Part shown: one piece after another, positions 1 through 64,000 of the stretch | Position numbering within the stretch: position 1 is the first letter of the stretch | Layout: each line of letters opens with the position of its first letter | Assembly: GCF_045037415.1 (NCBI RefSeq) | Contig: NZ_CP173440.1 | Direction: 5' to 3' (one strand) | DNA: 64,000 nt | Origin: Escherichia coli | Lineage (GTDB): Bacteria > Pseudomonadota > Gammaproteobacteria > Enterobacterales > Enterobacteriaceae | The notes under the pieces: generated by a model | Seen by the model: only the letters and a program-made list of their open reading frames with translations | The model's database searches: none | What the model was told of the DNA's origin: nothing | Program-made: the position numbers and the translations under genes

Positions 1-839
1 CGGAGGGTGTGCGGTGTGGCGGGCTTCGTGATGCCTGCTTGTTCTACGGCACGTTTGAAGGCGCGCTGAAAGGTCTGGTCATACATGTGATGGCGACGCA
101 CGACACCGCTCCGTGGATCGGTCGAATGCGTGTGCTGCGCAAAAACCCAGAACCACGGCCAGGAATGCCCGGCGCGCGGATACTTCCGCTCAAGGGCGTC
201 GGGAAGCGCAACGCCGCTGCGGCCCTCGGCCTGGTCCTTCAGCCACCATGCCCGTGCACGCGACAGCTGCTCGCGCAGGCTGGGTGCCAAGCTCTCGGGT
301 AACATCAAGGCCCGATCCTTGGAGCCCTTGCCCTCCCGCACGATGATCGTGCCGTGATCGAAATCCAGATCCTTGACCCGCAGTTGCAAACCCTCACTGA
401 TCCGCATGCCCGTTCCATACAGAAGCTGGGCGAACAAACGATGCTCGCCTTCCAGAAAACCGAGGATGCGAACCACTTCATCCGGGGTCAGCACCACCGG
501 CAAGCGCCGCGACGGCCGAGGTCTTCCGATCTCCTGAAGCCAGGGCAGATCCGTGCACAGCACCTTGCCGTAGAAGAACAGCAAGGCCGCCAATGCCTGA
601 CGATGCGTGGAGACCGAAACCTTGCGCTCGTTCGCCAGCCAGGACAGAAATGCCTCGACTTCGCTGCTGCCCAAGGTTGCCGGGTGACGCACACCGTGGA
701 AACGGATGAAGGCACGAACCCAGTGGACATAAGCCTGTTCGGTTCGTAAGCTGTAATGCAAGTAGCGTATGCGCTCACGCAACTGGTCCAGAACCTTGAC
801 CGAACGCAGCGGTGGTAACGGCGCAGTGGCGGTTTTCAT
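1..839 (-). CDS. intI1: Class 1 integron integrase IntI1, N-terminal ~279 codons only; gene is cut by the left window edge
   Basis: Reverse complement of 769-839 reads [24 protein letters not shown], the IntI1 N-terminus; start codon at 837-839; frame is open to position 1, so the ORF track does not list it. Canonical 5'-CS follows. Confidence 0.9.
724..752 (+). promoter_or_regulatory. Pc cassette promoter, weak variant (PcW): -35 TGGACA 724-729, 17-bp spacer, -10 TAAGCT 747-752
   Basis: Hexamers read directly inside the intI1 coding region, oriented towards the cassette. Confidence 0.7.
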
Positions 840-910
840 GGCTTGTTATGACTGTTTTTTTGTACAGTCTATGCCTCGGGCATCCAAGCAGCAAGCGCGT
901 TACGCCGTGG

Positions 911-975
911 GTCGATGTTTGATGTTATGGAGCAGCAACGATGTTACGCAGCAGGGCAGTCGCCCTAAAACAAAG
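911..975 (+). other. attI1 integron recombination site; cassette junction after G975 in caaaG/TTAaccc
   Basis: 5'-CS sequence gcagggcagtcgccctaaaacaaag immediately before the first cassette. Confidence 0.55.
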
Positions 976-994
976 TTAACCCGGAACCAAAATT

Positions 995-1468
995 GTGAAA
1001 GTATCATTAATGGCTGCAAAAGCGAAAAACGGAGTGATTGGTTGCGGTCCACACATACCCTGGTCCGCGAAAGGAGAGCAGCTACTCTTTAAAGCCTTGA
1101 CGTACAACCAGTGGCTTTTGGTGGGCCGCAAGACGTTCGAATCTATGGGAGCACTCCCTAATAGGAAATACGCGGTCGTTACTCGCTCAGCCTGGACGGC
1201 CGATAATGACAACGTAATAGTATTCCCGTCGATCGAAGAGGCCATGTACGGGCTGGCTGAACTCACCGATCACGTTATAGTGTCTGGTGGCGGGGAGATT
1301 TACAGAGAAACATTGCCCATGGCCTCTACGCTCCATATATCGACGATTGATATTGAGCCGGAAGGAGATGTTTTCTTTCCGAATATTCCCAATACCTTCG
1401 AAGTTGTTTTTGAGCAACACTTTAGCTCAAACATTAACTATTGCTATCAAATTTGGCAAAAGGGTTAA
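995..1468 (+). CDS. dfrA: Trimethoprim-resistant dihydrofolate reductase, dfrA1-group (closest to dfrA5/dfrA14), GTG start
   Basis: 157-aa product [32 protein letters not shown]...[12 protein letters not shown], typical plasmid DfrA; first cassette after attI1. Exact allele not resolvable from memory. Confidence 0.9.
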
Positions 1469-1543
1469 CAAAGCTATGCAATTGACGGTAAAAAGCTTCG
1501 TTCGCTTCGCTTGCTACGCTTCTTACCGCAATTGATAACGGCG
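1469..1543 (+). other. attC (59-be) of the dfrA cassette; 3'-CS begins at 1544
   Basis: Cassette ends ...ggcG/TTAGATgcactaagcacataattgctcacagcc, which is the start of the 3'-CS. Confidence 0.5.
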
Positions 1544-1651
1544 TTAGATGCACTAAGCACATAATTGCTCACAGCCAAACTATCAGGTCAAGTCTGCTTT
1601 TATTATTTTTAAGCGTGCATAATAAGCCCTACACAAATTGGGAGATATATC

Positions 1652-1999
1652 ATGAAAGGCTGGCTTTTTCTTGTTATCGCAATAGTTGGCGAAGTAATCG
1701 CAACATCCGCATTAAAATCTAGCGAGGGCTTTACTAAGCTTGCCCCTTCCGCCGTTGTCATAATCGGTTATGGCATCGCATTTTATTTTCTTTCTCTGGT
1801 TCTGAAATCCATCCCTGTCGGTGTTGCTTATGCAGTCTGGTCGGGACTCGGCGTCGTCATAATTACAGCCATTGCCTGGTTGCTTCATGGGCAAAAGCTT
1901 GATGCGTGGGGCTTTGTAGGTATGGGGCTCATAATTGCTGCCTTTTTGCTCGCCCGATCCCCATCGTGGAAGTCGCTGCGGAGGCCGACGCCATGGTGA
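1652..1999 (+). CDS. qacEdelta1: Truncated SMR quaternary-ammonium efflux protein QacEdelta1
   Basis: 115-aa product [27 protein letters not shown]...; standard 3'-CS position overlapping the sul1 start. Confidence 0.95.
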
Positions 2000-2832
2000 C
2001 GGTGTTCGGCATTCTGAATCTCACCGAGGACTCCTTCTTCGATGAGAGCCGGCGGCTAGACCCCGCCGGCGCTGTCACCGCGGCGATCGAAATGCTGCGA
2101 GTCGGATCAGACGTCGTGGATGTCGGACCGGCCGCCAGCCATCCGGACGCGAGGCCTGTATCGCCGGCCGATGAGATCAGACGTATTGCGCCGCTCTTAG
2201 ACGCCCTGTCCGATCAGATGCACCGTGTTTCAATCGACAGCTTCCAACCGGAAACCCAGCGCTATGCGCTCAAGCGCGGCGTGGGCTACCTGAACGATAT
2301 CCAAGGATTTCCTGACCCTGCGCTCTATCCCGATATTGCTGAGGCGGACTGCAGGCTGGTGGTTATGCACTCAGCGCAGCGGGATGGCATCGCCACCCGC
2401 ACCGGTCACCTTCGACCCGAAGACGCGCTCGACGAGATTGTGCGGTTCTTCGAGGCGCGGGTTTCCGCCTTGCGACGGAGCGGGGTCGCTGCCGACCGGC
2501 TCATCCTCGATCCGGGGATGGGATTTTTCTTGAGCCCCGCACCGGAAACATCGCTGCACGTGCTGTCGAACCTTCAAAAGCTGAAGTCGGCGTTGGGGCT
2601 TCCGCTATTGGTCTCGGTGTCGCGGAAATCCTTCTTGGGCGCCACCGTTGGCCTTCCTGTAAAGGATCTGGGTCCAGCGAGCCTTGCGGCGGAACTTCAC
2701 GCGATCGGCAATGGCGCTGACTACGTCCGCACCCACGCGCCTGGAGATCTGCGAAGCGCAATCACCTTCTCGGAAACCCTCGCGAAATTTCGCAGTCGCG
2801 ACGCCAGAGACCGAGGGTTAGATCATGCCTAG
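1993..2832 (+). CDS. sul1: Sulfonamide-resistant dihydropteroate synthase Sul1
   Basis: 279-aa product [28 protein letters not shown]...; the ORF-track entry 1906-2832 carries an N-terminal extension. Confidence 0.97.
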
Positions 2833-2959
2833 CATTCACCTTCCGGCCGCCCGCTAGCGGACCCTGGTCAGGTTCCGCGAAGGTGGGCGCAGACATGCTG
2901 GGCTCGTCAGGATCAAACTGCACTATGAGGCGGCGGTTCATACCGCGCCAGGGGAGCGA

Positions 2960-3136
2960 ATGGACAGCGAGGAGCCTCCGAACGTTCGGGTCGCCTGCTC
3001 GGGTGATATCGACGAGGTTGTGCGGCTGATGCACGACGCTGCGGCGTGGATGTCCGCCAAGGGAACGCCCGCCTGGGACGTCGCGCGGATCGACCGGACA
3101 TTCGCGGAGACCTTCGTCCTGAGATCCGAGCTCCTA
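2960..3136 (+). pseudogene. orf5: orf5 (GNAT acetyltransferase of the 3'-CS), truncated after ~58 codons at a Tn21-type IR
   Basis: MDSEEPPNVRVACSGDIDEVVRLMHDAAAWMSAKGTPAWDVARIDRTFAETFVLRSELL matches orf5, then the frame runs into IR and IS sequence. Confidence 0.7.
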
Positions 3137-3158
3137 GGGATCGCCTCAGAAAACGGAA
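3137..3158. repeat. Outer 22 bp of a Tn21-subfamily 38-bp terminal IR (gggatcgcctcagaaaacggaa), split by an IS insertion
   Basis: Together with 4486-4501 (aataaagcacgctaag) it reconstitutes a 38-bp IR, the known target of IS4321/IS5075. Confidence 0.8.
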
Positions 3159-4485
3159 TCTATGGTCACTCCCGTTTTTGCAACACCGATTTTGACGATA
3201 AATTGGCTTGCTTGAATCTATCCGGCGTCTGAATGGGATTTTATTCCCGCGCCTCGATGAGTTCCGCGCCTGATGAACCTCCAGAAAATATACGGCTTCA
3301 ATGAGCCTTTCCGTTTTACAGGTTCCTCAACAGGCCGGTGGGCCGTTAGTATCATCAATATCAGTATTCGCAAAACCAGATCAGTGATTCTTTAAACCGG
3401 TGTATTTCTGCCGTTATGCTACATAAGTTTGCTGTCGTGCCGTTAGGGCCCAGGCTATTCTGGCCAGCTTGTTTGCCAGAGCACAAGTGACGACAAAGTT
3501 GCTTTTCCTACACAGTAGATCCCTGACCCAATCGGCCAATTTGCCAGACTGGTGTTCCAGTTTTTGTATGAATACCCTGGCACATTGAACCAACAAAGTT
3601 CGGATCTTTTTGTTACCTCGCTTACTAATTCCCAGCAATGTCGTCCGACCTCCCGTGCTGTACTGTCGGGGTACCAGCCCTGTTGCCGCCGCAAAGTCAC
3701 GACTGCTGGCGTACTGCTTCCCGTCGCCAATCTCAGTTGAAATAGTACTCGCTGTCAGTGTTCCGACGCAGGGAATGCTCAGCAAGCGCTGTCCAATCTC
3801 ATCTTCGTCCAACTTTCGTTTCAACTGGGATTCCAAATCTTTAATCTGCTCAACAAGATAGTGATAATGCTGTTGTAATTTCAGCAATAACTGGCTGAGG
3901 TATAGAGGCAAACTATTGTCCTCAAGAAGGGTACTCAGTCGGCTAATAACGGCAGCTCCTCGTGGAACGCTGATGCCAAATTCCAGCAGAAAAGCATGCA
4001 TCTGATTGGTTGTTTTTACCTTATCCTGAACCAGGGATTCACGGACACGATGCAGCGCACGCATTGCCTGCTGAGATTCAGTTCTGGGCTGTACAAAACG
4101 CATAGACGGACGCGATGCAGCTTCACAAATAGCTTCGGCGTCGACAAAGTCGTTTTTGTTACTTTTAACGAATGGACGGACAAATTGTGGTGATATCAGC
4201 TTAGGAAAATGCCCCAACTCTTCCAACTTGCGTGCCATAAAGTGAGAGCCACCACAGGCTTCCATTGCGATGGTTGTAGCGGGGCATGTCGCCAAAAATT
4301 CGATTAACTTTGGCCGTGTAAATTTTTTACGGTAAACAGCCTTGCCGCGACGATCTTGGCAATGAATATGGAAAGAGTTTTTACCCAGATCGATACCAAT
4401 GAGCGCAATGTTTTCCATGATAGTTCTCCGAATGAAAGCCTATCCTCAGCATAGTACCGGGAAGGAGGGAGTGACCATCTCATTA
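3159..4485 (-). mobile_element. IS5075/IS4321-type element (IS110 family), complete, 1327 bp, inserted in a 38-bp IR
   Basis: Exactly 1327 bp between the two IR halves; contains a 334-aa IS110-family transposase. Confidence 0.85.
3414..4418 (-). CDS. IS110-family transposase (IS5075/IS4321)
   Basis: 334-aa product MENIALIGIDLGKNSFHIHCQDRRGKAVYRKKFTRPKLIEFL... Confidence 0.9.
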   Translation of the reverse strand: MENIALIGIDLGKNSFHIHCQDRRGKAVYRKKFTRPKLIEFLATCPATTIAMEACGGSHFMARKLEELGHFPKLISPQFVRPFVKSNKNDFVDAEAICEAASRPSMRFVQPRTESQQAMRALHRVRESLVQDKVKTTNQMHAFLLEFGISVPRGAAVISRLSTLLEDNSLPLYLSQLLLKLQQHYHYLVEQIKDLESQLKRKLDEDEIGQRLLSIPCVGTLTASTISTEIGDGKQYASSRDFAAATGLVPRQYSTGGRTTLLGISKRGNKKIRTLLVQCARVFIQKLEHQSGKLADWVRDLLCRKSNFVVTCALANKLARIAWALTARQQTYVA

Positions 4486-4501
4486 AATAAAGCACGCTAA
4501 G
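4486..4501. repeat. Inner 16 bp of the split 38-bp IR (aataaagcacgctaag)
   Basis: Immediately follows the IS end; continues into the chrA module. Confidence 0.75.
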
Positions 4502-4645
4502 CCGTAAGTAAGCGTGCTCCTGTGAAAGCCACAGCTAAAACTGCGTAGTACACATAGAGGTATTTTTTTCTAGATTTATATCGAATTTCGTTATCGAATT
4601 TCGCTTATTATTGATCAACTCGTTGCAGATCATGAAGGCGAAAGT

Positions 4646-5851
4646 ATGACGAATAACCCTACCGATGACAGCAGACCATGGTCGGTCTTTCTTATTTTTC
4701 TGCGGCTTGGATTGACATCTTTTGGCGGCCCCATTGCGCACTTGGGCTACTTCCGCGCCGAATTTGTCACACGGCGGCGCTGGCTCTCCGAACGGAGCTA
4801 TGCTGACTTGGTCGCGCTTTGTCAGTTCTTGCCAGGGCCTGCAAGCAGCCAGGTCGGCATAGCGGTAGGACTGTCTCGGGCTGGATACAGCGGGGCGCTG
4901 GCTGCTTGGGCTGGCTTCACGCTGCCGTCTGCCATAGCCTTGATCCTTTTTGCGCTCGGCATCTCCAGCTATGGCGATTACGTCTCGCAGGGCGCGTTGC
5001 ATGGCTTAAAAGTGGTGGCTGTGGCCGTGGTCGCTCAAGCAGTATGGGGCATGGCGCGTAACCTATGCACGGATGGGCTGCGAGTCACCATCATGGCAAT
5101 TGCTACCTGCGTCGTTTTACTTGTGCCGTCCGCGTGGGGACAGGTTGGCGTGATTGCTATCGCAGGCATCGCAGGCCGGTTATTGTTCAAGCCAGCGAAA
5201 GTTGTTGAGCATGACCCCCTACCTATCACGGTCAGTCACCGGGCCGGCGTGCTTTGGCTCTCGCTGTTCTTTGTCTTGCTGATTGGCCTGCCGGTGTTGG
5301 CCGAACTGATGCCAAGTCAAACCATGGCAATGGTGGATTCCTTCTATCGTGTCGGATCACTGGTGTTCGGCGGTGGTCACGTTGTGCTGCCATTACTGCA
5401 AGCCGAAGTGGTGCCCTCCGGCTGGGTCAACAATGAATCCTTTCTCGCGGGGTACGGGGCAGCTCAAGCGGTGCCCGGCCCTTTGTTCACGTTCGCCGCG
5501 TTTCTTGGTGCCTCGATGAACACCGCCCCGTCGGGCTGGATCGGCGGCATTGTGTGTCTGCTGGCTATCTTCGCGCCCTCGTTCTTGCTGGTCGTCGGAT
5601 CAATGCCATTTTGGGAGCGTTTGCGCCGCAATACAGGCATCCAAGCTGCGCTGGCCGGGATCAATGCCGCTGTAGTCGGCTTGCTGCTGGCCGCGCTGTA
5701 TCAGCCTGTATGGACTAGCGCCATCTTTCAGCCGCAAGACTTCGGCTTGGCATTAGTTGCCCTTGTCGCACTTATGTTCTGGAAGCTCCCGCCGTGGCTG
5801 GTTGTCCTCGGTAGCGGTGCAGCTGGGTGGCTGTTGAGCGTCGCTCTGTGA
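4646..5851 (+). CDS. chrA: Chromate ion transporter ChrA
   Basis: 401-aa polytopic membrane protein MTNNPTDDSRPWSVFLIFLRLGLTSFGGPIAHLGYFRAEF... Confidence 0.9.
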   Translation: MTNNPTDDSRPWSVFLIFLRLGLTSFGGPIAHLGYFRAEFVTRRRWLSERSYADLVALCQFLPGPASSQVGIAVGLSRAGYSGALAAWAGFTLPSAIALILFALGISSYGDYVSQGALHGLKVVAVAVVAQAVWGMARNLCTDGLRVTIMAIATCVVLLVPSAWGQVGVIAIAGIAGRLLFKPAKVVEHDPLPITVSHRAGVLWLSLFFVLLIGLPVLAELMPSQTMAMVDSFYRVGSLVFGGGHVVLPLLQAEVVPSGWVNNESFLAGYGAAQAVPGPLFTFAAFLGASMNTAPSGWIGGIVCLLAIFAPSFLLVVGSMPFWERLRRNTGIQAALAGINAAVVGLLLAALYQPVWTSAIFQPQDFGLALVALVALMFWKLPPWLVVLGSGAAGWLLSVAL

Positions 5852-5861
5852 GGCACAAAAA

Positions 5862-6167
5862 ATGACTGACAAAGACCTCTACGGCGGTTTGATCCGCCTG
5901 CACATCCTTCACCATGCAGCCGAGGAACCTGTCTTTGGGCTGGGGATCATCGAAGAGCTACGCCGACACGGCTACGAGATGAGCGCTGGCACCGTGTACC
6001 CGATGCTGCACGGCCTGGAAAAAAAAGGCTATCTGACCTCACGCCACGAACGCACCGGGCGACGTGAACGGCGTGTTTATGACATCACTGAACAAGGCAG
6101 AACTGCACTTGCTGATGCGAAAACAAAGGTCAAGGAGCTGTTCGGAGAGTTGGTAGAAGGTGGTTGA
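5862..6167 (+). CDS. padR: PadR-family transcriptional regulator (orf98 of the chrA module)
   Basis: 101-aa product with winged-helix PadR signature; directly downstream of chrA. Confidence 0.8.
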   Translation: MTDKDLYGGLIRLHILHHAAEEPVFGLGIIEELRRHGYEMSAGTVYPMLHGLEKKGYLTSRHERTGRRERRVYDITEQGRTALADAKTKVKELFGELVEGG

Positions 6168-6332
6168 GTTTTTGCTTCTATGTCAGGTTGAGCTATACCC
6201 TAACTGGATTGTCATTTTCAGAAGACGACTGCACCAGTTGATTGGGCGTAATGGCTGTTGTGCAGCCAGCTCCTGACAGTTCAATATCAGAAGTGATCTG
6301 CACCAATCTCGACTATGCTCAATACTCGTGTG

Positions 6333-7212
6333 GGCTCTGTTGCAAAAATCGTGAAGCTTGAGCATGCTTGGCGGAGATTGGACGGACGGAACGATGACGG
6401 ATTTCAAGTGGCGCCATTTCCAGGGTGATGTGATCCTGTGGGCGGTGCGCTGGTATTGTCGCTATCCGATCAGCTATCGCGACCTTGAGGAAATGCTGGC
6501 GGAACGCGGCATTTCGGTCGACCATACGACGATCTATCGCTGGGTCCAGTGCTACGCCCCGGAGATGGAGAAGCGGCTGCGCTGGTTCTGGCGGCGTGGC
6601 TTTGATCCGAGCTGGCGCCTGGATGAAACCTACGTCAAGGTGCGGGGCAAGTGGACCTACCTGTACCGGGCAGTCGACAAGCGGGGCGACACGATCGATT
6701 TCTACCTGTCGCCGACCCGCAGCGCCAAGGCAGCGAAGCGGTTCCTGGGCAAGGCCCTGCGAGGCCTGAAGCACTGGGAAAAGCCTGCCACGCTCAATAC
6801 CGACAAAGCGCCGAGCTATGGTGCAGCGATCACCGAATTGAAGCGCGAAGGAAAGCTGGACCGGGAGACGGCCCACCGGCAGGTGAAGTATCTCAATAAC
6901 GTGATCGAGGCCGATCACGGAAAGCTCAAGATACTGATCAAGCCGGTGCGCGGTTTCAAATCGATCCCCACGGCCTATGCCACGATCAAGGGATTCGAAG
7001 TCATGCGAGCCCTGCGCAAAGGACAGGCTCGCCCCTGGTGCCTGCAGCCCGGCATCAGGGGCGAGGTGCGCCTTGTGGAGAGAGCTTTTGGCATTGGGCC
7101 CTCGGCGCTGACGGAGGCCATGGGCATGCTCAACCACCATTTCGCAGCAGCCGCCTGATCGGCGCAGAGCGACAGCCTACCTCTGACTGCCGCCAATCTT
7201 TGCAACAGAGCC
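6333..7212 (+). mobile_element. IS6100 (IS6 family), 880 bp, 14-bp terminal IRs GGCTCTGTTGCAAA
   Basis: IRs read at 6333-6346 and 7199-7212; 880 bp. Confidence 0.9.
6394..7158 (+). CDS. IS6100 transposase
   Basis: [39 protein letters not shown]...; the ORF-track entry 6358-7158 has a 12-codon extension. Confidence 0.9.
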   Translation: MTDFKWRHFQGDVILWAVRWYCRYPISYRDLEEMLAERGISVDHTTIYRWVQCYAPEMEKRLRWFWRRGFDPSWRLDETYVKVRGKWTYLYRAVDKRGDTIDFYLSPTRSAKAAKRFLGKALRGLKHWEKPATLNTDKAPSYGAAITELKREGKLDRETAHRQVKYLNNVIEADHGKLKILIKPVRGFKSIPTAYATIKGFEVMRALRKGQARPWCLQPGIRGEVRLVERAFGIGPSALTEAMGMLNHHFAAAA

Positions 7213-7650
7213 CGCCGTGCTAGTCTGCTCGGTGATGGTGGAGTGAAGCCAACCCGCAATCGGGTTATGAATCTGCATCGCGATTCGCAATCAGCTGTCT
7301 CTTGAGCATGTCGAACTCCTGCGATGTTATCTCGCCGTGCTCGTGCTGCTACACCAACTTGTCCAACTCATCCGCCACACCGCTCCCCACCACCTGCGAT
7401 GGCCAGGTTGTTTGCTGGGCGCATTGGCGGAGTATCGTCTCGACCCGGGACACCCACACCGGCACAACCTTACGGGAGTGATTCACTGTCAAAGAATCGG
7501 CCCGGTGCTCTGACGCAAGTATCGGGATGGTCACCATTTGTAAGCCGTAGACCTGAGTGGTGATCAAGACTTCGATACCACCGACCGTACCGGTACTAAT
7601 CGACGACGGTCGTGTTCGTCGCCTGCCGCAGGGACTCTGCACACCTCCGT

Positions 7651-8235
7651 TTACGCATGTGCCTGGAGGAGTTGGAAATCGTCGTGTTCGGGAAACATTA
7701 AACACAGGATGGCAGCGATCTGAGCCAGCACATGATCAGCTAGCTCACCATCCGGATCGACGGCCCACTGCATCGTCGCGCCAGCGATGACCGAGTGCAG
7801 GAGCAACTCAGCTGCCGCAGGAGCACCTGGGGGCAGTCGCTTGCGGATCCCCTCCACCACCGCGCGGTTCCGCTGGATCGCAAGCGTGCGTAGCTCCGGC
7901 ACCTGGAGCTCGTACCAGGAGATGAGATAGTTCACCGAGAAGTCGTTGCGAGTGTTCATGCTCCGAACGAGCACCTGCAAAAATTCCCAGAGCCCTTGCG
8001 GCCCTGCGCCTATCGGTATCGCATTCAGGTAATGCCGCACCTGCTCGACGCCGCGCTCCATCATCCTCACCAGCAGCGTATCGCGGTTGGTGAAGCGCTG
8101 GATTAACGCTGCGCGGGAGAGCCCCACCTCCTTTGCTACTCCGCTGAGCGTGAACTCTATGGGACCGCAACGCTTCAGCACTACGGTGGCGGCCTCGAGT
8201 ACCTCGTCATCGGACTTGAGCTTGGGGCGGGGCAT
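7651..8235 (-). CDS. mphR(A): TetR-family repressor MphR(A)
   Basis: 194-aa product MPRPKLKSDDEVLEAATVVLKRCGPIEFTLSGVAKEVGLSRAALIQRF... Confidence 0.9.
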   Translation of the reverse strand: MPRPKLKSDDEVLEAATVVLKRCGPIEFTLSGVAKEVGLSRAALIQRFTNRDTLLVRMMERGVEQVRHYLNAIPIGAGPQGLWEFLQVLVRSMNTRNDFSVNYLISWYELQVPELRTLAIQRNRAVVEGIRKRLPPGAPAAAELLLHSVIAGATMQWAVDPDGELADHVLAQIAAILCLMFPEHDDFQLLQAHA

Positions 8236-9473
8236 CAGTGTTCACCTTCTGTATGGGTTGGGGCGGAGGCTGTGGCTGCCGCCGCCATTGTAGCAAATTG
8301 AAGACGGAGCGAGAGTAGAGCCACGAGCCCCGCAAACACGGCCGATACAACGAGGCCAGGGAGCGGACCAGCAAGGTCGACAAACGCGCCGGCCGCAAGC
8401 ATAACCATGGGCGAGGCTGACAGCATCACCGCCGAGACCGTGCCGAGTACCCGGCCGAGAAGTTCTGGCGGCGTGCGGTTGTAGATGGCAGCGTTGAGAA
8501 TGGGAGAGACTGAGCCGGTCAGCAGTCCCACGAGCGCGCCCAACAACATCAGCACCGGCACGCCTGGCAACTGTGAAAGCAGAAGCGAGCCCACCGCAGA
8601 GCCACAAAATGCCACCGCCAGCCAGTTCTGCGCTGATATCCGGGCGCCGACCGACGCATGAATGGCAATGCCAAGGAGACCACCAGCCCCCATCATTGAG
8701 GAGAACAGCCCGAGCTCTGCTACTTGGCGTCCTGCATCTACAAACAGCGCAGGCATGATGACGCTGCCGTTGGCGCCAACGATGCCCACGAAGATCATCA
8801 CTATACCAAAGAGAGGGCGCAGCAGGGGTTCGCTCCAGAGAAAAGCGACGCCGGCGCGCATGGAGAGAGTCGCCGTCGTGGTCATCGTCCGAGCGGCACG
8901 CGCGGGAAGCACCCACGCGCCGAGCAGACCTGCAAGGACGGAGCAGAACGCCGTCAGCCCGAGCGTTGGCGCAGCGCCAAGCAGGCCGATTGCGGCCCCC
9001 CCAAGGGCCGGGCCACCTAGAATCGCGACGTTCCCGATCACCGCTTTCAGTGACGAGACGCGCTCAACGGAGAGCCCGGCGACGTGGCCGAGTTTGGGCA
9101 GCTCACTGTCCTGCGCGGCCATACCGGGTGCGTCGAACGCGGCACCGAGCACCACGCAAGCGATCAGCCCAGTGTTCGAGAGGGCGCCAACGGCATCGAG
9201 CAGTGGGATGCTCGCCATGGCCACGCCGCCCACCACACCCGAGATCAATGCGACGGGCGCGCGCCCGAACCGATCGACGAGGCCACCACCAACCCACGCG
9301 CCGATGATGGTCGCGATGACGCTGCTAGCGGCCGTGGCGCCCGCCCAGGCCGCGCTCTTTGTATGAGACAGGACGAACCATGGAAGCGCGAGGGCCGCCA
9401 CCGCGTTGCCGATCCGGAAGAGAAAGGTCGCCGCGAACAGCGTCGCGAGCGGGCTATATCGACGTTCGCTCAT
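8235..9473 (-). CDS. mrx: MFS membrane protein Mrx of the mph(A) operon
   Basis: 412-aa hydrophobic product between mph(A) and mphR(A). Confidence 0.9.
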   Translation of the reverse strand: MSERRYSPLATLFAATFLFRIGNAVAALALPWFVLSHTKSAAWAGATAASSVIATIIGAWVGGGLVDRFGRAPVALISGVVGGVAMASIPLLDAVGALSNTGLIACVVLGAAFDAPGMAAQDSELPKLGHVAGLSVERVSSLKAVIGNVAILGGPALGGAAIGLLGAAPTLGLTAFCSVLAGLLGAWVLPARAARTMTTTATLSMRAGVAFLWSEPLLRPLFGIVMIFVGIVGANGSVIMPALFVDAGRQVAELGLFSSMMGAGGLLGIAIHASVGARISAQNWLAVAFCGSAVGSLLLSQLPGVPVLMLLGALVGLLTGSVSPILNAAIYNRTPPELLGRVLGTVSAVMLSASPMVMLAAGAFVDLAGPLPGLVVSAVFAGLVALLSLRLQFATMAAAATASAPTHTEGEH

Positions 9474-10375
9474 TCCGCTGCGGCGAGCTGCGCCTTCGCC
9501 GCAGCGAGGTACTCTTCGTTACCCGAGTCGAGGGCGAAGAGTGCGTAGGTGACCGCCCCGAACGCAAGGCGCTCCGCGATGTGGTGGGCGAGCCGCGGCC
9601 ACACCCGGCCACCGGCCGCTTCATACGTGAGGAGGAGCTTCGCGAGCCCCTCTTCACCAAAGACCATAAGGTGCGCGGCCATGTCGATGGCAGGGTCATC
9701 AACGCGGGCCTCGCTCCAGTCGATCATCCCGCTGACGCGCTCCGTGTTGTCGATGAGCACATGGCCCACGTAGAGATCGCCATGCACCACCACGGAGAAA
9801 TCTGGCCACGACGAATCGTCGTCGAGCCAGCGCTGCCACCGGTGGAGGCGCTTGTCGTTCACCACGAACTCGCGTCGGACGCGGTCAACGTCGTCGGCCA
9901 CCTTCTGACGGGCCTGCGTCGGTGTACGGATGAGCATCCCCGCATCCACGGCGGCGGAAATGGGGACGGCATGCAGGGCGGCGAGCGCGGTCGCGAAGCT
10001 CTCCGCGAAGACCTCCGAGTCCTGCGGCACGACCCAGTCGGGCGTGGACGAACCAGGCTGGATGACCATCGCAGTCGAGTCTTCGAGCATGGGATAGGCA
10101 ACGAGCTCGGCGTTGGCCACGCGCCAGTCCGGCACCGCGAACGGCAGGCGATTCTTGAGCATTGCCAGCACCCGCGCCTCTGGTTCGACCTTCGCGCTTA
10201 CCTCGGCTCGGCGCGGGATGCGCAGCACCCACCGACGTCCATCGTCGACGGTGGCGATCACGATCCTATAGTCGAGCCCAAGCTCATTGACAGTCAGCGG
10301 GCCATGGAGCTTGAGCCCATGTCGGGCTGCAAGTGCGTACAGTTGGGAGGTATCGGCGGTCGTGACTACGGTCAT
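9470..10375 (-). CDS. mph(A): Macrolide 2'-phosphotransferase Mph(A)
   Basis: 301-aa product MTVVTTADTSQLYALAARHGLKLHGPLTVNELGLDYRIVIATVDDGRRWVLRIPRR... Confidence 0.95.
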   Translation of the reverse strand: MTVVTTADTSQLYALAARHGLKLHGPLTVNELGLDYRIVIATVDDGRRWVLRIPRRAEVSAKVEPEARVLAMLKNRLPFAVPDWRVANAELVAYPMLEDSTAMVIQPGSSTPDWVVPQDSEVFAESFATALAALHAVPISAAVDAGMLIRTPTQARQKVADDVDRVRREFVVNDKRLHRWQRWLDDDSSWPDFSVVVHGDLYVGHVLIDNTERVSGMIDWSEARVDDPAIDMAAHLMVFGEEGLAKLLLTYEAAGGRVWPRLAHHIAERLAFGAVTYALFALDSGNEEYLAAAKAQLAAAE

Positions 10376-10444
10376 GATTCACTCCTGAGGGCTTGACGGG
10401 TTTAGCCACCTAAATGTAACAGTCACGTCGGTTATATTCAATCC

Positions 10445-11264
10445 GGCACTGTTGCAAAGTTAGCGATGAGGCAGCCTTTTGTCTTATTCAAAGGCCTTAC
10501 ATTTCAAAAACTCTGCTTACCAGGCGCATTTCGCCCAGGGGATCACCATAATAAAATGCTGAGGCCTGGCCTTTGCGTAGTGCACGCATCACCTCAATAC
10601 CTTTGATGGTGGCGTAAGCCGTCTTCATGGATTTAAATCCCAGCGTGGCGCCGATTATCCGTTTCAGTTTGCCATGATCGCATTCAATCACGTTGTTCCG
10701 GTACTTAATCTGTCGGTGTTCAACGTCAGACGGGCACCGGCCTTCGCGTTTGAGCAGAGCAAGCGCGCGACCATAGGCGGGCGCTTTATCCGTGTTGATG
10801 AATCGCGGGATCTGCCACTTCTTCACGTTGTTGAGGATTTTACCCAGAAACCGGTATGCAGCTTTGCTGTTACGACGGGAGGAGAGATAAAAATCGACAG
10901 TGCGGCCCCGGCTGTCGACGGCCCGGTACAGATACGCCCAGCGGCCATTGACCTTCACGTAGGTTTCATCCATGTGCCACGGGCAAAGATCGGAAGGGTT
11001 ACGCCAGTACCAGCGCAGCCGTTTTTCCATTTCAGGCGCATAACGCTGAACCCAGCGGTAAATCGTGGAGTGATCGACATTCACTCCGCGTTCAGCCAGC
11101 ATCTCCTGCAGCTCACGGTAACTGATGCCGTATTTGCAGTACCAGCGTACGGCCCACAGAATGATGTCACGCTGAAAATGCCGGCCTTTGAATGGGTTCA
11201 TGTGCAGCTCCATCAGCAAAAGGGGATGATAAGTTTATCACCACCGACTATTTGCAACAGTGCC
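10445..11264 (-). mobile_element. IS26 copy 1 (820 bp, 14-bp IRs GGCACTGTTGCAAA)
   Basis: IRs at both ends; Tnp26 ORF inside. Confidence 0.95.
10497..11219 (-). CDS. tnp26: IS26 transposase Tnp26 (ORF-track frame; native 234-aa start is 6 codons downstream)
   Basis: [41 protein letters not shown]... Confidence 0.95.
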   Translation of the reverse strand: MLMELHMNPFKGRHFQRDIILWAVRWYCKYGISYRELQEMLAERGVNVDHSTIYRWVQRYAPEMEKRLRWYWRNPSDLCPWHMDETYVKVNGRWAYLYRAVDSRGRTVDFYLSSRRNSKAAYRFLGKILNNVKKWQIPRFINTDKAPAYGRALALLKREGRCPSDVEHRQIKYRNNVIECDHGKLKRIIGATLGFKSMKTAYATIKGIEVMRALRKGQASAFYYGDPLGEMRLVSRVFEM

Positions 11265-11330
11265 GATAAAAATATATCATCATGAACAATAAAACTGTCT
11301 GCTTACATAAACAGTAATACAAGGGGTGTT

Positions 11331-12146
11331 ATGAGCCATATTCAACGGGAAACGTCTTGCTCGAGGCCGCGATTAAATTCCAACATGGATGCTGATTTAT
11401 ATGGGTATAAATGGGCTCGCGATAATGTCGGGCAATCAGGTGCGACAATCTATCGATTGTATGGGAAGCCCGATGCGCCAGAGTTGTTTCTGAAACATGG
11501 CAAAGGTAGCGTTGCCAATGATGTTACAGATGAGATGGTCAGACTAAACTGGCTGACGGAATTTATGCCTCTTCCGACCATCAAGCATTTTATCCGTACT
11601 CCTGATGATGCATGGTTACTCACCACTGCGATCCCCGGGAAAACAGCATTCCAGGTATTAGAAGAATATCCTGATTCAGGTGAAAATATTGTTGATGCGC
11701 TGGCAGTGTTCCTGCGCCGGTTGCATTCGATTCCTGTTTGTAATTGTCCTTTTAACAGTGATCGCGTATTTCGTCTCGCTCAGGCGCAATCACGAATGAA
11801 TAACGGTTTGGTTGATGCGAGTGATTTTGATGACGAGCGTAATGGCTGGCCTGTTGAACAAGTCTGGAAAGAAATGCATAAGCTTTTGCCATTCTCACCG
11901 GATTCAGTCGTCACTCATGGTGATTTCTCACTTGATAACCTTATTTTTGACGAGGGGAAATTAATAGGTTGTATTGATGTTGGACGAGTCGGAATCGCAG
12001 ACCGATACCAGGATCTTGCCATCCTATGGAACTGCCTCGGTGAGTTTTCTCCTTCATTACAGAAACGGCTTTTTCAAAAATATGGTATTGATAATCCTGA
12101 TATGAATAAATTGCAGTTTCATTTGATGCTCGATGAGTTTTTCTAA
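11331..12146 (+). CDS. aph(3')-Ia: Aminoglycoside 3'-phosphotransferase APH(3')-Ia (kanamycin/neomycin resistance)
   Basis: 271-aa product MSHIQRETSCSRPRLNSNMDADLYGYKWARDNVGQSGATIYRLYGKPDAPELFLKHG... Confidence 0.95.
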   Translation: MSHIQRETSCSRPRLNSNMDADLYGYKWARDNVGQSGATIYRLYGKPDAPELFLKHGKGSVANDVTDEMVRLNWLTEFMPLPTIKHFIRTPDDAWLLTTAIPGKTAFQVLEEYPDSGENIVDALAVFLRRLHSIPVCNCPFNSDRVFRLAQAQSRMNNGLVDASDFDDERNGWPVEQVWKEMHKLLPFSPDSVVTHGDFSLDNLIFDEGKLIGCIDVGRVGIADRYQDLAILWNCLGEFSPSLQKRLFQKYGIDNPDMNKLQFHLMLDEFF

Positions 12147-12283
12147 TCAGAATTGGTTAATTGGTTGTAACACTGGCAGAGCATTACGCTGACTTGACGG
12201 GACGGCGCTTCCCTACCCTCATGGCCGCCTCCCAGGAATCGACCCAGGTGCTTATCGTGGACATAATCCTTTACTCATAAATT

Positions 12284-13103
12284 GGCACTGTTGCAAAGTT
12301 AGCGATGAGGCAGCCTTTTGTCTTATTCAAAGGCCTTACATTTCAAAAACTCTGCTTACCAGGCGCATTTCGCCCAGGGGATCACCATAATAAAATGCTG
12401 AGGCCTGGCCTTTGCGTAGTGCACGCATCACCTCAATACCTTTGATGGTGGCGTAAGCCGTCTTCATGGATTTAAATCCCAGCGTGGCGCCGATTATCCG
12501 TTTCAGTTTGCCATGATCGCATTCAATCACGTTGTTCCGGTACTTAATCTGTCGGTGTTCAACGTCAGACGGGCACCGGCCTTCGCGTTTGAGCAGAGCA
12601 AGCGCGCGACCATAGGCGGGCGCTTTATCCGTGTTGATGAATCGCGGGATCTGCCACTTCTTCACGTTGTTGAGGATTTTACCCAGAAACCGGTATGCAG
12701 CTTTGCTGTTACGACGGGAGGAGAGATAAAAATCGACAGTGCGGCCCCGGCTGTCGACGGCCCGGTACAGATACGCCCAGCGGCCATTGACCTTCACGTA
12801 GGTTTCATCCATGTGCCACGGGCAAAGATCGGAAGGGTTACGCCAGTACCAGCGCAGCCGTTTTTCCATTTCAGGCGCATAACGCTGAACCCAGCGGTAA
12901 ATCGTGGAGTGATCGACATTCACTCCGCGTTCAGCCAGCATCTCCTGCAGCTCACGGTAACTGATGCCGTATTTGCAGTACCAGCGTACGGCCCACAGAA
13001 TGATGTCACGCTGAAAATGCCGGCCTTTGAATGGGTTCATGTGCAGCTCCATCAGCAAAAGGGGATGATAAGTTTATCACCACCGACTATTTGCAACAGT
13101 GCC
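12284..13103 (-). mobile_element. IS26 copy 2
   Basis: 820 bp with IRs; identical to copy 1. Confidence 0.95.
12336..13058 (-). CDS. tnp26: IS26 transposase Tnp26
   Basis: Identical 240-aa ORF-track product. Confidence 0.95.
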   Translation of the reverse strand: MLMELHMNPFKGRHFQRDIILWAVRWYCKYGISYRELQEMLAERGVNVDHSTIYRWVQRYAPEMEKRLRWYWRNPSDLCPWHMDETYVKVNGRWAYLYRAVDSRGRTVDFYLSSRRNSKAAYRFLGKILNNVKKWQIPRFINTDKAPAYGRALALLKREGRCPSDVEHRQIKYRNNVIECDHGKLKRIIGATLGFKSMKTAYATIKGIEVMRALRKGQASAFYYGDPLGEMRLVSRVFEM

Positions 13104-13433
13104 ATGCCGGTGAGCGCCCTGATCTGCTTCTGCACCTGTCCCGACGCCGACAGCGCCGAGCGCATCGCCACCGCGCTGGTGGCCGAGCGCCTGGCCGCCT
13201 GCGTCAACCTCCTGCCCGGCCTGCGTTCGGTCTATCGCTGGCAACGCAAGGTCGAGGCCGCGGCCGAGGTCCTGCTGCTGGTCAAGACCAGTGCCGAGGC
13301 CTACCCCGCCCTGCAGGAACGCCTGCGCCAACTGCATCCCTACGAACTCCCGGAGCTGCTCGCGGTCGAAGCCGCGTCCGGCCTGCCCGAATACCTGCAA
13401 TGGCTGGCCGCCGAGAGCCGACCGGTAAACTGA
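13104..13433 (+). CDS. cutA: Divalent-cation tolerance protein CutA, ATG directly abutting the IS26 end
   Basis: MPVSALICFCTCPDADSAERIATALVAERLAACVNLLPGLRSVYRWQRKVEAAAEVLLLVKT...HPYELPELL has the CutA signature; high GC. Confidence 0.85.
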   Translation: MPVSALICFCTCPDADSAERIATALVAERLAACVNLLPGLRSVYRWQRKVEAAAEVLLLVKTSAEAYPALQERLRQLHPYELPELLAVEAASGLPEYLQWLAAESRPVN

Positions 13434-13437
13434 GCCA

Positions 13438-14469
13438 ATGACCGCATCCACGATCCGCCTGCGCCGCTGGCTGGCCGGGCTCGCCCTGCTGCTTGCGCTG
13501 CCCGCGACCTCGGCCGTCGCCCAGGACTTCGAACTGCCGCCGGTCGACGAGGTCTTCGTCCTGTCCGCGCAGGCCACCGCGCCGGACCGCATCGAGGTGC
13601 GCTGGCGGATCGCCGACGGCTATTACCTGTACCGGCACCGCACCTCGGTCAAGGCCGATGCCGCCTTCACCGGCGCGACCATGGCGCTGCCGAAGGGCAA
13701 GGCCTACCGCGACGAATTCTTCGGCGACGTCGAAACCTACCGCAAGGAATTGCTCGGCACCCTCACCGGCACGCCCGCGGCCGGCGCGAGCGCGACCACC
13801 CTGACCGTGAAGTACCAGGGCTGCGCCGATGCCGGCGTGTGCTACCCGCCGCAGACCCGCACCCTGAAGGTCGCGTTGCCGGGCGAAGCGGGCGCTGGCG
13901 GCTTCGGCTGTAAGGCGCGCGGGCTGCATGATTATGTCGTCAAGAACGGCTCTGCCGATCATCCCAACGCCGAGGTGAAATTCGCACTGGGTGATGTGGT
14001 CAACACCATGATCGGCTGCACTAATGGTGAAACGATCATGCTGTGCCACGACACCTCGCTGCCGCGCCCCTATTCTCTCGGCTTTCGGGTGCAAGGCACC
14101 GAGGGGCTGTGGATGGACGTCAACAAGTCGATCTATCTGGAGGGCAAGAGCCCACAGCCGCACCGCTGGGAGCCTGCCGAGGGCTGGTTTGCGAAATACG
14201 ATCACCCGCTATGGAAACGCTACGCCGATCTGGCGGCAGGGGCCGGGCATGGCGGGATGGACTGGTTCGTGATCCACGCTTTTGTCGAGGCGCTGAAGGC
14301 CAAGGCCCCGATGCCAATCGACATTTACGACGCGCTGGCCTGGAGCGCGATCACGCCTCTGTCGGAACAATCGATTGCTGAGGGCAATCGCACGTTAGAT
14401 TTTCCCGACTTCACCCGAGGGCAGTGGCGCACCCGCAAGCCGATCTTTGCGCTGAACGACGCCTATTGA
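13438..14469 (+). CDS. dsbD: Fusion ORF: DsbD N-terminal domain joined in frame to the C-terminal part of a Gfo/Idh/MocA-like oxidoreductase (the 'tat'/'dsbC' ORF of blaNDM contexts)
   Basis: N-terminal half has DGYYLYR and TVKYQGCADAGVCYPP (nDsbD motifs); C-terminal half is unrelated to the DsbD membrane and thioredoxin domains; GC content drops near 13900. Confidence 0.65.
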   Translation: MTASTIRLRRWLAGLALLLALPATSAVAQDFELPPVDEVFVLSAQATAPDRIEVRWRIADGYYLYRHRTSVKADAAFTGATMALPKGKAYRDEFFGDVETYRKELLGTLTGTPAAGASATTLTVKYQGCADAGVCYPPQTRTLKVALPGEAGAGGFGCKARGLHDYVVKNGSADHPNAEVKFALGDVVNTMIGCTNGETIMLCHDTSLPRPYSLGFRVQGTEGLWMDVNKSIYLEGKSPQPHRWEPAEGWFAKYDHPLWKRYADLAAGAGHGGMDWFVIHAFVEALKAKAPMPIDIYDALAWSAITPLSEQSIAEGNRTLDFPDFTRGQWRTRKPIFALNDAY

Positions 14470-14479
14470 TCGACGCGAT

Positions 14480-15118
14480 TTAGGCCAAGCGCACCGCAAA
14501 GGCGAAATTGGTAATCTTGTCGGTATCCTTGACGCCCGGCGCGCTTTCGACGCCGCTGGAGGTATCGACCAGCGGCGCTCCGGTGCGCGCAATCGCCTCG
14601 GCAACATTCGTCGGATTTAGCCCGCCTGCCAGCCCCCACGGCAAGGCACCGCGATATCCGGCCAGCAGCGACCAGTCGAACGCCAACCCCATGCCGCCGG
14701 GCAGCGCGCCTTTGGGGGTCTTGGCGTCGAACAAGATCAAGTCCGCCGCCCCGGCATAGGCTGCGGCGCGTGCGACATCGCTGGCGCTGGCGACGGGCAG
14801 CGCCTTCCACACCGGCTTGCCAAACCGCGCGCGCAACTGGGCCACGCGTTCGGGCGATTCCGAACCGTGCAGCTGCAGCGCGTTCAGCTTGGCTGCCACC
14901 AGTGCGTCGGCGATGACAGCATCATCCGCATCGACGAACAAACCGACCATGGCGATCTGGCCAGCTGCGCGCGATGTCAAAGCGCCCGCGACATTCGACG
15001 TAACCGCACGGGGCGACGCTGGATAGAACACCAACCCGGCATAGTCCGCCCGCGCCGCGATGGTCGCATCGAGCGCCTCGGGTGTGCTGATCCCGCAAAT
15101 CTTGATTTTCGCGGGCAT
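14480..15118 (-). CDS. trpF: Phosphoribosylanthranilate isomerase TrpF
   Basis: 212-aa product MPAKIKICGISTPEALDATIAARADYAGLVFYPASPRAV... Confidence 0.9.
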   Translation of the reverse strand: MPAKIKICGISTPEALDATIAARADYAGLVFYPASPRAVTSNVAGALTSRAAGQIAMVGLFVDADDAVIADALVAAKLNALQLHGSESPERVAQLRARFGKPVWKALPVASASDVARAAAYAGAADLILFDAKTPKGALPGGMGLAFDWSLLAGYRGALPWGLAGGLNPTNVAEAIARTGAPLVDTSSGVESAPGVKDTDKITNFAFAVRLA

Positions 15119-15122
15119 GCGG

Positions 15123-15488
15123 TCAGTCGGGGTTCTGGATCAGCCGCACCAGCGTGCAGTCGGGATCGATCAGGTAGCCGATCCTCAGGCCGCTCGCCTC
15201 CAGTTGCGGAGCTTTGAAGCGCGGCCAGCCGGTGCTTTTTTCCTCGGCTCCCGCCGCGTTCACCAATGCCACCATGGCATCGAGATCATCCAACCGCAGG
15301 CAACAGCCGAACGAGCTCGTAGCTGGGTCGAGGTCAGGATAGGGGAAGAATTCGAGCTGCAAACCGCCGCGCTGCAGGATCATCCAGCCGCGATCCTTCC
15401 AACTCGTCGCAAAGCCCAGCTTCGCATAAAACGCCTCTGTCACATCGAAATCGCGCGATGGCAGATTGGGGGTGACGTGGTCAGCCAT
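15123..15488 (-). CDS. ble: Bleomycin-binding resistance protein BleMBL
   Basis: 121-aa glyoxalase/bleomycin-resistance fold protein immediately downstream of blaNDM. Confidence 0.9.
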   Translation of the reverse strand: MADHVTPNLPSRDFDVTEAFYAKLGFATSWKDRGWMILQRGGLQLEFFPYPDLDPATSSFGCCLRLDDLDAMVALVNAAGAEEKSTGWPRFKAPQLEASGLRIGYLIDPDCTLVRLIQNPD

Positions 15489-15491
15489 GGC

Positions 15492-16304
15492 TCAGCGCAG
15501 CTTGTCGGCCATGCGGGCCGTATGAGTGATTGCGGCGCGGCTATCGGGGGCGGAATGGCTCATCACGATCATGCTGGCCTTGGGGAACGCCGCACCAAAC
15601 GCGCGCGCTGACGCGGCGTAGTGCTCAGTGTCGGCATCACCGAGATTGCCGAGCGACTTGGCCTTGCTGTCCTTGATCAGGCAGCCACCAAAAGCGATGT
15701 CGGTGCCGTCGATCCCAACGGTGATATTGTCACTGGTGTGGCCGGGGCCGGGGTAAAATACCTTGAGCGGGCCAAAGTTGGGCGCGGTTGCTGGTTCGAC
15801 CCAGCCATTGGCGGCGAAAGTCAGGCTGTGTTGCGCCGCAACCATCCCCTCTTGCGGGGCAAGCTGGTTCGACAACGCATTGGCATAAGTCGCAATCCCC
15901 GCCGCATGCAGCGCGTCCATACCGCCCATCTTGTCCTGATGCGCGTGAGTCACCACCGCCAGCGCGACCGGCAGGTTGATCTCCTGCTTGATCCAGTTGA
16001 GGATCTGGGCGGTCTGGTCATCGGTCCAGGCGGTATCGACCACCAGCACGCGGCCGCCATCCCTGACGATCAAACCGTTGGAAGCGACTGCCCCGAAACC
16101 CGGCATGTCGAGATAGGAAGTGTGCTGCCAGACATTCGGTGCGAGCTGGCGGAAAACCAGATCGCCAAACCGTTGGTCGCCAGTTTCCATTTGCTGGCCA
16201 ATCGTCGGGCGGATTTCACCGGGCATGCACCCGCTCAGCATCAATGCAGCGGCTAATGCGGTGCTCAGCTTCGCGACCGGGTGCATAATATTGGGCAATT
16301 CCAT
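15492..16304 (-). CDS. blaNDM-1: New Delhi metallo-beta-lactamase NDM-1 (carbapenemase)
   Basis: [64 protein letters not shown]...MADKLR; diagnostic residues P28, V88, D95, D130, E152, M154, A233 are the NDM-1 states. The ORF-track entry carries one extra Met. Confidence 0.97.
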
Positions 16305-16379
16305 CAAGTTTTCCTTTTATTCAGCATTAAAAACCCCGCAAATGCGAGGCCTAGTAAATAGATGATCTTAATTTGGTTC

Positions 16380-16408
16380 ACTGTAGCAAAAATATGGGGC
16401 GAATTCAA
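16380..16408 (-). promoter_or_regulatory. blaNDM promoter: -35 TTGAAT (16403-16408) in the ISAba125 end, 17-bp spacer, -10 TACAGT (16380-16385)
   Basis: Hexamers read on the minus strand ~76-104 bp upstream of the blaNDM start. Confidence 0.65.
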
Positions 16409-16494
16409 ACATGAGGTGCGACAGTTTCAAAAGCCATATGATAATCAACAAGCTGAGCAAATTTCTCTAATGGTGTAAGCCAATCTAACGCCTT

Positions 16495-17630
16495 TCTAAA
16501 TAACTGATCCTAATACCGCTACACTTTAGCCAGCCCGTGTTTTCCACCGGGGAATGGGCTGACGGTATCCATAAAGTGATGAACCTTTTTCAACAGATGC
16601 CACATTGAACGGCACTGGTGATTTCGGGTTATTGTCTCATGAAGCGCCTGCCACAACCGTTCGACATGATTGACCCATGGCGAGTAAACCGGCTGATAAA
16701 TGACCCTGAACTTCTGGTTTGCTTTCAGCCAGCGCAACGTTTCACGACTTTTGTGGATAATGTAGTTATCGACAATGAGCGTAATCGTTTTTGCCCGCCG
16801 GTATGTCGCCTTAAGATGTTTTAACAGTCTGATAAATAAACATGAACCTTTACTGTTTCCACCTACGTAGCTGACTTTTCCCGTACCGCTGTGCAGCGCA
16901 CCGGCAAGATAGTACTTTTCATTCTGGCCCGGTGTGACAACACGTTTTTGCTGCCCGCGTAACTGCCAGTCAGCACCGATTTTCGGGTTGAGATGAATAT
17001 CCACTTCATCTTCGTAAAACACGGGATTTTCCGCACTGCATTTCGCCAGTGCTTCATGGATAGCAACCATTTTTTCTTCTTTGTGTGGGTCACGGATACG
17101 CAGTGTCGGCGCTGCTCTGCGCCATACCAGCCCGGCTGCAGGTAACCATCTCCGGATGGTTGAGGCATGTAGCGGACAACCGGTGACATCACGGATTTTT
17201 ATCGCCAGCAGTTCGGTACTCCAGCGGGAACGCTGATAACCGAAATCGCCGGGAGAATGCTTCACAAGCTCACGCAGCAATGCGCAAATATGTTCGAACG
17301 GCCAGCGCCTGCCACGTCCTGACGGTAATGACTTCAGGCCTTCAGCACCAGACAGAGTGAACCAGTTAATCCAGCGACCAATCGATGAGCGTGCACAGCA
17401 GAGTGTTCTGGCCACATGACTGACGCGCTCGCCCCGGTGCAACATCAGCATGGCGGTCAGTCTGCGGGCATAATTTTTATCGCGTGTTTTATGGATAGCT
17501 TTCTGCATCAGGCGTCGTTCGTCACGAGGTATTGGTGCTATGATCGACATCGCTCAGTCCGTTTGGTGATTTGTTTTGATTTGGCGATTGATCAGATCGC
17601 ACAATTCGGGCTGAGTTCCCTCAAAGTGAT
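16495..17630 (-). mobile_element. IS630-family element (ISEc33/IS630-like) inserted in ISAba125; ends approximate
   Basis: Contains a complete 343-aa IS630-type transposase; ISAba125 sequence resumes on both sides. Confidence 0.45.
16519..17550 (-). CDS. IS630-family transposase
   Basis: 343-aa product MSIIAPIPRDERRLMQKAIHKTRDKNYARRLTAMLMLHRGERVSHVARTL... Confidence 0.85.
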   Translation of the reverse strand: MSIIAPIPRDERRLMQKAIHKTRDKNYARRLTAMLMLHRGERVSHVARTLCCARSSIGRWINWFTLSGAEGLKSLPSGRGRRWPFEHICALLRELVKHSPGDFGYQRSRWSTELLAIKIRDVTGCPLHASTIRRWLPAAGLVWRRAAPTLRIRDPHKEEKMVAIHEALAKCSAENPVFYEDEVDIHLNPKIGADWQLRGQQKRVVTPGQNEKYYLAGALHSGTGKVSYVGGNSKGSCLFIRLLKHLKATYRRAKTITLIVDNYIIHKSRETLRWLKANQKFRVIYQPVYSPWVNHVERLWQALHETITRNHQCRSMWHLLKKVHHFMDTVSPFPGGKHGLAKV

Positions 17631-17646
17631 CTACTATTCTGCACAG

Positions 17647-18585
17647 CTATTTAGGACGAGTATTCAGTGACATGGCAACTTGATTTAAATAATGCTGATC
17701 TGCCTGATTTAAATCAATCCCTTTAGGTAAATATTGCCTAATTAAACCATTCATATTTTCGCATGTGCCTTTTTGCCAGGGTGAATGTGGGTCACAGAAA
17801 TATACATCTATGCCTAAATCTTCTTCGAGTATTTTATGTTCTGACATCTCACGTCCACGGTCATAGGTCAACGTTTTACGCAGTTCTGCAGGTAAATATT
17901 TCAGAGCTTCAGTTAAAGCCTTGCGCACTGATTCTGCCTTTGCATCAGGTAATGTTGCCAAGATACAGAGCCGTGTATTTCGTTCAATAAGTGTTGCTAT
18001 CGAACTTTTATTGTCTTTACCTTTAATTAAATCAGCTTCCCAATGACCCGGTATTTTTCTTTCTTGAACTTCGGCTGGGCGCTCATGAATAGTTTTAATA
18101 TCCTGTAATATAGAATCTTTTTTAGGTTCACCGTTAGCTTTTCGCTTTTTATTTTCATGACGTAGACAGGATAATAAGTCTTTTTTCAACTCACCCTTTG
18201 GTAATGCTCGTATCGTTGAATAAATCGTTGTATGGCTTACATTCATTGTTTGATCCAAATCAGGAAATGTCTTTAAACGCTTTGCTATTTGCTGAGGAGA
18301 CCATAAACAACGGATCGCTTCAACAATAAATTTCCAGAGGATTGAATCGATTTTGAGTTTTCTGTGACCACGTCTACGTCTAGCGAAGGTGTTATCAGAA
18401 GCATATCGAGCTTGATAAACGTCATTGATGCTATTTCTTTTAAGCTCACGATAGATCGTACTAGGATGTCTTTTAATGAGTTCAGCAAATTTTCTGGCTG
18501 AAAAGCCTTCTTTTCTTGACTCAAGCATTAATGCAGTACGATCTTCAAAGTTAAGATGATGGTATGACAATTTTATATACTCCAT
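17647..18585 (-). CDS. ISAba125 (IS30-family) transposase
   Basis: 312-aa product MEYIKLSYHHLNFEDRTALMLESRKEGFSARKFAELIKRHPSTIYREL... Confidence 0.85.
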   Translation of the reverse strand: MEYIKLSYHHLNFEDRTALMLESRKEGFSARKFAELIKRHPSTIYRELKRNSINDVYQARYASDNTFARRRRGHRKLKIDSILWKFIVEAIRCLWSPQQIAKRLKTFPDLDQTMNVSHTTIYSTIRALPKGELKKDLLSCLRHENKKRKANGEPKKDSILQDIKTIHERPAEVQERKIPGHWEADLIKGKDNKSSIATLIERNTRLCILATLPDAKAESVRKALTEALKYLPAELRKTLTYDRGREMSEHKILEEDLGIDVYFCDPHSPWQKGTCENMNGLIRQYLPKGIDLNQADQHYLNQVAMSLNTRPK

Positions 18586-18736
18586 AAACCCTTTAAATTA
18601 ATTAGGTGGTTTATGTCGCACTTCAAGTTTTACTCTGCCAACTTTAAATCAGTGGCTCCACTAACACTCTTCACTTATTTATTTAAAATTTAGCGACGTT
18701 AAAAGACAATTAAGTATTTTTAGATAATGCTTAGAA

Positions 18737-19516
18737 TCAATTCAATTCATCAAGTTTTAAAAAATAATTCCTTTTGTCAGGTCTATCATTTTTTAAATGC
18801 TTTAAAAATATTTTAGCAGTTTCCTCCGAGGCATCCTCTCTTAGGCAACGTTCAACAAAGGATATATCTACAAATTCATCAGCTAACCCAGCACGGCCAA
18901 GATCTAAAAAGTAAATTTCATTGAATTTATCTATAAAAATATTACTATCCGTGATATCGCCATGAGAAAAAACCAATCTTTCTTCAACACGAGTCTCAGT
19001 TAACTCATTCCATAGACTTAGGTAAGTTCTATGGTCTCCCCATAATTCAGCGTCAAAATCATCTTGATCTATATCGTCAAGGAGTTGGTTATCAATAAAA
19101 AATTTTGACTCTTTTAACCGATGATCAATGTTTGAAATAAATGGACAATCAATAATAGCAACTGAATTTAACAGATTGAGTGCCTCCTTATAGATAGCAA
19201 GCAATTCTTGGTCTGTTAAAAAAAGCGCTGAAATTGGTTTTGCATTGATCGCTTTAGTGATCATTAATTCAAACTGCTCATCCTGAAAAGTCATGATGAG
19301 TTCAGGCACCTTTAATTTCTCAGAGAGCCAACTCAACATTTTCGCTTCGCGAGAGACACTGTATGTGGTCTCTGTATATAAAGTGCTAGATCGCTTAAGA
19401 AAAAAAGTTTCATTATTTCGATTAAAAGAATAAACATCCGATGGCGACTGACCAATTTTATTTGGCTCTAAAACGCTGTTTCCAATAAATTGTTGAATAA
19501 TATTGGGCAATTCCAT
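18737..19516 (-). CDS. aph(3')-VI: Aminoglycoside 3'-phosphotransferase APH(3')-VI (amikacin/kanamycin resistance, aphA6)
   Basis: MELPNIIQQFIGNSVLEPNKIGQSPSDVYSFNRNNETFFLKRSSTLY...; shares its first six codons with blaNDM-1. Confidence 0.93.
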   Translation of the reverse strand: MELPNIIQQFIGNSVLEPNKIGQSPSDVYSFNRNNETFFLKRSSTLYTETTYSVSREAKMLSWLSEKLKVPELIMTFQDEQFELMITKAINAKPISALFLTDQELLAIYKEALNLLNSVAIIDCPFISNIDHRLKESKFFIDNQLLDDIDQDDFDAELWGDHRTYLSLWNELTETRVEERLVFSHGDITDSNIFIDKFNEIYFLDLGRAGLADEFVDISFVERCLREDASEETAKIFLKHLKNDRPDKRNYFLKLDELN

Positions 19517-19621
19517 CAAGTTTTCCTTTTATTCAGCATTAAAAACCCCGCAAATGCGAGAGAGGTGGTCCCACTTGTTTGAACAACTAAAAGCGTATTT
19601 ATAAGTGATATTCCGCTCTAG

Positions 19622-19864
19622 TTAAGCCACCTTGTTTTGTTGGGGTAGCTGATCATAGTAAAACTCATTTGGTGTCATTTTGTCTAGACTCGAATGAGGT
19701 CGTTTCAAATTATAAAACTCAAAATATGCACTTAATTGCTTTTTCGCATCTGTGACACTGCTATAAGCTTTGAGATACACCTCTTCATATTTAGGAGAGC
19801 ATGAAAAACCTCGGGGCAGCCATCGAATGATGCCATCTACAGGGGTTAAAATAACCACCATCAT
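19622..19864 (-). pseudogene. C-terminal fragment of an IS3-family transposase (ISAba14-like remnant)
   Basis: 80-aa ORF ending ...YFEFYNLKRPHSSLDKMTPNEFYYDQL, typical of an IS3 OrfB C-terminus; family assignment from context. Confidence 0.5.
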
Positions 19865-19886
19865 TTCATAACAATACCTGCTGACT

Positions 19887-20477
19887 ATGAAGATCTACGT
19901 CATCAAAATAGCAGTTCATGGAGTCAGTCCGATGGTCTGGCGTCGGCTGAGAATTGCTGCCGACACGTCACTGGCCGCGCTTCACTTCATTTTCCAGATA
20001 GTGCAGGGCTGGGGGGACGACCATCTCCATCAATTTCACATTTATGGCAAAGATTACGGTATCTCCTACGAAGGAGGCATCGGTTTTGTCGATAATCCGT
20101 TCCGGGTCGTGATTGATGATTTTGCTTTTGATGCTGGCGATCGCTTTACCTATGAATACAATTTCTTTGAGCACTGGCTTCATGACATTCGTGTTGAGGC
20201 CATTTATGAAAACTCTACGCTGAAAGCGCCGTTTTGTATAAGCGGCCATGGTATGCCCGGAGCCACAGCTGCGGATGAGTTCGATAAAACCCTGGCGTTT
20301 CTTGAAGCTATCGTTAATGCGGATGATGAAACAACGGTCGGCGAGATCCGCCCTTTTGCTGACGACCTGGATGCTGTCAGGTTCAACCGCCACAAAATCA
20401 ACCGGCAACTGAGCAGGCTCGACCTTGCATCTCCGGTACTGGAGCCTGAAGTTATCTGGCTGGGCCGTCGTCGCTGA
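19887..20477 (+). CDS. Hypothetical protein (pRiA4b ORF-3-like family), first ORF of the ISKpn19-like element
   Basis: 196-aa product MKIYVIKIAVHGVSPMVWRRLRIAADTSLAALHFIFQIVQGW... Confidence 0.45.
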   Translation: MKIYVIKIAVHGVSPMVWRRLRIAADTSLAALHFIFQIVQGWGDDHLHQFHIYGKDYGISYEGGIGFVDNPFRVVIDDFAFDAGDRFTYEYNFFEHWLHDIRVEAIYENSTLKAPFCISGHGMPGATAADEFDKTLAFLEAIVNADDETTVGEIRPFADDLDAVRFNRHKINRQLSRLDLASPVLEPEVIWLGRRR

Positions 20478-20613
20478 CTGATGTCTATAAAGGTATACGT
20501 TTTCAGCATGCCTCTCAGATCCCCGAAAAAATGTCTATAAACCTCCCTAAATCAGTGTTTATGGATTATTCTTTAAATCTCTATGATGTTTAAAGACCTT
20601 CCGGAGGTTTTGC

Positions 20614-21186
20614 GTGCAATATGCCTACATCAGGGTAAGCTCGGCCGATCAGAATACGGCCCGTCAGGAAGAGGCATTGTCAAAGGCGGGTTTTCAGCCT
20701 GATAAAATTTGTGTTGAGCATGCCAGCGCGAAGGACACAAACCGCCCGGGGTTACAGGAACTCCTGGGGCAATTACGCCCTGGTGATACGCTTCTGGTTC
20801 ATTCCATCGATCGCCTTTGCCGGAATATGTCGGATATGTGCGCTGTCACCACCCGGCTTCGTGACCAGGGCGTTACCCTTATTTTTCTGAAAGAGCAGCT
20901 GACGTTCAGCGCCGGCACAAACAATCCGATGCAGGAACTGCAGCTGCACATGATGTCGGCATTCAGCCAGTTTGAACGAGCCTTACTGAAGGAAAGGCAG
21001 GCCGACGGCATCGCCGCGAAAAAAGCACGGGGTGAAAAAACAGGGCGCCCCGGCGCCGATATCAAAAAGATCCAGGAAATTGACGCACTCAGAAGCAGAG
21101 GGGTCAGGCTCAGGATCGCCTGCGACCATGCGGGCCTTGGCGTTTCCACATATTATAAGCTTCGTCACCAGATGAACAACCAGTAG
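20614..21186 (+). CDS. Small serine recombinase (resolvase/invertase family) encoded inside the ISKpn19-like element
   Basis: N-terminal YIRVSSADQ serine-recombinase motif and C-terminal HTH. Confidence 0.6.
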   Translation: MQYAYIRVSSADQNTARQEEALSKAGFQPDKICVEHASAKDTNRPGLQELLGQLRPGDTLLVHSIDRLCRNMSDMCAVTTRLRDQGVTLIFLKEQLTFSAGTNNPMQELQLHMMSAFSQFERALLKERQADGIAAKKARGEKTGRPGADIKKIQEIDALRSRGVRLRIACDHAGLGVSTYYKLRHQMNNQ

Positions 21187-21219
21187 CCGGGAGATAGTCA
21201 TCCACCACAGCAGGAGGCA

Positions 21220-22614
21220 ATGATGCAACTGACGCTCCAGATAGTCATCACCGATGAATCAGGCTCCAGTCGAACGGAGGAACTGATGACAATCCAGAAA
21301 TCAGGGGAAACCCGGAACGACATCGGATTATCGGTGTCAGAATCCAAGCTGTTGCTGAATACGGTCCAGCAGTCGGTGGTCCAGCTGCAGGCAGACGAAT
21401 ATACTCAACACCATATCCGGTGCCCTCACTGCCTTGCTGCGCGCAGAATCAAAGGCAAACAGAAAATACGGTACCGGACGCTGTTTGGCGTTATTCCGGT
21501 ATCCGGGCTTCGGGTGTACCGGTGCCGTTGTGAAGAGAGTGATACAAAGACAGTCAGTTTGCTCAGCGACTGGGCCGGCGATTATTCTCACCCGGCACTG
21601 AAATATATTGAAACCCGCTGGGCCTCGATGATCTCCTATGAAATGACGACTCGTCTGCTGAAAGATATTCTGCCGGTGGGCCACAGCCTGAATGCCTCAA
21701 CGGTGAGGAATCATTTATGCCAGGTGGCGCAGCGTCTTGACGCTGAGGCTGAAGCTCATTCAGGTTTTCTTTCCGGCTGCCCCCGCGACTGGGGGAACCT
21801 GCCCAGGCCAGGAAAACCGCTTGTGGTGGGTATAGATGGTGGTTATGTTCGCGATCGGGATGACAAAAAGCGTAATTTTGAAATTATTGCCGGGAAGTCT
21901 TTTTCCGTTGGTGCGCCTGCTGACACCCGCCGCTTCGGTTTTGTTCAGAAGGATGACTGTCATCCGGAACGCAGGCTCATGACCCACCTTTCAGCGCAGG
22001 GAATGCAGGCCAACCAGCAGATATTTTTTCTGTCCGACGGCGCGGATAATCTCAGGGACCTCCAGTTCGGTATGTACCCTGAGTCAACGCATGTGCTGGA
22101 CTGGTTTCATATCACCATGAGGCTGAAGGTGCTCATGCAATATGCCCGGGGACTGCTGGTATCAGATCCAGAGGCGGGGAGTAAAGTTCTGGCACTGCTG
22201 GAAAGCATTAAACGATATCTCTGGCATGGCAATGTTGTCGCTGCGCTGGAACATATTGATAATTGCGTTATGTATTGCGATGACCCTGAACTCAGCTATC
22301 CTAGCCTGAAATCCCTGCAAAAACATCTGGATGAAATGTATACCTACATCCGGAATAATAAGATGATGATCCCAAACTACGGCGAAATGCGTCGGTACGG
22401 AGAGCCGGTATCAACCGCGTTTGTGGAATCCACGATCAATGAAGTGATCGCCAGACGAATGGCCAAAAAGCAGCAGATGCAGTGGAGCAGAAAAGGGGCT
22501 CATTATTTGTTACAGACCCGGACCGCCGTTTTGAATAACGAACTGCAGGATAAATTTGTCTGCTGGTATCCGGGTTTTCAAAGTGACGGGAAGGGACCAG
22601 CGATGGCAGCATAG
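21220..22614 (+). CDS. ISKra4-family transposase (ISKpn19-like)
   Basis: 464-aa product; assignment from recalled family features and the ISKpn19-tnpR fragment-qnrS1 context. Confidence 0.7.
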   Translation: MMQLTLQIVITDESGSSRTEELMTIQKSGETRNDIGLSVSESKLLLNTVQQSVVQLQADEYTQHHIRCPHCLAARRIKGKQKIRYRTLFGVIPVSGLRVYRCRCEESDTKTVSLLSDWAGDYSHPALKYIETRWASMISYEMTTRLLKDILPVGHSLNASTVRNHLCQVAQRLDAEAEAHSGFLSGCPRDWGNLPRPGKPLVVGIDGGYVRDRDDKKRNFEIIAGKSFSVGAPADTRRFGFVQKDDCHPERRLMTHLSAQGMQANQQIFFLSDGADNLRDLQFGMYPESTHVLDWFHITMRLKVLMQYARGLLVSDPEAGSKVLALLESIKRYLWHGNVVAALEHIDNCVMYCDDPELSYPSLKSLQKHLDEMYTYIRNNKMMIPNYGEMRRYGEPVSTAFVESTINEVIARRMAKKQQMQWSRKGAHYLLQTRTAVLNNELQDKFVCWYPGFQSDGKGPAMAA

Positions 22615-22616
22615 CT

Positions 22617-23075
22617 CACGCTGCCCCAATATTTTTTATGCTCTCGGTCGTATGGAAGCTGGACCGCCTCGGTCGTGATCTTCGTCATCTCATTAATACA
22701 GTGCACGACCTGACCGCGAGGGGGACCGGTCTGAAAGTGCTGACCGGTCACGGGGCGACTATCGACACAACAACGGCCGCTGGCAAGCTTGTCTTCGGTA
22801 TCTTTGCCGCACTGGCGGAGTTTGAGCGCGAACTGATTGCTGAAAGAACGACTGCAGGTCTGGCATCAGCAAGAGCCCGTGGGCGGAACGGCGGCCGACC
22901 TTATAAAATGACGCCAGTCAAACTGCGACTGGCAATGGCATCAATGGGACAATCAGAAACAAAGGTCAGTACGCTATGCCAGGAACTTGGGATAACCCGG
23001 CAAACTTTGTACAGGCATATTTCCCCTGTTGGTCAACTGCGGGCGGACGGGATCAAGCTGCTCAACCGTGGATAA
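22617..23075 (+). pseudogene. tnpR: Tn3-family resolvase TnpR, 5'-truncated (lacks the catalytic Ser region)
   Basis: Product starts at ...KLDRLGRDLRHLINTVHDL, about residue 60 of resolvases. Confidence 0.7.
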
Positions 23076-23393
23076 TTTGAACGGACGGAAAAATCTGGGG
23101 TTCCGGCGTAGTACCCCTATCACCTCCACATTTTTGCAACAGTGCCTTATAAATGGCAGCCTTATGTTTACTTGCCAAGATGGGCTACCATATGATGTTT
23201 TATACTGAGCAATATTAATATTATCTTTAATGGAAAAATTAAGCCCACTAAGTGACCCACTGCTATATGGCTCTATTGTGAAGACGCCTGAGGGTAAAAA
23301 TTTATACATGGTTGTCCCTATGTCTATTATTGCAAGGTTGACAATATTATTCGTTTTATAAATTTGAGCGTTTAAAATCACACATCAAAGCAA

Positions 23394-24050
23394 TTAGTCA
23401 GGATAAACAACAATACCCAGTGCTTCGAGAATCAGTTCTTGCTGCCAGGCTGCAATTTTGATACCTGATGTATCGACTTTGCGGGGATCTAAACCGTCGA
23501 GTTCGGCGTGGCATAAATTGGCACCCTGTAGGCTAAATTGCCCCCAGACATCTTCGGAAAAAACACCTCGACTTAAGTCTGACTCTTTCAGTGATGCACC
23601 CGCTAGGTTCGTTCCTATCCAGCGATTTTCAAACAACTCACATTTTTCTAAACAAACCCTCTCCATATTGGCATAGGAAAGATTACATCCAGAAATAAAT
23701 GCTGAGCAAAAGTACATACGATTACTCACTTGATGGGCAAAGTTTGTTCGGGAAAAGTTGGCACCTTTTAAATCACACGCACGGAACTCTATACCGTAGC
23801 AATTGGCATTACTGAAGTTTGCCATCGCAAGTTGGCATTGTTGGAAACTTGCATCACGAAGATCTGCGACATCAAAGTGGCAGCCTTCGATATCACCCTG
23901 TTCAATGAACTTGCAGTTGACGAATGTCGTATCACGCAAGTTAGCACGTCGAAAGTCGCTGCGAATGAATGTGCAAGCGGTGAAGGTGAGATCACTTAAG
24001 TCTTTATGTGAAAAGTTGTGGTGCCGATATGTATGATTGTAGGTTTCCAT
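23394..24050 (-). CDS. qnrS1: Quinolone-resistance pentapeptide-repeat protein QnrS1
   Basis: 218-aa product METYNHTYRHHNFSHKDLSDLTFTACTFIRSDFRRANLRDTTFVNCKF... Confidence 0.95.
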   Translation of the reverse strand: METYNHTYRHHNFSHKDLSDLTFTACTFIRSDFRRANLRDTTFVNCKFIEQGDIEGCHFDVADLRDASFQQCQLAMANFSNANCYGIEFRACDLKGANFSRTNFAHQVSNRMYFCSAFISGCNLSYANMERVCLEKCELFENRWIGTNLAGASLKESDLSRGVFSEDVWGQFSLQGANLCHAELDGLDPRKVDTSGIKIAAWQQELILEALGIVVYPD

Positions 24051-24417
24051 GAGTACTCCTTGTTGAAAGGAGGGCTAGACTACCATTATACATATGCCAA
24101 GACATTAAAATAAAAGCCTGTTACATCAACACATTACAACCCCTCAATTTACCTGTTTTAAGTGGTCAAATTGGCGCGTAGAGCGCCTATCGCTCTTGCA
24201 TTGGCACGCGGCCCTGTTGAAAAAAGTTATTCGCTTTAGATAGGGTTAGGAGAGCCGTGCTTCGCCGGTAAAAAATCGGACTATCCGACGCAGGGCGGAC
24301 TCATCGGCGGAGAAGCAAACTTTGACTATATCTCCCTACACTTGGAAGAGGGCTAGACTGGCCCCATAGATCACCAGACACTTCGACTCTCTTAAAATAA
24401 GAGGTAGTCTTGGAACT

Positions 24418-24813
24418 ATGTTTAATACCAGTCAGAACGATAAGATGGTTGAAGTGTTATCAGGACCTGAGCGGCGTCGGCGTCGTACACCGCAGGAAAA
24501 AATTGCCATTATTCAGCAGACTATGGAGCCCGGTATGACCGTGTCTCATGTCGCGCGCCTGCATGGCATCAATGCAAACCAGATATTCAAATGGCGCAAG
24601 CAATATTAAGACGGTTCACTGACGGCTGTTGCATCGGGCGAGGAAGTGGTGCCGGCCTCCGAACTCGCTGCCGCCAATAAGCAAATTCGCGAACTCCAGC
24701 GCCTTCTGGGCAAAAAGACGATGGAAGCCGAGATACTCAAAGAGGCCGTGGAGTTCGGCCGGGCAAAAAAATGGATTGCGCATGCGCCCTCGTTGCCTGG
24801 GAACGACGAATAA
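24418..24813 (+). pseudogene. orfA of an IS2-group (IS3-family) element with an in-frame TAA at 24607-24609
   Basis: Frame reads ...QIFKWRKQY[64 protein letters not shown], colinear with IS2 OrfA. Confidence 0.6.
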
Positions 24814-25469
24814 GCGACGTTTGCAGAAGTCTTGGCGTGTCGCGTGCGCAGTTGAGCATTCGGGTTCACCGGCCATCTGACTGACAGGATCGCAGACGGC
24901 AGCCCCGTTCTGACGATACCACCGTATTGTCCCGGATAAACATGGCGGTGGCTGACCTGCCGACGTATGGTTATCGCCGTGTGTGGGCGCTGCTGCGACG
25001 GGAGTCGGAGCGGGACGGCCTGCCTGTGGTTAATGCAAAGCGGGTGTATCGCATTATGAGAACGCATAATCTGCTTCTTGAACGTAAACCCGCTGATCCT
25101 TGCCGTAAGCGGGCCCATAAGGGGCGCGTAGCAGTAGCGGAAAGTAACCGGCGCTGGTGCTCAGATGGCTTTGAGTTCCGCTGTGATAATGGCGAAAAGC
25201 TGCGGGTGACCTTCGCGCAGGACTGCTGCGACAGGGAGATCATTGACTGGGCAGCGAGCACCGGAGGCTATGACAAAGAAACGGTGCAGGATGTCATGCT
25301 GGGTGCGGTGGAAAAACGCTTCGGAAGGCAGTTGCCAACAGTGCCGGCGTTCGCCCGGTTGCTGGGACTGGAGCCTTGTACGACAGCAGTGCGAAGCCCG
25401 GAAAGCAATGGCATAGCAGAAAGCTTCGTGATGACGATAAAACGGGACTACATCAGCATCAGGATTTTA
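24800..25469 (+). pseudogene. orfB of the IS2-group element, internally deleted and 3'-truncated where the Tn3 IR begins
   Basis: ORF-track product 24927-25478 matches IS2 InsD in blocks ([36 protein letters not shown]) with a gap and a premature end. Confidence 0.55.
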
Positions 25470-25507
25470 GGGGTCTGACGCTCAGTGGAACGAAAACTCA
25501 CGTTAAG
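25470..25507. repeat. Tn3-type 38-bp terminal inverted repeat (GGGGTCTGACGCTCAGTGGAACGAAAACTCACGTTAAG)
   Basis: Read directly; overlaps the tnpA stop as in Tn3/Tn2. Confidence 0.85.
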
Positions 25508-27709
25508 CAACGTTTTCTGCCTCTGACGCCTCTTTTAATGGTCTCAGATGTCCTTTGGTCACCAGTTCTGCCAGCGTGAAGGAATAATGGCCGAGCATAT
25601 TGATATGTCCGTGGCAAAGCGGGGAGAGGCGTGCGATATCTTCATCATTCAGTGTTTCACCCTGCGCCCGGAGATGATCCAGGGCTGCCTGCATATAAAT
25701 AGTGTTCCATAACACGACGGCGTTAGTGACCAGCCCCAGTGTGCCCAGTTGATCTTCCTGACCGTCGGTATATCGTTTTCTTATCTCACCTTTTTGACCG
25801 TGACAGATGGCTCTGGCAACGGCATGGCGACTTTCTCCCCGATTAAGCTGGGTCAGAATGCGCCGGCGGTAATCTTCATCATCAATATAATTAAGCAGAT
25901 ACAGCGTTTTGTTGATGCGCCCCACTTCAATGATTGCCTGAGTCAGTCCGGAAGGACGTTCACTTTTCAGCAATGAACGGACCAGCACTGAAACCTGTAC
26001 TTTGCCCAGCTTCAGGGAGCCAGCGGTCCGGATCATTTCGTCCCACTGAAGGACTATTTTTCGGGGATCTGATTGCCCTCTGGCAATATCATTCAGCACG
26101 CCATAGTCGGCATCATGGTCCATTCGCCAGAAAACCGAAGCACCGGCATCAGCCAGGCGTGGAGAAAACTGGTATCCCAGCAGCCAGAAAAGGCCAAAGA
26201 CAAGTTCGCTGGCACCTGCTGTATCGGTCATAATTTCGGTTGGATTCAGCCCGGTTCCTGTTCCAGAAGACCTTCCAGCACAAAGATAGAGTCCCTCAGC
26301 GTCCCCGGTATAACGATGCCATGAAAGCCGGAATACTGATCGGACACAAAGTTGTACCAGGTGATCCCTCTGTTATTACCAAAGTATTTGCGGTTCGGTC
26401 CGGCATTGATTGTTCTGACTGGCGTAACAAAGCGCATTCCATCTGCAGATGCCACTTCTCCTCCACCCCATATCTGTGCCAGTGGCAGCGTTGCCTGAAA
26501 ATCAACCAGTCTGGCATTAGCGCTGGTGATAGTTTCAGCCCGCAGATAGTTCGCTTTTGTCCAGTTCAGCCGGTGTCGGGTCAGTGCAGGAACATTTGAT
26601 CTGATCAGTGGTTCCAGACCGATATTGCAGGCTTCAGCCATCAGCACGGCGCTGATGCTGACGGGCAGATCATCAACTCTGGCACTGGCTTCACTAGCAT
26701 GGAAAAACTCATCAGCAAATCCGGTATGGGCGTTAATTTCGAGCAGCAACTCCGTTAAATCCACCGGAGGGAGTAGATCACTGATCATTTTGCTCAGTCG
26801 TTTCAGACTGTCCGGCTCATCAAGACTGGCGAGGGGAGAAATTGTCAACCGGGGCTTCGGGCCAGAAACATCGAGTTCGACAGCCTCATTTTCGCAAAGA
26901 CGTGCAGCAACCTGTCTGTAACGACTATCAAGCTGATGACCCAGAGATTTTATTGCTTCCTGCGGGTCTGTCGGGTGCCCCAAAGAACGATAAACCTTAA
27001 TCCGGTTTGCCTGCCAGTCAGCACCCTGTAGTAATCTTGCACGAGGATCTCCCCACCGGTTACTGCCGGTAACGTAGACATCCCTCCGCCTCAGACTATC
27101 CTGCAGTTTACTGAGAAAGCAGAGCGTGTATCCCCTGCGGGTGATATGTTTTTCCTTGTTAATCACCAGCCGTTTCCATGACCGACTGATAATTTCCGTT
27201 GGTGCGTCGTCAAAAAACTGCCGCCGTGAGCTGAACTCCCGGCTGAGGTAGTCACAGGCATTCAGAGTGGTAACCCCGGCAGGTGCGGATGAAAATTTAA
27301 CGGTATTCAGCAGATGGGGCAGGAAACGACGAACGCGCCCGTACTGCTCCACCATTTCTTCATGAAAATTATCGTCTGAGGGCCGGGCAATTTCACGGAC
27401 AAGCGTGATGATTTCAGCCAGCTTTTGCCTTGGGATGTAGCTGAACACCTCAGCACGAATCGATTCGTCCGGTGTTTCTTCTTTCAGCAGGTACGAACAT
27501 GCGCTGGCGAGCGCCAATGCAGATTTATCCAGATCCTTCAGCGAGCGGAGCCGTTTTTTCTGCCCAATCTTTCTGGCGTCACGGATGATAACGGCCAGCA
27601 TGGCGTCCAGAACGTCCAATGCATCATCCAGCGCCAGCGTTTCCCATGCAAGGACAAAGGCAACCAGAACCGCCATCCTTTTCTGCGGTGACATCCTGGC
27701 AATATTGAA
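25503..27709 (-). pseudogene. tnpA: Tn3/Tn2-type transposase tnpA, 5'-truncated by IS26 (first ~280 codons missing) with a frameshift near 26231-26246
   Basis: ORF-track products 26246-27694 and 25503-26231 are colinear with TnpA but in different frames; the reading frame runs up to the IS26 boundary. Confidence 0.85.
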
Positions 27710-28529
27710 GGCACTGTTGCAAAGTTAGCGATGAGGCAGCCTTTTGTCTTATTCAAAGGCCTTACATTTCAAAAACTCTGCTTACCAGGCGCATTTCGCC
27801 CAGGGGATCACCATAATAAAATGCTGAGGCCTGGCCTTTGCGTAGTGCACGCATCACCTCAATACCTTTGATGGTGGCGTAAGCCGTCTTCATGGATTTA
27901 AATCCCAGCGTGGCGTTGATTATCCGTTTCAGTTTGCCATGATCGCATTCAATCACGTTGTTCCGGTACTTAATCTGTCGGTGTTCAACGTCAGACGGGC
28001 ACCGGCCTTCGCGTTTGAGCAGAGCAAGCGCGCGACCATAGGCGGGCGCTTTATCCGTGTTGATGAATCGCGGGATCTGCCACTTCTTCACGTTGTTGAG
28101 GATTTTACCCAGAAACCGGTATGCAGCTTTGCTGTTACGACGGGAGGAGAGATAAAAATCGACAGTGCGGCCCCGGCTGTCGACGGCCAGGTACAGATAC
28201 GCCCAGCGGCCATTGACCTTCACGTAGGTTTCATCCATGTGCCACGGGCAAAGATCGGAAGGGTTACGCCAGTACCAGCGCAGCCGTTTTTCCATTTCAG
28301 GCGCATAACGCTGAACCCAGCGGTAAATCGTGGAGTGATCGACATTCACTCCGCGTTCAGCCAGCATCTCCTGCAGCTCACGGTAACTGATGCCGTATTT
28401 GCAGTACCAGCGTACGGCCCACAGAATGATGTCACGCTGAAAATGCCGGCCTTTGAATGGGTTCATGTGCAGCTCCATCAGCAAAAGGGGATGATAAGTT
28501 TATCACCACCGACTATTTGCAACAGTGCC
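27710..28529 (-). mobile_element. IS26 copy 3, variant encoding Tnp26 with G184N and R93L
   Basis: 820 bp with IRs; nucleotide differences from the other copies are cag vs ccg at ~28189 and tt vs cc at ~27916-27917. Confidence 0.95.
27762..28484 (-). CDS. tnp26: IS26-variant transposase (G184N, R93L in the 234-aa numbering)
   Basis: Product has AYLYLAVDS and KRIINATLGF where the other four copies have AYLYRAVDS and [10 protein letters not shown]. Confidence 0.9.
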   Translation of the reverse strand: MLMELHMNPFKGRHFQRDIILWAVRWYCKYGISYRELQEMLAERGVNVDHSTIYRWVQRYAPEMEKRLRWYWRNPSDLCPWHMDETYVKVNGRWAYLYLAVDSRGRTVDFYLSSRRNSKAAYRFLGKILNNVKKWQIPRFINTDKAPAYGRALALLKREGRCPSDVEHRQIKYRNNVIECDHGKLKRIINATLGFKSMKTAYATIKGIEVMRALRKGQASAFYYGDPLGEMRLVSRVFEM

Positions 28530-29284
28530 GTGTACATCGAAATACGGCTTATCAGGCGTTAAAAGATGCTTGCGATGACTTGTTTGCAAGACAATTCAGT
28601 TATCAGAGTCTTAGTGAAAAAGGTAACACTATTAATCACAAATCAAGATGGGTGAGCGAGGTGGCTTATATTGATAATGAAGCTGTCGTTAGACTTATTT
28701 TTGCCCCTGCTATTGTGCCTTTAATTACTAGGTTAGAAGAACAATTTACAAAGTATGAAATACAACAAATAAGTAATTTAACAAGTGCTTATGCTGTTCG
28801 TTTATATGAAATATTGATTGCATGGCGTAGTACTGGAAAAACGCCTCTCATAACTATGTATGATTTTAGACAAAAAATAGGTGTACTCGAGACTGAATAC
28901 AAACGAATGTATGATTTTAAAAAATATGTTTTAGACATTGCATTAAAACAAGTAAATGAACATACCGATATTATTGTCAAAGTTGAACAGCATAAAACAG
29001 GTAGATCTATTACTGGTTTTTCATTTAGCTTTAAACAGAAAAAATCAGCCACGCATTCAGTCGAATCTAAAAGAGATCCGAATACATTAGACCTCTTTTC
29101 AAAAATAACAGATAAACAACGCCATCTATTCGCCAACAAGCTCTCAGAGCTTCCTGAGATGAGTAAATATTCACAAGGCACAGAAAGCTATCAGCAGTTT
29201 GCTGTACGTATAGCTGCCATGCTGCAAGATGCAGAGAAATTTAAGGAATTACTTCCTTTACTCAGAAAATTAGGATTTCAATGA
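28530..29284 (+). pseudogene. Rep_3-family plasmid replication initiator, 5'-truncated by IS26 (Acinetobacter-type, as in Tn1548)
   Basis: C-terminal region ...LYEILIAWRSTGKTPLITMYDFRQKIGVLETEYKRMYDFKKYVLDIALKQVNEH...; low GC. Confidence 0.6.
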
Positions 29285-29350
29285 CATTGTTAATTGAAAT
29301 TGTTAAGTTAACAGTCAGGTATTAACACAAGTTGAAAACTGGTTTACATA

Positions 29351-29893
29351 ATGAAAAAACTGTCAGTTTCAGAGTTAGCTAAGCTTTATGGATATTCAAG
29401 ACAAGCCATATATGCACATATAAACAAAGGAAATTTATCTAAAGGATCTGATGGATTAATTGACTTTTCAGAGGCCCTAAGAGTTTTTGGGGAACCACAA
29501 AAAAAAGAGGATACAGTCAATCAAAGTCAATCAATTAACAGTCAAAACTTGACAGAAGTTGACTTACTAAAACGTCAAGTTGACATACTGGAAAAACAAT
29601 TAAATCAGGCAATACAGAGAGAAAATCAATCTTTAGAACGTGAATCGTTTTATCAAGAACAGATTGAAGCTATGCAGCGCTTACTAGAAGCACCAAAAGC
29701 CAATATGACTACCTTTACCGATCAGAGCTTTAAACAGGATATAGCAACGGATCCTCGGTCGGAACTAGCAACGAACTATGACGAATTGACTACTCCTCAG
29801 CAAGACAATAAGCGTATTCCTATCCCGGAGCATGTTGAACCAGAACAGAAGAAGAGAGGCTTCCTAAGCCGCTTTTTCCTTCCATATGGTTAG
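29351..29893 (+). CDS. Hypothetical HTH DNA-binding protein downstream of the rep fragment
   Basis: 180-aa product with N-terminal HTH-like segment (LSVSELAKLYGYSRQAIYAHINKG) and a coiled-coil middle. Confidence 0.45.
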   Translation: MKKLSVSELAKLYGYSRQAIYAHINKGNLSKGSDGLIDFSEALRVFGEPQKKEDTVNQSQSINSQNLTEVDLLKRQVDILEKQLNQAIQRENQSLERESFYQEQIEAMQRLLEAPKANMTTFTDQSFKQDIATDPRSELATNYDELTTPQQDNKRIPIPEHVEPEQKKRGFLSRFFLPYG

Positions 29894-30251
29894 CCAAGAC
29901 TCCAGTTTTTTGAAGAGCCAATTTCAGTGCAAGCACTTGAAATAATGACTCCTCAAAAAACCGGATGATGTTTATTAAAACTGAATAAAACCGTGGAACA
30001 TCGCTCAATTAGTGATCGTGGAACATGAATAATCAATAAAAAGCCGTTCTGGTGCCCTATACTCCAGAACGGCTTACGTTAATATAATGATATTTAAAGA
30101 GAAATATCAAGCATTTCGTATAAGAAATTTTATGTTAAATGATTGTTAGAAATGCCCCTTGATCGAGGCATTTTCTATAAAGAATACTAAAAACTAATTA
30201 AAGCCAACCAAGTTTCAAAACAAGGCAGTTCTCAGCAATCATATTTTTAAA

Positions 30252-31136
30252 TTATATAACTCCCAACTGAGCTTTTGCTCCAACGATAAGGCTTTCATTT
30301 TGAGTTTCTAAGGCAAATAAACCATACATCAAAGGAGAGGCCGCTGCTCTTTCTAAAGTCTGTTCATATAGTTTATTCCAAACTTTACCCCCTAGTTTTT
30401 CATACTCGATGATTAGAGTTTTGAGGCTTTCTTCTCCAAACAAAGTTACATGCCCAGCAAAATCAATCGCTGGGTCATCTATATGGGCTGTTGACCAATC
30501 AATAACGCCTGAAACAGCTCCATCCTTTGAAGCTAGTACATGCCCAGCATATAAATCGCCATGTATAAATTGGGTGAAATCTGCCCATAGAACATCATTA
30601 TCCAACCATTTTCTGTAGCGGGTTTCCAATTGCTCACTTATACCAATTTCAGATTTTACTAACTGCAAATTGTTTGCTATTTCAGGTCTTAAATCTGAAG
30701 GTTTCATAATTTTCAAATCATTTTCCCGAACTTCTTTTTCAGGAATACTATGGATTTCAAATAAGGTTTTTGCCAAAGATGTTATGTATTTCGGGCTATC
30801 TTTGTCCATATTCCAAATTATTTCATAGGTTTCAGCATCCAAATTTAAAACAGGATTATCTTTAAGTATGGGATAAGCCACTAATTCTGTAGATGAAATT
30901 CTCCAATCAGGAACCTCTACAGAAAGATGTTTTTTTACCAATTCTAAAATGCGTTTTTCTTTCTTGATTTGTTCCCTCATGCCATCACGACGAGGAATAC
31001 GCAGCAACCATTGTTGCCCCTTTGTATCAAGAGCAAAAACGACCTTAAAATCAATGCCCATTTCATTGAAATTCATTTTGTCCGTAAGCAACAAGCCGTG
31101 TGCTTCAGCAAGTGATTGAATATCTTGAATTGTCAT
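30252..31136 (-). CDS. mph(E): Macrolide 2'-phosphotransferase Mph(E)
   Basis: 294-aa product MTIQDIQSLAEAHGLLLTDKMNFNEMGIDFKVVFALDTKGQQWLLRIPRR... Confidence 0.95.
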   Translation of the reverse strand: MTIQDIQSLAEAHGLLLTDKMNFNEMGIDFKVVFALDTKGQQWLLRIPRRDGMREQIKKEKRILELVKKHLSVEVPDWRISSTELVAYPILKDNPVLNLDAETYEIIWNMDKDSPKYITSLAKTLFEIHSIPEKEVRENDLKIMKPSDLRPEIANNLQLVKSEIGISEQLETRYRKWLDNDVLWADFTQFIHGDLYAGHVLASKDGAVSGVIDWSTAHIDDPAIDFAGHVTLFGEESLKTLIIEYEKLGGKVWNKLYEQTLERAAASPLMYGLFALETQNESLIVGAKAQLGVI

Positions 31137-31191
31137 TTTTAATTTCCTTTAAAGAGTTCAATAATTAATGTTCGGATTAGATTGGCTATCA

Positions 31192-32667
31192 TTAACAATC
31201 TCTCTCAAAAGTCTTGATGATTTTGTGGTCTTTGATCTCGTAGATAATGTCAGCAATATTATCGACCAATTGCTTGTCATGAGATACGAAGATAATAGTT
31301 CCTGCATAGGACTTCATCATTGTTTCTAATGCGGCAATACTTTTTAGGTCAAGATAGTTTCCTGGTTCATCCATAAGCAAAATATTATATTTTCCTAAAA
31401 GCATTTTGGATAAAAGCAGTTTGATGATTTCACCTCCCGATAAGTCGGATAAGTTTTTTTGAATATCATTCGCTCCGATCCCCATTGAAGCCAATACTGC
31501 ACGAATTTCCGCAACTGTGTACTCGCACTCTTCCTGCATAAAGGAGAGCACAGATTTATGCGTGTTAAATTTATATCCTGTTTGTGTAAAGTAGCCAATT
31601 TCAGCTTTTGGAGATATGGTTAATCCATCAGCACGTTCTGATATCATTTTTAACAAGGACGTTTTCCCTGTTCCATTCGATCCAGTTATAGCGACTTTAG
31701 CGCCAAGCGGTATTATAAAGTTAGCGTCATCAAAGATAGTACGGCTACCAAATTTTAAGCTCAGACCATCTGCCGTAATCGGGAACTTATTGTGCAGTTC
31801 TAGGGCTGAACTTTGACGAAAACGAATAGAACGCAAATGCTCTGGTGCTTGAATATCTTCTAATGCAGCCAAACGCTTTTCCATACTCTTAGCTGCCTGA
31901 TACAGTTTTCTTTGCTTGGTGCCAGTCATTTTTGCATGCCCAAGTCGTCCAGCACTTTCGGTAGAGTTTTTGGATTTTTCTCCTTTTTTCTTATTGTCTA
32001 ATCGATTAGCTTGCTGGCGTTTTTCTTGCACAGCAGATTCTAATCGCTCCCGTTCCTTCATCATCAGCTCATATTCTACGGCTTGGTGTTGTCGCTCTTC
32101 TTCTTTTTGACGCAAGTAATCCGAGTAACCACCCCAATATTCCGTAATTTTACCGTCTTTTAACTCCCATATCTTGTCTACAACCATATCAAGAAAATAT
32201 CGGTCATGACTGATAACAAGTAATGCTCCATCAAATGCTTTAAGTTGACCAATAAGTAGATCTATTCCATTGAGATCAAGGTGGCTGGTTGGTTCATCCG
32301 CTAGAATGCCATGTACTTGTTGGGAAAATGCGGCAGCAATTTTTGCACGAGTTTCCTCTCCGCCACTCATTGTGTCGTTTTGTACATTGGAAACACCAAG
32401 GCGAGATAACATTGCCCGGTCTTCGACCGTTTCTATTTCGATTCCGCCCAGTTGGCTGATATGTGCAAAATCACCAAAACGCTGTAATGTCGCTTCGGCT
32501 AAAACAATTTCGCCATTAAGTACTTTGAGTAAACTACTCTTTCCTGCTCCGTTATCACCCACAAGACCAATACGGTCATAAGAGTGAATTTCCAATTCAT
32601 CAATATCCAAAACATCACGCCCAGCATAATCCAAGCGTATGTTTCTCGCTTTAATAATTAAACTCAT
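31192..32667 (-). CDS. msr(E): ABC-F ribosomal protection protein Msr(E) (macrolide resistance)
   Basis: 491-aa product with two ABC domains, [48 protein letters not shown]... Confidence 0.95.
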
Positions 32668-33065
32668 TTTTATTTACTCCTGTTTAGCTCTTGAAATTTT
32701 TTATGCAGCAAACAGGATTTAGGTGAAAACAAAAGCTAGCATCACAGTGTCCTCCCAAAAAAAAAGCTATTCATCCACAGGGTGGACAAATAGCTAGTCA
32801 ATTAAGTTATAACTGGAAACTATGCACTAAAAGCATACTTATAAATTAAGCATACTTTTACTTTATATATCCGCATATATTCTTAAAGACACAACAAAAG
32901 CCCACCATTATAAAATAGTGTCACTATGCAAATAGTTGTGTCTTAACGAATGCGGATAGAATGCATAAACTTACCTAAAAAATAAAATTCAGTTTTATGA
33001 TAACTTTACTGTTAAAAGAAGTCTAGACAACCTGAGGGATCCCCACAAAATTTCCATTCATACAA

Positions 33066-34250
33066 TCAGCTATCAGCCTGTTTGATTACTGCCCAGTCCC
33101 ACTGAACCACCCACTGTAGTATTTGTTTAAGTCCCTGCTGATAATATTGCCTGCGTATTCGCTGTTTGGGTTCTTTGCAAAGTAATATCCCAAGGAAATT
33201 CAGGGCCAATACCCGCCTATTTTTAACGGTGTTAGCTTGATAACGCAGGTGCAAACCCGCTTTCTCCGCTGCGCTACCTAGCAGGTAATGAAACCAATTA
33301 ACCAATGCGGCCAGTAGTAGCAGTATCTCTAAGCGAGATTTCTTCTTGGTACCATGCAAATCGCTACCCAGGCCATAGCGGTGACTTTTCTGATCACGGA
33401 AGCTTTCTTCAATTTGCATTCGGCTACTGTAGCACTTAGCAATTTTATCCGCATACCCATGGCAGTCAGCTAAGGATGACACCAACAACCATGGTTCCTT
33501 ATACGTCTTATTTTTATCGCGTTTCAATAGCTTATAACCTTTGCCAACCAGGACGGCCTGCGTTTCATAGTGTTGTGTTTGGGCAAGCATGATTTTTCCT
33601 ACACTTTTTGGATCCTTCTTCGCTTGCCGATAAAGCTGATTAACACTGATAAACTTGTCCTGCTCTGCCAATTTAAGCTTCACATTGCCTCGAACTCTAG
33701 CTACATAATGCCATCCCAGCTTACGCACTTGTTTCAGCCATGGAACTTTAAACCCCGCGTCAGTGACAATTACGGGCTTACAGTCCTTGGGTAGCATGGC
33801 TTTAAGCTGCTTTAAAAACGCCCCGTGTAGGTGTGGGCAGGTATAATCTTCTGCGGCGGCAATCTTCTGTAGCAGAGTCAACGCTCTACCGTCAGCGGCA
33901 ATGCTGGCACGCAGGATAAAGTGTCGCTTGGCAGTATCGGCATTGCTCCAGTCAACCAAAATCATCGGCTTAGTTTTATGGCCAACAATAGAAGCCGTCA
34001 GCGCAGCATAAATCAATGGCAGCTCTCGTTGCAGGTTAGGATTATTGAGTAGACGATCTGCCCGTTTGATACTGACCTTATCTGAAGAGCCAGGCATCGC
34101 CCGGCCAATCGCAGTAACGGTGCAACACGCATCCTTTGCCAGGGCGGTTACCGCATCTAGCAAAACCGAAAATCGGGCTTTATGCATTGATTTTGGCGTG
34201 ACAAAGGTGAGGAAATCAGCGAGCATAGCTTTTACATTCATGGTGAGCAT
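33066..34250 (-). CDS. IS4-family transposase (ISEc29-like)
   Basis: 394-aa product; position between armA and msr(E) as in Tn1548. Confidence 0.75.
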   Translation of the reverse strand: MLTMNVKAMLADFLTFVTPKSMHKARFSVLLDAVTALAKDACCTVTAIGRAMPGSSDKVSIKRADRLLNNPNLQRELPLIYAALTASIVGHKTKPMILVDWSNADTAKRHFILRASIAADGRALTLLQKIAAAEDYTCPHLHGAFLKQLKAMLPKDCKPVIVTDAGFKVPWLKQVRKLGWHYVARVRGNVKLKLAEQDKFISVNQLYRQAKKDPKSVGKIMLAQTQHYETQAVLVGKGYKLLKRDKNKTYKEPWLLVSSLADCHGYADKIAKCYSSRMQIEESFRDQKSHRYGLGSDLHGTKKKSRLEILLLLAALVNWFHYLLGSAAEKAGLHLRYQANTVKNRRVLALNFLGILLCKEPKQRIRRQYYQQGLKQILQWVVQWDWAVIKQADS

Positions 34251-34965
34251 CCGCGGTGTGGGAGTTTTGGCGAATGATCAGATCAGGAACCGCCATGAAT
34301 GTTCCCCAATCAACTAACATTTTATTTTAACTACAGAATTTCTGGGGATACCTCAGGTGGTTTGCAACTCTTTGGTTTAATTGGTTTGATTTATGGGCCA
34401 ATTATTTTTGCGTTAACCATGGTGCTGTTACGGCTTTATACTATTGAGTTTAAAGATTTTCTGGAACGCCAAGACAATAGCTAACAATAAGATTGTTGTA
34501 CTTTAGCGCTTCGCCCTGCCCATATCGGTATACAGTGCATTTACGGGAGAAAAAACGGCTCAAACAGGAAAAAATGAAATGACTGAGTCAGCCGAGAAGA
34601 ATTTCCCCGCTTATTCGCACCTTCCCTAGATTGCTTTTGAGCCATGCATGCATTTGTTTTTAACCTTCTAAACTGTAGTTGAAACCTATCTTTTCCTCAA
34701 AATATCCTCTATGTTGTCCAAGGAAAAGATAATCCAAAACTTTGGAAAAACATAGTAAGTGTTTCAGAATTGCACTTGATAAACGAAACTTCATTACTTA
34801 ATAATAACTATACAGCATCTATCCGTTATAGAAGTCAGGATACACCAGTAAAAGTAACCCAGAATGAAAATGGATATATATTTGAATTTTCTGCACCACA
34901 ATGGGCTCCAGCCGTTGGACAGAGTTTAGTACTTTTCCAAGAAAATGAGTGCCTTGGAGGCGGAG

Positions 34966-35739
34966 TTATTTCTGAAATCCACTAGTAATATATACTAACT
35001 CATTCCCTATAACCTTCGAATCAAGGATTTTTATCCAACCTTTTGTAAAAGATTCAAACCATAGCTGGTAATTCTCTTCCATTCCCTTCTCCTTTCCAGA
35101 TAAAGACTTTATTGGAAAAGATATTACAAAGTTTTGAGTATGAAAAAGCTGTAGGAAATCCAAGATATTTACATCTTGCTGTTTTAGCACAGGAAGCATC
35201 TTTAAAAGGAATACTACATCATAAGTACCTTTGTAGACATCACTCTCTTTATTCAAAAACCTATACTTTATCGTCGTCTTTAACTTCCCAATAATGCTAC
35301 TCAAAAAAGCTATCTCAGCTCTATCAATATCGTATGCATGATATATTATTTTTTCATTTTCATTCCATTGGTATAAAGCTAATGGATTGAAGCCACAACC
35401 AAAATCTAAAATAGATGAGACATGTTTGATATTTCCAAATACATAAGTGTAAAAGTCATTTAATGTTGCGACTCTTTCATTCGTCGAAGAATGAATCTTT
35501 AGTAAATCTTCTATTGATAACTGCCCCTGATTGTACTTTTTTAATAATTTATCCCAATTAGGATAGGCAGAATAGTAAGACCCCCATATTTGATGCAATT
35601 TCTTTTTAGAATAATTCTCAACTTCCTTTAATTTATATTTCTTCTCAGAAATGGAAACAACCTTTTCAACAATATCTGAATCAAGGTTTTCGTACTTTTT
35701 TGATTCAAGTATCTTCTTAACAACATCATTCTTATCCAT
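34966..35739 (-). CDS. armA: 16S rRNA (guanine1405-N7)-methyltransferase ArmA (pan-aminoglycoside resistance)
   Basis: 257-aa product MDKNDVVKKILESKKYENLDSDIVEKVVSISEKKYKLKEV...; the ORF-track entry 34966-35808 has an N-terminal extension. Confidence 0.95.
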   Translation of the reverse strand: MDKNDVVKKILESKKYENLDSDIVEKVVSISEKKYKLKEVENYSKKKLHQIWGSYYSAYPNWDKLLKKYNQGQLSIEDLLKIHSSTNERVATLNDFYTYVFGNIKHVSSILDFGCGFNPLALYQWNENEKIIYHAYDIDRAEIAFLSSIIGKLKTTIKYRFLNKESDVYKGTYDVVFLLKMLPVLKQQDVNILDFLQLFHTQNFVISFPIKSLSGKEKGMEENYQLWFESFTKGWIKILDSKVIGNELVYITSGFQK

Positions 35740-35952
35740 TTGAAAGAACCTACAAGTTAAGTATTTGATAGGAACTGTCATTTCGGGTTTTTTGCGGTTT
35801 CGGGTCAAAATTCGGTTTTTCCCCCAAACTACGACTGTTTTCGCACCCCGAACAACTAATCCAATCAGAATTTTCCGGCAACGCCGACTCTAAGAAGTGT
35901 AATTCCAGTCCATTTCTGCCGTCAACCCCTGATTCGCGTTAATGCGACAAAG
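35740..35952 (-). mobile_element. Remnant upstream of armA (ISEc28-type end expected from Tn1548 context), truncated by IS26
   Basis: Non-coding ~210 bp between armA and the IS26 IR; identity inferred from context only. Confidence 0.35.
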
Positions 35953-36772
35953 GGCACTGTTGCAAATAGTCGGTGGTGATAAACTTATCATCCCCTTTTG
36001 CTGATGGAGCTGCACATGAACCCATTCAAAGGCCGGCATTTTCAGCGTGACATCATTCTGTGGGCCGTACGCTGGTACTGCAAATACGGCATCAGTTACC
36101 GTGAGCTGCAGGAGATGCTGGCTGAACGCGGAGTGAATGTCGATCACTCCACGATTTACCGCTGGGTTCAGCGTTATGCGCCTGAAATGGAAAAACGGCT
36201 GCGCTGGTACTGGCGTAACCCTTCCGATCTTTGCCCGTGGCACATGGATGAAACCTACGTGAAGGTCAATGGCCGCTGGGCGTATCTGTACCGGGCCGTC
36301 GACAGCCGGGGCCGCACTGTCGATTTTTATCTCTCCTCCCGTCGTAACAGCAAAGCTGCATACCGGTTTCTGGGTAAAATCCTCAACAACGTGAAGAAGT
36401 GGCAGATCCCGCGATTCATCAACACGGATAAAGCGCCCGCCTATGGTCGCGCGCTTGCTCTGCTCAAACGCGAAGGCCGGTGCCCGTCTGACGTTGAACA
36501 CCGACAGATTAAGTACCGGAACAACGTGATTGAATGCGATCATGGCAAACTGAAACGGATAATCGGCGCCACGCTGGGATTTAAATCCATGAAGACGGCT
36601 TACGCCACCATCAAAGGTATTGAGGTGATGCGTGCACTACGCAAAGGCCAGGCCTCAGCATTTTATTATGGTGATCCCCTGGGCGAAATGCGCCTGGTAA
36701 GCAGAGTTTTTGAAATGTAAGGCCTTTGAATAAGACAAAAGGCTGCCTCATCGCTAACTTTGCAACAGTGCC
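35953..36772 (+). mobile_element. IS26 copy 4 (opposite orientation to copies 1-3 and 5)
   Basis: 820 bp with IRs. Confidence 0.95.
35998..36720 (+). CDS. tnp26: IS26 transposase Tnp26
   Basis: Identical to the copy 1 product. Confidence 0.95.
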   Translation: MLMELHMNPFKGRHFQRDIILWAVRWYCKYGISYRELQEMLAERGVNVDHSTIYRWVQRYAPEMEKRLRWYWRNPSDLCPWHMDETYVKVNGRWAYLYRAVDSRGRTVDFYLSSRRNSKAAYRFLGKILNNVKKWQIPRFINTDKAPAYGRALALLKREGRCPSDVEHRQIKYRNNVIECDHGKLKRIIGATLGFKSMKTAYATIKGIEVMRALRKGQASAFYYGDPLGEMRLVSRVFEM

Positions 36773-37788
36773 GTTAAAAGCAACAAAAATGACTTCGTTG
36801 ATGCTGAAGCTATCTGTGAAGCAGCATCACGTCCATCTATGCGTTTCGTGCAGCCCAGAACCGAATCTCAGCAGGCAATGCGAGCTCTGCTCTGCATCGT
36901 GTCCGTGAATCCCTGGTTCAGGATAAGGTGAAAACAACTAATCAGATGCATGCTTTTCTGCTGGAATTTGGTATCAGCGTTCCGCGAGGTGCTGCCGTTA
37001 TTAGTCGACTGAGTACCCTTCTTGAGGACAGTAGTTTGCCTCTTTATCTCAGCCAGTTACTGCTGAAATTACAACAGCATTATCACTATCTTGTTGAGCA
37101 GATTAAAGATCTGGAATCTCAGTTGAAACGAAAGTTGGACGAAGATGAGGTTGGACAGCGCTTGCTGAGTATTCCCTGCGTTGGAACGCTGACTGCCAGT
37201 ACTATTTCAACTGAGATTGGCGACGGGAAGCAGTACGCCAGCAGCCGTGACTTTGCGGCGGCAACAGGGCTGGTACCCCGACAGTACAGCACGGGAGGTC
37301 GGACGACATTGTTAGGGATTAGCAAGCGGGGCAACAAAAAGATCCGAACTTTGTTGGTTCAGTGTGCCAGGGTATTCATACAAAAACTGGAACACCAGTC
37401 TGGCAAGTTGGCCGACTGGGTCAGGGAGTTGTTGTGTCGGAAAAGCAACTTTGTCGTCACCTGTGCTCTGGCAAACAAGCTGGCCAGAATAGCCTGGGCA
37501 CTGACGGCGCGACAGCAAACTTACGAAGCATAAAGGCAGAAATACACCAGTTTAAACAATCATTCATCTGGTTTTGCGAATACTGATATTGATGATACTA
37601 ACGGCCCACCGGCCTGTTGAGGAACCTGTAAAACGGAAAGGCTCATTGAAGCCGTATATTTTCTGGAGGTTCATCAGGCGCGGAACTCATCGAGGCGCGG
37701 GAATAAAATCCCATTCAGACGCCGGATAGATTCAAGCAAGCCAACTTGTCGTCAAAATCGGTGTTGCAAAAACGGGAGTGACCATAGA
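36773..37788 (+). mobile_element. IS4321/IS5075-type element, 5'-truncated by IS26 (3' ~1.0 kb retained); a distinct variant of the copy at 3159-4485
   Basis: Transposase C-terminal part present (ORF track 36928-37533) with 4 aa differences from the complete copy (D/S, I/V, D/E, V/E); element end ...agtgaccataga at 37788. Confidence 0.8.
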
Positions 37789-37811
37789 TTCCGTTTTCTG
37801 AGGCGACCCCC
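37789..37811. repeat. Outer part of a second Tn21-type 38-bp IR (reverse complement GGGGGTCGCCTCAGAAAACGGAA) adjoining the IS4321-like end
   Basis: Read directly; the remainder of the transposon it belonged to is absent. Confidence 0.7.
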
Positions 37812-37891
37812 ACATAGAGACCTTCCCGGTCATTCACTTTGTAGAGTTTGTCCCTGGGCTTGAGATTGCGCAGCTTGGTATCGGTCAGCAT
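37812..37891 (-). pseudogene. int: First 27 codons of a P4-type tyrosine integrase, interrupted by the Tn21-type IR
   Basis: Reverse complement reads MLTDTKLRNLKPRDKLYKVNDREGLYV, the conserved N-terminus of P4-like integrases, then runs into IR sequence. Confidence 0.5.
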
Positions 37892-38220
37892 GTACCTTGT
37901 CCTTCTTCGTCTCCGATACCCACTCTATTGTAAACAAGACATTTTTATCTTTTATATTCAATGGCTTATTTTTCTGCTAATTGGTAATACCATGAAAAAT
38001 ACCATGCTCAGAAAAGGCTTAACAATATTTTGAAAAATTGCCTACTGAGCGCTGCCGCACAGCTCCATAGGCCGCTTTCCTGGCTTTGCTTCCAGATGTA
38101 TGCTATTCTGCTCCTGCAGCTAATGGATCACCGCAAACAGGTTACTCGCCTGGGGATTCCCTTTCGACCCGAGCATCCGTATGAGACTCATGCTCGATTA
38201 TTATTATTATAGAAGCCCCC

Positions 38221-39036
38221 ATGAATAAATCGCTCATCATTTTCGGCATCGTCAACATAACCTCGGACAGTTTCTCCGATGGAGGCCGGTATCTGGCGCC
38301 AGACGCAGCCATTGCGCAGGCGCGTAAGCTGATGGCCGAGGGGGCAGATGTGATCGACCTCGGTCCGGCATCCAGCAATCCCGACGCCGCGCCTGTTTCG
38401 TCCGACACAGAAATCGCGCGTATCGCGCCGGTGCTGGACGCGCTCAAGGCAGATGGCATTCCCGTCTCGCTCGACAGTTATCAACCCGCGACGCAAGCCT
38501 ATGCCTTGTCGCGTGGTGTGGCCTATCTCAATGATATTCGCGGTTTTCCAGACGCTGCGTTCTATCCGCAATTGGCGAAATCATCTGCCAAACTCGTCGT
38601 TATGCATTCGGTGCAAGACGGGCAGGCAGATCGGCGCGAGGCACCCGCTGGCGACATCATGGATCACATTGCGGCGTTCTTTGACGCGCGCATCGCGGCG
38701 CTGACGGGTGCCGGTATCAAACGCAACCGCCTTGTCCTTGATCCCGGCATGGGGTTTTTTCTGGGGGCTGCTCCCGAAACCTCGCTCTCGGTGCTGGCGC
38801 GGTTCGATGAATTGCGGCTGCGCTTCGATTTGCCGGTGCTTCTGTCTGTTTCGCGCAAATCCTTTCTGCGCGCGCTCACAGGCCGTGGTCCGGGGGATGT
38901 CGGGGCCGCGACACTCGCTGCAGAGCTTGCCGCCGCCGCAGGTGGAGCTGACTTCATCCGCACACACGAGCCGCGCCCCTTGCGCGACGGGCTGGCGGTA
39001 TTGGCGGCGCTGAAAGAAACCGCAAGAATTCGTTAA
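38221..39036 (+). CDS. sul2: Sulfonamide-resistant dihydropteroate synthase Sul2
   Basis: 271-aa product MNKSLIIFGIVNITSDSFSDGGRYLAPDAAIAQARKLMAEGADVIDLGPASSNPDAAP... Confidence 0.97.
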   Translation: MNKSLIIFGIVNITSDSFSDGGRYLAPDAAIAQARKLMAEGADVIDLGPASSNPDAAPVSSDTEIARIAPVLDALKADGIPVSLDSYQPATQAYALSRGVAYLNDIRGFPDAAFYPQLAKSSAKLVVMHSVQDGQADRREAPAGDIMDHIAAFFDARIAALTGAGIKRNRLVLDPGMGFFLGAAPETSLSVLARFDELRLRFDLPVLLSVSRKSFLRALTGRGPGDVGAATLAAELAAAAGGADFIRTHEPRPLRDGLAVLAALKETARIR

Positions 39037-39122
39037 CTGCACATTCGGGATATTTCTCTATATTCGCGGTTCAGCAGGCATGTCCCCTTTGAGGGCGACC
39101 CGACGACAGGATAATCGACCTT

Positions 39123-39425
39123 ATGGTGCGCAAATATTTCGGCACAGACGGTATTCGTGGCAAAGCCAACGAAGGCGCGATGACGGCGGAAACCGCCTTG
39201 CGCGTCGGCATGGCGGCTGGCCGTGTCTTTCGTCGCGGTGACCACCGCCATCGTGTCGTGATCGGCAAGGATACGCGCCTGTCGGGCTATATGCTTGAAC
39301 CCGCGCTCACAGCCGGTTTCACCTCGATGGGCATGGACGTATTCCTTTTTGGCCCGCTGCCGACAACGTATAGGAAGAATAAACGCCCTTTTCACCCAAG
39401 TCCAACAGCTTTGGACCGCAGTTGA
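39123..39425 (+). pseudogene. glmM: Phosphoglucosamine mutase glmM, 5' fragment (the usual sul2-linked remnant)
   Basis: [36 protein letters not shown]... then loss of similarity. Confidence 0.8.
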
Positions 39426-39559
39426 CTCTTTCGACACCCCTGCGATGCAACCCAATCCGGCTGACGGGGAGCCAGCAACGCTGAAAATTTACCCTCCTCT
39501 TTCCCACTAGCGGCTCCTTTTCCGACAACCAGCACGGCGGATCCCTGCCGCGGCGCTGT

Positions 39560-41200
39560 GAACGCAGCATTTTGATTGGTATCGTTGGCCTTCAGGCTCG
39601 TCAGTCAAACAGACCCAGGAGCAGCTCAGCCGGTGGCGCCCGGCTTTCGGGTAACGCCCTGGTCCCGCTGGTTTCGGCTTTGTGCTTCAGGTGATCAAGG
39701 ATCTGCTTGATCACTATAGGGTCTTCAATGCAGGCGATGACTTTCATGGCGCCGCCGCAGCCGCTGCAGGTCTCGATGTCGATATTGAAAACACGCTTGA
39801 GCCGTTGCGCCCATGTCATCGACGCTCGCCGTTGTGCTGGTGTTGCCGGTTCATCAGCCACCCTGACCTTGTTGCCCCTGCCCCGTTTTGCCGGCGTGAC
39901 CAACGCCCGGTGCCGACTGTTGGGTGCGAACACCCCGTGGAAGCGGGTTAGGTTGACTCTGGGCTTCGGTACCAGGGCGGCCAGCCTTGCAATGAAATCC
40001 AATGGTTCGAAAATGACGTGCGTGGTGCCGTCCCGGTACGGCGTCTTGAGCTGGTAGCGCACGTTGCCGCCTCGTGTTAACGACAGCCGCTTCTCGGATA
40101 CCGCCGGGCGGCTGATGTACCGGCACAGCCGTTCGAGCTTCTTGCGTTCATCGGCCCTGGCCGCCACGCCGGCGTGCAGGCTGGACCCGGCTACCTTGCC
40201 AATCCCGTCACCGAACGGATCACCACTGGTCGGCAGAGTTTGCAAAGTGAACACCTTTCGCCCCGCCTGTGAACCGACAGCGATACGGTAAGTGATCGAG
40301 TGCCCCAGCAGGGGTGTCATCGGGTCGTCATCCACCGCATCCGAGGCCAGATAGCTGTTTTCGACATCCCGTTCCAGCAGGCCTTGCCGTTCCAGATAGC
40401 GACCCACCCGGTGGGCGATGGTGTGCGTCAGCTGGGTGAGCTCTGGGCTGGTCGGCGCCTTGACCCAGCGGAAACGCGCTGAGCCGTGGGATTGCTCGAC
40501 ATACACACCGTCGAGAAACAGCATGTGGAAGTGAACATTCAGATTGAGCGCCGATCCAAAACGCTGGATCAGGGTGACCGCGCCCGTCTTGGCCACTTGG
40601 TGGGTATGGCCCGCTTTCTTGACCAGGTGCGTGGCAATGACGCGGTAAACGATGCCCAGCACCCACCCCATGATCTCGGGCCGGCTGGCAAACAGGAAAC
40701 GCAGCTGAAACGGGAAGCTCAACACCCACTGACGCATGGGTTGTTCAGGCAGTACTTCATCAACCAGCAAGGCGGCACTTTCGGCCATCCGCCGCGCCCC
40801 ACAGCTCGGGCAGAAACCGCGACGCTTACAGCTGAAAGCGACCAGGTGCTCGGCGTGGCAAGACTCGCAGCGAACCCGTAGAAAGCCATGCTCCAGCCGC
40901 CCGCATTGGAGAAATTCTTCAAATTCCCGTTGCACATAGCCCGGCAATTCCTTTCCCTGCTCTGCCATAAGCGCAGCGAATGCCGGGTAATACTCGTCAA
41001 CGATCTGATAGAGAAGGGTTTGCTCGGGTCGGTGGCTCTGGTAACGACCAGTATCCCGATCCCGGCTGGCCGTCCTGGCCGCCACATGAGGCATGTTCCG
41101 CGTCCTTGCAATACTGTGTTTACATACAGTCTATCGCTTAGCGGAAAGTTCTTTTACCCTCAGCCGAAATGCCTGCCGTTGCTAGACATTGCCAGCCAGT
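39560..41200 (-). mobile_element. ISCR2 (IS91-like rolling-circle element); oriIS side towards the glmM fragment; ends approximate
   Basis: Contains the 497-aa Rcr2 transposase; canonical sul2-glmM fragment-ISCR2 arrangement. Confidence 0.7.
39601..41094 (-). CDS. rcr2: ISCR2 rolling-circle transposase (Rcr2)
   Basis: 497-aa product MPHVAARTASRDRDTGRYQSHRPEQTLLYQIVDEYYPAFAALMAEQGKELPGYVQREF... Confidence 0.9.
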   Translation of the reverse strand: MPHVAARTASRDRDTGRYQSHRPEQTLLYQIVDEYYPAFAALMAEQGKELPGYVQREFEEFLQCGRLEHGFLRVRCESCHAEHLVAFSCKRRGFCPSCGARRMAESAALLVDEVLPEQPMRQWVLSFPFQLRFLFASRPEIMGWVLGIVYRVIATHLVKKAGHTHQVAKTGAVTLIQRFGSALNLNVHFHMLFLDGVYVEQSHGSARFRWVKAPTSPELTQLTHTIAHRVGRYLERQGLLERDVENSYLASDAVDDDPMTPLLGHSITYRIAVGSQAGRKVFTLQTLPTSGDPFGDGIGKVAGSSLHAGVAARADERKKLERLCRYISRPAVSEKRLSLTRGGNVRYQLKTPYRDGTTHVIFEPLDFIARLAALVPKPRVNLTRFHGVFAPNSRHRALVTPAKRGRGNKVRVADEPATPAQRRASMTWAQRLKRVFNIDIETCSGCGGAMKVIACIEDPIVIKQILDHLKHKAETSGTRALPESRAPPAELLLGLFD

Positions 41201-41304
41201 GCCCGTCACTCCCACTCGATTGTAAACAAGCACACAAAACCCTTTAGTGACAACAATTTGCAAGAACTATCAGGCTCAGTGCCATGAAAAATACCATGAC
41301 CAGA

Positions 41305-41529
41305 TCATGAGGTTGAACACGGCTTGCGCCGGCAGCGTTCACGCTCCTGGTCGGCGATCTCGCCCGGCTGCAATGCTAGCTCAGCATCGGTCATGCGCTC
41401 CAGCACGTCGCGTAGGCGGATGGTGCAAGGAATGGGCGGCAGCTCGAACTCATAGCCGCCGGCGATCATTTCGGCCGCAATCTCCTCGGTGATGAAAAAC
41501 GGCTCGTCGTCTTGGTTCGGCTTCTTCAT
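41305..41529 (-). CDS. Small hypothetical protein between resG and ISCR2
   Basis: 74-aa ORF whose start overlaps the resG stop by 4 bp (41526-41529). Confidence 0.4.
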   Translation of the reverse strand: MKKPNQDDEPFFITEEIAAEMIAGGYEFELPPIPCTIRLRDVLERMTDAELALQPGEIADQERERCRRKPCSTS

Positions 41530-42263
41530 GCCCTTTCCTCCTGGCGCTCATCCTGGCCGACAGCGGCCAGGGCATCGGCTTCCGTCAATGCGTCCTCCAC
41601 GAACGCGCCGTGCTGCTTCGCTTCGGCCTGGCTGACCTCGGCCCATATCCGTTTCACCTGGGCCGCACTGTACCCGGCCAGCTCGGCGGTCTTGTTGATG
41701 CTGTAGCCGGACTTGCGCAGCGCGACAACTTGGGCGCGGCGCTTCGGATCAGCACGGCGGCCCTTGTACCGCCCGGCCTGGCGGGCCAACTCAATGCCTT
41801 GGCGCTGGCGTTCGCGCCTGTCCTCGTAGTCGTCGCGGGCCATCTGCAAGGCCAGGCGAAAAAGCATGATCTGCACGGCTTCCAGCACGATCTTGGCGAC
41901 GCCCTGGGCCTCGGCCGCCAGGTCGGATAGATCGACCACGCCAGGGACGGCCAGGCTTGCGCCTTTGGCCTGTATCGAGGCCACCAGGCGCTCGGCCTCG
42001 GGCAAAGGTAGGCGGCTGATGCGGTCGATCTTCTCGGCAATGACCACCTCGCCGGGCTGTAGGTCGCCGATCATGCGCAGCAGCTCAGGCCGGTCGGCGC
42101 GTGCGCCGGATGCCTTCTCACGGTAGATGCCGGCGACGTAGTAGCCGGCGGCCTTCGCGGCCGTAGTGATCGCCTCTTGGCGTTCCAAGTCCTGCGCGTC
42201 GGTGCTGACGCGCAGATAGACCCGCGCCACCATCGGCGCGGCTACTGGCTTCGTCCTGCGCAT
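41526..42263 (-). CDS. resG: Serine recombinase/resolvase (ResG-like, as found next to ISCR2 in GIsul2-derived regions)
   Basis: 245-aa product with N-terminal YLRVSTDAQDLERQ serine-recombinase motif. Confidence 0.75.
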   Translation of the reverse strand: MRRTKPVAAPMVARVYLRVSTDAQDLERQEAITTAAKAAGYYVAGIYREKASGARADRPELLRMIGDLQPGEVVIAEKIDRISRLPLPEAERLVASIQAKGASLAVPGVVDLSDLAAEAQGVAKIVLEAVQIMLFRLALQMARDDYEDRRERQRQGIELARQAGRYKGRRADPKRRAQVVALRKSGYSINKTAELAGYSAAQVKRIWAEVSQAEAKQHGAFVEDALTEADALAAVGQDERQEERA

Positions 42264-42387
42264 ACTTGCGGGCTCCTTTGGGCATACGCAAAGTGTCCGG
42301 TCATGCTACCCCCGGCCAAAAAGGCCGTCATGCGATTTATCTTGGCCGGGTCGTTATTGGCGGGTCTAAATGGCCGCTCCGTGGATC

Positions 42388-42600
42388 TCATCGCCAGAAA
42401 TGGCGATGCGAGATCCAGGGCAGGGCGGCCGCCATCGTCAGACCTGGCGATGGTCGACGCCGGCGCGCATCGTCGGATGTGGCGATGCGAGCTCGAGGTC
42501 GGTGGCCACCGCCGGCGACCTGGTGCCATCGTCGGCAATGGCGATGCTGCAGCTCGACGTGCGCGGCCTGGTCGTCTCGGCATCGTCGGATGCGGCGATG
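42388..42600. repeat. Array of five 20-bp palindromic sites, consensus CATCGYC-N6-GRCGATG, 125-340 bp upstream of resG
   Basis: Sites read at 42388-42407, 42433-42452, 42468-42487, 42527-42546 and 42581-42600. Confidence 0.75.
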
Positions 42601-42842
42601 CTCGAGCGAGGCGAAAAAAAACCGCCTCGGGGTGTCCGAGGCGGCAAGTCTGCATGCGGTTCAGGGAGGAAGAAACCGCGCCGGCGATCAGGGAGGAAAA
42701 CCGCGCGGCCTGATGTGCAGCTCGGCCACTTTAGCCGGATTTTTCGACTTATCCGATGCGAGCGGCCCGCCGTGGGCGCTGCTCGATCTGCTGTTGCTTT
42801 TTCTCGACGTGCTTCTGCTCCTGGTGCTGCTGCTCGTCGCGC

Positions 42843-43662
42843 GGCACTGTTGCAAAGTTAGCGATGAGGCAGCCTTTTGTCTTATTCAAAGGCCTTACAT
42901 TTCAAAAACTCTGCTTACCAGGCGCATTTCGCCCAGGGGATCACCATAATAAAATGCTGAGGCCTGGCCTTTGCGTAGTGCACGCATCACCTCAATACCT
43001 TTGATGGTGGCGTAAGCCGTCTTCATGGATTTAAATCCCAGCGTGGCGCCGATTATCCGTTTCAGTTTGCCATGATCGCATTCAATCACGTTGTTCCGGT
43101 ACTTAATCTGTCGGTGTTCAACGTCAGACGGGCACCGGCCTTCGCGTTTGAGCAGAGCAAGCGCGCGACCATAGGCGGGCGCTTTATCCGTGTTGATGAA
43201 TCGCGGGATCTGCCACTTCTTCACGTTGTTGAGGATTTTACCCAGAAACCGGTATGCAGCTTTGCTGTTACGACGGGAGGAGAGATAAAAATCGACAGTG
43301 CGGCCCCGGCTGTCGACGGCCCGGTACAGATACGCCCAGCGGCCATTGACCTTCACGTAGGTTTCATCCATGTGCCACGGGCAAAGATCGGAAGGGTTAC
43401 GCCAGTACCAGCGCAGCCGTTTTTCCATTTCAGGCGCATAACGCTGAACCCAGCGGTAAATCGTGGAGTGATCGACATTCACTCCGCGTTCAGCCAGCAT
43501 CTCCTGCAGCTCACGGTAACTGATGCCGTATTTGCAGTACCAGCGTACGGCCCACAGAATGATGTCACGCTGAAAATGCCGGCCTTTGAATGGGTTCATG
43601 TGCAGCTCCATCAGCAAAAGGGGATGATAAGTTTATCACCACCGACTATTTGCAACAGTGCC
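42843..43662 (-). mobile_element. IS26 copy 5
   Basis: 820 bp with IRs. Confidence 0.95.
42895..43617 (-). CDS. tnp26: IS26 transposase Tnp26
   Basis: Identical to the copy 1 product. Confidence 0.95.
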
Positions 43663-45180
43663 CTTTCGACTACCTCCCCTCAAAGCCATATCACGTACGT
43701 TAATCCTGACTTCATTAAAATCAGTGGTTTCACTGAGGAAGAACTATTAGGCCAGCCTCACAACATCGTAAGACACCCAGATATGCCGCCTGCTGCATTT
43801 GAGCATATGTGGAGTACATTAAAATCTGGCCGCTCATGGATGGGGCTAGTAAAAAATCGCTGTAAAAATGGCGACCACTATTGGGTAAGTGCTTATGTAA
43901 CGCCAATAGCTAAGAATGGTTCGATTGTTGAATACCAGTCTGTAAGGACCAAGCCTGAACCTGAGCAGGTTTTGGCTGCGGAAAAATTATATGCTCAATT
44001 GAGAAGCGGGAAGGCCGCGAGGCCGAAATTGGCTGCTAGCTTTTCCGTGAAAATACTCTTGCTCATATGGGGTAGTATTATATCAAGCGCAATGGCTGCC
44101 GGCATGCTTACTGATACATCAATAAGCAGCTTATTGTTAGCCACTTTAATGTCAGGAAGCTTAAGCTCTGTTAGTGTTTTGGCTATTCTCTCTCCTCTTG
44201 GAAGACTGGTTGAAAGAGCCAGGAATATTTCCAATAACCCATTAAGTCAATCCCTCTACACTGGGCGCACCGATGAGTTTGGCCAAATAGAGTTTGCTTT
44301 ACGAATGATGCAAGCTGAAACAGGCGCCATAGTAGGTCGCATAGGTGATGCATCAAATCGGCTTAGCGAACACACCCGAGGCCTACTAAAGGATATTGAG
44401 TCAAGCAATGTACTTACAGTTGAGCAGCAGGCAGAGACAGATCAAATAGCAACGGCAGTAAACCAAATGGTGGCAAGCATTCAAGAGGTTGCGAGCAATG
44501 CACAGCATGCTGCAGATGCGGCCGGAAGAGCAGACACTGAGACGGCATCTGGCCAGCGTCTGGTAGCCCACACAAGCCAGTCAATCACTGCCCTTGAAGG
44601 TGAAATTAGGCAAGCCACTCAGGTTATTCATGAGCTTGAAGGTCAAAGTAACGAGATATCAAAAGTTCTTGACGTTATACGAGGGATCGCCGAGCAAACG
44701 AATTTGTTGGCACTCAACGCAGCAATTGAGGCCGCGCGTGCTGGTGAGCAGGGGCGTGGTTTTGCTGTTGTCGCCGATGAGGTTCGCAGTCTTGCTGCTC
44801 GCACACAGCAATCGACAACGGATATTCAAAGCATGATCAGCGCTCTACAAGAGCGAGCGCAATCCGCTGTTACAGTCATGGAGCAAAGTAGTCGGCAAGC
44901 GCACACGAGTGTAGCTCACGCAGAGGAAGCAGCTACAGCTCTTGATGGAATTGGCCAACGCGTTAACGAAATTACCGACATGAACGCGCAAATAGCGACT
45001 GCGGTCGAGCAGCAGGGAGCAGTAAGTGAAGACATAAACCGCAGTATTATCAATATACGCGATGCTGCTGATACCAATGTACAGACCGGGCAGAATAATT
45101 TGCAAAGTGCGAAATCTGTCGCTCAGTTAACTAGCGCTCTGAGCGAACTGGCAAAACAGTTTTGGGAAAAACGAGGATAA
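43663..45180 (+). pseudogene. Methyl-accepting chemotaxis protein with PAS domain (Aer-like), 5'-truncated by IS26
   Basis: After the IS26 end the frame reads a PAS-like segment ([41 protein letters not shown]), two TM helices, then an MCP signalling domain ([35 protein letters not shown]). Confidence 0.75.
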
Positions 45181-45450
45181 CGCTTTTCAGTATCTCGACA
45201 GGGATAACTTACTTTACCATCGGTTATCCCTTTTAGCCGCACAAATTTTAGCCATGGCTTTTCAGGAAGTCAGGGCTATCAGAATGGCCTTAGAAAGCCT
45301 AGTCAAAGAGCTGTCACGAGAACACCGTTAGCTTAGCGTACGATTTTTTCCGAATTCTGCGGTTCCCCCTTTCATGGCTTTTCAGCTGAGTAATTCTCTC
45401 AATAAGCCATCTGAAATTACTGTATGACATTCTATCCTCTACAAGACATT

Positions 45451-46446
45451 TTAATCATTTGTGTTTGGTAATAAATTTAAAAGTTCGCCAGGTAATGTCT
45501 CGTCTTCTAGTAGCATAAAGTTCCCATCCAGAAACTCTAAGTTAATATATTCTCTGTATAGTTGAATATACTGATTAATGGTGTAACATAAGTTATTACA
45601 GATGATGCTACAGTTTTCTCCCCATAAGTCGTGCTCTTTCTGAAGGTTTTCATGCATTTCATAGGGTTCATTTTTTTTCCAGCTTTTTAAAACCATATAT
45701 CCTCTTCGCCCCATTTCCATATATCTAAACTCCATGAAATGTTTTTCAAGAGCAAGAATCCATGGGTACATTGCTTCAATTGCTTCTTTAAAACCCGGAA
45801 TATCATACGTTTGTTGATTACAAATGCCGACAATTTTCCTCAAATCCCTTAAAGTATCAGCTTCAATATAATTGGCAGACAAATTAGTGACAAAGAGGCC
45901 TGGCTGATCTAAAGGTAAATGCCTGACTAGGTAGTTATGTATAACCATTTCTTTCTTATATGAGGGCGTCTCGACATTCAAAAATGTTTTTAACTTTGAT
46001 GCTGGTAATTTCATTGCTAAACGGTGAAGGCTCGAAGAGCTGAAAACATCTGCGTGTTCTAACTTATAATCTTCTTTAATTTTCGCAAGAGTGGTATATA
46101 TCTCTTTTGGAAACCCCTGTTCTTTATCATTGATAACCGCATAAAAAACTTTAAACTCGCAAGACTCATTCCATGATTCTTTTATTTTTTCAACATCTGC
46201 TTTCATTTTTTTTATTGCAAATTTTATTGTTTCGCGATTTAATTCCTCCGGAGCGTATACTTGATAATATTCCCCTCGCTCTGGAATATAACCATCGTTA
46301 CCGCCATCACCTTTTCTTCCCCAAGGTTTGACCTTCCTGAATTTTTCAGGGTAAGATAACTCCATTACGGTTTCAAATAGTCTTTGATATTCTACACCGT
46401 TGCTACGGAGTATTTCTAAACGCATACGTGCCCAAAAATCTGACAT
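45451..46446 (-). CDS. Hypothetical protein with an N-terminal Mrr-type nuclease-like motif (WGRKGDGGNDGYI); AT-rich gene
   Basis: 331-aa ORF; G-D-G-G-x-D-G motif resembles the Mrr catalytic domain, but the usual (E/Q)-x-K lysine is not evident (YQVY). Confidence 0.5.
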   Translation of the reverse strand: MSDFWARMRLEILRSNGVEYQRLFETVMELSYPEKFRKVKPWGRKGDGGNDGYIPERGEYYQVYAPEELNRETIKFAIKKMKADVEKIKESWNESCEFKVFYAVINDKEQGFPKEIYTTLAKIKEDYKLEHADVFSSSSLHRLAMKLPASKLKTFLNVETPSYKKEMVIHNYLVRHLPLDQPGLFVTNLSANYIEADTLRDLRKIVGICNQQTYDIPGFKEAIEAMYPWILALEKHFMEFRYMEMGRRGYMVLKSWKKNEPYEMHENLQKEHDLWGENCSIICNNLCYTINQYIQLYREYINLEFLDGNFMLLEDETLPGELLNLLPNTND

Positions 46447-46707
46447 ATAAAAATTTCCTCGAAAATAGCAGATCTCTAATGTTTATCTATTCCTTATCAT
46501 CTTTTATTGGGAAAAACAACCTCAACGCATTAACTACCGAAAGTAAGCTTAAACGGGTGTGAAGGCCGTAACCATTTCCATCCAGATATAGCGAGACCAT
46601 TGTTCACATCCCACAACTGAACGAGGCCCAATTTAGCAATCCACCACGCAGAGAAAGTAAAGGAATCTTATGGCATAGATGCACGTAAGTGGTAAGGTAC
46701 TGGGCAT

Positions 46708-47625
46708 CTACAAAACCTTATTTCTAAGCCATCGAGCCAGTCCGGTGTCCAGTATGAGTTCGGCAAGCCTGATGGGGCCAATCATAGTGACTCCTTCAGC
46801 ACGAAGGTCCTCACTCAATGTCCCTCGATGCCAGACAAAGAACATTCGAGCATAGCTGTCACTGGTCTGGAACAGTGACAGATACTCAGAGAATACAGAC
46901 GGGTCAGCAACAGACTTCACTTGCACAAATGCCCGTTCGCCGGTAGTGGGCAGTTCAAGCTCAATGTCTACGGTCTTCTGTGTCCTCCCAAGGCACCCGG
47001 TTCTTCTCCATCCGCTGGCGGAAAAAATCAGATCTACCAGCAATTCAAAGTCCTGCCAGGTAAGTAAACTACACAGCCTCGTAATAGCCTTAAGGTACTG
47101 AGCTTCAGCAATATCCGCGTCTTTGATTTCCGGCGATTGCTCGTCGTTAATTTTCCGCAGGGCGTAATCGGCCAAACGCACATCGCAGATGGTACCCCGG
47201 TAACTCTGTGTAGCGAGCAAAGCACCGCTAAGGACGCTGTGGGAGAGAAGGTTTCCGGCCAGACTATGGTTGTGCCATCCGTTCACAGTGGGGCGGATCC
47301 TGCTGCCATCATCCAGTTCTGTGACTTCCCCGGAAGGCTGACACCAATACAATAATCCCTGGCTGAAAGTTATGAACAGCATATCGGGGGTGGCTGTGTA
47401 AAATGTCCTTATCTGCCTGACATCACTGGTGGCAGTGGACTGGTTATATTTCCTCTCTTCTAACCAGACTTTATTGACTTCTTCCCACTTTCCCTCAAGA
47501 CACATCTGATGGGGTGTTTTGTCGTAACCAAACCTAATAATGCCAGATGTCAGGCACTCACGTTCCCATTCGCCTCCCTCTCCCAGCTTGATGTATTTAA
47601 CTGCAGTAGCCCGAATCTTTTCCAA
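46708..47625 (-). CDS. Hypothetical protein with a C-terminal PD-(D/E)xK restriction-endonuclease-like domain
   Basis: 305-aa ORF; C-terminal FELLVDLIFSASGW...VDIELELPTTGERAFVQVK fits a D...E...QxK nuclease core; N-terminal ~190 aa unassigned. Confidence 0.5.
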   Translation of the reverse strand: MEKIRATAVKYIKLGEGGEWERECLTSGIIRFGYDKTPHQMCLEGKWEEVNKVWLEERKYNQSTATSDVRQIRTFYTATPDMLFITFSQGLLYWCQPSGEVTELDDGSRIRPTVNGWHNHSLAGNLLSHSVLSGALLATQSYRGTICDVRLADYALRKINDEQSPEIKDADIAEAQYLKAITRLCSLLTWQDFELLVDLIFSASGWRRTGCLGRTQKTVDIELELPTTGERAFVQVKSVADPSVFSEYLSLFQTSDSYARMFFVWHRGTLSEDLRAEGVTMIGPIRLAELILDTGLARWLRNKVL

Positions 47626-47713
47626 AATACAATCACTCCGTTAAACGAATATCCAGACAGAATAGGAGGTTCTGTCCAGCGCCCACAAAAAAGCCACTTT
47701 CGCGGGGTGTGTC

Positions 47714-48046
47714 TTATTTTTTCGCGACCAGATGAACACCTTCCGCTTTATCGGCGGCCAGCTGAATAAGCCCATCATACTCTTCAATCACATGATCATG
47801 ACCATGTACGGACCACTCACAGCTCTGACATTTAATCCCAAACCGCACCTCTCCGGAGTCGCAGCTCACTACTATAACCTTTGACAGACACCCACTGGGT
47901 TTCACGTTGTACTGAAGCTCGGCGTTCATATCAAACCAAACTTTATCGATACGAGTCTGTAGCTTCGCCTGAAAATCCGGGCGTGTTTCCGCCATCCTGA
48001 CGGCTTCAACAGATAATACCTTATATTTGCCCTGCTGAAGTGGCAC
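47714..48046 (-). CDS. Small hypothetical Cys/His-rich protein
   Basis: 110-aa ORF with CxxxxxxxC and CQSCEWSVHGHDH motifs suggesting metal binding. Confidence 0.4.
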   Translation of the reverse strand: MPLQQGKYKVLSVEAVRMAETRPDFQAKLQTRIDKVWFDMNAELQYNVKPSGCLSKVIVVSCDSGEVRFGIKCQSCEWSVHGHDHVIEEYDGLIQLAADKAEGVHLVAKK

Positions 48047-49109
48047 GCCAGGCCAGCGGCGTATGGCGGTGTCTGTCCAGAGACGGGAGTTCTTAAGTTG
48101 GTAGACGGTGATCCATTTTTCTGACCATTCATAAAATTTCTGGCATAGCAGCTTCTACAGCAAACTTTCGGTCACCAATTAAATCCCCTGGATTTTACCC
48201 ATACCTGCTCTTCCCTGGAATGTCGTTAATATCCACGGTATCAGGTCAGAGCTGTAACGACCAGCAGCGCCAGTGGAAATAGTCCGGCCAGTACCGGCTC
48301 CTTACCCCGGATTGATGTCTACTGTATGCGATAAATTTGGGAAAAACTGGCGATGGCCATTCTTCTGATTCTGATCGCCGGCAAGCGTGTCAGGTAGCAA
48401 AAGAGCGAACGTAAGACAACATACCCTTGAGGGTCCTGACCTTCAACGTGCCCGACCCGGCCCCCGCCGCGCGGACGAAAAAAAGAGAAAAAATAAAAAA
48501 AAAGAAAAAAAGAATATGCCGAAAATGTGCACAGTCGCGACCCACGCAGAGCGTGGCGCTCCGGGGCAAAGGCTTTGCAGGACTATAAGGCATGTTGTCT
48601 TACGTTTTGAGTGTGATGGTTACGAGCCCACCAGCTTTCATGAATTGTCCCGCCGGGTGGACTGCTATAAAGTGCATACCAGCACTGCAGCCCCTGCCGG
48701 TGATGAAGAATAATTCCGTTCAGGCGAGTATTGAGCAAGACCTTTACTACGTATTAAAACCTGGTACTCCGGGATGACGATGCCTGAGGTGCTTACCACC
48801 GGGAGAAGCAATTCGTTTATGGCGCCAGCAGCTGGTACCTGGCAGAGTTAAGTTCTTATCGCAAAGGATGATAAAAATGAGCCATGGCAAATGTGAGCCG
48901 ACAAACACGAATGCCGCCGATTACAAGCTGTACGCGCGATTCGATGCTGGTGAAACGCTTGAAAGCGTTTTAGCCTCTCCTCCGACCACGAAGCACAATA
49001 AAGTAACTTCTGAAGGAAACATCAGGACTGAACACAGAATGTGGATAGCGTGGAGAAAGAAGCATCCCAGACCACTCTGATTATCAGTGACGATTAATAA
49101 GGATAAAAC

Positions 49110-49424
49110 ATGCGAACGACAAGTATCACCCTGTGTCTGGTTTTGGCGAGTTTTGGTGTATCCGCTAAAATCCTTGCAGACCCAGACCTTACTTACCAGG
49201 CAAATAAAACGTGTGCTAAACGAGATGAACTGGAACTGAAAGTCCCTTTAGAAGCCAATAATCCCTACTCTCCCACATGGGGTTTGGACAAGGGCATGGT
49301 GCAGGCCACAATTGACGCACTGAAAGAAAATCCAGACATCGCCCCGACTGACTCTGTAGCCTGCCAACAGGCTGCAATAAAACAGTATCGGGCTGGGCAA
49401 AAACACTACAGTAAGCTCAGGTAG
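49110..49424 (+). CDS. Small hypothetical secreted protein (predicted signal peptide)
   Basis: 104-aa ORF with N-terminal MRTTSITLCLVLASFGVSA followed by a polar mature region. Confidence 0.4.
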   Translation: MRTTSITLCLVLASFGVSAKILADPDLTYQANKTCAKRDELELKVPLEANNPYSPTWGLDKGMVQATIDALKENPDIAPTDSVACQQAAIKQYRAGQKHYSKLR

Positions 49425-49628
49425 CTGCCGTGATGCCCACCAGCTGAAACCTGTGTGTGGTATAAAAACCCCGTAGCGCTGGTGCAAAACAGACCAGCGC
49501 ATTCCAGTTCTCAATCCCCTTCTGTGATGTAGGCCCCTGTCGCATTCAGACCTGAATAACCGTGCAGGGAAACATGTCAGTAAGCCATCTGGATACAAAA
49601 ACTGGTGGTATAGCCACTTTAGCTTAAA

Positions 49629-49649
49629 GCTAATGTATGCGTACATTAG
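49629..49649. repeat. 21-bp palindrome gCTAATGTAtgcgTACATTAGt followed by a T-run; partner of 50172-50192
   Basis: Read directly; the site at 50172-50192 is its exact inverse (centre cgca versus tgcg). Confidence 0.75.
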
Positions 49650-49666
49650 TTTTAAGTTTATGTTAT

Positions 49667-50149
49667 TTACCCTTCTCCCTTCCTGGATGCCTTAACCTGG
49701 GTCTGATAGTTGCGCTTTACCCGCTCAATTTCCGCCAGAGTTGCCGCCCAGTGCAGCCCTGCGGCGTGACGATATCTGGTTGCCATTTTTTCAACGGCCT
49801 CCGGAGTGCTGTCATCGCTGCGGTGCTGCCGTCCCTTCACCCCGAAAATTTCCACTATAAGCCACTGGCTACCGGTTCTGCCGAACAAGGCCTGACACAG
49901 CCGCCTCACGGCAAGCGGGGTCAGATCCGGGTCGGGATCATACGCGATGGTGGCAAAAATAAAACGCAGCATCTCAGAGGTTTTGTAGCGTTTTACCGCT
50001 GCCGCCAGCCGGGCAGCTCTTTGCGGCGCTTCCCAGCGGTCGTCGCTGTAACCTGCCACTTCAGAGAGATAGTCCTTCTCGAGTTGTTTAGCCGTGTAGC
50101 AACGTCCCCCCAAAAACATCCGCATAGCTTCTTTCGTTTCAGCTCTCAC
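49667..50149 (-). CDS. Hypothetical protein bracketed by the two palindromes
   Basis: 160-aa ORF MRAETKEAMRMFLGGRCYTAKQLEKDYLSEVAGYSDDRWEAPQRAARLAAAVKRYK...; no family recognised. Confidence 0.45.
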   Translation of the reverse strand: MRAETKEAMRMFLGGRCYTAKQLEKDYLSEVAGYSDDRWEAPQRAARLAAAVKRYKTSEMLRFIFATIAYDPDPDLTPLAVRRLCQALFGRTGSQWLIVEIFGVKGRQHRSDDSTPEAVEKMATRYRHAAGLHWAATLAEIERVKRNYQTQVKASRKGEG

Positions 50150-50171
50150 GAATCTTGTCCTCAGCCAAAGC

Positions 50172-50192
50172 TAATGTACGCATACATTAGCA
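50172..50192. repeat. 21-bp palindrome gCTAATGTAcgcaTACATTAGc, 23 bp upstream of the 49667-50149 start codon
   Basis: Read directly. Confidence 0.75.
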
Positions 50193-51095
50193 TTAAGTAT
50201 CCGGTTCAACAAAAATCAGGAAACCGATCTGATTTAGTGCATGTGGCTGTCTCTTTTGGATTATCGCTTTTGCGTTATGGTATACAGGTTACCCCTCCCC
50301 CTCTTTTCCCGCTGGTCTACTGTAGTCGACACAAAAGACAGGAACTGCGGTATGTCCTGATAATATTGTTTGAGTTTTAATCACGAAGCAGAGGGTATCG
50401 CATACAGTAGACACAACGCAGCCAGAATAACGCTCGATGTAAAATTTAGATCGTTGTCGCCTGCAGTAGACATTCCTGGTATCGACTCTGGTGCATCCAA
50501 TACTGACCCGTTCCCGGATCATGGCAGAGCATCCAGTAGACACGGTATGGAAGGACGTCAGTCCTCACCTTTCCGTCTGTTTTGACTGTGTCGGAGACGA
50601 CGGTTGCGGTTATTGTTGATGCCTTTGGCCGTCAGGTGAATACCTGTCAGTCAGGTAACTCTGTCGTTACATTTGATGCCCGAAAATCATAATTACCACA
50701 TATTAATCCGGGCATTCCGGAAAATTGTACCTGCCTGAAGAGTATCAAACGATACCTGTCTCCCCTCCTCTGAATTATCTGCTCAGTCGAGAACCTTGAC
50801 GATCGGGTGATTCAGTTTCGGCAAATGGCAGCATGATAATGTCAGCCAACAGCGTGCTGGTGAATTTATTGTCGGGCCAGACGAATTCTGTTTGTCACTG
50901 CATACTGCATGCCGGGCAGAGGAGTGAACAACGATCGAACTGAAACAGTTGCAGCGTCGTATGGAGAAAGAATGGGTTGGTTTCAGGCGGTGCTTCGGTC
51001 GGTTTCAAACAGTGTCTGACCGACTTCTGGTAAGTTTCTCCCTTGCTGTCTGGTGATTCTGTCTTGCCCGGATTGTTGACTATTGATGATGGTGT

Positions 51096-51104
51096 TTATC
51101 CACA
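51096..51104. promoter_or_regulatory. DnaA box (TTATCCACA) followed by an AT-rich tract, upstream of the repA iterons
   Basis: Consensus 9-mer read directly; AT-rich 51110-51180. Confidence 0.55.
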
Positions 51105-51214
51105 GCTTAGAATAATAACAGAAGCTTAACTAAAGCTAAGAAAAGGACAAAAAAGACTAATAAAAGAATAACGTTTTAGTGAGGCCTTGAACTACGGGGC
51201 TCTCAGGCCATCTC

Positions 51215-51346
51215 TGTCAACGCTGGCGGGTATTCTATCATTGCTGGCGGGTGAACCATCATCGCCAGAGGGTATACCATCAACGCTAACGGGGCAATTA
51301 TCATCGCCAGAGGGTAGATTTTATCAACGCCAGCGGGTAATCTGGT
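51215..51346. repeat. Origin iterons (about six ~22-bp repeats with core CAACGCTGGCGGGTA) immediately upstream of repA
   Basis: tcaacgctggcgggtattcta / tcattgctggcgggtgaacca / tcatcgccagagggtataccat / ... / tcaacgccagcgggtaatctgg. Confidence 0.65.
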
Positions 51347-51375
51347 AAAAATATCCACATCCGGGATTTTATAAA

Positions 51376-52260
51376 ATGGCCAATGATAACAATCAGTTAG
51401 CGCTAATTATCACTGAGCAAGATAAAAGTTCTGGTGAAGTTATACATTTGGTTCCTAACTCAAAACAGAGTATTCAACCTAAATCGCTACTGCGATTGGG
51501 GGTCTTTGTTCCGACAGTCAAGGATGGCAGCGACCCTATGGCACGAGGTCATGTCATCGATGCAACGACTGAGTTGTGTCGTCTTTCTTCTATCGCTGGA
51601 GAGGGGTACGAAAAGATTAGTATTTTTGGGCCCAGGCTTGATATGGATACGGATTTCAAAGTCTGGCTAGGGATCGTGGACACACTCGCCAACACGTTTC
51701 TTGAGCCTGATGGGACTGTTAGGGTCAATTTTATTGATTTTGCTTTCAGTTGTGGGCTTGCTACAAAACGAGTTGATTCAAGGTTAAGGAAACGTTTTAG
51801 CGACTCACTGACACGGATCCAGCACACCCATTTCCAGTTCATCAAAAACTCAACAGTAGAAGGGAAAAAAGTAAAGATCGACATGAGCCTGGTGTCTACT
51901 TCTTACTATGATGAGGGAACCGATGAGGTCATTATCAGGCCAAATCCGGATTTGAATACTCTGTATCGTGTCGACGGGAAGACCCGACTTTACTTAAAAA
52001 TATTGAAGACCCTGTCTCGAAAAGAATCAGCCCAGGCACTGTATCTTTATCTAGTTGAATTACCTGACCATTTTTATCGCATTGGATTCGACCGCTTAAG
52101 AGAACGGTTGCAGCTGACTTCACACAAAGGTGCTCAGAATGCGACGATAAAAAAAGCGTTAGAGCAACTGGATGAAGCTGGTTTTTTAAAATACACGATA
52201 GAAAAAAATCGTGGGGATTATGTACTGGTCATTCTTAGTCGAAACAAAAAAGTTACCTGA
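51376..52260 (+). CDS. repA: Iteron-binding replication initiator RepA (P1 RepA / RepFIB family)
   Basis: 294-aa product with LLRLGVFVPT, GPRLDMDTDFKVWLG, RKESAQALYLY and KKALEQLDEAGFL blocks shared with P1/RepFIB RepA. Confidence 0.8.
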   Translation: MANDNNQLALIITEQDKSSGEVIHLVPNSKQSIQPKSLLRLGVFVPTVKDGSDPMARGHVIDATTELCRLSSIAGEGYEKISIFGPRLDMDTDFKVWLGIVDTLANTFLEPDGTVRVNFIDFAFSCGLATKRVDSRLRKRFSDSLTRIQHTHFQFIKNSTVEGKKVKIDMSLVSTSYYDEGTDEVIIRPNPDLNTLYRVDGKTRLYLKILKTLSRKESAQALYLYLVELPDHFYRIGFDRLRERLQLTSHKGAQNATIKKALEQLDEAGFLKYTIEKNRGDYVLVILSRNKKVT

Positions 52261-52399
52261 GTTATTTAGGTAAAATCAGTCATTTACATTACACACTGAC
52301 TCCAGAGTGTAGTTTCAAGAGTTCGGGTTTTTAGCTAACGCAGCAAACCGCACCAGGTAATTACCCTCCAGGGATGAGGCTTTACACCAGCAGCACCCT

Positions 52400-53520
52400 G
52401 TTTACCCGCCAGCGTTGAGGATGACCACCAGCAGCGACCACGCTTACCCGTCAGCGTTGAGGATGGTCACTGGTATCGCCCCTGTTTACCCGCCAGCGTT
52501 GACGGTGACCACCGACAGCGGCCACGCTTACCCGCCAGCGTTGAGGATGACTACCGGCAGCGGTCCCGTTTACCCGCCAGCGTTGAGGATGACTACCGGC
52601 AGCGGTCCCGTTTACCCGCCAGCGTTGAGGATAGCCACCGTCAGCGGCCACGTTTACCCGCCAGCGTTGAGGATAGCCACCGTCAGCGGCCCCGTTTGCC
52701 CGCCAGCGTTGAGGATGAGCACCGGCAGCGGCCACGTTTACCCGCCAGCGTTGAGGATAGCCACCGTCAGCGGCCACGCTTACCCGCCAGCGTTGAGGAT
52801 AGCTACCGTCAGCGGCCACGCTTACCCGCCAGCGTTGAGGATAGCCACCGTCAGCGGCCACGTTTACCCGCCAGCGTTGAGGATAGCCACCTTCAGCGGC
52901 CACGTTTACCCGCCAGCGTTGAGGATGAGCACCGTCAGCAGCCCCGCTTACCCGCCAGCGTTGAGGATAGCCACCGTCAGCGGCCCCGTTTGCCCGCCAG
53001 CGTTGAGGATGAGCACCTGCAGCGGCCCCGCTTACCCGCCAGCGTTGAGGATGAGCACCGTCAGCAGCCCCGCTTACCCGCCAACGTTGAGGATAAGCAC
53101 CGTCAGCGCCCCCGTTTGCCCGCCAGCGTTGAGGATGAGCACCGGTAGCGGATCCGTTCACCCGCCAGCGTTGAGGATAAGCACCGTCAGCGGTCACGTT
53201 TACCCGCCAGCGTTGAGGATAAGCACCGTCAGCGGTCACGTTTACCCGCCAGCGTTGAGGATGAGCGCCGTCAGTGGATCCGTTTACCCGCCAGCGTTGA
53301 GGATAAGCACCGTCAGCGGTCACGTTTAACCGCCAGCGTTGAGGATGAGCGCCGTCAGTGGATCCGTTTACCCGCCAGCGTTGAGGATAAGCACCGTCAG
53401 CGGTCACGTTTAACCGCCAGCGTTGAGGATGAGCACCGGCAGCGGCCCTGTTTGCCCGCCAGCGTTGAGGATGAGCACCGGTAGCGGATCCGTTTACCCG
53501 CCAGCGTTGAGAATGATTCC
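52400..53520. repeat. Tandem array of ~26 imperfect 42-bp repeats (TTACCCGCCAGCGTTGAGGAT + variable 21 bp); core is the inverse of the origin iteron
   Basis: Periodicity and unit read directly; CCCGCCAGCGTTGA is the reverse complement of the upstream iteron core TCAACGCTGGCGGG. Confidence 0.85.
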
Positions 53521-53702
53521 CCTCCACCGACCCCGGTTACACGCCAGCTTTGACACTACCAGCGACTACAGTCGACATTAAAATCGCCGTGACCTGCTGC
53601 AGCGCGATATACGCCCGGCTGGCATCAAAAGAATTTTAACCAAACAGCACACATCCAGCGGTACAGGAGGCCAGGTTTAACCCGGGGCAGAAACAGATTG
53701 AT

Positions 53703-54770
53703 CTATAGCGACTTGTTAGGATCATTTAGCAAAAACCAATCCCGAAAGGCCTGCTTGCTATCGAAGGTGGGAAGGTTATGTATGGACAAGTTCCAGTTAA
53801 TGATTTTCACTATAAAAGACAAAAATTCAATTTCAGCCTCATTCAGTACACCCTCTCCTTTTTTCCGTATATAGAAGTCATACCATCGTTCGTAGGCGGC
53901 AACATTGATAGATTCAGATGCTTCCAGAAGCCGGGGGATATAATAAACCAGTTCTTCAAAGGCAATACTGCCTTGAGGGATATCAGAACGGCTCAGGCGA
54001 CAAAGAAGGTTAATCGTGGCTCGAAGGTGATGCCACTGCTGTGCCGGGGAGGATGGGAGGGCGTTCATGCTTATCGGAAGTTCATGAGGAATTAAAGCAA
54101 GGATCTGATTTCCACTGGTAGACAGCTCACGCCGGTACTGGTGTAGAGTATGGTGTTTAACCTTCTTCATCATAGGATGGTAGATCCATTTTTTCGCTTC
54201 CTCAGAAACGAAAAGTAACTTTTCTATCGCATCCATCATCTTTATGCCTTCTCCACTCTCACGATATGGAGCGATGATACTTTCAATCCGAACGGCATCG
54301 ATCTCCACCAGCGCCAGCTGGTCTGTTTGCGCTAACAGGTCTGGATTGGGCTGGATATCCTCCGACGTATCATTAATAAATATCCCGATTGTCGTATCGT
54401 TACATATCCCTGTGAGGTCAGCATTAAGGCCACAAACAATCCCACCACCAGCGAGATTTTTGAGGTTAACTATCCCTTTCTCCTTACCCTGCAGAAGATG
54501 AGGGAGAGCAAGGTATTTTTTTTCCTGTATTTTCACCTTTATGTATTTTTTTATATGTTGTAGTGTGAGCTCACTACAAACCCCTTTTACTTCTGTGCTG
54601 TGGCTAAAATGCCATTTTTTATTTTGACCCTGTTTGGCAATCAGGGAGGTCCCACAGATGAGGCAGATACAGTTACACGAAAGCCCATTTTCAACGCTGG
54701 CGATATCAACAATTTTATTTGAATCCGTATCAAATCCAAACGGGATCCATTTTTGTGCATTACGTCGCAT
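53703..54770 (-). CDS. Hypothetical protein with CoiA-like N-terminal zinc-finger/nuclease-related motif
   Basis: 355-aa ORF; N-terminus LSCNCICLICGTSLIAKQGQNKKWHFSHS resembles the CoiA family CxxC...HFxH signature. Confidence 0.45.
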   Translation of the reverse strand: MRRNAQKWIPFGFDTDSNKIVDIASVENGLSCNCICLICGTSLIAKQGQNKKWHFSHSTEVKGVCSELTLQHIKKYIKVKIQEKKYLALPHLLQGKEKGIVNLKNLAGGGIVCGLNADLTGICNDTTIGIFINDTSEDIQPNPDLLAQTDQLALVEIDAVRIESIIAPYRESGEGIKMMDAIEKLLFVSEEAKKWIYHPMMKKVKHHTLHQYRRELSTSGNQILALIPHELPISMNALPSSPAQQWHHLRATINLLCRLSRSDIPQGSIAFEELVYYIPRLLEASESINVAAYERWYDFYIRKKGEGVLNEAEIEFLSFIVKIINWNLSIHNLPTFDSKQAFRDWFLLNDPNKSL

Positions 54771-54855
54771 GTATATTCCTCGTTAAAAATGAGTAAAGGA
54801 ATTCTACATCATCCGTTTTTATCAAACCTGGAATAACAGCGTCTAATTACATTAT

Positions 54856-55110
54856 TCATATCTCATCGGGGATGAGATGCCACATGGAAGCAGGTATTTT
54901 GTCATAGTTTTTTTTCATGTAGATCTCAGCCCTGCGGTGATCATAAGCTCCGTTCAGGCTGGTTATCTTATTCATATCCCCACCTTCATCATTTAATTTA
55001 TCCAGGATACGCTCAAACACTCGGTCAAGGGTTTCAGTCGTACTGCACTTTCTGAACTTCAGGAGATAGGTTTCTCTCAGGCTACTGTGCGCATTTGGGC
55101 TTTTCAACAA
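54856..55110 (-). CDS. Small hypothetical protein
   Basis: 84-aa ORF, no recognisable family. Confidence 0.35.
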   Translation of the reverse strand: MLKSPNAHSSLRETYLLKFRKCSTTETLDRVFERILDKLNDEGGDMNKITSLNGAYDHRRAEIYMKKNYDKIPASMWHLIPDEI

Positions 55111-55259
55111 CGACGCTCCGGGGCATGTTCAAAAACACTGGCTATTTTCGAAAACAGTAAACGAAGTTCCACGCACAGGCAAGAGAAGCCATTTGATTAA
55201 TTCACGTTCTGCCTGGATTTGAAAAAAAACAATGTTACTATACTGGCTATAAAAACAGT

Positions 55260-57190
55260 GTGCGCCGGGGAACCGGTTAGAGATCAAGGGGTGAAAGTCC
55301 CCGACCATTGAAGGACCAGCAATCCACAAGGTCCCCGAGTCATGCGTTGCATACCGCGAGGTATGGGGCGAAGCGTTGACAGGGGTGTTGACAGGCCAGC
55401 CATTGAGCCACGAAATGTATATTAAATTACCGGGTGCCGACGTTGTACTGTTAACGGAAGGCAACATCATAGGGTGCGATACTGCGAGTGCCACATGGAC
55501 CCGGCGGGGTCTGAGACCCTGGCATGTCAATACGATCTCTACGCGGGAACCGGGAGATCTCCCCTCTGACCATCTGCCAGTGTCGGAGATGGCCCGCACC
55601 GGGAAGACGAGGAGTCATAGCCGGTGATGTACGGAGAGGAGAAGTCGGACTCGCTCATAGTAGCGGCGAAGCAGGCGAACAACCCGAAAGGAGCGGAGTC
55701 AGTGGAGCGAAGGAGCGGGGCCAAGGGGAACGCGGAACAGCCACACATGCGCCGGACACAGAGCCGGGAAAGCATGTCACAGAGGCTGTCACGCGTGCGG
55801 GAAGCTGCGAAGCAGCGGAAGAAAGAACGGTTTACAGCATTGTTCCACCTGCTGACAGTCGAAGCACTGGAAGCCGCATTCCTCTCCCTGAGCAGGAAAG
55901 CGGCCGCCGGAGTGGATGGCATCAGGTGGATGGACTACGCCGGAAACATGAAGAACAACATAACAGATCTGCACCGGAGGCTACATCAGGGCAGCTACAG
56001 GGCGCAGCCCGGCAGGCGTCACTACATCCCAAAAGCGGATGGAAAACAACGCCCGCTCGGCATCGCCTCGCTGGAGGACAAGATCGTCCAGTATGCGCTG
56101 GTGAAAATCCTGAACGCAGTCTATGAAAACGACTTTATGGGGTTCTCATACGGGTTCAGACCCGGGCGAAGCCAGCACGATGCACTGGACGCACTGGCCA
56201 CAGGGCTGGTACGCACTAACGTAAACTGGGTACTGGATGCCGACATCAGTCAGTTCTTCGACAGGGTGAGCCACGAATGGCTGATCAGGTTCACAGAGCA
56301 TCGGATCGGCGACCGGAGGGTAATCAGGCTCATACGTAAGTGGCTCACAGCCGGGACGTCGGAGGAGGGTCAATGGCGAGCAACGGAGGAAGGCACCCCA
56401 CAGGGTGCGGTCATCTCACCGCTGCTGGCAAACATATACCTCCACTACGTCTTCGATCTGTGGGCGCATCAGTGGCGACGTCGCTATGCCACAGGCAATG
56501 TGGTAATGGTCAGATACGCCGATGACATCGTCATCGGGTTCGACAAACGATACGATGCCCGGCGCTTCCGTATAGCCATGCAGCGCAAACTGAGGGAGTT
56601 CGGACTCACGGTTCACCCGGAGAAAACCCGTCTGATGGAGTTCGGCCGCTTCGCTGCCGAAAACCGTGCCATCAGGGGAAAAGGCAAACCAGAAACGTTC
56701 AACTTCCTCGGGTTCACGCACATCAGCGGGAAAGATCGCAACGGCAGGTTCATGCTGATACGAAAGACCCGCCGGGATCGGATGACGGCAACTCTGAAAG
56801 CCATCAAAGACGGTCTGCGAAGGCGCTGGCATTACTCAATCCCCGAACAGGGAAAATGGCTCAGGAGAGTGGTTCAGGGATACCTGAACTATCACTCGGT
56901 ACCGGGCAACTTCCCCACCATGCAGAAGTTCAGGACACACGTAACAAACCTCTGGCGCCGGGCGCTCAGGCGCAGGAGCCAGAAGGATGATACGACCTGG
57001 ACGAAAGCAAACAAACTGGCAGCCGCATGGCTACCAAGGGTTCGGGTTCTTCATCCATGGCCTGTGGAGCGGTTCACCGCCAGACACCCGAGGCAGGAGC
57101 CCGGTGCGTAAATCGCGCACGCCGGGATCTGTGCGGGGGGTATCCGGTAACGGGTATCCCTACCGCGACATCAGTGAAAAGACATGAGAT
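55260..57190 (+). mobile_element. Group II intron (starts GTGCGCC) encoding an RT/maturase; 3' end approximate (within ~30 bp)
   Basis: 5' GTGCGCC at 55260; intron-encoded protein with RT domains 0-7 and X; ~80 nt follow the RT stop, as expected for domains V-VI. Confidence 0.7.
55624..57111 (+). CDS. Group II intron-encoded reverse transcriptase/maturase, no endonuclease domain; N-terminal start uncertain
   Basis: AAGVDG, PLGIASLEDKIVQ, SYGFRPGRSQHDAL, DADISQFFDRVSHEWL, PQGAVISPLLANIYL and YADDIVI motifs. Confidence 0.9.
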   Translation: MMYGEEKSDSLIVAAKQANNPKGAESVERRSGAKGNAEQPHMRRTQSRESMSQRLSRVREAAKQRKKERFTALFHLLTVEALEAAFLSLSRKAAAGVDGIRWMDYAGNMKNNITDLHRRLHQGSYRAQPGRRHYIPKADGKQRPLGIASLEDKIVQYALVKILNAVYENDFMGFSYGFRPGRSQHDALDALATGLVRTNVNWVLDADISQFFDRVSHEWLIRFTEHRIGDRRVIRLIRKWLTAGTSEEGQWRATEEGTPQGAVISPLLANIYLHYVFDLWAHQWRRRYATGNVVMVRYADDIVIGFDKRYDARRFRIAMQRKLREFGLTVHPEKTRLMEFGRFAAENRAIRGKGKPETFNFLGFTHISGKDRNGRFMLIRKTRRDRMTATLKAIKDGLRRRWHYSIPEQGKWLRRVVQGYLNYHSVPGNFPTMQKFRTHVTNLWRRALRRRSQKDDTTWTKANKLAAAWLPRVRVLHPWPVERFTARHPRQEPGA

Positions 57191-57196
57191 CTTCCC

Positions 57197-58333
57197 ATGA
57201 CAGATAAAACCAAACTGGTTGCTATCTCACGAACCGATGACATAAGTGCTCTGGATGCACTCAAGCTGTTGCGGTTTCGCCGGTACAATACGGCCAGAAG
57301 TCAGTTAAGGGTCACGAGTGTCTGGTCTGCATGGTGCGCCAGGCACGGTCTGACCCCCTTCCCGGTCACAGCGGTTGATGTCGAGCGCTATATTAATGGG
57401 CTGAATGGATCCGTTAAAATGGCGACTATCTCTCATTTTATTGCATGCCTTTCAAGCGTTAACAGCAGCCTGGGTTTTCCAGACTTCCGCAACGTTCTGA
57501 TAAAAGCACTGGTTCAGGTATGGCGGGCGCGGGAGAATGAGAAAAAAATCGTCACCGGTCAGGCCCTTCCATTTCTTATATCCGATCTCAATATTCTTCG
57601 CCGGTCGCTGCATAAAAGCGACGACCTGAGAGACATACGGGACCTTGCAATGATATGGGTTGGGTTTGAAACCCTGCTGCGTAACGTGGAAATTCGAAGG
57701 ATTAAAACCGGCGACCTGAAATGGCAAAATGACACGTCCTGTTACCTTCTGGATGTCATGCGGACCAAGACAAGCCTTTCAAGTAACCTGACATTTCAGC
57801 TCTCACCACAATGCAGTCAGCATGTCAGACGGTTGATTGAGACGGTGGAATACACCGATACCGAAACCTTCGGGCACCGTTTTCTTTTTCAGCCTGTAAA
57901 CATCCATACGAACCGATATTTCCCGTCCACCAGCAGTAAGCTATCCCGGGGTAAATCCATAGACAGGATGCTGGTCAAAGCAGGATTCAGTGAGGGGTTA
58001 CTGACGCAGTTACAGAATGAATCAAAGGTATCACGGGAAGATGTTGGAATGCTGTCCTCTAATTCACTGAACCAGGCATTTGCACGCCTCTGGGGGATTG
58101 CCGGGAAGGTCAGCGACAGTAACCGACAGTCCGGGCGGTACCGGACATGGACAGGACACAGTGTGCGTGTGGGGGGAGCCATAGAGCTGTTTAAGGCCGG
58201 GTACTCACTGGAAAAGATTACCGAGATGGGGAACTGGTCTGATCCAAAGATGGTCTTCCGTTATATCCGTGGATATCTTGCCAGTGAAAAAGCCATGGTA
58301 AGCTTTATGCGTAATCATCTGGACGACATATAG
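57197..58333 (+). CDS. Cre-like tyrosine site-specific recombinase
   Basis: 378-aa product; C-terminus GHSVRVGGAIELFKAGYSLEKITEMGNWSDPKMVFRYIR parallels the Cre catalytic H-x-x-R...W...Y region. Confidence 0.6.
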   Translation: MTDKTKLVAISRTDDISALDALKLLRFRRYNTARSQLRVTSVWSAWCARHGLTPFPVTAVDVERYINGLNGSVKMATISHFIACLSSVNSSLGFPDFRNVLIKALVQVWRARENEKKIVTGQALPFLISDLNILRRSLHKSDDLRDIRDLAMIWVGFETLLRNVEIRRIKTGDLKWQNDTSCYLLDVMRTKTSLSSNLTFQLSPQCSQHVRRLIETVEYTDTETFGHRFLFQPVNIHTNRYFPSTSSKLSRGKSIDRMLVKAGFSEGLLTQLQNESKVSREDVGMLSSNSLNQAFARLWGIAGKVSDSNRQSGRYRTWTGHSVRVGGAIELFKAGYSLEKITEMGNWSDPKMVFRYIRGYLASEKAMVSFMRNHLDDI

Positions 58334-58398
58334 ATTTTACTGAGAGAAACGCCAGCACTCAGCAACATGTTTCTGAGCGCTGGTCACTTATGAACTTT

Positions 58399-58716
58399 TC
58401 AGATATTCAGTTCTTTCAAATCTGTCACAACAAAATCCCCTTTTCCTGAAAGACTGTCAAAATCATCGAGTGTAAATTCATGGGTGTGATACCAAATGAC
58501 CCTGCATGTGGGGCAGGTAACAGGTAACAAATCTTCCGCTAACTTTTCGCTGTTATGGATAACCTCACCCATCTCGTTATGTTCGACAATATAACCACTT
58601 ATGCAAAGGGTTTCGTACCCATGAGCACCGGTAACAATATGGGTTGCTGTTCTCTCACGAATTTCCCCATTAATTTTAATCTGCTCTCGAGTGGTAATCG
58701 TTCTTTTATTATTCAT
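58399..58716 (-). CDS. Hypothetical protein (105 aa, CPTC motif)
   Basis: ORF only. Confidence 0.35.
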   Translation of the reverse strand: MNNKRTITTREQIKINGEIRERTATHIVTGAHGYETLCISGYIVEHNEMGEVIHNSEKLAEDLLPVTCPTCRVIWYHTHEFTLDDFDSLSGKGDFVVTDLKELNI

Positions 58717-58867
58717 GAAAACTCCGGATGATATTTAAAAACGGCTGACATTGCTCCCTGCTTCGGAATAATTGTGAAGGCAGCCAGGAAACCTGAAAAT
58801 ATGTTACCCTGTGCCTGAATCAGTTCTGGTGCGTCTCACGAATGAAAATGAGAGGCGATATCATGGA

Positions 58868-59191
58868 TTATCCTTTTTGAGCAGCTTTTTCTTCTTTTCT
58901 TTGTTTTTTTAATCTCCGTTTTGCCCGGAAATTTGCAACGGTATAGAGAGTGACAGATGCAATGAAATTCACCAGTGCAGCAAACTCTACTGCCAGATTG
59001 ATCACGGCAGGTTTGACAGGAAGCCAGAGTGAGACAAGGAGAAGGAGGAACGATGTGATACACCGTAAGGCGTGTACATTAGAGCCTCCACTCTGGTTAA
59101 TCATACCCGTACCGGAACAGATTTTGTTTGTCAGATAATTTAATCCGAATGCACAAACAGCAGTTACTAACAAGAAAATAGCGTAAGTCAT
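58868..59191 (-). CDS. Hypothetical small membrane protein (2-3 predicted TM helices, basic C-terminus)
   Basis: Hydrophobic segments in the ORF translation. Confidence 0.4.
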   Translation of the reverse strand: MTYAIFLLVTAVCAFGLNYLTNKICSGTGMINQSGGSNVHALRCITSFLLLLVSLWLPVKPAVINLAVEFAALVNFIASVTLYTVANFRAKRRLKKQRKEEKAAQKG

Positions 59192-59946
59192 TTTTCCTCC
59201 AGAGGCTTTAATCTTAATTTGACCACGTTAACCAGTTTCATTACTCCCGCCTCATCCGGTACGAAAATGTAACGACATCTCGGCCATGTCGCGTGTGTAA
59301 ATATCTTACCAGCGGTGTTGATATTCAGAGGCATAAGCCTTTCAGTCTTACTCAACGGCATTTTCTCTATCGGGATCAACCCTGACTTAAAACTTTTTAT
59401 CATTAAGTCGAGAGGGGTTTTACAATCTTTATTGCTCATCGTTTCTGTGTAACGGATCATCCCGGCAATCGTTACCTGTATCGTTCCTATATCAGATTCG
59501 AATTTCGGCAGCACCGGCCAGTAAGGAATTTCAAAATCCACACTGGTAAGCGCCTGTTCGTAACCCTGCTCATTTGTTTCTGCAACCGTTTTAAGGCCTG
59601 GAAACCGGGCGTGCATAAATTTGATAATCTTTACCACATTGGGCGTGCTGGCCTGACGCTGATATATCTCTGGCAGCCATGTGGACGTGGTGGCCCATGT
59701 CGTGGTGCATGCATAAGTTTTTTGCTCCATATGCCATAAAATAGAGGTGTCAGCCAGGAAGTGATGAACAGTCAACAGCTCGGCCAGCAGCCGATCTTCA
59801 TCTGGATGTGTTATGGCATTTTTGAAACAGACCTGTACACGAAAACGTTCTTTTGCAGACAGAAAAGTGTTTCCCCTACTGACGGCCACTTTGTATAACC
59901 TCCTGGCCGGATCAGCTTCACAAATCCCGGTTAAAATCCGGCTCAT
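59188..59946 (-). CDS. Hypothetical protein (252 aa), translationally coupled to the upstream gene
   Basis: Start overlaps the stop of 59943-60902 by 4 bp. Confidence 0.45.
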   Translation of the reverse strand: MSRILTGICEADPARRLYKVAVSRGNTFLSAKERFRVQVCFKNAITHPDEDRLLAELLTVHHFLADTSILWHMEQKTYACTTTWATTSTWLPEIYQRQASTPNVVKIIKFMHARFPGLKTVAETNEQGYEQALTSVDFEIPYWPVLPKFESDIGTIQVTIAGMIRYTETMSNKDCKTPLDLMIKSFKSGLIPIEKMPLSKTERLMPLNINTAGKIFTHATWPRCRYIFVPDEAGVMKLVNVVKLRLKPLEEK

Positions 59947-60902
59947 TTTGACTCCCTGATGACTTCCACCAGCCCTATACGGGGCAGGACAGAACGATAT
60001 TTTTCATTAAAATCGCCGCGCTTCTGCCTTTCACCTTTTACGTAATTTTTTAACGGATTAAACCGGCCCGGTTCGCTGAACAAAATTAATGGTAAAGGCG
60101 CGCGAAAGTTGAGTTTGTACGGCCCATGAACATCATCTGGATCTTCAGGACTGGTGTACCGGATATTGACGTTAACAGCCGGAAAGTTACTTTCCCGGAT
60201 AAGCCGAAATTTTCTCAAATTTTCATCGTCATGACTCACTTCATCATTGAGCAACGACAGCATCATGATTTCTTCGGTTCGTTCCTGTTTCAGCCGTTTA
60301 ACATCCTGTTTTGTCAGACTGATATCCGGCTGGAGCTCAGTTATCTCCCTGCGTAAGCGGTCGATAACCGTTTCCAGCCGGGTAAATTTATGAATGACAG
60401 GGATTTGCCAGGTGAACCCCAGGGAGCGAATTTGCTCAGTAACGATCCGGATATTACGGGACACCTGTAAAGTCACCAGCCACGGGTAAACCTGGTGCAG
60501 AATTTCTGACCGGGAGTCCTGGTAATGAGTGATAGCTTTTACAGCATCAGCAAATTTGTCACGAAGCCGGTTGATTTCACCCACCAGCGACATCACCTGA
60601 TCATGATTGTTTCTGACCACAACGAACCCGGGGTATTTTCGGGTGATTTTGGTTGAATAATGCTCATCCCTGACATGGACTTTATCAACCCGCTGCTGCC
60701 GGTAAATATCCACCAGGGTGTCGACGTCGGGTACCGAATGAGTCACATTGATTTCCTGTGGCGGATTCAACTCCTCAACACTACGGGGCTCCGGGAGCGA
60801 GGCAAGGTAAGATGAGCCGATATCGCTGTGACGGAGTAAACTGTGCAGCTCACCGAGTTTGCGTAGTTGCTCTTCGTTGTAATGGGCAAAGTCAGTATTC
60901 AT
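59943..60902 (-). CDS. Hypothetical protein with weak Tus-like (replication terminus-binding) similarity
   Basis: 319-aa product; C-terminal blocks APLPLILFSE and YRSVLPRIGLVEV resemble Tus PTPLIALIN and LRLIIPRLHLY; from memory, not searched. Confidence 0.4.
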   Translation of the reverse strand: MNTDFAHYNEEQLRKLGELHSLLRHSDIGSSYLASLPEPRSVEELNPPQEINVTHSVPDVDTLVDIYRQQRVDKVHVRDEHYSTKITRKYPGFVVVRNNHDQVMSLVGEINRLRDKFADAVKAITHYQDSRSEILHQVYPWLVTLQVSRNIRIVTEQIRSLGFTWQIPVIHKFTRLETVIDRLRREITELQPDISLTKQDVKRLKQERTEEIMMLSLLNDEVSHDDENLRKFRLIRESNFPAVNVNIRYTSPEDPDDVHGPYKLNFRAPLPLILFSEPGRFNPLKNYVKGERQKRGDFNEKYRSVLPRIGLVEVIRESK

Positions 60903-60944
60903 ATCGTCTCCCGTATCGTATTCCTGAACGTGCGACGGTAATCG

Positions 60945-61352
60945 TTAAACAAACTCTGGTAAAGACTTAAACGTCAGCCATACAGGCTGGCGTCGCCCGT
61001 CCCTGCATACTCTGACGAGGCGATAACGGTTTTTCTCCATCGTGACCAGCCAGTACCCATCGGAGACAGGGCGATCGAGAGTGAACAGTTTTAACCCGTA
61101 AAAACCCATCGAGGTAAACAGACGCCCTTCCCGCTCCCGGAAAGAGACCGTAAAGGACGGGAACAGAAGCCAGAATGCAGTGAAGAAAACATACCAGGTA
61201 TACGGAACAGTCAGTTGTAGAATTTCATAGTTCCTGACGGTAGCTGTGACCAGGCCAAGGCTGAATACAGCAGCAATGCTGGCATATACTTTGAAAGACG
61301 CGCTATCGGAGTTTTTCCAGGTAATACCACTAATACAATGCACTTTGCTCAT
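60945..61352 (-). CDS. Hypothetical membrane protein (135 aa)
   Basis: Hydrophobic segments AAVFSLGLVTATV and WYVFFTAFWLLFPSF. Confidence 0.4.
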   Translation of the reverse strand: MSKVHCISGITWKNSDSASFKVYASIAAVFSLGLVTATVRNYEILQLTVPYTWYVFFTAFWLLFPSFTVSFREREGRLFTSMGFYGLKLFTLDRPVSDGYWLVTMEKNRYRLVRVCRDGRRQPVWLTFKSLPEFV

Positions 61353-61361
61353 CGCCTTGCC

Positions 61362-61826
61362 TCAATGTAGTTGTCTGCGCACTTTCATCCGGGGAAGAAT
61401 TTCTTTCTCCCACAGAGACCTTGCATTCCCATGCCCCCCCAGGAGTTGCATAGCACAAACCCTGTTAAACACAGTTACTTCTTTCCTGATTGCCTGGGTT
61501 TGGCTGTCTGTGAGCTCAATGCATTCCGGTACCAACTGCATAACACCGTTCATCATTTCGGCCTTTATGAGGCCTGGACCGTCTTTTGGGTCGGCCTCAC
61601 AGGATTCCTTTACATTAAACCCGAATGAACAAAGAAGCTGGCCCTGTGCCTTAGGCCCCATCTGGACCCCCCGGCTATCGACGGTAAAGCGGACGATCGC
61701 GTAATCCCCTCCCTGATCGCTGGTTATGTTTCTTACCAGCATGCTGACCGGAGTCATATGAAGCCAGCTGTAGATACCCAAAACAATTTCTTCTTTTAAA
61801 ATCATATTCAATTTACTGGTTCTCAT
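61362..61826 (-). CDS. Hypothetical protein (154 aa)
   Basis: ORF only. Confidence 0.35.
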   Translation of the reverse strand: MRTSKLNMILKEEIVLGIYSWLHMTPVSMLVRNITSDQGGDYAIVRFTVDSRGVQMGPKAQGQLLCSFGFNVKESCEADPKDGPGLIKAEMMNGVMQLVPECIELTDSQTQAIRKEVTVFNRVCAMQLLGGHGNARSLWEKEILPRMKVRRQLH

Positions 61827-61873
61827 TTTCTAATTTATGAATATGAAAACATAAAAAAAAGCTCTGTAAAGCC

Positions 61874-62116
61874 CTAATCTGTAGAAAGCAAAGGTTTGGT
61901 GGCTTTTAACTTGTACTCAATAAAAATTCCGGCTGCATCTGCAGCTGTTATTTCAGACAATATGGCATCAATGATTTCCGGCTCCGTGATGTTATTGAAC
62001 CCCTGCTTACGAACCATCTCTTTAACGCACTCAAAACGTCGGGCTGTTGCCGGGTCGATGACAAATGTATTTAGATGCACATCTTCGCATACGCCAGACG
62101 TCTCATTTAGTTTCAT
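61874..62116 (-). CDS. Hypothetical protein (~80 aa from the internal Met; ORF-track entry extends to 62179)
   Basis: ORF only; the shorter start avoids a long overlap with the upstream gene. Confidence 0.3.
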   Translation of the reverse strand: MKLNETSGVCEDVHLNTFVIDPATARRFECVKEMVRKQGFNNITEPEIIDAILSEITAADAAGIFIEYKLKATKPLLSTD

Positions 62117-62711
62117 GTTCACTCTCCAGATCAGGGATGAAGTCAAAGTTGTACGCAATCGCTTTTTCAGGTGATTCACCCGCGATGAGTTTTAACCAGG
62201 AGTAAGAGTCTTGCTGGTTAAGAAAAATAACGAGATACCCTTCATCTGCACTGTTTCGCTGTTTAATGAATTCAATCTCATTATCCATTACGAAACCAAA
62301 TGGCCCATGTATAACACGCGACTGCTCTGGAAGCATTGAGCTGAACATTGATACCACGACTTCCCTCAGCTCCAAATTTTGGTGCGCAATAAAAGCCACT
62401 CTTTTACCTTCCTTAACGGAAGCTACAATTCGTTTAACACTCGACTTCACGTTATAGCGATACACAATCAACCGGAGCCGGGTCATGCAGAGGAAAATAA
62501 TACATACGCAACTGACAAGAGCCCCATAAGCTGAGCCTTCAATGAACCAGTTAAGGAATCCCAAAACAACCAGTCCCAAAAAAGTGAATATACTCAACAG
62601 GAAAATATAAAAGTTAATTTTACGGTCTTTTGGATACCAGGTTGATGCAACGGCTATGATAGCCATTACGCCGACTAATGCATACATTGAAAGATCAAAC
62701 GGGTTACTCAT
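62103..62711 (-). CDS. Hypothetical protein with N-terminal transmembrane region and ~120-aa cytoplasmic domain
   Basis: 202-aa product; three hydrophobic helices in the first 80 residues. Confidence 0.45.
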   Translation of the reverse strand: MSNPFDLSMYALVGVMAIIAVASTWYPKDRKINFYIFLLSIFTFLGLVVLGFLNWFIEGSAYGALVSCVCIIFLCMTRLRLIVYRYNVKSSVKRIVASVKEGKRVAFIAHQNLELREVVVSMFSSMLPEQSRVIHGPFGFVMDNEIEFIKQRNSADEGYLVIFLNQQDSYSWLKLIAGESPEKAIAYNFDFIPDLESEHETK

Positions 62712-62925
62712 CGATAGTCTCGCAATCGTGCCCAGGGCAGCCCTTGACAGGTGAAAATTCAGGGCATTCTTGAGTAGTTATAAGTCGCTCACCGGCGTTA
62801 AAACGTATTTGTAAGTCACTACGTAAAGCTTCTGCATTCTCCCCCCCCAAAAGGTAGAGCAGAAACTCATCATCAGCCAAAAGTAACTTTTCCAGGTCAT
62901 AGCACTCGTGTTTGTAGTCCATCAT
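62704..62925 (-). CDS. Small hypothetical protein (73 aa)
   Basis: ORF only; start overlaps the downstream gene by 8 bp. Confidence 0.3.
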   Translation of the reverse strand: MMDYKHECYDLEKLLLADDEFLLYLLGGENAEALRSDLQIRFNAGERLITTQECPEFSPVKGCPGHDCETIDE

Positions 62926-63066
62926 TCCTCCTTGAGACTATTAAATCACAGAGGAAAGACAAATTTTCTGTACTAAAGGGCTAAATCTGGAAGATCAAGT
63001 AAATTTTTTGGCAAAAAAAAAGCGCATAAAATATGCGCTCTTTTTTTAATAGACAACAATGGGTAA

Positions 63067-63327
63067 TTAGTTCATACGGAGCATATGGTTCTCAACTCTT
63101 GCTATGAAGTTACTCATTGAGGGAAGGTTTAACTCGTCTCCTATGCGTTTACAGTCAAAAAGTGACTTTGCAGGGGAAAAGTTAAAGCCTTTATTATTAA
63201 CAAACTCTAAAATCTCTTTCAGATAGGAGTTTTTACTTCCGGCACTGAAGGAGTTGAGTAAAGGCCCACGATCTAAAAGTTCACCTGCTGCTTTTTTGGT
63301 CAACTTAATACCTTGTTTACTTATCAT
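63067..63327 (-). CDS. Small hypothetical protein (86 aa)
   Basis: ORF only. Confidence 0.3.
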   Translation of the reverse strand: MISKQGIKLTKKAAGELLDRGPLLNSFSAGSKNSYLKEILEFVNNKGFNFSPAKSLFDCKRIGDELNLPSMSNFIARVENHMLRMN

Positions 63328-63368
63328 CTTACAATGATAGTACTCAAAGCTTTCACTACCTTCCCAGT

Positions 63369-63605
63369 CTAGAACCTGGAGGAGTGAAACTCAGAAAGCA
63401 AAAGCAACATTGTGCCATGATCACGAACAACATATAAAAATTCAAAATTACCATTTATCAACGCTTGCTTAACTAAGCGCAAATCTATCTCTATGTCGTA
63501 GTCATACCAGGGGCTATTAACGAGAGAAGCGGAATGCTTCAGAATGAAGTGTTCCTTAACCCAGTTAAAAACCGATTCGATATCATAATCATAATAAACG
63601 TTCAT
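63369..63605 (-). CDS. Small hypothetical protein (78 aa)
   Basis: ORF only. Confidence 0.3.
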   Translation of the reverse strand: MNVYYDYDIESVFNWVKEHFILKHSASLVNSPWYDYDIEIDLRLVKQALINGNFEFLYVVRDHGTMLLLLSEFHSSRF

Positions 63606-63673
63606 AATTAGCTCTCCTAAAGTAAAAAAGGGAGAGCCCCACAGGGAGCACTCTCCCTGTATGGGTTATGAAA

Positions 63674-64000
63674 TTATTTAATCAAGTCAAAAAATCTTTC
63701 TTCCAGTTTGCCTGGGAAAGCTTCATGACCCTTGAGCATTAATACATCATTCCAATCGACACCTTTCGCACCATCAGGTATATCCAGTTCAGGCAAATGA
63801 ATCTCAACCCGGACTGTTGCTTCAGGATAGCGTTCAGCAAGTAAGGGCTCCATACGGCTCTTGAGAACACGTGCAGCAGACTCACCAGCTGAATTACCGG
63901 TGTTTGGATTTACCCGATCTTTATCTGCCCAAATCGACAATTCAATAAATTGGCAATCAGAAGGTGGCATTAAATACTCAGGTATTTCCAGCATTTCCAT
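63674..64000 (-). CDS. Hypothetical protein (108 aa); start codon is the last three bases of the window
   Basis: ORF-track product MEMLEIPEYLMPPSDCQFIELSIWADKDRVNPNTG... Confidence 0.35.
   Translation of the reverse strand: MEMLEIPEYLMPPSDCQFIELSIWADKDRVNPNTGNSAGESAARVLKSRMEPLLAERYPEATVRVEIHLPELDIPDGAKGVDWNDVLMLKGHEAFPGKLEERFFDLIK

Follow-up and report, generated by a model that had tools for sequence, protein, structure and literature searches.

The sequence to the right of qnrS1 in the window (the whole 64,000-nucleotide stretch of DNA that was analysed) is, with a probability of about 0.9 in our estimate, the standard and already described right-hand flank of the plasmid-borne qnrS1 module, assembled by layered mobile-element events. 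None of the genes in this flank, which runs up to an IS26 copy, is functional here. From left to right it contains a remnant of the insertion sequence (IS) ISEcl2, a few base pairs left over from a gene of an IncX1 plasmid, the terminal inverted repeat (IR) of a Tn3-type transposon and the truncated, frameshifted transposase gene tnpA of that transposon (Table 1). The Pfam E-values for the elements range from 1e-14 to 1e-83, which excludes chance matches. Descriptions of nested mobile-element debris around qnrS1, differing a little in wording, date back to 2005–2007, and the structure is already known.

Table 1. Features of the qnrS1 right-hand flank and the adjoining IS26, in window coordinates.
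Feature	Coordinates	Strand	Description
ΔISEcl2	24354..25461	+	Remnant assigned to IS3 family, IS2 group; 1108 bp; alignments with intact relatives and with the full-length copy linked to qnrS1
orfA (HTH_Tnp_1)	24418..24813	+	Pfam PF01527, E=1e-14; in-frame TAA at 24607-24609
A7 slippery run	24765..24771	+	Intact; site of programmed -1 frameshifting from orfA into orfB; same in intact relatives
orfB (HTH_21 + rve DDE core)	24772..25461	+	Frame translation; Pfam PF13276, PF00665
8-bp spacer GGATTTTA	25462..25469	.	Relic of IncX1 backbone gene; last 5 bp (TTTTA) are the target site duplication (TSD) of the Tn3-type transposon
38-bp terminal IR, Tn1/Tn2/Tn3 group, tnpA end	25470..25507	+	Exact match to GGGGTCTGACGCTCAGTGGAACGAAAACTCACGTTAAG
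ΔtnpA	25503..27709	-	TnpA residues 267-1001; Pfam DDE_Tnp_Tn3; two ORFs
IS26	27710..28529	-	820 bp, 14-bp IRs GGCACTGTTGCAAA and a single tnp26 (PF13610), as defines IS26

The assignment of the remnant to the IS3 family and the IS2 group, which the original prediction had made, is supported by its alignment to IS2 with 68.5% nucleotide identity over 1104 aligned positions and by an amino acid identity of OrfB to IS2 of about 66%. Two consecutive and partly overlapping ORFs are present, orfA encoding an HTH domain and orfB, in the -1 frame, an rve/DDE domain; their translated frames meet at the A7 run, and PGAP models relatives with a programmed frameshift. With IS2 of E. coli (1331 bp) the element shares the orfA HTH, the orfB DDE domain, the -1 frameshift site in an A-run, the left inverted repeat (IRL) starting TAGACTGGCCCC and the 5-bp TSDs of intact relatives. 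These relatives carry both IRs and duplications such as AAATG (L007) and ATTTG (L003), while of the paired IRs and 5-bp duplication of the IS3 family only IRL is left in the window copy, the right inverted repeat (IRR) having been lost with the truncation at 25461. The element had been placed from 24418 onward, which is where orfA starts; the IS itself begins with IRL at 24354, and orfA has an alternative start at 24445 that is homologous to IS2 InsC. We also examined a 12-bp direct repeat, GAGGGCTAGACT (24070-81 and 24348-59), as a vestigial second IS end; its local alignment score of 24 is marginal against shuffled sequences (mean 15.8, SD 2.1, maximum 25).

For an isoform of IS2, a nucleotide identity of about 95% would be expected. 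IS2 itself was considered and ruled out as the identity of the remnant, the 68.5% identity standing against the near-identity to the 1331-bp IS2 that would be needed, and blastn of 5,426 E. coli genomes likewise returned IS2 at about 70% identity; judged by sequence, the remnant is a different IS and not a decayed IS2. RefSeq annotates it as 'frameshifted; internal stop; incomplete'. Its identification as the published ΔISEcl2 is supported indirectly, by the name used in later papers, by its position and by the size of an amplicon: 303 bp separate its start from the qnrS1 ATG, the upstream position known from the literature, and on the window sequence the primers from the literature yield 1113 bp, the amplicon size that was published with them (PMC9044524).

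The transposase genes of ΔISEcl2 carry three lesions. The in-frame TAA in orfA, already recognised in the original prediction, replaces a GAA of the intact relatives (L002, L003, L005 and L007). In orfB the internal deletion that had been claimed is a net in-frame loss of 51 bp at 25341|25342, which takes out ESLEWLTDNGSAYRAHETR according to a comparison with P0001 and P0033 and to DNA alignments, and a further nonsense codon, TGA at 24882-24884 (TGG in intact relatives), had been overlooked. Since the 51-bp deletion removes the second catalytic Asp (...TDNG...) of the DDE triad, the triad is not intact and the copy is a defective member of its family; the reading of orfB ends after ...RDYISI. 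Window positions 23300-25461 are 100.000% identical to Enterobacter cloacae pEC27-2, in which the IS runs on to its right end beside blaLAP-2. The Poirel-type blaLAP-2-ISEcl2-qnrS1 unit (HF545433 unit, cited in PMC6735626) has an IS 100% identical to the window up to 25461. All three lesions are thus fully conserved in the full-length, blaLAP-2-linked ISEcl2, which measures 1282 bp and keeps the last ~174 bp, IRR included, that the window copy lacks; a right end of this type occurs in 417 PLSDB records. Because the lesions are common to the full-length copy, the decay of ISEcl2 predates its truncation, and the comparison supports the view that the lesions are old and fixed.

The perfect conservation of the remnant over 2.16 kb between distant plasmids, together with its constant distance of 303 bp to the qnrS1 start (PMC9044524), could suggest that it was kept for a role in qnrS1, as promoter or regulatory sequence or through a 63-amino-acid HTH peptide from the truncated orfA. 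Such a retained function is very improbable: a segment that hitch-hikes and shares a recent common ancestor would be expected to be just as perfectly conserved, the IS points away from qnrS1 with 303 bp of non-IS DNA in between, and ΔISKpn19 replaces ΔISEcl2 in other qnrS1 contexts (PMC5034289).

The right end of the remnant does not coincide with the transposon. While orfB had been described as ending at the Tn3 38-bp IR, 25461 is the last position with homology to the IS, and the 8 bp between it and the IR, GGATTTTA, are non-IS sequence. Its origin can be followed in IncX1 plasmids, in which the same site is found empty (pTET_A3_4, L016), occupied by the transposon only (L019), and occupied by the transposon plus the qnrS1 unit with GGATTTTA on the unit flanks (L011). 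In L011 the transposon is a complete copy of 4949 bp with GGGGTCTGACGCTCAGTGGAACGAAAACTCACGTTAAG at both ends, and both there and in L019 it is bounded on either side by TTTTA, the 5-bp TSD, of which the window keeps the left copy at 25465-25469. By this comparison the Tn3-type element sits in an IncX1 backbone gene and apparently did not cut orfB. The junction of IS end, 8 bp and IR was found in 530 PLSDB plasmids. We looked for an IncX1 plasmid with the qnrS1 unit and without the transposon, and none was found.

In the IncX1 plasmids the 8-bp direct repeat GGATTTTA flanks a 5.67-kb block that extends from the left IR of ISKpn19 to a point inside ISEcl2 orfB, this right end being the same truncation as window 25461 and not an IS end. 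Given the repeat on both sides, the block may have moved as a single unit, conceivably by one-ended transposition of ISKpn19 in which, as with ISEcp1, a sequence other than an IR served as surrogate end. We regard this mechanism as unlikely; a comparison by eye of the right end of the block with the IRR of ISKpn19, as the surrogate end, matched at about 5 of 20 positions and gave no support. Were it true, the mobilisation of qnrS1 would itself have left the 'truncation' of ISEcl2 as its footprint.

The tnpA gene beyond the IR is, as had been proposed, frameshifted and truncated at its 5' end, by 266 codons and not the ~280 first estimated. A 1-bp deletion (a C between 26255 and 26256, at codon ~751) splits it into two minus-strand ORFs. 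With only residues 267-1001 left and the frame broken, it survives as a remnant and is no longer a functional member of its family; the frameshift itself changes nothing in a gene that had already been truncated. When the C is restored, the remnant is identical at 2208 of 2208 nucleotides to the intact 1001-codon gene of pX14-3-tetA, where the intact tnpA adjoins the same ISEcl2 remnant. The tnpR gene, res, blaTEM and the second IR are absent from the window copy, with IS26 in their place, and are present in the sister copies L011 and L018. The resolvase of the complete copy L011 (MRLFGY...LDLQV) differs from the PDB Tn3 resolvase at 3 residues, which points to Tn2/Tn1 rather than Tn3, an indication taken only from the sister-copy resolvase, as the window keeps no tnpR.

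A sister plasmid, p51015_NDM_1, is 99.989% identical to the window over 27.6 kb and does not have the tnpA deletion. Only three differences separate the two sequences over this length; the deletion is one, and a one-base change in the length of the A9 run at 42613 is another. Among 4,875 matching PLSDB records the deletion was present in 0 of the 4,865 full-length matches. The frameshift is private to this sequence: either it arose very recently by mutation or it reflects an assembly error. We consider the chances even that the missing base is a sequencing or assembly error: the deletion appears in no full-length PLSDB match and is one of so few differences from the sister plasmid, and the A9-run change among them is typical of long-read consensus error. 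Against this, the missing base does not belong to a homopolymer (GGTCTCC>GGTTCC), and a truncated pseudogene is free to gather real mutations.

IS26 truncates tnpA, in agreement with the original prediction. The copy is a variant that differs at 3 nucleotides from the other four IS26 copies of the window (R93L and G184N in Tnp26). No 8-bp target duplication surrounds it, the flanks ATATTGAA and GTGTACAT being different, and among the five IS26 copies of the window no 8-bp flank pairs showing simple insertion or inversion were found. Differing flanks are expected of IS26 junctions that were formed through cointegration, deletion or recombination. A query of 27+27 bp against PLSDB retrieved the exact IS26|tnpA junction from 134 records, some of them without qnrS1, and pNDM-MAR carries the same junction with mer DNA beyond the IR. 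Judged from these sequences, the junction is no particular property of the qnrS1 segment, as pNDM-MAR and other plasmids with mer or other DNA beyond the IR have it too.

These observations bear on the view that the whole is an immobilised fossil, in which ISEcl2 orfB was cut by the insertion of Tn3, while the tnpA frameshift and IS26 truncation represent old decay. In its favour, only 8 bp lie between the IS homology and the IR, the window tnpA is frameshifted, IS26 adjoins it, and the ISEcl2 lesions are fixed in every copy seen. Three of the four points of this reading are already contradicted: the 8 bp are IncX1 backbone, with a clean TTTTA TSD whether or not the qnrS1 unit is there; the frameshift is missing from the PLSDB matches and from near-identical sister plasmids, and pX14-3-tetA has the same tnpA unbroken next to the same IS remnant; and the IS26 junction is found without qnrS1 too. 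Moreover, more than 500 plasmids from many genera carry the module, and 80% or more of the flank is contained in at least 456 plasmids of PLSDB, with 100% identity among the matches listed. The fossil reading is therefore highly unlikely. The attribute 'old' fits the ISEcl2 lesions, shared with the blaLAP-2-linked copy, and does not fit the private tnpA frameshift, while 'immobilised' is wrong in practice for the qnrS1 segment, which is spread over hundreds of plasmids, adjoins an ISKpn19 copy with an unbroken transposase ORF and terminal IRs, and lies between IS26 copies. We propose that the module still moves via these neighbours (IS26, ISKpn19 and homologous recombination) and not via ISEcl2 or the Tn3-type element.

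The layered history of the described flank would comprise four steps. First, an ISEcl2 copy 303 bp upstream of qnrS1 would have been inactivated by its two nonsense mutations and the 51-bp deletion. Second, the block between the left IR of ISKpn19 and the point inside ISEcl2 orfB would, in one lineage, have been joined to an IncX1 plasmid gene, directly adjoining the IR of a Tn2/Tn3-type blaTEM transposon already inserted there with its TTTTA duplication, which would have left the 8-bp relic between ISEcl2 end and IR; we infer this order of events from three extant plasmids, and precise loss of the unit could also give the transposon-only state. Third, IS26 would have cut the transposon tnpA after codon 266, creating a junction that circulates on many plasmids and that probably met the qnrS1 segment by recombination in the shared tnpA, on a pNDM-MAR-type IncFIB/IncHI1B Klebsiella plasmid, as the shared junctions suggest. 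Last would have come the single-base tnpA deletion unique to this sequence, if it is not an assembly error.

The flank corresponds to known structures with some differences. The platform ΔISEcl2-qnrS1-ΔtnpR-ISKpn19 is reported to be widespread (PMC5027574, PMC5034289), and the core qnrS1 platform of Tn6292/Tn6396 derivatives (PMC5027574, PMC5034289, PMC6735626) has the same gene order as the window: the IS remnant lies upstream of qnrS1 at the distance of 303 bp, and on the other side of qnrS1 are ISKpn19 and a truncated resolvase gene. In Tn6292, however, the remnant is followed by IS26-orf198-IRR, whereas the window has 8 bp of IncX1 DNA, the Tn2/3-type IR and ΔtnpA before IS26 is reached. 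In the pINF5/pAH0376/pK245-type context cited in PMC4876607, a disrupted IS2-like element likewise lies upstream of qnrS1 and adjoins the tnpA end of a blaTEM-1 Tn3, with the junction sequence that recurs in the 530 PLSDB plasmids; for pINF5-type plasmids that paper describes IS26 around qnrS1 as well. Such plasmids (e.g., L011 and L018) keep the whole transposon tnpA-tnpR-blaTEM-1, whereas the window has lost tnpA codons 1-266, tnpR and bla to IS26. In pNDM-MAR-type IncFIB/IncHI1B plasmids the breakpoint after tnpA codon 266 and tnpA down to the IR are identical to the window, but pNDM-MAR has a mer module beyond the IR and a canonical IS26, where the window has ΔISEcl2-qnrS1 and the G184N variant.

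As a whole, the structure is textbook nested mobile-element debris at a resistance gene and matters little. The re-check flags a probable single-base error, or a private mutation, in the source assembly. Its exact breakpoints offer markers for tracing lineages, namely the 51-bp deletion and the additional TGA in ISEcl2, the 8 bp of IncX1 origin and tnpA codon 267. The re-check also indicates that the qnrS1 segment of this Klebsiella IncFIB/IncHI1B NDM-1 plasmid once passed through an IncX1 plasmid.

The qnrS1 flank was laid out by an ORF scan and direct reading of the window sequence (features are collected in the table), and Pfam and PLSDB matches bear out the elements of the original prediction, namely a decayed IS2-group element next to a frameshifted Tn3-type tnpA. 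In PLSDB, at least 456 plasmids carry 80% or more of the 3.7-kb stretch, with 100% identity among the matches listed, and together with the Pfam matches this shows that the element assignments are not chance resemblance. What had been observed stands, subject to four corrections: an additional TGA in orfB, an 8-bp spacer before the inverted repeat (IR), 266 instead of about 280 missing tnpA codons, and an IS start at 24354 instead of 24418. The interpretation as an old, immobilised acquisition is partly supported. The structure is already known: delta-ISEcl2-qnrS1-delta-tnpR-ISKpn19 has been presented as a core platform, one "widely found" on plasmids of Enterobacteriaceae, and the qnrS1-linked element is named ISEcl2 or delta-ISEcl2 (PMC5027574, PMC5034289). 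ISEcl2 was placed 303 bp upstream of the qnrS1 start, with a primer pair giving a 1113-bp product (PMC9044524); the window has the same spacing, its IRL beginning exactly 303 bp from the qnrS1 ATG, and the same 1113-bp amplicon (23351-24463).

Features of the qnrS1 flank, with lesions, differences from p51015_NDM_1 and comparison sites on IncX1 plasmids
Feature	Position	Strand	Remarks
ISKpn19	19794-22646		26-27-nt imperfect terminal IRs at 19794-19821 and 22620-22646
qnrS1	23394-24050	minus	ORF scan/direct reading; Pfam pentapeptide repeats
Spacer, 303 bp	24051-24353		direct reading
IS3-family element	24354-25461		orfA with HTH_Tnp_1 (E=1e-14), orfB with HTH_21 and rve (Pfam)
orfA stop, GAA>TAA	24607-24609		relative to intact relatives
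A7 frameshift site	24765-24771		intact
orfB stop, TGG>TGA	24882-24884		relative to intact relatives
Net 51-bp in-frame deletion, two adjacent substitutions	between 25341 and 25342		IS2 positions 986-1036
Truncation	all beyond 25461 missing		IS2 positions 1157-1331, IRR included
Spacer, 8 bp, GGATTTTA	25462-25469		direct reading
Tn3-type IR, 38 bp	25470-25507
Truncated Tn3-family tnpA, two ORFs	25503-27709	minus	DDE_Tnp_Tn3 on both pieces (E=3e-55 and 2e-83)
IS26 abutting tnpA	27710-28529		transposase with DDE_Tnp_IS240 (Pfam)
Other IS26 copies (five in the window in all)	10445-11264, 12284-13103, 35953-36772, 42843-43662
SNP A/G vs p51015_NDM_1	21309		inside ISKpn19 transposase gene
Deletion vs p51015_NDM_1	26255/6		tnpA frameshift
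A9>A8 homopolymer vs p51015_NDM_1	42613		one base shorter
Empty site	pTET_A3_4, 2501-2508		...GGGGGGATTTTATGGGTGTT... within hypothetical gene
Transposon only	NZ_CP104542, 6520-6527		Tn3-type transposon at site, TSD TTTTA, without qnrS1
Transposon plus unit	NZ_CP020341		complete 4949-bp transposon between TTTTA copies, block directly to its left

The assignment to the IS2 group holds, and the element itself is not IS2. Alignment with an authentic 1331-bp IS2 copy of an E. coli chromosome, with the 5-bp TSD ATGGG on both sides, gave 68.5% identity over 1104 aligned positions; blastn against 5,426 E. coli genomes found IS2 copies about 70% identical, and OrfB shares about 66% identity with IS2 InsD. 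The nearest intact relatives are 1333 bp long, with both IRs and 5-bp TSDs, at about 95-96% nucleotide identity. One of them (about 95%) lies within proQ on a Salmonella chromosome (GCA_001409155.1, locus positions 1937-3269; TSD AAATG). The OrfAB protein cluster of this copy is recorded on 189 contigs, so active copies of this IS lineage occur outside the qnrS1 context. One copy of a 12-bp direct repeat, GAGGGCTAGACT, sits immediately 5' of the qnrS1 ribosome-binding region (24070-24081), and the second (24348-24359) covers flanking DNA together with the 6 bp that open the ISEcl2 IRL; the repeat barely stands out from shuffled controls (score 24 vs at most 25 across 300 shuffles). A sequence of about 30 bp (23117-23146), located between the truncated resolvase gene and the qnrS1 3' end, terminates in an exact 14-bp IS26 terminal repeat (TATCACCTCCACATTTTTGCAACAGTGCC vs IS26 end TATCACCACCGACTATTTGCAACAGTGCC) and looks like an isolated end from an element related to IS26.

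Four lesions set the remnant apart from its intact relatives. The predicted in-frame TAA in orfA and the internal deletion in orfB are both found, and a further stop, the orfB TGA, had gone unreported. The deletion replaces ESLEWLTDNGSAYRAHETR by VP, so that the second Asp of the DDE triad is lost. RefSeq annotates the gene as "frameshifted; internal stop; incomplete". Lesions aside, the remnant's codons depart from those of the closest intact relative mainly at synonymous sites (22 synonymous vs 8 non-synonymous differences, both stops counted among the latter); most of its divergence is therefore ordinary divergence of the IS lineage, and decay proper comprises only a handful of events. Enterobacter cloacae pEC27-2 (blaLAP-2 type) is 100.000% identical to window 23300-25461, with TAA, TGA and deletion all present, and its IS runs on to a complete right end adjoining blaLAP-2, 1282 bp in total. 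This right end occurs in 417 PLSDB records, and a metagenome scaffold has the same arrangement. As the full-length copy carries them, the three internal lesions are older than the truncation and fixed in both major qnrS1 lineages. A protein cluster of 20 member sequences (P0021) has the decayed ISEcl2 orfB extended by five codons (…ISIMPKPD) and then fused in frame to GGDEF-domain sequence; this is another truncation of that IS copy, the third and unlike the others.

It had also been proposed that orfB ends at the Tn3 IR. IS homology stops at 25461, and the following 8 bp are non-IS sequence; this junction of IS end, 8 bp and IR is found in 530 PLSDB plasmids. The series of empty, transposon-only and transposon-plus-unit sites on IncX1 plasmids shows that orfB was not cut by the transposon: the 8 bp are an IncX1 backbone relic, and the IS was truncated beforehand or by whatever moved the block. 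In the Shigella IncX1 plasmid NZ_CP020341.1 the 5.67-kb block ISKpn19-delta-tnpR-qnrS1-delta-ISEcl2, which extends from the ISKpn19 IRL as far as the truncated end of ISEcl2, is flanked by 8-bp direct repeats of the same sequence (3362-3369 and 9038-9045, equivalent to window 25462-25469), yet its right end is no IS terminus and shows no resemblance to the ISKpn19 IRR. The ISKpn19 composite transposon Tn6396 has 7-bp repeats (PMC6735626). Among IncX1 plasmids, a search for the block without the transposon at this site found none. In NZ_CP020341.1 the complete transposon's tnpA (9079-12085) is frameshifted as well, close to its 3' end (C-terminus ...DIARLSRFATDISICS... in place of ...DIARLSPLCHGH...), by a change unrelated to the window deletion.

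The tnpA remnant retains residues 267-1001. Once a single C is put back, window 25503-27709 matches at 2208/2208 nucleotides the 3' part of the intact 1001-codon tnpA of pX14-3-tetA, which adjoins the same IS remnant. The frameshift is the loss of this C (GGTCTCC>GGTTCC, between 26255 and 26256, about codon 751). A 70-bp probe over the site matched 4,875 PLSDB records; all 4,865 full-length matches have the extra C, and the only two records matching at ≥99% identity are partial. Klebsiella pneumoniae p51015_NDM_1 (IncFIB/IncHI1B; NDM-1, aph(3')-VI, qnrS1, mph(E)/msr(E), armA, sul2) shares 99.989% identity with the window over 27.6 kb, differs at only three positions and likewise lacks the deletion; the frameshift is therefore private to the window sequence. 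Either the gene, dead by then, mutated recently or the assembly is in error here; the homopolymer change at 42613 is a hint that some consensus errors remain in the source assembly. The frameshift is no evidence of age, and the term "old" holds for the IS lesions shared with pEC27-2. Three N-terminal residues separate the sister transposon's resolvase from the PDB Tn3 resolvase, which would point to Tn2/Tn1 over canonical Tn3.

That IS26 truncates tnpA is correct, the copy abutting the remnant. No 8-bp duplication was found in its flanks. It is the sole variant among the five copies (three nucleotide differences; Tnp26 R93L and G184N), and a G184N variant with three nucleotide changes has been described under the name IS26-v1 (PMC9412624). 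The same variant lies at the same position in p51015_NDM_1. A 27+27-bp probe found the exact IS26/tnpA junction in 134 PLSDB plasmids. In pNDM-MAR identity extends from IS26 via tnpA to the IR (window 25468-28532), beyond which mer DNA replaces the qnrS1 segment, and in an IncF E. coli plasmid with the junction identity ends inside tnpA. Given these other contexts, the truncation is a circulating junction and does not belong to the qnrS1 segment as such. On the simplest reading, the two would have been joined by recombination in the shared tnpA, on a pNDM-MAR-type backbone.

ISKpn19 is inserted within a Tn3-family tnpR (remnant 22647-23075) and contains a 464-aa transposase, a pRiA4b ORF-3-like gene and a resolvase-like gene; its flanks in the window show no matching target duplication (left CATATTTA, right GTGGTATG). 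Its transposase ORF and terminal IRs are unbroken. The description of the segment as immobilised does not hold: it occurs on hundreds of plasmids in many genera, and in the window this ISKpn19 copy lies beside the module, with five IS26 copies around it.

Follow-up and report, generated by a model that had tools for sequence, protein, structure and literature searches.

IS26 is the main assembler of resistance regions in plasmids of Gram-negative bacteria. A search for its terminal repeats across the window, i.e. the whole stretch of 64,000 nt of DNA analyzed here, returned ten perfect sites that pair into five complete 820-bp elements, in agreement with the five copies counted in a first-pass annotation made from the same sequence. 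All five carry perfect 14-bp terminal repeats (GGCACTGTTGCAAA) and, when oriented on tnp26, copies 1, 2, 4 and 5 are identical to each other at 820/820 bases. The elements are:

10445-11264, minus strand: IS26 copy 1, wild-type reference sequence
12284-13103, minus strand: IS26 copy 2, wild type; together with copy 1 flanks aph(3')-Ia
27710-28529, minus strand: IS26 copy 3, 820 bp, identical to the other four copies at 817/820 bases
35953-36772, plus strand: IS26 copy 4, wild type, in the opposite orientation to copy 3; armA side, flank CGACAAAG
42843-43662, minus strand: IS26 copy 5, wild type, bordering a chemotaxis-protein gene of the backbone

Eight-bp target duplications, sought at all five copies, flank none of them, and a search for inverted-duplication signatures linking the five likewise found none. 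Copies 1 and 2 form direct repeats around aph(3')-Ia (11331-12146), i.e. a Tn4352-like pseudo-compound transposon, and this unit adjoins an mph(A)-mrx-mphR-IS6100-chrA-sul1-qacEdelta1-dfrA segment; an IS6100-like element is located at 6333-7212. In addition, an orphan 14-bp IS26-type end (GGCACTGTTGCAAA) lies at 23133-23146 (minus strand) between the ISKpn19 transposase gene and qnrS1, with no adjoining IS26 sequence and no partner repeat within 19800-23200.

Copy 3 differs from the other four at exactly three bases, at IS positions 341, 613 and 614. The first-pass annotation had attributed to this copy alone three nucleotide changes that give R93L and G184N, and the alignment of the five copies bears this out to the base. 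Its features, from the left to the right end of the element, are:

28516-28529, minus strand: IRL of copy 3, directly adjoining the Tn1548 repAciN fragment; flank ATGTACAC in tnp26 orientation
28189, minus strand: IS position 341, G>T (C>A on the plus strand); codon 93 CGG>CTG, i.e. R93L
27762-28466, minus strand: tnp26 coding sequence of copy 3, 234 aa plus stop; Tnp26 R93L/G184N
27917 and 27916, minus strand: IS positions 613/614, GG>AA; GGC>AAC, i.e. G184N
27710-27723, minus strand: IRR of copy 3, abutting the truncated Tn3-family tnpA; flank TTCAATAT in tnp26 orientation

Copy 3 qualifies as an IS26 in its length, its ends, its identity and the architecture of its transposase: it spans 820 bp, has perfect 14-bp GGCACTGTTGCAAA ends and encodes a single 234-aa transposase, with the reading frame and both terminal repeats intact. 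Relative to reference IS26 (Tnp26 WP_001067855.1), it is the same at 817/820 bases and 232/234 residues, and its Tnp26 keeps the DDE triad (D78, D138 and E173) as well as D175, H176 and K180 of the E-DH---K signature described for the family in PMC6807381. What sets it apart from the reference are two substitutions in the catalytic domain, one of them at a family-invariant arginine, such that with Leu in place of R93 the family-invariant residues of the catalytic core are not all retained. The R93L/G184N protein is already in RefSeq, annotated as WP_040211370.1 in NZ_CP084395. In the literature, we found neither a description of this protein nor a published report of R93L in IS26 or of the activity of an R93L/G184N double mutant.

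Tn1548 junction and descent of the allele

Copy 3 lies between a remnant of the armA transposon Tn1548 on one side and a truncated transposase gene on the other:

28530-35952: Tn1548 remnant, between copies 3 and 4
within 28530-35952: repAciN fragment and DNA-binding protein gene of the Tn1548 remnant
30252-31136: mph(E), Tn1548 remnant
31192-32667: msr(E), Tn1548 remnant
33066-34250: ISEc29 transposase, Tn1548 remnant
about 34966-35740: armA, Tn1548 remnant
25503-27709, minus strand: remnant of a Tn3-family tnpA truncated by copy 3, covering profile positions 250-954 of 954

On the IRR side of copy 3, the truncated tnpA leads towards qnrS1 (23394-24050); on the IRL side, the repAciN fragment is where the msr(E)-mph(E) arm of Tn1548 terminates. 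At the far end of the remnant, copy 4 is positioned ~210 bp upstream of armA. The complete Tn1548 is bounded by directly oriented IS26 copies and includes a class 1 integron/ISCR1 part. In contrast, copies 3 (minus strand) and 4 (plus strand) bracket the remnant in inverted orientation, with both IRL ends pointing inward. The junction itself is that of Tn1548, in which IS26 meets repAciN, downstream of msr(E)-mph(E), at precisely the base seen in pCTX-M3. More broadly, the window matches large IncFIB/IncHI1B plasmids of Klebsiella pneumoniae that carry NDM-1, armA and qnrS1; its first 25 kb are spanned in one piece by no single plasmid in PLSDB.

Within the tnpA remnant, a 1-bp deletion at ~26231-26255 relative to every related record examined splits the gene into two ORFs (25503-26231 and 26246-27694), and this deletion near 26255 probably reflects either a mistake in the assembly or a private indel. 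The assembly of the window is hence not error-free, and the three differences in copy 3 could in principle be sequencing or assembly errors of this record as well. The chance of this is negligible, however: the same three substitutions are present in independent assemblies, namely in 23 PLSDB plasmids and in 8/8 double-variant loci examined in a large collection (from 24 contigs read, with 129 blocks listed), and two of the three changes constitute the well-known G184N pair. Three further allele-bearing loci have the same three bases, and a fourth proved to be a frameshifted assembly. Given this recurrence across many independent assemblies, we exclude sequencing error as the source of the copy 3 changes.

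G184N is reported to raise IS26 activity (Pong et al. 2019, as cited in PMC9412624, PMC9019673, PMC12540391, PMC7986276 and bioRxiv 10.1101/2024.02.20.581145). Its best-described carrier in these sources is IS26-v1 (also IS15-delta-1 or IS15DI), which is stated to differ from IS26 by 3 nt, two of them giving the sole substitution G184N (PMC9412624, PMC6807381), and to have enhanced cointegration activity (PMC9412624, PMC9019673 and PMC7986276, all citing Pong et al. 2019). The first-pass annotation was thus right to name G184N as the substitution of the more active variant, but copy 3 is not itself IS26-v1/IS15DI. The two are alike in their length of 820 bp, their terminal repeats and the adjacent GG613/614AA changes that result in G184N. 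However, IS26-v1/IS15DI has the silent G459A and one amino acid change, whereas copy 3 has G459, G341T and two amino acid changes; without G459A and with R93L as a second substitution, its assignment to IS26-v1/IS15DI was rejected.

According to PMC12540391, G184N is carried by both IS26 v1 and v3. Among ten loci encoding G184N-only Tnp26, seven showed the v1 pattern, i.e. silent G459A plus GG613/614AA, and three had GG613/614AA alone. Across PLSDB, a G184N 42-mer had 9,005 occurrences spread over 4,167 plasmids, and the A459 marker had 7,266 spread over 3,431, which leaves about one fifth of the G184N copies as the two-base form. Where it sits at the repAciN end of Tn1548, this two-base form is probably the one called IS26-v3.

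Indeed, pCTX-M3 (NC_004464.2) has an IS26 with GG613/614AA only at the identical repAciN junction (flank ATGTACAC), which matches copy 3 in sequence and junction except for a single base, G341T. pCTX-M3 is the plasmid from which Tn1548 was originally described; compared with it, the IS in the window is inverted relative to the armA-side IS26, and the window lacks the integron half of Tn1548. The two-base allele is further found at both junctions (ATGTACAC/TTCAATAT) in the Providencia rettgeri plasmid pNDM15-1091 (IncT) and in an IncC plasmid of Proteus mirabilis. These comparisons show that G184N is ancestral to copy 3 and that both junctions predate R93L. The description that suits copy 3 best is a Tn1548-associated, two-base G184N allele to which a single SNP has been added.

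The distribution of this SNP was followed with a T341-centred 41-mer, which cannot seed on wild-type IS26 under megablast. It was detected in 23 of 72,556 PLSDB plasmids (24 places), all of them from K. pneumoniae. A 391-bp query reaching from the repAciN junction through position 341 matched all 23 of these records at 100%, and matched dozens of plasmids from other genera at 99.7% (G341). T341 was also present in two of 5,426 complete E. coli genomes, and one of these, at a copy-3-type site, had the same junction context. At the protein level, the Tnp26 forms were represented as follows:

Wild-type Tnp26 (P0002): 73,074 blocks of the large collection
G184N-only Tnp26 (P0001): 23,917 blocks of the large collection
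R93L plus G184N Tnp26, as in copy 3 (P0003): listed in 129 blocks of the large collection
R93L-only Tnp26 (P0004): 8 contigs

The eight double-variant loci examined in this collection agree not only in the three bases but also in the 3′ flank, which is shared by all other double-variant copies examined. Seven of them have the repAciN 5′ flank, and the eighth, on a 4.27-Mb chromosome (CP015347.1), has the armA-side flank that is occupied by copy 4 in the window. Target-site duplications were found at none of the double-variant copies examined. In PLSDB, the T341 allele occupies ~1 place per record (24/23), as compared with ~2.2 places per record for G184N alleles. The double-variant allele resides on IncFIB/IncHI1B (~350 kb) and IncFII/IncR (~110-140 kb) K. 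pneumoniae plasmids from several countries. G341T is hence a SNP of single origin on a resident IS and does not mark a variant element that was acquired separately.

That one of five copies should have a private substitution is ordinary, since IS26 and IS26-v1 together account for 92% of all copies (bioRxiv 10.1101/2024.02.20.581145), leaving ~8% to minor alleles, and since the 90% cluster of the IS26 transposase comprises 4,851 distinct sequences. Copy 3 is, in this respect, an ordinary minor IS26 allele and an ordinary lineage marker.

Residues 93 and 184 and the predicted activity of copy 3

From 1.84 billion representative proteins, we kept 60 IS6-family relatives of Tnp26 with <90% identity (40-70%) that span residues 75-190. 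R93 is Arg in all 60 of them; D78 is likewise invariant, and D138, E173 and K180 are each conserved in 59/60. In a 27-sequence alignment, R93 belongs to the 13 invariant columns, together with D78, D138, E173 and K180. Position 184 is Arg or Lys in 49 of the 60 relatives and rarely Gly, making Gly184 of IS26 (window 27915-27917) an outlier state that may bear on the activity gain of G184N.

In an AlphaFold model of Tnp26 built on the alignment of the relatives (mean pLDDT 92.2), D78 is placed in strand 75-84, R93 near the end of the neighbouring strand 87-96 and D138 just after strand 134-137, while E173, K180 and G184 map to helix 170-184, of which G184 is the last residue. R93 is part of strand beta-2 of the RNase-H-like catalytic core and of the motif YLYRAVD. 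A fold search with Tnp26 returned the ISCth4 transposase as the best match, followed by retroviral integrases, in which a valine, i.e. a hydrophobic residue, aligns with R93; neither the sequence search nor the fold search found a structure of an IS6-family transposase.

The invariance of R93 in 60/60 relatives makes it more likely that R93L weakens the transposase than that it leaves the hyperactivity conferred by G184N intact. On conservation and the structural model, the replacement of Arg93 by Leu would most simply be expected to lower Tnp26 activity, an expectation that we consider rather likely to hold. The first-pass annotation had proposed that copy 3 could drive rearrangement of the region at a higher rate. 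Our data do not support this proposal, and the direction of the effect is probably the reverse, as it leaves aside R93L at an invariant residue and as the allele occupies one and the same junction in 23/23 PLSDB records.

Copy 3 would be hyperactive, and rearrange the region faster than the wild-type copies, if G184N dominated and R93L were neutral. G184N is reported to raise the cointegration frequency (Pong 2019, via citing papers), the frame and both terminal repeats of copy 3 are intact, the integrase residue aligned to R93 is hydrophobic, and plasmids of this family vary in structure around their IS26 copies. This variability is, however, explained equally well by wild-type copies together with homologous recombination. 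Moreover, R93 is invariant among the 60 relatives, the double variant is confined to the repAciN junction in all 23 PLSDB records, with ~1 place per record against ~2.2 for G184N, and no double-variant copy examined is flanked by a target duplication. We consider neutrality of R93L unlikely, and copy 3, judged by these alignments and by the model, is probably not a more active IS26 copy.

The explanation that we favour is that copy 3 is the IS26 bounding the repAciN end of the armA transposon Tn1548, that its two-base G184N (without G459A) was inherited from an IS state already found in pCTX-M3, and that a further single G>T at IS position 341 arose once, in K. pneumoniae plasmids, giving R93L. 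The comparison of alleles demonstrates these steps of descent, with G184N inherited and G341T following. R93L would then most likely lower or abolish Tnp26 activity and thereby cancel the gain from G184N. Left in a passive role, copy 3 could still offer 820 bp of homology for RecA recombination or gene conversion with the four wild-type copies, and it would act as a poorer partner in the targeted conservative reaction of Tnp26, which reaches full frequency only if tnp26 is intact in both partners. The latter is suggested by the report that inactivation of tnp26 in either partner reduces targeted cointegration 30-fold (Harmer et al., PMC4196232). The occurrence of T341 at one place per record and the lack of target duplications fit an impaired copy 3. 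Taken as a whole, i.e. inherited G184N, R93L arisen once and most likely an impaired element, we regard this explanation as reasonably probable.

Several points speak against impairment. Leu may be tolerated by the fold, given the Val counterpart in integrases; the R93L-only copies found in unrelated-looking contexts (see below) could reflect a moving, R93L-bearing IS instead of recombination or repeated mutation; and the allele is young and rare, so that its absence from new sites is weak evidence of inactivity. The tnp26 reading frame of copy 3 is, besides, intact.

R93L could also have been selected as a second-site change, taming the G184N copy and thereby stabilising the armA/qnrS1 junction, or shifting the balance between copy-in and targeted conservative reactions. 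It did hit an invariant residue of the catalytic core in an allele that already had an activity-raising change, and the allele persists across several K. pneumoniae plasmid types and several countries. Yet hitch-hiking with successful resistance plasmids accounts for this persistence, the allele has been lost from nine of the 13 sister plasmids that share the 10-kb arrangement, and a single origin provides no convergent signal. We thus hold selection to be improbable, and R93L as a selected change that would tame the G184N copy, or separate copy-in from the targeted conservative reaction, to be if anything a shade more so. If selection did act, the invariant Arg of YLYRAVD would be a control point of IS26 reaction choice.

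For the reading of IS26 variants, this means that G184N in a given copy cannot be interpreted alone, as a further substitution, at an invariant catalytic residue, can be present in that very copy. The point that deserves experiment is the effect of R93L on Tnp26; should R93L be shown to inactivate the transposase, this would be the first functional assignment of that invariant arginine.

Allele as a marker of plasmid history

The three marks of copy 3 serve as a lineage marker, but one that can be moved or wiped out when IS26 copies recombine with each other. The sister plasmid phvKpST147_NDM1_1659 (CP072810) carries wild-type IS26 at the exact copy-3 junctions, and over 10 kb it differs from the window by those three bases and one indel. 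Bit scores imply wild-type IS26 at the copy-3 site in ~6 more plasmids with the 10-kb arrangement; of the 13 plasmids that share this arrangement, the T341 list includes four with the allele and leaves nine without it. T341 alone, i.e. R93L without G184N, occurs at the copy-5, copy-4 right and copy-3 junctions of related plasmids (L033, CP173541.1; L034, CP145360.1; and L035), and the R93L-only protein is also encoded in two seemingly unrelated contexts.

These patterns imply that marks have been exchanged or erased between IS26 copies on related plasmids. The cause is likely to be either gene conversion or homologous recombination between copies that are nearly identical over 820 bp, or an exchange at the IS ends mediated by Tnp26. 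With wild-type IS26 at identical junctions and T341 alone at other sites, the allele is a weak marker of acquisition. The first-pass annotation had taken copy 3 to mark a separate acquisition of the qnrS1/Tn1548-side segment: of this, the Tn1548 ancestry stands, borne out by the junction and by the two-base G184N shared with pCTX-M3, and the separate acquisition is not supported. The allele of copy 3 points to Tn1548 ancestry and cannot reliably delimit a separately acquired segment. More generally, single-base marks in IS26 that are exchanged between copies on one plasmid are unreliable records of separate acquisitions. T341 nevertheless provides a convenient tracer, tagging K. pneumoniae armA/NDM plasmids that form a network around a single, shared Tn1548 junction.

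In the plasmid lineage of NZ_CP084395.1 and the window, IS26 copies commonly carry private SNPs. In the sister plasmid NZ_CP084395.1, which contains a duplicated armA-sul2 block, T325A is present in the IS26 at the copy-5 site and in its duplicate, and G789C at the copy-2 site; the IS26 copies with these private SNPs are located at 9045-9864, 12284-13103 and 42844-43663.

Follow-up and report, generated by a model that had tools for sequence, protein, structure and literature searches.

The closest described system is the island GIsul2. [quoted passage not shown] 2022, PMC9376610). Int excises either the whole island or the interval between attLR and attR, which was named the CR2-sul2 unit. 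Excision was abolished by deletion of int or of the att sites, and was unaffected by deletion of rcr2. attLR was located 112-130 bp upstream of rcr2, and Int also accepts relaxed sites (TGGG, GGGA) at low frequency (PMC9376610). According to PMC9376610, Leclercq et al. 2016 predicted the boundaries of the CR2-sul2 unit too. In the laboratory, nested PCR was needed to detect GIsul2 excision.

A fragment of the island, 'ΔGIsul2', has been mapped as well. In the accessible parts of PMC6908951 and PMC6737455, plasmid and prophage maps place it next to an IS5075-interrupted terminal inverted repeat (IR), and the transposon owning the IR is named Tn1696 or Tn6346. These parts call the fragment the '3′ end of GIsul2' and mention no int stub or att junction. 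The stretch analyzed here, 64,000 nucleotides of Escherichia coli DNA (the window), contains the same DNA as these maps and plasmid pKPN5, namely resG-orf225-ISCR2-ΔglmM-sul2 followed by IS5075 in a Tn21-family IR. The object is thus already known: ΔGIsul2 has been mapped, and the att sites and their recombination have been published. Three points appear to be unreported in the accessible literature: an attP-type joint with an int stub, a 280-bp deletion of the pKPN5 form as the common form, and conserved CATGGYAT arrays. They refine a described system rather than define a new kind. Our comparisons indicate that the region is very probably the fossil of a GIsul2 attP-type junction, later altered by a transposon insertion and the 280-bp deletion.

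Organization of the ΔGIsul2 segment

The features of the segment are listed in Table 1. Read on the minus strand, their order is IS26, a 550-bp GC-rich stretch, resG, orf225, an att site, ISCR2, the glmM fragment, sul2, a second att site, the int stub, the IR, IS5075 and IS26. The two IS26 copies are inverted relative to each other and bound a segment of 6.07 kb. The copy that truncates IS5075 matches the IS26 of pKPN5 at 100%. Directly beside it lies armA, a 16S rRNA methylase gene (34966-35808). The other copy truncates the 5′ end of a PAS-domain methyl-accepting chemotaxis (aerotaxis-like) gene at 43663-45180; the 702-aa ORF reported there by the ORF finder is a fusion that begins within IS26. 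At least five complete IS26 copies (starts 10445, 12284, 27710, 35953 and 42843) are present in the window, together with an extra terminal repeat at 23133-23146.

Table 1. Features of the ΔGIsul2 segment, in window coordinates
Feature	Position	Strand	Basis or remark
IS26 truncating IS5075	35953..36772	+	14-bp terminal repeats at 35953 and 36759-36772; tnpA ORF 35998-36720
IS5075 3′ part (IS1111/IS110 family, IS4321-like), inside 38-bp IR	36773..37788	+	collinear with pEGY22_CTX_15 and pKPN5
tnpA-end 38-bp IR of Tn21-subfamily transposon, outer 22 nt	37789..37810	-	reads GGGGTCGCCTCAGAAAACGGAA on minus strand
GIsul2 tyrosine integrase gene, first 27 codons	37811..37891	-	111/111 nt match to int
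int leader remnant, 27 nt	37892..37918	-	deletion junction 37918/37919; GG (37919-37920) common to both sides
att*, 19-bp attR/attP-derived site, TACAATA-GAGTGGGT-ATCG	37914..37932	-	7/8 core bases kept
Sul2-side arm of GIsul2 attR/attP (sul2 upstream region)	37933..38220	-	matches to pAB3, pKPN5 and p123
Block 2 at sul2, two tandem CATGGTAT repeats	37987-37994, 37999-38006	-	motif search
sul2	38221..39036	+	271-aa ORF; annotated sul2 at 100% in matching records
Truncated glmM fragment, sul2-ISCR2 interval	39123..39365	+	ORF; arrangement as in PMC9376610
ISCR2 (CR2)	39366..41215	-	rcr2 41094->39601, 497-aa ORF; IS91-like ISVsa3/ISCR2 transposase annotation
Proposed terIS GCCAGTGCCCGTCACTCCC	41197-41215	-	sequence from PMC9376610
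attLR, internal GIsul2 att site, TACAATC-GAGTGGGA-GTGA	41206..41224	-	112-130 bp upstream of rcr2, as published
Block 2 copy at attLR: CATGGCAC (41279-41286), CATGGTAT (41291-41298)	41279..41304	-	motif search
GIsul2 right-hand backbone: orf225 (41529->41305), resolvase resG (42263->41526)	41305..42292	-	identity to E. coli P377 and pAB3
Second IS26, inverted relative to first	42843..43662	-	terminal repeats; tnpA 43617->42895

The island part of the segment is closely related to GIsul2 in pAB3 of A. baumannii. Window positions 42292->38200 are 99.95% identical to that record, and ISCR2 homology to the IncC record ARI-B begins at 39366. The backbone (gene names resG and orf225 as in PMC6908951) is 99.7% identical to positions 28807-29893 of the P377 record and 99.95% identical to GIsul2 in pAB3. 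In pAB3, the sul2-side arm is broken by ISAba1 about 20 bp upstream of sul2. The rest of this arm (37919-38199) is at least 99.9% identical to pKPN5 and to plasmid p123 of V. tubiashii. sul2 retains its normal 302-bp upstream region, which ends in GAGTGGG (37925-37919). In IncC-type and RSF1010-type contexts, homology to this region stops at 37918/37919, the end of the island. An alignment to both island ends, proposed in the first-pass annotation, placed the GIsul2 right end (the sul2 upstream arm running into the att core) on the sul2 side of the junction as far as GAGTGGG, and left-end sequence, with 280 bp of its arm missing, on the int side. A promoter and terminator scan of 37780-38300 gave counts near those of shuffled sequences.

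Homology to GIsul2 stops 29 bp upstream of resG, where the canonical island has an ars operon. The 550-bp GC-rich stretch between resG and IS26 (42293-42842) is not GIsul2 DNA. It contains five palindromic repeats, CATCGYC-N6-GGCGATG, spaced 35-59 bp apart, is found in more than 1,700 plasmids, and resembles, at about 80% similarity, the sequence that follows traC in a Sphaerotilus IncP plasmid. Because GIsul2 homology ends upstream of resG and gives way to IncP-1-like DNA, the fragment may have come directly from a GIsul2 variant or a GIsul2/IncP-1-like hybrid rather than from canonical GIsul2. We also considered a crossover at the res site of the resolvase as the origin of this break, and rejected it since there is no similarity past the breakpoint.

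On the other side of sul2, the 27-codon integrase remnant seen in the first-pass annotation is genuine. It translates as MLTDTKLRNLKPRDKLYKVNDREGLYV, and its start codon (ATG at 37891) is divergent from that of sul2 (ATG at 38221), with 329 bp between them. Three independent records (GI12K of E. coli P377, IncC ARI-B, and GIsul2 in pAB3) match positions 37920->37810 at 111 of 111 nucleotides across their int start and leader. The stub is therefore not a chance match. Full-length Int, which is present in related sequences, has 400 residues. A tblastn search of the window found no int beyond the 27-codon stub. No integrase is encoded at the window locus, which is inert by itself. In RefSeq, the ORF reading through the stub is labeled 'Arm DNA-binding domain-containing protein'.

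The stub is cut by the outer end of a 38-bp IR carrying an IS4321-like element, as had been described. The 38-bp IR is the usual target of IS5075. In pEGY22_CTX_15, an intact IS5075 (~1.33 kb) sits at the fixed position inside this IR, flanked by the outer 22 nt and by the inner part AATAAAGCACGCTAAG, which is followed by a Tn21-family tnpA; the inner 16 nt and tnpA thus lie on the far side of IS5075. In the window, IS5075 is cut by IS26 at 36772/36773, and only the outer part of the IR is left because IS26 removed the rest. ORF 36928-37533 corresponds to the C-terminal part of the IS5075 transposase, whose intact version (WP_000427619.1) is present in pEGY22_CTX_15 and pKPN5.

Repeated blocks and att sites

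Two sequence blocks upstream of sul2 had been noticed to recur, in the same order and spacing, just upstream of the ISCR2 transposase start. Our comparison bears this out. Block 1 (37919-37938 and 41211-41230) matches at 19 of 20 positions and block 2 (37990-38012 and 41282-41304) at 21 of 23, with an offset of exactly 3,292 bp for each pair. No comparable matches were found in 100 shuffles of the window. The ~50 bp that separate block 1 from block 2 are not conserved between the copies. The blocks are two conserved motifs at a fixed spacing and not a recent duplication. The second copy of the blocks is located 117-210 bp upstream of the rcr2 start (41094). It lies outside ISCR2 except for 5 nt overlapping the proposed terIS.

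By its sequence, block 1 is an att core with its left flank, belonging to attLR upstream of ISCR2 and to an attR-derived site upstream of sul2. On the minus strand, 41206-41224 reads TACAATCGAGTGGGAGTGA, the attLR of the CR2-sul2 unit, and a core search located the exact GAGTGGGA in the window at attLR only. The site near sul2, termed att*, agrees with canonical attR at 16 of 19 positions. It has the same orientation as attLR, 3,292 bp away, and is located about 304 bp upstream of sul2. The window thus contains the same 3,292-bp interval as the published CR2-sul2 unit, with attLR at the same distance from rcr2 and the other boundary at the same distance from sul2. Unlike in the published unit, the right-hand site is flanked by the int leader rather than by guaA-downstream or plasmid DNA. 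At each of the two sites, the block 2 motifs are 68 and 80 bp away from the core.

A probable attP-type junction and its deletion

In integrated GIsul2, the order of elements is guaA-attL-int ... resG-attLR-ISCR2-ΔglmM-sul2-attR, and the core is found ~308 bp upstream of the int ATG. Excision or tandem integration brings the sul2 arm beside the int arm, giving resG-attLR-ISCR2-sul2-att-int. We built a synthetic attP query from the sul2 arm, the core, the left (280-bp int) arm of the P377 island, and int. Positions 1-693 of this query are matched without interruption, at 99.7-99.9% identity, in 19 plasmids including pKPN5. All 19 matches stop at the same codon-27 transposon junction. Since pKPN5 carries the canonical attP and is collinear with the window, the adjacency of sul2 and int is best read as an attP-type junction. 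We infer that it arose in this lineage by Int-mediated recombination between attL and attR.

The first-pass annotation had suggested a junction formed from a circularised island. Both GIsul2 ends and the 19 plasmids with canonical attP agree with this. However, the window junction is not an intact attP, as 280 bp are gone, and by sequence alone a circle and a tandem array are indistinguishable as its source. Like the published attPGIsul2 (Zhang et al. 2022, PMC9376610), the junction joins the sul2-side arm through a GAGTGGG core to the int side, in the same circular permutation, resG-attLR-CR2-sul2-att-int, and its relative pKPN5 has the full predicted attP. It differs from attPGIsul2 in lacking 280 bp of the int-side arm, including four of the five conserved CATGGYAT motifs, in having T and not A as the eighth core base, and in retaining only 27 codons of int. 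It is also fixed in plasmids, whereas attPGIsul2 is a rare intermediate detectable by PCR.

Other forms of the joint were found. V. tubiashii ATCC 19109 p123 has the canonical attP, and there a different Tn3-family transposon interrupts int at about codon 9. This looks like an independent fossil of the same attP joint. The region of p123 (8188-9640), in the type strain of the species, has the Tn3-family transposon in two copies and strA-strB nearby, without ISCR2. The E. coli WP2-W18-ESBL-10 chromosome (NZ_AP021935.1, 672431-672860) carries the canonical undeleted form, as a two-piece match over 430 bp. The sul2-attP arrangement beside a full-length int was found neither in plasmids nor in 80 chromosomal relatives. 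The reciprocal product of the transposon insertion, with the other transposon IR next to int from codon 28 onward, was sought in the 61 plasmids with the int 3′ part and was found in none; these plasmids have full-length int or IncC-type truncations elsewhere in the gene. Integration of a CR2-sul2 circle upstream of int was considered too. It predicts guaA or int-arm DNA upstream of rcr2, where the window has orf225-resG, and was rejected. The E. coli P377 chromosome (from lettuce, Brazil) has GI12K at guaA (17714-29893), with attLR serving as attR; this element is GIsul2 without the ISCR2-sul2 unit. Only three complete genomes were reported to have the GI12K form, all betaproteobacteria (Zhang et al., PMC9376610).

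On the int side of the window junction, the int start and 29 nt of leader are identical to GIsul2, and the other 280 bp are missing but present in pKPN5 (7303-7582 of the pKPN5 locus). The two BLAST segments overlap at 37919-37920. The left end of the deletion lies within the core (GAGTGG|G) and the right end within CATGG|TAT, 32 bp before the int ATG; the two endpoints share 2 nt only. At the join, the window reads GAGTGGGT (7/8) where pKPN5 has GAGTGGGA, and GAGTGGGTATCGG is the junction sequence of the deleted form. The left end is the same nucleotide at which homology stops in the RSF1010-type and IncC-type sul2 contexts.

pKPN5 (K. pneumoniae MGH 78578) is collinear with the window on both sides of the deletion, including IS5075 and the resG-side IS26 boundary. 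The collinear sequence has one mismatch in 3,559 nt, and the transposon/int codon-27 junction is identical. pKPN5 lacks 77 bp of the orf225/resG overlap (~3744-3748 of its locus) that the window keeps at 41478-41554, so neither is the direct parent of the other. From the shared junctions, parsimony suggests the following order of events. A Tn21-subfamily transposon would have inserted into int after codon 27, inactivating it, and IS5075 would then have entered the 38-bp IR of this transposon. The stage with full attP, transposon and IS5075 appears to persist in pKPN5. The 280-bp deletion would next have stripped nearly all of the int-side arm, giving the window junction, and IS26 copies would finally have trimmed both sides. 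Both forms share the same broken int, suggesting that the deletion is later than the inactivation of int. It could be either a spontaneous microhomology event or the product of relaxed-specificity Int; in the latter case Int would be needed in trans, because int was already broken.

A rival reading of the junction is that it was never a canonical attP. Int would have joined the attR/attP core directly to a CATGGTAT pseudo-core 32 bp upstream of int, so that the window form is primary and the pKPN5 form is unrelated or secondary. We consider this unlikely, although several observations fit it. GIsul2 Int uses TGGG and GGGA relaxed sites at low frequency (PMC9376610), the left breakpoint (37918-37920) coincides with the end of genuine Int junctions in IncC-type and RSF1010-type contexts, and GG-AT is common to the two sites when they are aligned in the register of the observed product. 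But the near identity of the window and pKPN5, which have the transposon/int junction, IS5075 and the IS26 boundary in common, indicates that the two forms diverged after int was destroyed. Two separate origins would require the same transposon insertion twice, and the 280 bp are unlikely to be regained from the deleted form. Int acting in trans on the pKPN5 form to catalyze the deletion is a sub-variant of the attP-fossil reading and does not support a primary pseudo-core joint.

The repeated blocks had also been interpreted as a possible second ISCR2-related end, in which case rolling-circle transposition of ISCR2 from a terIS-like sequence would have set sul2 beside int. ISCR elements have been proposed to mobilize neighboring DNA (PMC9376610), and block 1 at 41211-41230 overlaps the proposed terIS by 5 nt. 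The overlap is confined to those few bases: of terIS GGGAGTGACGGGCACTGGC, only the first few, within the core, recur at 37919 at the putative second end, and the terIS body GCCAGTGCCCGTCAC is not repeated near sul2. Therefore the blocks are integrase sites, not ISCR2 ends. Both are on the island side, outside ISCR2, and the sul2-side boundary is the Int core and neither oriIS nor terIS. In addition, recombination in the experiments of PMC9376610 depended on int and att and not on rcr2. An ISCR2 origin is thus very improbable. The comparisons refute the possibility, raised in the first-pass annotation itself, that the 27 codons are a chance match and 37892-38220 is ordinary sul2 upstream sequence without any link to an island. 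It is correct that 37919-38220 is the standard 302-bp upstream region, present wherever sul2 occurs. However, the end of this region lies exactly within the att core, three independent GIsul2/GI12K records match the int start and leader over the full 111 nt, and pKPN5 preserves the canonical attP intermediate.

Spread, arm motifs and possible residual mobility

The fragment is widespread. A 148-nt junction query was covered over at least 80% of its length in 1,895 plasmids. About 20 of these have the canonical two-piece form and about 1,875 the deleted form, which dominates. The junction was also matched in 409 of 5,426 complete E. coli genomes (7.5%). With about 1,900 plasmids carrying it, the fragment is a well-travelled relic and not a new system.

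Block 2 is part of a larger set of motifs. The 14.7-kb pKPN5 locus contains six copies of CATGGTAT, compared to 0.45 expected, of which five are within 400 bp of attP and one is at attLR. The canonical int-side arm has three more exact CATGGTAT copies and two CATGGCAT variants, in both orientations. From alpha-, beta- and gammaproteobacteria, we collected 80 loci whose integrases share 88-100% identity with GIsul2 Int; nearly all of these loci are at the 3′ end of guaA. One scan confirmed 373 relatives of GIsul2 Int. Among the 68 distinct int-side arms compared (median pairwise identity 0.60), the five motif positions (-32, -100, -127, -145 and -177 from the ATG) are conserved at 0.976 and the rest of the arm at 0.676. 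None of 10,000 random window sets reached 0.976. Several blocks with TGGCA in this arm (about 320 bp upstream of int) are highly conserved as well, for example GTCTGGCACAG beside the core.

Heterobivalent tyrosine integrases of the lambda/P4 class bind arm-type sites. The CATGGYAT arrays resemble such sites: they are short repeats in both orientations, on both arms and within ~300 bp of the core, their positions are kept among diverged elements, and the integrase has an N-terminal Arm DNA-binding (DUF4102) domain. Unlike the lambda/P4-class sites, the GIsul2 motif is a candidate identified by its conservation. The arrays, including block 2, are probable candidate arm-type sites for the N-terminal domain of Int; binding of AlpA or of a host factor is an alternative role. 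Zhang et al. (PMC9376610) do not use the word 'arm', and in the literature searched no other paper deals with GIsul2 attP or with the arm sites of guaA integrases.

The 3,292-bp ISCR2-sul2 unit in the window lies between an intact attLR and a site that keeps 7/8 core bases and the whole sul2-side arm. For this reason, a GIsul2-family integrase acting in trans could plausibly still excise it. Otherwise, the whole segment is inferred to travel as IS26-bounded cargo. A broader reading would make ΔGIsul2 a natural record of excision, its unit excisable by guaA-island integrases via the CATGGYAT arms, and its deletion Int-catalyzed at a pseudo-site. We regard this combination as possible but tentative.

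Few carriers of sul2 in Enterobacterales plasmids are more common than this fragment. Read as an attP-type joint, it provides sequence evidence that an excision-type junction of GIsul2 formed in natural isolates; its carriers include pKPN5 and a plasmid from the type strain of V. tubiashii. For annotation, a small 'Arm DNA-binding/DUF4102' pseudogene beside sul2 can be taken as the GIsul2 int stub. The CATGGYAT arrays offer testable arm-site candidates for a large family of guaA-targeting integrases, and such arms could explain why attLR and attR are good substrates compared to arbitrary copies of GAGTGGGA. If the unit is excisable in trans, sul2 would retain a site-specific way of moving that needs neither IS26 nor ISCR2.

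Follow-up and report, generated by a model that had tools for sequence, protein, structure and literature searches.

Plasmids of the IncP-1β group carry conserved inverted repeats of the form 5′-CAGCATCG-3′ that occur in clusters; they have no assigned function, and Upf31 has been suggested as the protein that binds them (Elg et al. 2025, PMC11997246). As cited there, the clustered inverted repeats were first reported for R751 (Thorsted 1998). In a reporter assay, full-length Upf31 represses a 68-bp fragment carrying the upf31 promoter about 50-fold (4.76 to 0.09 XylE units), and its C-terminal domain is KorA-like and predicted to contact KorB, which KorA and TrbA contact through their own C-terminal domains (PMC11997246). 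Neither SMRT sequencing nor restriction tests gave any sign of Upf31-dependent methylation, no methylase activity was detected, and in published RNA-seq data upf31 was the only plasmid gene with lower expression when Upf31 was present (PMC11997246).

The repeats share several features with the operators of the IncP-1 regulators (KorA OA, KorB OB, TrbA and KorC), which are likewise short palindromes dispersed on the backbone and served by dimeric repressors. Those operators differ from the repeats in sequence and stand singly at promoters, whereas the repeats form clusters of three to five sites at operon ends and a response is known for the upf31 promoter alone. A second parallel comes from restriction-modification systems, in which DNA methyltransferases and controller proteins autoregulate (e.g., those of the M.SsoII type). 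Common to both is a protein with a methyltransferase fold that represses its own promoter via a palindrome overlapping the −35/−10 elements, but Upf31 has no detected methyltransferase activity and its presumed sites have also been amplified into arrays far from the gene.

In the 64-kb stretch of Escherichia coli DNA analysed here (the window), five sites matching CATCGYC-N6-GRCGATG lie 126–337 bp upstream of the start of resG, a serine recombinase gene (Table 1). A sequence-only reading of the window had described these sites, and a pattern scan of the whole 64 kb confirmed them: all five exact matches fall at 42389–42600, none occurs elsewhere, and 100 dinucleotide-preserving shuffles produced no exact match. 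Allowing up to two mismatches, nine matches were observed in the 64-kb window against 0.84 expected. Every site spans 20 bp in an invariant 7-6-7 layout, with 13 bp between the arm centres. Measured from start to start, successive sites are 44, 35, 59 and 54 bp apart; the first of these distances had been given as 45 bp and the other three correctly. The 20-bp dyad layout described earlier was borne out, but four of the five sites are asymmetric, reading CATCGCC-N6-GACGATG towards resG (minus strand) with a single polarity, and so they are co-oriented pseudo-palindromes rather than perfect dyads. Nor are the sites evenly diverged, as the CATCG/CGATG arms are invariant and variation is confined to the spacer and to arm position 6/15. 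The sequence logo of 92 distinct sites, pooled, reads gCATCG-Y-C-RnTTCY-G-R-CGATGc, in which the polar spacer RnTTCY is informative even though the spacer played no part in site finding.

Table 1. Features of the window, of IncP-1β plasmid pBP136 and of loci carrying Upf31 homologues of subfamily 2
Feature	Replicon or locus	Coordinates	Strand	Remarks
ISCR2 transposase	window	39601-41094	-	
74-aa ORF	window	41305-41529	-	
resG	window	41526-42263	-	serine resolvase, 245 aa
Mosaic junction at resG start	window	42232-42276		right side ~99.7% (99.65%) identical to IncP-1β-1, left side 77%; blastn against pAKD33 and pBP136
IncP-1β-1-derived fragment	window	42277-42847		parA upstream region, array, traC terminator and traC 3′ end; 99.65% identity over 571 bp to pAKD33
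resG promoter (inferred)	window	42303-42331	-	−35 ATGACG (42326-42331), 17-nt spacer, −10 TAGCAT (42303-42308)
Dyad CCGGCCAA-N22-TTGGCCGG	window	42312-42349		between array and resG, just upstream of the inferred resG promoter
Array	window	42389-42600		
Site 1, nearest resG	window	42389-42408	-	towards resG: CATCGCCATTTCTGGCGATG; exact match
Site 2	window	42433-42452	-	towards resG: CATCGCCAGGTCTGACGATG; exact match
Site 3	window	42468-42487	-	towards resG: CATCGCCACATCCGACGATG; exact match
Site 4	window	42527-42546	-	towards resG: CATCGCCATTGCCGACGATG; exact match
Site 5, nearest traC	window	42581-42600	-	towards resG: CATCGCCGCATCCGACGATG; exact match
traC intrinsic terminator	window	42611-42645	-	10-bp G+C-rich stem, then T run; terminator scan
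Last 97 nt of IncP-1β traC	window	42749-42845	-	includes stop codon (stop at 42749); remainder removed by IS26
IS26	window	42846-43665		truncates traC and bounds the fragment; terminal repeats with transposase ORF between
Cluster, 4 sites	pBP136	18-168		between traM and kfrC
Cluster, 4 sites	pBP136	6080-6216		3′ end of klcB (korC/klcB)
Cluster, 5 sites	pBP136	9271-9468		between oriV and trfA 3′ end
Cluster, 3 sites	pBP136	25191-25300		upstream of upf31
Cluster, 4 sites	pBP136	26990-27144		between parA and traC
CATAGAC-type sites (mostly paired)	L076	2409-2462		
CATAGAC-type sites (mostly paired)	L077	2406-2461		
CATAGAC-type sites (mostly paired)	L074	4826-4887		
CATAGAC-type sites (mostly paired)	L072	7703-7722		

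The array had been placed just inside the IS26 boundary, which is only roughly correct: 245 bp separate its edge from the IS26 end at 42846, an interval that holds both the 3′-terminal part of traC and its terminator. One terminal repeat of IS26, GGCACTGTTGCAAA, is at 42846, and the other, its complement, ends at 43665. Between the traC stop codon and the terminator, in the traC 3′ UTR, there are two near-identical direct copies of CAGGGAGGAA(GA)AACCGCGC (42662–42706). The ORFs that overlap the array are spurious, as had been proposed, since homologous arrays differ by whole units of 35–59 bp (three, four or five copies) and a reading frame across them is not conserved.

Alignment places the origin of this DNA in the IncP-1β backbone: it is a fragment of IncP-1β-1 type that is joined to a diverged resolvase gene of the parA family where resG starts, and that IS26 cuts inside traC. 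From 42337 on, the sequence is 99.8% identical to a Pandoraea pnomenusa IncP-1β plasmid (NZ_CP015373), and the match continues there into full-length traC; the traC 3′ remnant is contiguous with full-length traC in both the Pandoraea plasmid and pAKD33. Because 42277–42847 is nearly identical to pAKD33 and is contiguous with a complete traC in IncP-1β plasmids, the array and its flanks can be assigned to the IncP-1β backbone. On the other side of the junction, the resG ORF (41641–42231) shows 77% nucleotide identity to IncP-1β parA, and ResG shows 76.5% amino-acid identity to the ParA of pBP136, of which it lacks the N-terminal extension of about 80 aa. A second, distantly related serine recombinase gene (28–38% identity to ParA/ResG) is found at 20608–21183 of the window.

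The array and its flanks are collinear with pBP136 and with loci L055, L059 and L060, sharing the motif, its polarity and a position past the traC terminator, which is itself conserved in all four. In all the IncP-1β variants aligned, the traC-parA cluster ends with a conserved counterpart of site 1; its conserved first site, immediately past the terminator, is site 5. Depending on the variant, this cluster has three, four or five sites, of which the first and last are conserved, and the variants differ by exact unit deletions that leave hybrid sites; the unit of site 3, for example, is missing from the four-site array of pBP136 and the three-site array of L060. With five exact sites carrying the CATCG/CGATG arms in a cluster, at the defined backbone position between traC and parA, the array is, by sequence and position, the traC-parA cluster of the IncP-1β clustered inverted repeats that have already been described. 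The DNA itself, the motif, the polarity and the position past the traC terminator are common to the two. The window copy differs in being detached from the backbone, with no upf31, korB or other repeat clusters, and in being joined to a parA allele of 77% identity and cut by IS26.

This configuration is widespread. The 582-bp interval from resG to IS26 was found at an identity of at least 99% in 1,764 plasmid records (the truncated form is in about 1,800), while the array together with more of traC occurs in only 57, and the best matches listed among these are IncP-1β plasmids. The sequence-only reading had made its case depend on the array recurring in other copies of the resG-ISCR2 region, and it is present in nearly all of them. 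A comparison with intact GIsul2 had also been proposed; none of the resG copies retrieved has an intact GIsul2 to the left of the array, and each of them stops either at the IS26 boundary seen here or short of it. One chromosomal copy (L004, 7053–7877) has IS26 abutting the equivalent of 42387, so that the array is gone and resG is intact.

No upf31 homologue is present in the 64 kb (best tblastn E-values 0.03–0.7), and neither is korB, IncC or any other IncP-1 backbone gene apart from resG. The protein most likely to recognise the sites is not encoded in cis, and because upf31 and korB are both absent from the window the array is an orphan relic, kept because it is situated between resG and the IS26 boundary. 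The requirement in the earlier reading that a nearby gene encode a binder of the sites is in effect not borne out, as no likely binder is encoded near the array.

The accessory-free IncP-1β plasmid pBP136 carries 20 motif sites (up to two mismatches) in five clusters, all of them just past operon 3′ ends (traC, traM/kfrC, klcB, trfA and upf30.5) and at module borders. When 100,044 species genomes were scanned for pairs of adjacent sites, 46 loci were obtained. Many of these are IncP-1β backbone, and the neighbours of others are traK-like/oriT genes, antitoxin genes resembling higA, or toxin-antitoxin modules accompanied by ResG-like genes. Arrays of two to five CATCG sites lie by traK-like (oriT-side) or higA-like genes at L026, L027, L029, L050, L057 and L068, and at L025, L031, L048, L051, L062 and L067; their hosts are Pseudomonas, Xanthomonas, Cupriavidus, Comamonas and other Proteobacteria, and several of the contigs are long enough to be chromosomal. 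No upf31 was found within a few kb of any of these arrays. All-against-all clustering of the ORFs around the 46 loci named no shared neighbour, a comparison that is noisy in G+C-rich DNA. Loci L028, L033, L036, L038, L043 and L069, and L044, were rejected as unrelated look-alikes from coding sequence, namely repeats of the IAGSGD type with a fixed spacing of 54 or 57 bp, and an acidic tandem repeat.

Each 20-bp site, with its two 7-bp arms and polar 6-bp spacer, would most likely be bound by a dimer of the Upf31 family. Upf31 is predicted to join a divergent Dam-like fold to a KorA-like C-terminal dimerisation domain, and on IncP-1β plasmids a single site in the −35/−10 spacer of the upf31 promoter would mediate autorepression. 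The 68 bp preceding the upf31 ATG of pAKD33 read TTGACA-g-CATCGCCATTTCTGACGATGCT, so the fragment that Upf31 represses holds one site, which by our own mapping fills the spacer between −35 and −10; a site occupies the same place in the upf31 promoter of pBP136. More distant homologues keep it as well. Upstream of the Upf31 homologue of a Citrobacter plasmid (53% identity), TTGACAtCATCGTCAGAAATGACGATG is found 28 nt before the ATG, and TTGACAtCATCGTCATTTCTGACGATG is found, also 28 nt before the ATG, at the homologue of Pseudomonas aeruginosa pPUV-8 (47%). These two keep TTGACAtCATCGTC(AGAAAT/ATTTCT)GACGATG in unrelated flanks, and in each the promoter site is the sole such site in the locus of about 6 kb.

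An alignment of Upf31 proteins separates two subfamilies. Near the genes of subfamily 2 (four of four homologues, 43–47% identity; Photobacterium, Shewanella, Acinetobacter and Sphingobium) there are sites of the type CATAGAC-N6-GTCTATG, which have the same 7-6-7 layout with both arms changed; about 0.002 matches with no more than one mismatch are estimated to be expected by chance in a 5.6-kb locus. In Photobacterium and Shewanella these sites precede the homologue's own gene, in Sphingobium they precede the gene before it, and in Acinetobacter they follow the operon. A fixed operator position and a symmetric co-variation of both arms with the protein subfamily are as predicted for a cognate pair of dimeric repressor and operator. 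The conserved operator in homologues of 47–53% identity and the co-variation in subfamily 2 are new, and support Upf31 as the candidate binder of the repeats.

The homologues of Citrobacter (L073, 2973–3669) and P. aeruginosa (L075, 2473–3178) each head a gene cluster with a QueC-like 7-cyano-7-deazaguanine synthase and a PfkB kinase. The Citrobacter cluster also has a gene annotated as 8-oxoguanine glycosylase, with an anti-phage dGTPase gene adjacent, and these clusters look like DNA-modification or defence loci.

Some observations count against Upf31. For the homologue at L063 (70% identity), the 260 nt that precede the gene show nothing that is clearly a site. An array of four sites and a ResG-like gene occur on the complete plasmid pLH3.4, which lacks upf31, and several array loci that are chromosomal have no upf31 within a few kb. 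Together, pLH3.4 and the window indicate that arrays can persist with no Upf31 encoded in cis. The pLH3.4 record (L070, 38.7 kb) consists of two near-identical units of about 19.4 kb arranged head-to-tail, either a dimer or an assembly artefact.

The promoter of resG was placed from the hexamers found at the equivalent position upstream of ResG homologues, namely TTCATA-16-TAGCAT (L042), TTGATA-16-TACGAT (L070) and TTGCAT-16-TACAAT (L016); a sigma-70 consensus scan of 42150–42860 called no promoter. So placed, the promoter would lie downstream of the array with no overlap. As the array does not overlap this putative promoter, and as upf31 alone was lower in the RNA-seq data, the clusters do not appear to be ordinary repressing operators. 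Their position at operon ends fits a role as a loading platform, roadblock or boundary; the multi-site clusters at the 3′ ends of backbone operons would presumably load several Upf31 dimers, possibly touching KorB. Taken together, we consider it probable, with good confidence, that the array is the IncP-1β traC-parA repeat cluster, made up of sites for an Upf31-family dimer, and that it is an orphan relic here and not an operator of the resG promoter. The sequence-only reading was right about the general class when it suggested an operator array, in that both the sequence and the architecture of the sites match those of the operator-like site in the promoters of upf31 and its distant homologues, but the binders that it proposed find no support. 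The product of the 74-aa ORF matches no Pfam or NCBIfam family and has no recognisable DNA-binding family, and genes of the ResG family elsewhere have no array directly upstream. An ORF homologous to the 74-aa ORF (70% identity) was found on a Xanthomonadaceae contig that carries a CATCG array (L031, 10980–11201), where no ResG-like gene was detected adjoining it.

The repeats of R751 were reportedly first suggested, by Thorsted in 1998, to be hot spots for recombination and acquisition. Such sites for taking up foreign DNA and shuffling modules would agree with the clusters in both classical IncP-1 accessory regions (oriV-trfA and parA-traC) and at module borders, with the related arrays that other elements carry at the borders of oriT/traK-like, higA-like and toxin-antitoxin modules, with the unit deletions and hybrid sites, which are products of recombination between repeats, and with the IS26 that abuts the array edge in L004. 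Against this, to our knowledge the IncP-1α plasmids use the same two insertion regions and have no repeats, and the Tn402-type insertion points lie outside the array. Acquisition of DNA also leaves unexplained why a site holds the operator position in upf31 promoters and co-varies with the Upf31 subfamilies. As the main function of the repeats this is unlikely, although recombination and Upf31 binding are compatible.

A resolution site had also been proposed for the array, which would then be the res (multimer resolution) site of ResG/ParA, where palindrome-bound dimers would synapse two copies and carry out the crossover; we think this very unlikely. Like the res sites of serine resolvases (Tn3/γδ; RP4 ParA), the array is a set of dyads that precedes a resolvase gene, and the region is one that Tn402/Tn5053 target. 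The region upstream of IncP-1β parA is described in the literature as a Tn402 hot spot and presumed resolution site, and the mosaic junction is nearby. The subsites of classical Tn3/γδ-type res, however, are 25–34 bp long and differently spaced. Subsites of differing length, with half-sites at the ends, are not seen in the array, whose sites are uniformly 20 bp, and its copy number varies (three, four or five). A res site would be present once per replicon and travel with its resolvase, whereas pBP136 has four clusters besides the one at parA, some of them inverted around parA-upf31, and crossing over between them would delete or invert essential DNA. Moreover, ResG homologues elsewhere (69–92% identity) share the putative promoter and the ATTTAGA and GTATGCCCAAAGGA elements with the window, yet no CATCG array immediately precedes them, as in L042 (87%), pLH3.4 (86–92%), Xanthomonas translucens (69%) and plasmid pYK0422-04 (72%); this holds at L042, L070, L015 and L016.

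The insertion points of mobile elements direct attention to a different dyad, 52 bp from the array (Table 1). Two different 25-bp ends, which we take to be of the Tn402/Tn5053 type from their terminal repeats, abut the same base independently (between the equivalents of 42336 and 42337), one in Pandoraea (L013, 7981–8005) and one in Achromobacter (L060, ~3100). The arms of this dyad are conserved between the window and pBP136, while its spacer has diverged. Since Tn402 and Tn5053 are ‘res hunters’ that target res regions, this dyad is a better res candidate than the array, and it may be part of the true ParA/ResG res and a likely hot spot for such elements.

The palindromes might instead act as RNA hairpins or DNA cruciforms, terminating transcription or stabilising mRNA in the manner of REP elements, a possibility in keeping with the position of all five pBP136 clusters just past an operon 3′ end and with the 7-bp stem that each site could form. 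That stem would often be imperfect: 23 of the 45 distinct exact sites have one GCC and one GTC arm, which on one of the strands would put a C·A mismatch at position 6 of the stem. Across these 45 sites there is no compensatory change between the arms, since the arms do not vary and half of the sites lack symmetry, and the spacer shows no self-complementarity. It is thus the sequence that seems to be conserved rather than the pairing, as would be expected for a protein site. The sequence information carried by the spacer, the separate canonical terminator that already precedes the array, and the site inside the promoters of upf31 homologues also speak against a hairpin role, which is highly improbable.

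Equally improbable is a role for the array in partition, as a centromere-like site, or as a sequence methylated by the Dam-like Upf31. A centromere had been suggested from the repeated dyads, but the window contains no partition genes, neither a linked ATPase nor a centromere-binding protein. IncP-1 partition uses KorB at OB sites, and KorB OB operators are not consistently adjacent to the clusters, the window having only a degenerate half-site. Replication iterons would be direct repeats beside an origin or rep gene, to which the initiator binds. One pBP136 cluster does lie between oriV and trfA; the TrfA iterons are a different 17-bp sequence, and the window has no rep gene next to the array. 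A DPPY motif and weak similarity to D12-class methyltransferases would favour methylation by Upf31, and its predicted contact with KorB, the ParB of IncP-1 partition, would favour a centromere, but no methylation dependent on Upf31 was seen by SMRT sequencing or in restriction tests (PMC11997246).

For the window itself, Upf31-family sites that have lost their backbone would be an IncP-1β fossil, silent on the activity of resG, sul2 or IS26. More widely, the comparisons trace the widespread region upstream of resG to IncP-1β, and give concrete sites for footprinting and ChIP of Upf31. A more speculative extension, which we hold to be improbable, is that the orphan array on about 1,800 resG-ISCR2-sul2 plasmids acts in trans as a decoy, titrating Upf31 (and KorB through the KorA-like tail), and that arrays at operon ends in general are boundaries that stop sliding KorB clamps or read-through. 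If the decoy were real, the regulation, cost and persistence of an IncP-1β plasmid entering such a cell would be altered.

Follow-up and report, generated by a model that had tools for sequence, protein, structure and literature searches.

Fusion of a PUA domain with a nuclease is an established architecture of modification-dependent restriction enzymes (PMC6765204, PMC7897488). Fusions of a YTH-like domain with a PD-(D/E)XK nuclease have already been predicted to be restriction-related, with the description that they are rare and occur mostly in archaea (PMC7641849). A further family of relevance is PDC-S02 of PADLOC, a single-gene, unvalidated candidate; one of its representatives did not protect E. 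coli B from T4, T5 or T7 (bioRxiv 10.1101/2024.09.26.614923).

In the 64,000-nucleotide stretch of Escherichia coli DNA analysed here, termed the window, three open reading frames of 331, 305 and 110 aa follow one another on the minus strand at the coordinates given below, as an earlier sequence-only reading had reported. They are termed P1, P2 and ORF3, respectively. With a probability of roughly 0.6, the site combines one recombination scar with two nuclease genes, each of them an independent single-gene unit: P2 would be a type IV restriction enzyme, P1 an orphan LmuA-like effector, and ORF3 a non-functional frame. The folds, motifs, family relations, junctions and independence of the genes are observed features of the region.

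The cargo site

The frames are flanked on the left by a gene for a PAS-domain methyl-accepting chemotaxis protein (MCP), which abuts IS26, and on the right by the gene for the RepB replication initiator. In the window, the cargo region is bounded on the left by a transposon end.

45200..45370, no strand assigned: Tn3-family transposon end (Tn1721-like, MCP gene aboard)

Most of the 3,326 matching plasmids have these 170 bp at ~100% identity, and their last ~40 bp overlap features annotated as TnAs1/ISPa40-family transposases. The site in CP128716.1 is without them. The plasmid is of the IncHI1B/IncFIB type of Klebsiella pneumoniae, and the position, with a Ter-cluster kinase gene on one side and the RepB replicon on the other, is a hot spot for cargo, because sister plasmids hold other candidate defence genes there: PDC-S29, PDC-S31 and a GNAT/DUF1778 toxin-antitoxin pair. 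P1 and P2 are found together in about 90 sequenced plasmids, the best-matching record being pKpvST147B_virulence. Near-identity across these plasmids represents recent clonal spread and not selection.

With repB, a Tus-like gene and an integrase close by, the genes might be thought to serve plasmid housekeeping, i.e., replication, resolution or partition. Sister plasmids with the same replicon, however, have neither gene and bear unrelated cargo at the site, homologs occur in chromosomes and unrelated plasmids, and no maintenance family of NCBIfam or Pfam is matched. The sequence-only reading had named such a function as one outcome that would overturn its defence proposal; the presence/absence pattern in sister plasmids contradicts it, and it is considered extremely improbable.

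An Rfam scan of positions 45000-51500 gave no match. Promoter and terminator scans yielded hits at chance level only, and no strong terminator was found between the open reading frames. The three window proteins gave only sub-threshold matches to Pfam, NCBIfam, PHROGs and PADLOC; matches to Tiam_CC_Ex, PRK11032, HECT, AWS and JetB were discarded as noise.

P2, a predicted modification-dependent restriction endonuclease

46708..47625, minus strand: P2, 305 aa, TTG start, WP_004026570.1; predicted stand-alone type IV (modification-dependent) restriction endonuclease
47176..47625, minus strand: PUA-like (YTH/EVE-type) putative modified-base reader of P2, residues ~1-150, with invariant aromatics
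46711..47064, minus strand: Mrr-type PD-(D/E)xK nuclease domain of P2, residues 188-305, with E194 / D220 / Q235-V-K237

P2 is listed in RefSeq as a hypothetical protein. Fold matches and the AlphaFold model (pLDDT 91.7) assign its N-terminal ~190 aa, which the sequence-only reading had left unassigned, to a PUA-like (YTH/EVE-type) reader domain followed by a linker helix. The closest fold matches are RNA m6A readers (YTH), with McrB N-domains, THYN1, VcaM4I and MspJI/AspBHI as further matches. In an alignment of 32 chosen family members, W20, Y34, W47, Y76, W94 and W117 of this domain are invariant.

The last third of the protein contains the FELLVDL, VDIELE and FVQVK segments in which a PD-(D/E)xK core had been suspected, and the core is indeed present, with E194, D220, Q235 and K237 intact. 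These residues are also invariant among the 32 chosen members, which have ~70 invariant residues. The Pfam Mrr_cat family (PF04471) matches residues 188-244 below its threshold (i-E 0.0063, 17 bits), and eight homologs among those listed carry a precomputed PF04471 match. Single-sequence and profile searches of the PDB with P2 gave no meaningful match. The family comprises >1,100 homologous clusters of equal length, and reader and nuclease reside in one polypeptide, as expected of type IV enzymes of the PUA superfamily.

The most likely function of P2 is that of a type IV modification-dependent restriction endonuclease acting alone. A modified base of incoming DNA would be flipped out into a putative N-terminal PUA-like pocket and read there, and the reading would either place the C-terminal Mrr-type PD-QxK nuclease for a nearby cut or permit that cut. 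As such an enzyme would target modified DNA only, a protective methyltransferase would not be needed. Four plasmid contexts of P2 or its homologs, and the reference plasmid, have none annotated next to the gene, and none is among the Pfam matches of P2 neighbours in two metagenomic contexts; on one short contig the neighbours are all unannotated.

Since RNA m6A readers are the nearest fold matches, the PUA-like domain might alternatively bind a modified nucleotide or RNA derived from infection (m6-dAMP, m6A RNA) and trigger abortive nucleic-acid degradation instead of DNA restriction. A PUA-domain defence system sensing m6-dAMP has already been described (PMC12871103), and the failure of the PDC-S02 representative to restrict T4, T5 and T7 points the same way. 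However, the fold class of the N-domain also includes the readers of modified bases in duplex DNA (the McrB N-domains, THYN1, VcaM4I and MspJI/AspBHI), and PD-QxK domains of the Mrr type are typically those of DNA restriction. A sensor-nuclease of this type is considered quite unlikely; as it would still be a defence protein, it differs from the type IV reading in the trigger only.

P2 itself matches PDC-S02 with an E-value of 0.0055. All 10 of 10 diverged homologs match this family (PDLC04816 or PDLC04806) collinearly and over their full length, with E-values of 1.1e-9 to 5e-3, and PDC-S02 proteins, at ~300 aa, are similar in length to P2. Because the matches are weak, P2 is best viewed as belonging to a distant sister family of PDC-S02 and not to PDC-S02 itself, and would not be called by PADLOC.

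The P2 gene is delimited by a sharp step in identity in a comparison with the plasmid pNDM-1-EC12.

46696..47663, minus strand: P2 single-gene cassette, consisting of the gene, 38 bp upstream and 12 bp downstream

Identity between the two DNAs is 93.7% across exactly this interval and 71-79% in the flanking backbone. The gene moves as a single-gene cassette of ~970 bp. In pNDM-1-EC12, P2 directly abuts the kinase gene and the segment bearing P1 is missing by blastn.

P1, a putative orphan LmuA-like effector

45371..46695, minus strand: AT-rich segment of 1.3 kb bearing P1, GC 35%; absent from pNDM-1-EC12 (blastn)
45451-46446, minus strand: P1, 331 aa, ATG start, WP_004026572.1; orphan LmuA-like protein (predicted), REase-fold N-domain and helical C-domain
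45982..46446, minus strand: P1 N-domain, residues 1-155, REase-fold effector (predicted) with non-canonical site D47, N50-D51-G52, Q62-x-Y64, K80, D84, N106-D107-K108
45454..45981, minus strand: P1 C-domain, residues 156-331, all-helical (DSSP of the model and alignment), of no known family

P1 is also a hypothetical protein in RefSeq; both P1 and P2 are genuine genes. In the AF2 model (pLDDT 86.3), the N-domain displays a restriction-endonuclease fold, and the N-terminal motif likened earlier to an Mrr-type catalytic domain is real (WGRKGDGGNDGYI, residues 42-54). The fold is present, although the canonical D...(D/E/Q)-x-K signature of strands beta2 and beta3 is not. The lack of an obvious catalytic lysine, also noticed earlier, is borne out, as the canonical position is occupied by Tyr64. 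In 141 sequences this position is Tyr (84%), Phe (13%) or His (3%), and not Lys. D51 and Q62 are present, and K80, in the next helix, is 99% conserved. Near-invariant in the N-domain family are D47, D51, Q62, K80, D84, N106 and D107.

Searches of the PDB with P1, by single sequence and by profile, returned nothing meaningful, and the C-domain has no match in Pfam, PADLOC or the PDB. Comparison of profiles of the P1 and P2 families revealed no relationship (probability 0.2%); therefore the two nuclease domains are not recent duplicates. A word-indexed search found seven relatives of P1, and phmmer found 838 representatives, which mostly share the N-domain only. The C-domain is common to just eight full-length relatives. 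These have 24-70% identity, keep both domains and are often solitary genes.

The N-domain links P1 to Lamassu and ABC-3C systems. It matches the PADLOC LmuA model PDLC03852 over positions ~10-135 with an E-value of 0.0074, and eight tested relatives match the same model at 1.4e-5 to 1.7e-9. A P1-type N-domain is part of a CTD10 protein that has MC6 and DUF2326 as neighbours, in an ABC-3C/Lamassu-like locus (PADLOC PDC-M68), and is also found in proteins that NCBI names 'ABC-three component system protein'. The PADLOC and structure comparisons that the sequence-only reading had proposed relate P2 distantly to PDC-S02 and the P1 N-domain to LmuA, and yield the PUA-like and Mrr-type folds of P2 and the REase fold of P1. 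The window proteins themselves are sub-threshold in PADLOC, and the Foldseek matches of P1 are not significant.

No LmuB or LmuC is found near P1, which has P2 on one side and either a transposon end or the kinase gene on the other, and the window has no open reading frame of at least 550 aa except the MCP frame. Full-length relatives are located beside PDC-S06, beside PDC-S31 or within an integrative element. Two candidates for an obligatory partner were rejected. A DUF2971/PDC-S31 gene follows a 71%-identical relative, but this gene is missing here, and pSYCC1 has it without P1; ATPase neighbours are present in only two of six contexts of full-length relatives.

Based on these similarities, P1 appears to be an orphan LmuA-like effector. 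As both domains are kept in the eight full-length relatives, often as solitary genes, it can be argued that the protein is self-sufficient. Until it is triggered or oligomerises, P1 is presumably held in an inactive state by the helical C-domain; it might then degrade DNA in the manner of an abortive-infection or toxin-type protein, with no SMC partner involved. The substrates and the defence role of both proteins, and the modification dependence of P2, are inferred.

P1 could be inactive. It might represent a decayed Lamassu/ABC-3C remnant that has lost its ATPase partner, or a REase-fold domain that is catalytically dead and whose role is not enzymatic; the missing lysine, the missing partners, the great rarity of full-length relatives and the transposon end 80 bp downstream are consistent with this. 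On the other hand, the open reading frame is intact, every polar residue that is invariant across the family is retained, and Tyr64 is the family norm and not a local mutation. Migration of the lysine within PD-(D/E)xK folds is, moreover, well known. Decay or catalytic death is therefore judged unlikely.

ORF3 and the independence of the genes

47714-48046, minus strand: ORF3, 110 aa, GTG start; open frame, but no bona fide gene
47714..47941, minus strand: remnant of a zinc-ribbon gene, its 3' 75 codons, first CxxC missing (tblastn and intact relatives P0277-P0279)
47942..48202, minus strand: decayed 5' part of a plasmid backbone open reading frame of ~113 aa, with 1-bp and 38-bp deletions (alignment with pSYCC1)

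The 110-aa product had been described as Cys/His-rich, and its 110 residues do include four Cys and four His; it is nevertheless a chimeric junction with a broken zinc ribbon. The N-terminus corresponds to the last 35 codons of the decayed backbone frame. By tblastn, only residues 17-91 of the intact zinc-ribbon protein align at ORF3, and a megablast boundary at query position 2743 falls at window position 47942. Intact forms are 91-93 aa long and display a CPEC...CQSC pattern; ORF3 keeps CQSC only, the N-terminal knuckle being replaced by unrelated backbone sequence. An intact fusion form of 175 aa (P0275) is present in another contig (L012). As read from these alignments, ORF3 is a recombination scar, a fusion of a backbone frame with a truncated zinc-ribbon gene that is most likely non-functional.

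One co-transcribed defence operon, in which a zinc-finger sensor or regulator joins two nucleases, might be proposed for three adjacent, co-directional frames with no strong terminator between them, and on one metagenomic contig an intact zinc-ribbon gene lies just upstream of a 96%-identical P2. That pairing is confined to the one foreign contig. The zinc-ribbon gene is missing from most P2 loci and occurs without P2 in contig L010, and the ORF3 product has lost its first CxxC and is fused to an unrelated frame. The equivalent hot spot of pNDM-1-EC12 has P2 but no P1, as do six further contexts, and relatives of P1 are found without P2. The cassette structure of P2 and base composition also argue against an operon: the GC content is 35.1% in P1, 50.1% in P2 and 48% in ORF3, with 50.1% in the window as a whole, so that P1 and P2 are 15 points apart. 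A single operon is largely refuted by distribution and is considered highly improbable. The sequence-only reading had already recognised the GC contrast and suggested that the two genes may have been acquired separately, which holds up since they occur apart elsewhere and P2 forms a 970-bp cassette; its description of the genes as a trio or module does not, as P1 and P2 are together in this plasmid lineage only.

Significance

P1 and P2 ride on IncHI1B/IncFIB hybrid plasmids that join carbapenem resistance and virulence in Klebsiella pneumoniae, a plasmid group with its hot spot for defence cargo beside the replicon. Should P2 prove to be a modification-dependent restriction enzyme, it could influence the entry of competing plasmids and of phages, including therapeutic phages with modified DNA. 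Its family is large and uncharacterised, and neither Pfam nor NCBIfam recognises it, so one biochemical study would provide annotation for many genomes and might also supply a new reagent for epigenetic mapping. P1 offers a natural test case of whether a Lamassu-type effector can work without the SMC scaffold.

Comparison with known systems

P2 has the domain order of MspJI/AspBHI, an N-terminal PUA-like reader followed by a C-terminal PD-(D/E)xK nuclease, and is likewise a solitary gene. Sequence similarity to MspJI, AspBHI, VcaM4I and the McrB N-domains is not detectable. The reader of MspJI is SRA-like, whereas that of P2 is nearer YTH/EVE in fold, and the P2 nuclease differs from those of MspJI/AspBHI-type enzymes in being Mrr-type (QxK). 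The core is like that of E. coli Mrr and Mrr_cat in the D...QxK signature and the 'FE..V..L' helix, but the N-terminal domain of Mrr is a winged helix and that of P2 a PUA-like barrel. In contrast to the previously described YTH-like fusions, the P2 family is large and proteobacterial.

P1 resembles LmuA of Lamassu/ABC-3C systems in size (~330 aa) and in combining an N-terminal nuclease-fold effector with a helical C-terminal domain, and its N-domain is homologous to those of LmuA/PDC-M68A-type proteins whose genes lie next to ATPase genes of the MC6 and DUF2326 kinds. Unlike Lamassu, it has no adjacent LmuB (SMC-like ATPase) or LmuC, and its C-domain fits no catalogued CTD family of LmuA. The effector of the Lamassu systems studied is a Cap4-type nuclease, from which that of P1 differs; the P1 effector is also without the canonical lysine.

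A more far-reaching proposal, speculative and itself rather unlikely, is that P1 and its eight full-length relatives form a self-contained single-gene immune or toxin family, in which a Lamassu-type effector with a rewired Q-x-Y and helix lysine works SMC-free under a private helical sensor, and that the P2 family, carried on epidemic Klebsiella plasmids and with a modified-base specificity of a new kind, is the first YTH-like restriction enzyme to be widespread in bacteria. As compared here, P1 and P2 are further members or variants of kinds already known.

Organization and plasmid setting

Three open reading frames lie on one strand between a chemotaxis gene and the replicon.

45451-46446, minus strand: P1, 331 amino acids, GC 35.1%
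46708-47625, minus strand: P2, 305 amino acids, GC 50.1%
47714-48046, minus strand: ORF3, 110 amino acids, Cys/His-rich, GC 48%

A check of open reading frames and GC content in the window reproduced the frames, motifs and GC contrast of the sequence-only reading, and its view of P1 and P2 as nuclease-like, candidate defence genes is supported.

A plasmid search finds the 3.1-kb region at 100% identity in ∼90 Klebsiella pneumoniae plasmids of 180-460 kb, typed IncHI1B/IncFIB, MOBH and MPF_F (for example pKpvST147B_virulence, NZ_CP040726.1). RefSeq names both P1 (WP_004026572.1) and P2 (WP_004026570.1) "hypothetical protein". No gene over ORF3 is listed in the single record NZ_CP040726.1, the PLSDB gene table being incomplete; other matching plasmid records list three hypothetical proteins.

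The cargo is flanked on the left by IS26 and a PAS-domain methyl-accepting chemotaxis gene, and on the right by hypothetical genes followed by the RepB initiator. The 170 bp before the cargo (45200-45370) are ∼100% identical in most of 3,326 matching plasmids, and the final ∼40 bp overlap features annotated as Tn3-family (TnAs1/ISPa40) transposases; this segment is presumably a Tn1721-like transposon end. It and the chemotaxis gene (43072-45180) together resemble the terminal part of a Tn1721-like Tn3-family transposon that IS26 has truncated on the other side. The junction of P1 with the Ter-cluster kinase gene is found without this 170-bp end in CP128716.1 and in contig L012. An A-rich, lysine-codon-like tract (AAGAAAAG... 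repeats; 48387-48600) lies between the cargo site and the next hypothetical genes and has no Rfam match.

Separate insertions at a cargo hot spot

Plasmid pNDM-1-EC12 carries a 94%-identical P2 at the same site, adjoining the Ter-cluster kinase gene; P1, the zinc-ribbon gene related to ORF3 and the backbone open reading frame joined to it are all absent there. Window segment 46696-47663, which comprises the P2 gene with 38 bp upstream and 12 bp downstream, shows 93.7% DNA identity to pNDM-1-EC12, and its flanks 71-79%. The P1 segment (45371-46695) stands in place of 173 bp of pNDM-1-EC12. This comparison separates the P1 segment from the P2 cassette and supports the two acquisitions suggested earlier. 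It argues against the proposed three-gene module, as P2 is found there without the other two genes; the three came together by chance, through one insertion after another.

Backbone relatives carry differing cargo at this site. That of pSYCC1 (L003:168-4851) includes a GNAT/DUF1778 toxin-antitoxin pair and two genes matching PADLOC phage-defence candidates, DUF2971 (PDC-S31, E 5e-93) and EcsC (PDC-S29, E 8e-86). A second relative (L004:1072-3225) has a P1 homolog and DUF2971. Several small hypothetical genes are also present in these segments. Single-gene cargo of defence type thus accumulates at this site, which, given the unlike cargo of sister plasmids, behaves as a defence/addiction hot spot adjoining the RepB replicon.

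The right edge is marked by a ∼113-amino-acid backbone frame (P0281, P0283) conserved in IncHI1B/IncFIB-type backbones (window 47942-48202, minus strand; L003:4959-5300; L004:624-929). All cargo variants join it following codons for '...TRIDK', which points to repeated recombination there or to a role of that DNA other than coding.

ORF3 as a junction product

In the alignment with pSYCC1, backbone sequence is conserved between ∼48400 and 47942 of the window and encodes the 5′ part of the ∼113-amino-acid frame, here broken by 1-bp and 38-bp deletions. Homology ends at 47941/47942, a boundary placed identically by megablast. Beyond it, the sequence matches the final 75 codons of 91-93-amino-acid proteins (P0277-P0279), whose N-termini display CPEC; with the CQSC kept in ORF3, this gives a four-Cys zinc ribbon. 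P0275, encoded by a metagenomic version of this plasmid (L012), is a 175-amino-acid in-frame fusion with neither deletion. Because a broken backbone frame is joined to a zinc-ribbon gene without its CPEC, ORF3 is an artefact of the junction with only half of its zinc site left, and the role once considered for it is not supported.

One contig has the intact zinc-ribbon gene upstream of a P2 of 96% identity; the gene is absent at the other P2 loci. In another contig (L010:3050-5759), where P2 is absent, it lies downstream of an Abi_2 gene and overlaps the end of a 207-amino-acid RelB-domain gene by 4 bp. The small protein may have its own setting, of toxin-antitoxin or abortive-infection type.

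P2, a putative type IV restriction enzyme

Direct Pfam, NCBIfam and PADLOC searches with P2 gave no match above threshold; sub-threshold matches were to Mrr_cat (residues 188-244, i-E 0.0063) and PDC-S02 (E 0.0055). The family is large and tightly conserved, with 1,174 clusters at E <= 1e-3, nearly all of 300-320 amino acids. It is mostly proteobacterial, and a few members are named 'restriction endonuclease' or have a precomputed PF04471 assignment. E194, D198, D220, Q235 and K237 are invariant in 32 members (52-89% identity), as are the N-terminal-half aromatics W20, Y34, W47, Y76, W94 and W117. The N-terminal stretch of ∼190 residues does exist but is no longer unassigned: residues ∼1-150 are a predicted PUA-superfamily barrel, after which comes a long linker helix at 165-186.

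All ten diverged homologs examined match the single-gene candidate PDC-S02 collinearly (E down to 1e-9), and this places P2 as a distant sister to a family flagged by defence-island enrichment. The PDC-S02 family is an unvalidated defence candidate; one representative failed to protect against T4, T5 or T7 (preprint, bioRxiv 10.1101/2024.09.26.614923).

In four plasmid contexts of P2 and its homologs, no methyltransferase gene is annotated alongside, and none is among the neighbours' Pfam hits in two metagenomic contexts. On a Novosphingobium plasmid the adjacent genes encode a restriction endonuclease, a HEPN protein and DUF4238. The best reading is that P2 is a stand-alone, uncharacterised type IV restriction enzyme, whose pocket would read a modified base and whose Mrr-type domain would then cut. 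Hosts of the family have Dam/Dcm or CcrM methylation, so P2 presumably targets a different modification or sequence context.

Homologs at 80% identity are found in environmental plasmids that have backbone genes in common with the window (L005-L007:7759-8823 and window 53703-54770), namely those for a CoiA_N-like 355-amino-acid protein, Hha, a Tus/Ter protein and an integrase. The P2 cassette is thus passed around between distantly related plasmids of this group. Interest lies chiefly in how large this unannotated family is and in its carriage by epidemic Klebsiella plasmids.

P1, a putative conditional nuclease

A word-indexed search of 5.8 billion proteins found only 7 relatives of P1, and exhaustive phmmer 838 representatives, almost all matching residues ∼5-160 only and with diverse C-terminal parts. 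Among them are ∼1,270-amino-acid TPR-containing proteins and ∼310-amino-acid proteins, one with Pfam CTD10 and followed by MC6 and DUF2326 genes. The latter locus has the canonical make-up of an ABC-three-component (type II Lamassu-like) system and is called PDC-M68 by PADLOC, with weaker matches to LmuB, the SMC-like ATPase. Plasmid-borne relatives are named 'ABC-three component system protein' by NCBI. The first ∼130 positions of the LmuA model PDLC03852 match the N-domains of seven relatives (464-1,270 amino acids) and the full-length relative P0143 (E 1.4e-5 to 1.7e-9); P1 itself gives E 0.0074.

Over 141 sequences, D47, D51 and G52 are conserved at 100%, N50, Q62, P66, K80 and N106 at 99%, D84 at 97% and D107 at 96%. 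Column 64, the canonical (D/E)xK lysine position, is Tyr (84%), Phe (13%) or His (3%), and the description "Mrr-like, no obvious catalytic lysine" was accurate. The invariant K80, in the helix that follows, is a candidate migrated lysine.

Residues 156-331 are helical, are common only to eight full-length relatives (24-70% identity) and cannot be matched to a known family. Full-length relatives are solitary between housekeeping genes, beside an integrase inside an integrative element, adjoining a PDC-S06 ATPase, immediately 5′ of a giant NTPase-like gene, or upstream of a DUF2971/PDC-S31 gene. In L018:1303-6290, the relative P0138 is separated by 13 bp from a gene of >1,866 amino acids with weak NPHP3_N/AAA_22 (STAND-like NTPase) matches; the pair may be a two-gene system with the P1-type protein as effector.

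LmuA of Lamassu is kept inactive and becomes a nuclease upon release and oligomerization via its C-terminal domain (bioRxiv 10.1101/2025.06.23.660979). By analogy, P1 would be a self-contained, conditionally activated DNase, a reading held with moderate confidence. No LmuB or LmuC is found near P1 in the window, and that P1 is a decayed orphan is a live alternative.

Comparison with known systems

There is nothing categorically new in this region, and the roles of P1 and P2 are predicted. P2 has the reader-plus-nuclease architecture established for modification-dependent restriction endonucleases (PMC6765204, PMC7897488). Fusions of YTH-like domains with PD-(D/E)XK nucleases are described as linked to restriction, albeit as rare and chiefly archaeal (PMC7641849). 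P1 resembles LmuA in layout and effector domain; with its C-terminal half in no known family and no partner gene nearby, it lacks two defining features, a recognized C-terminal domain and an adjacent LmuB. P1 is classed here as a variant of the known Lamassu-type effector, one that lacks the partner proteins.
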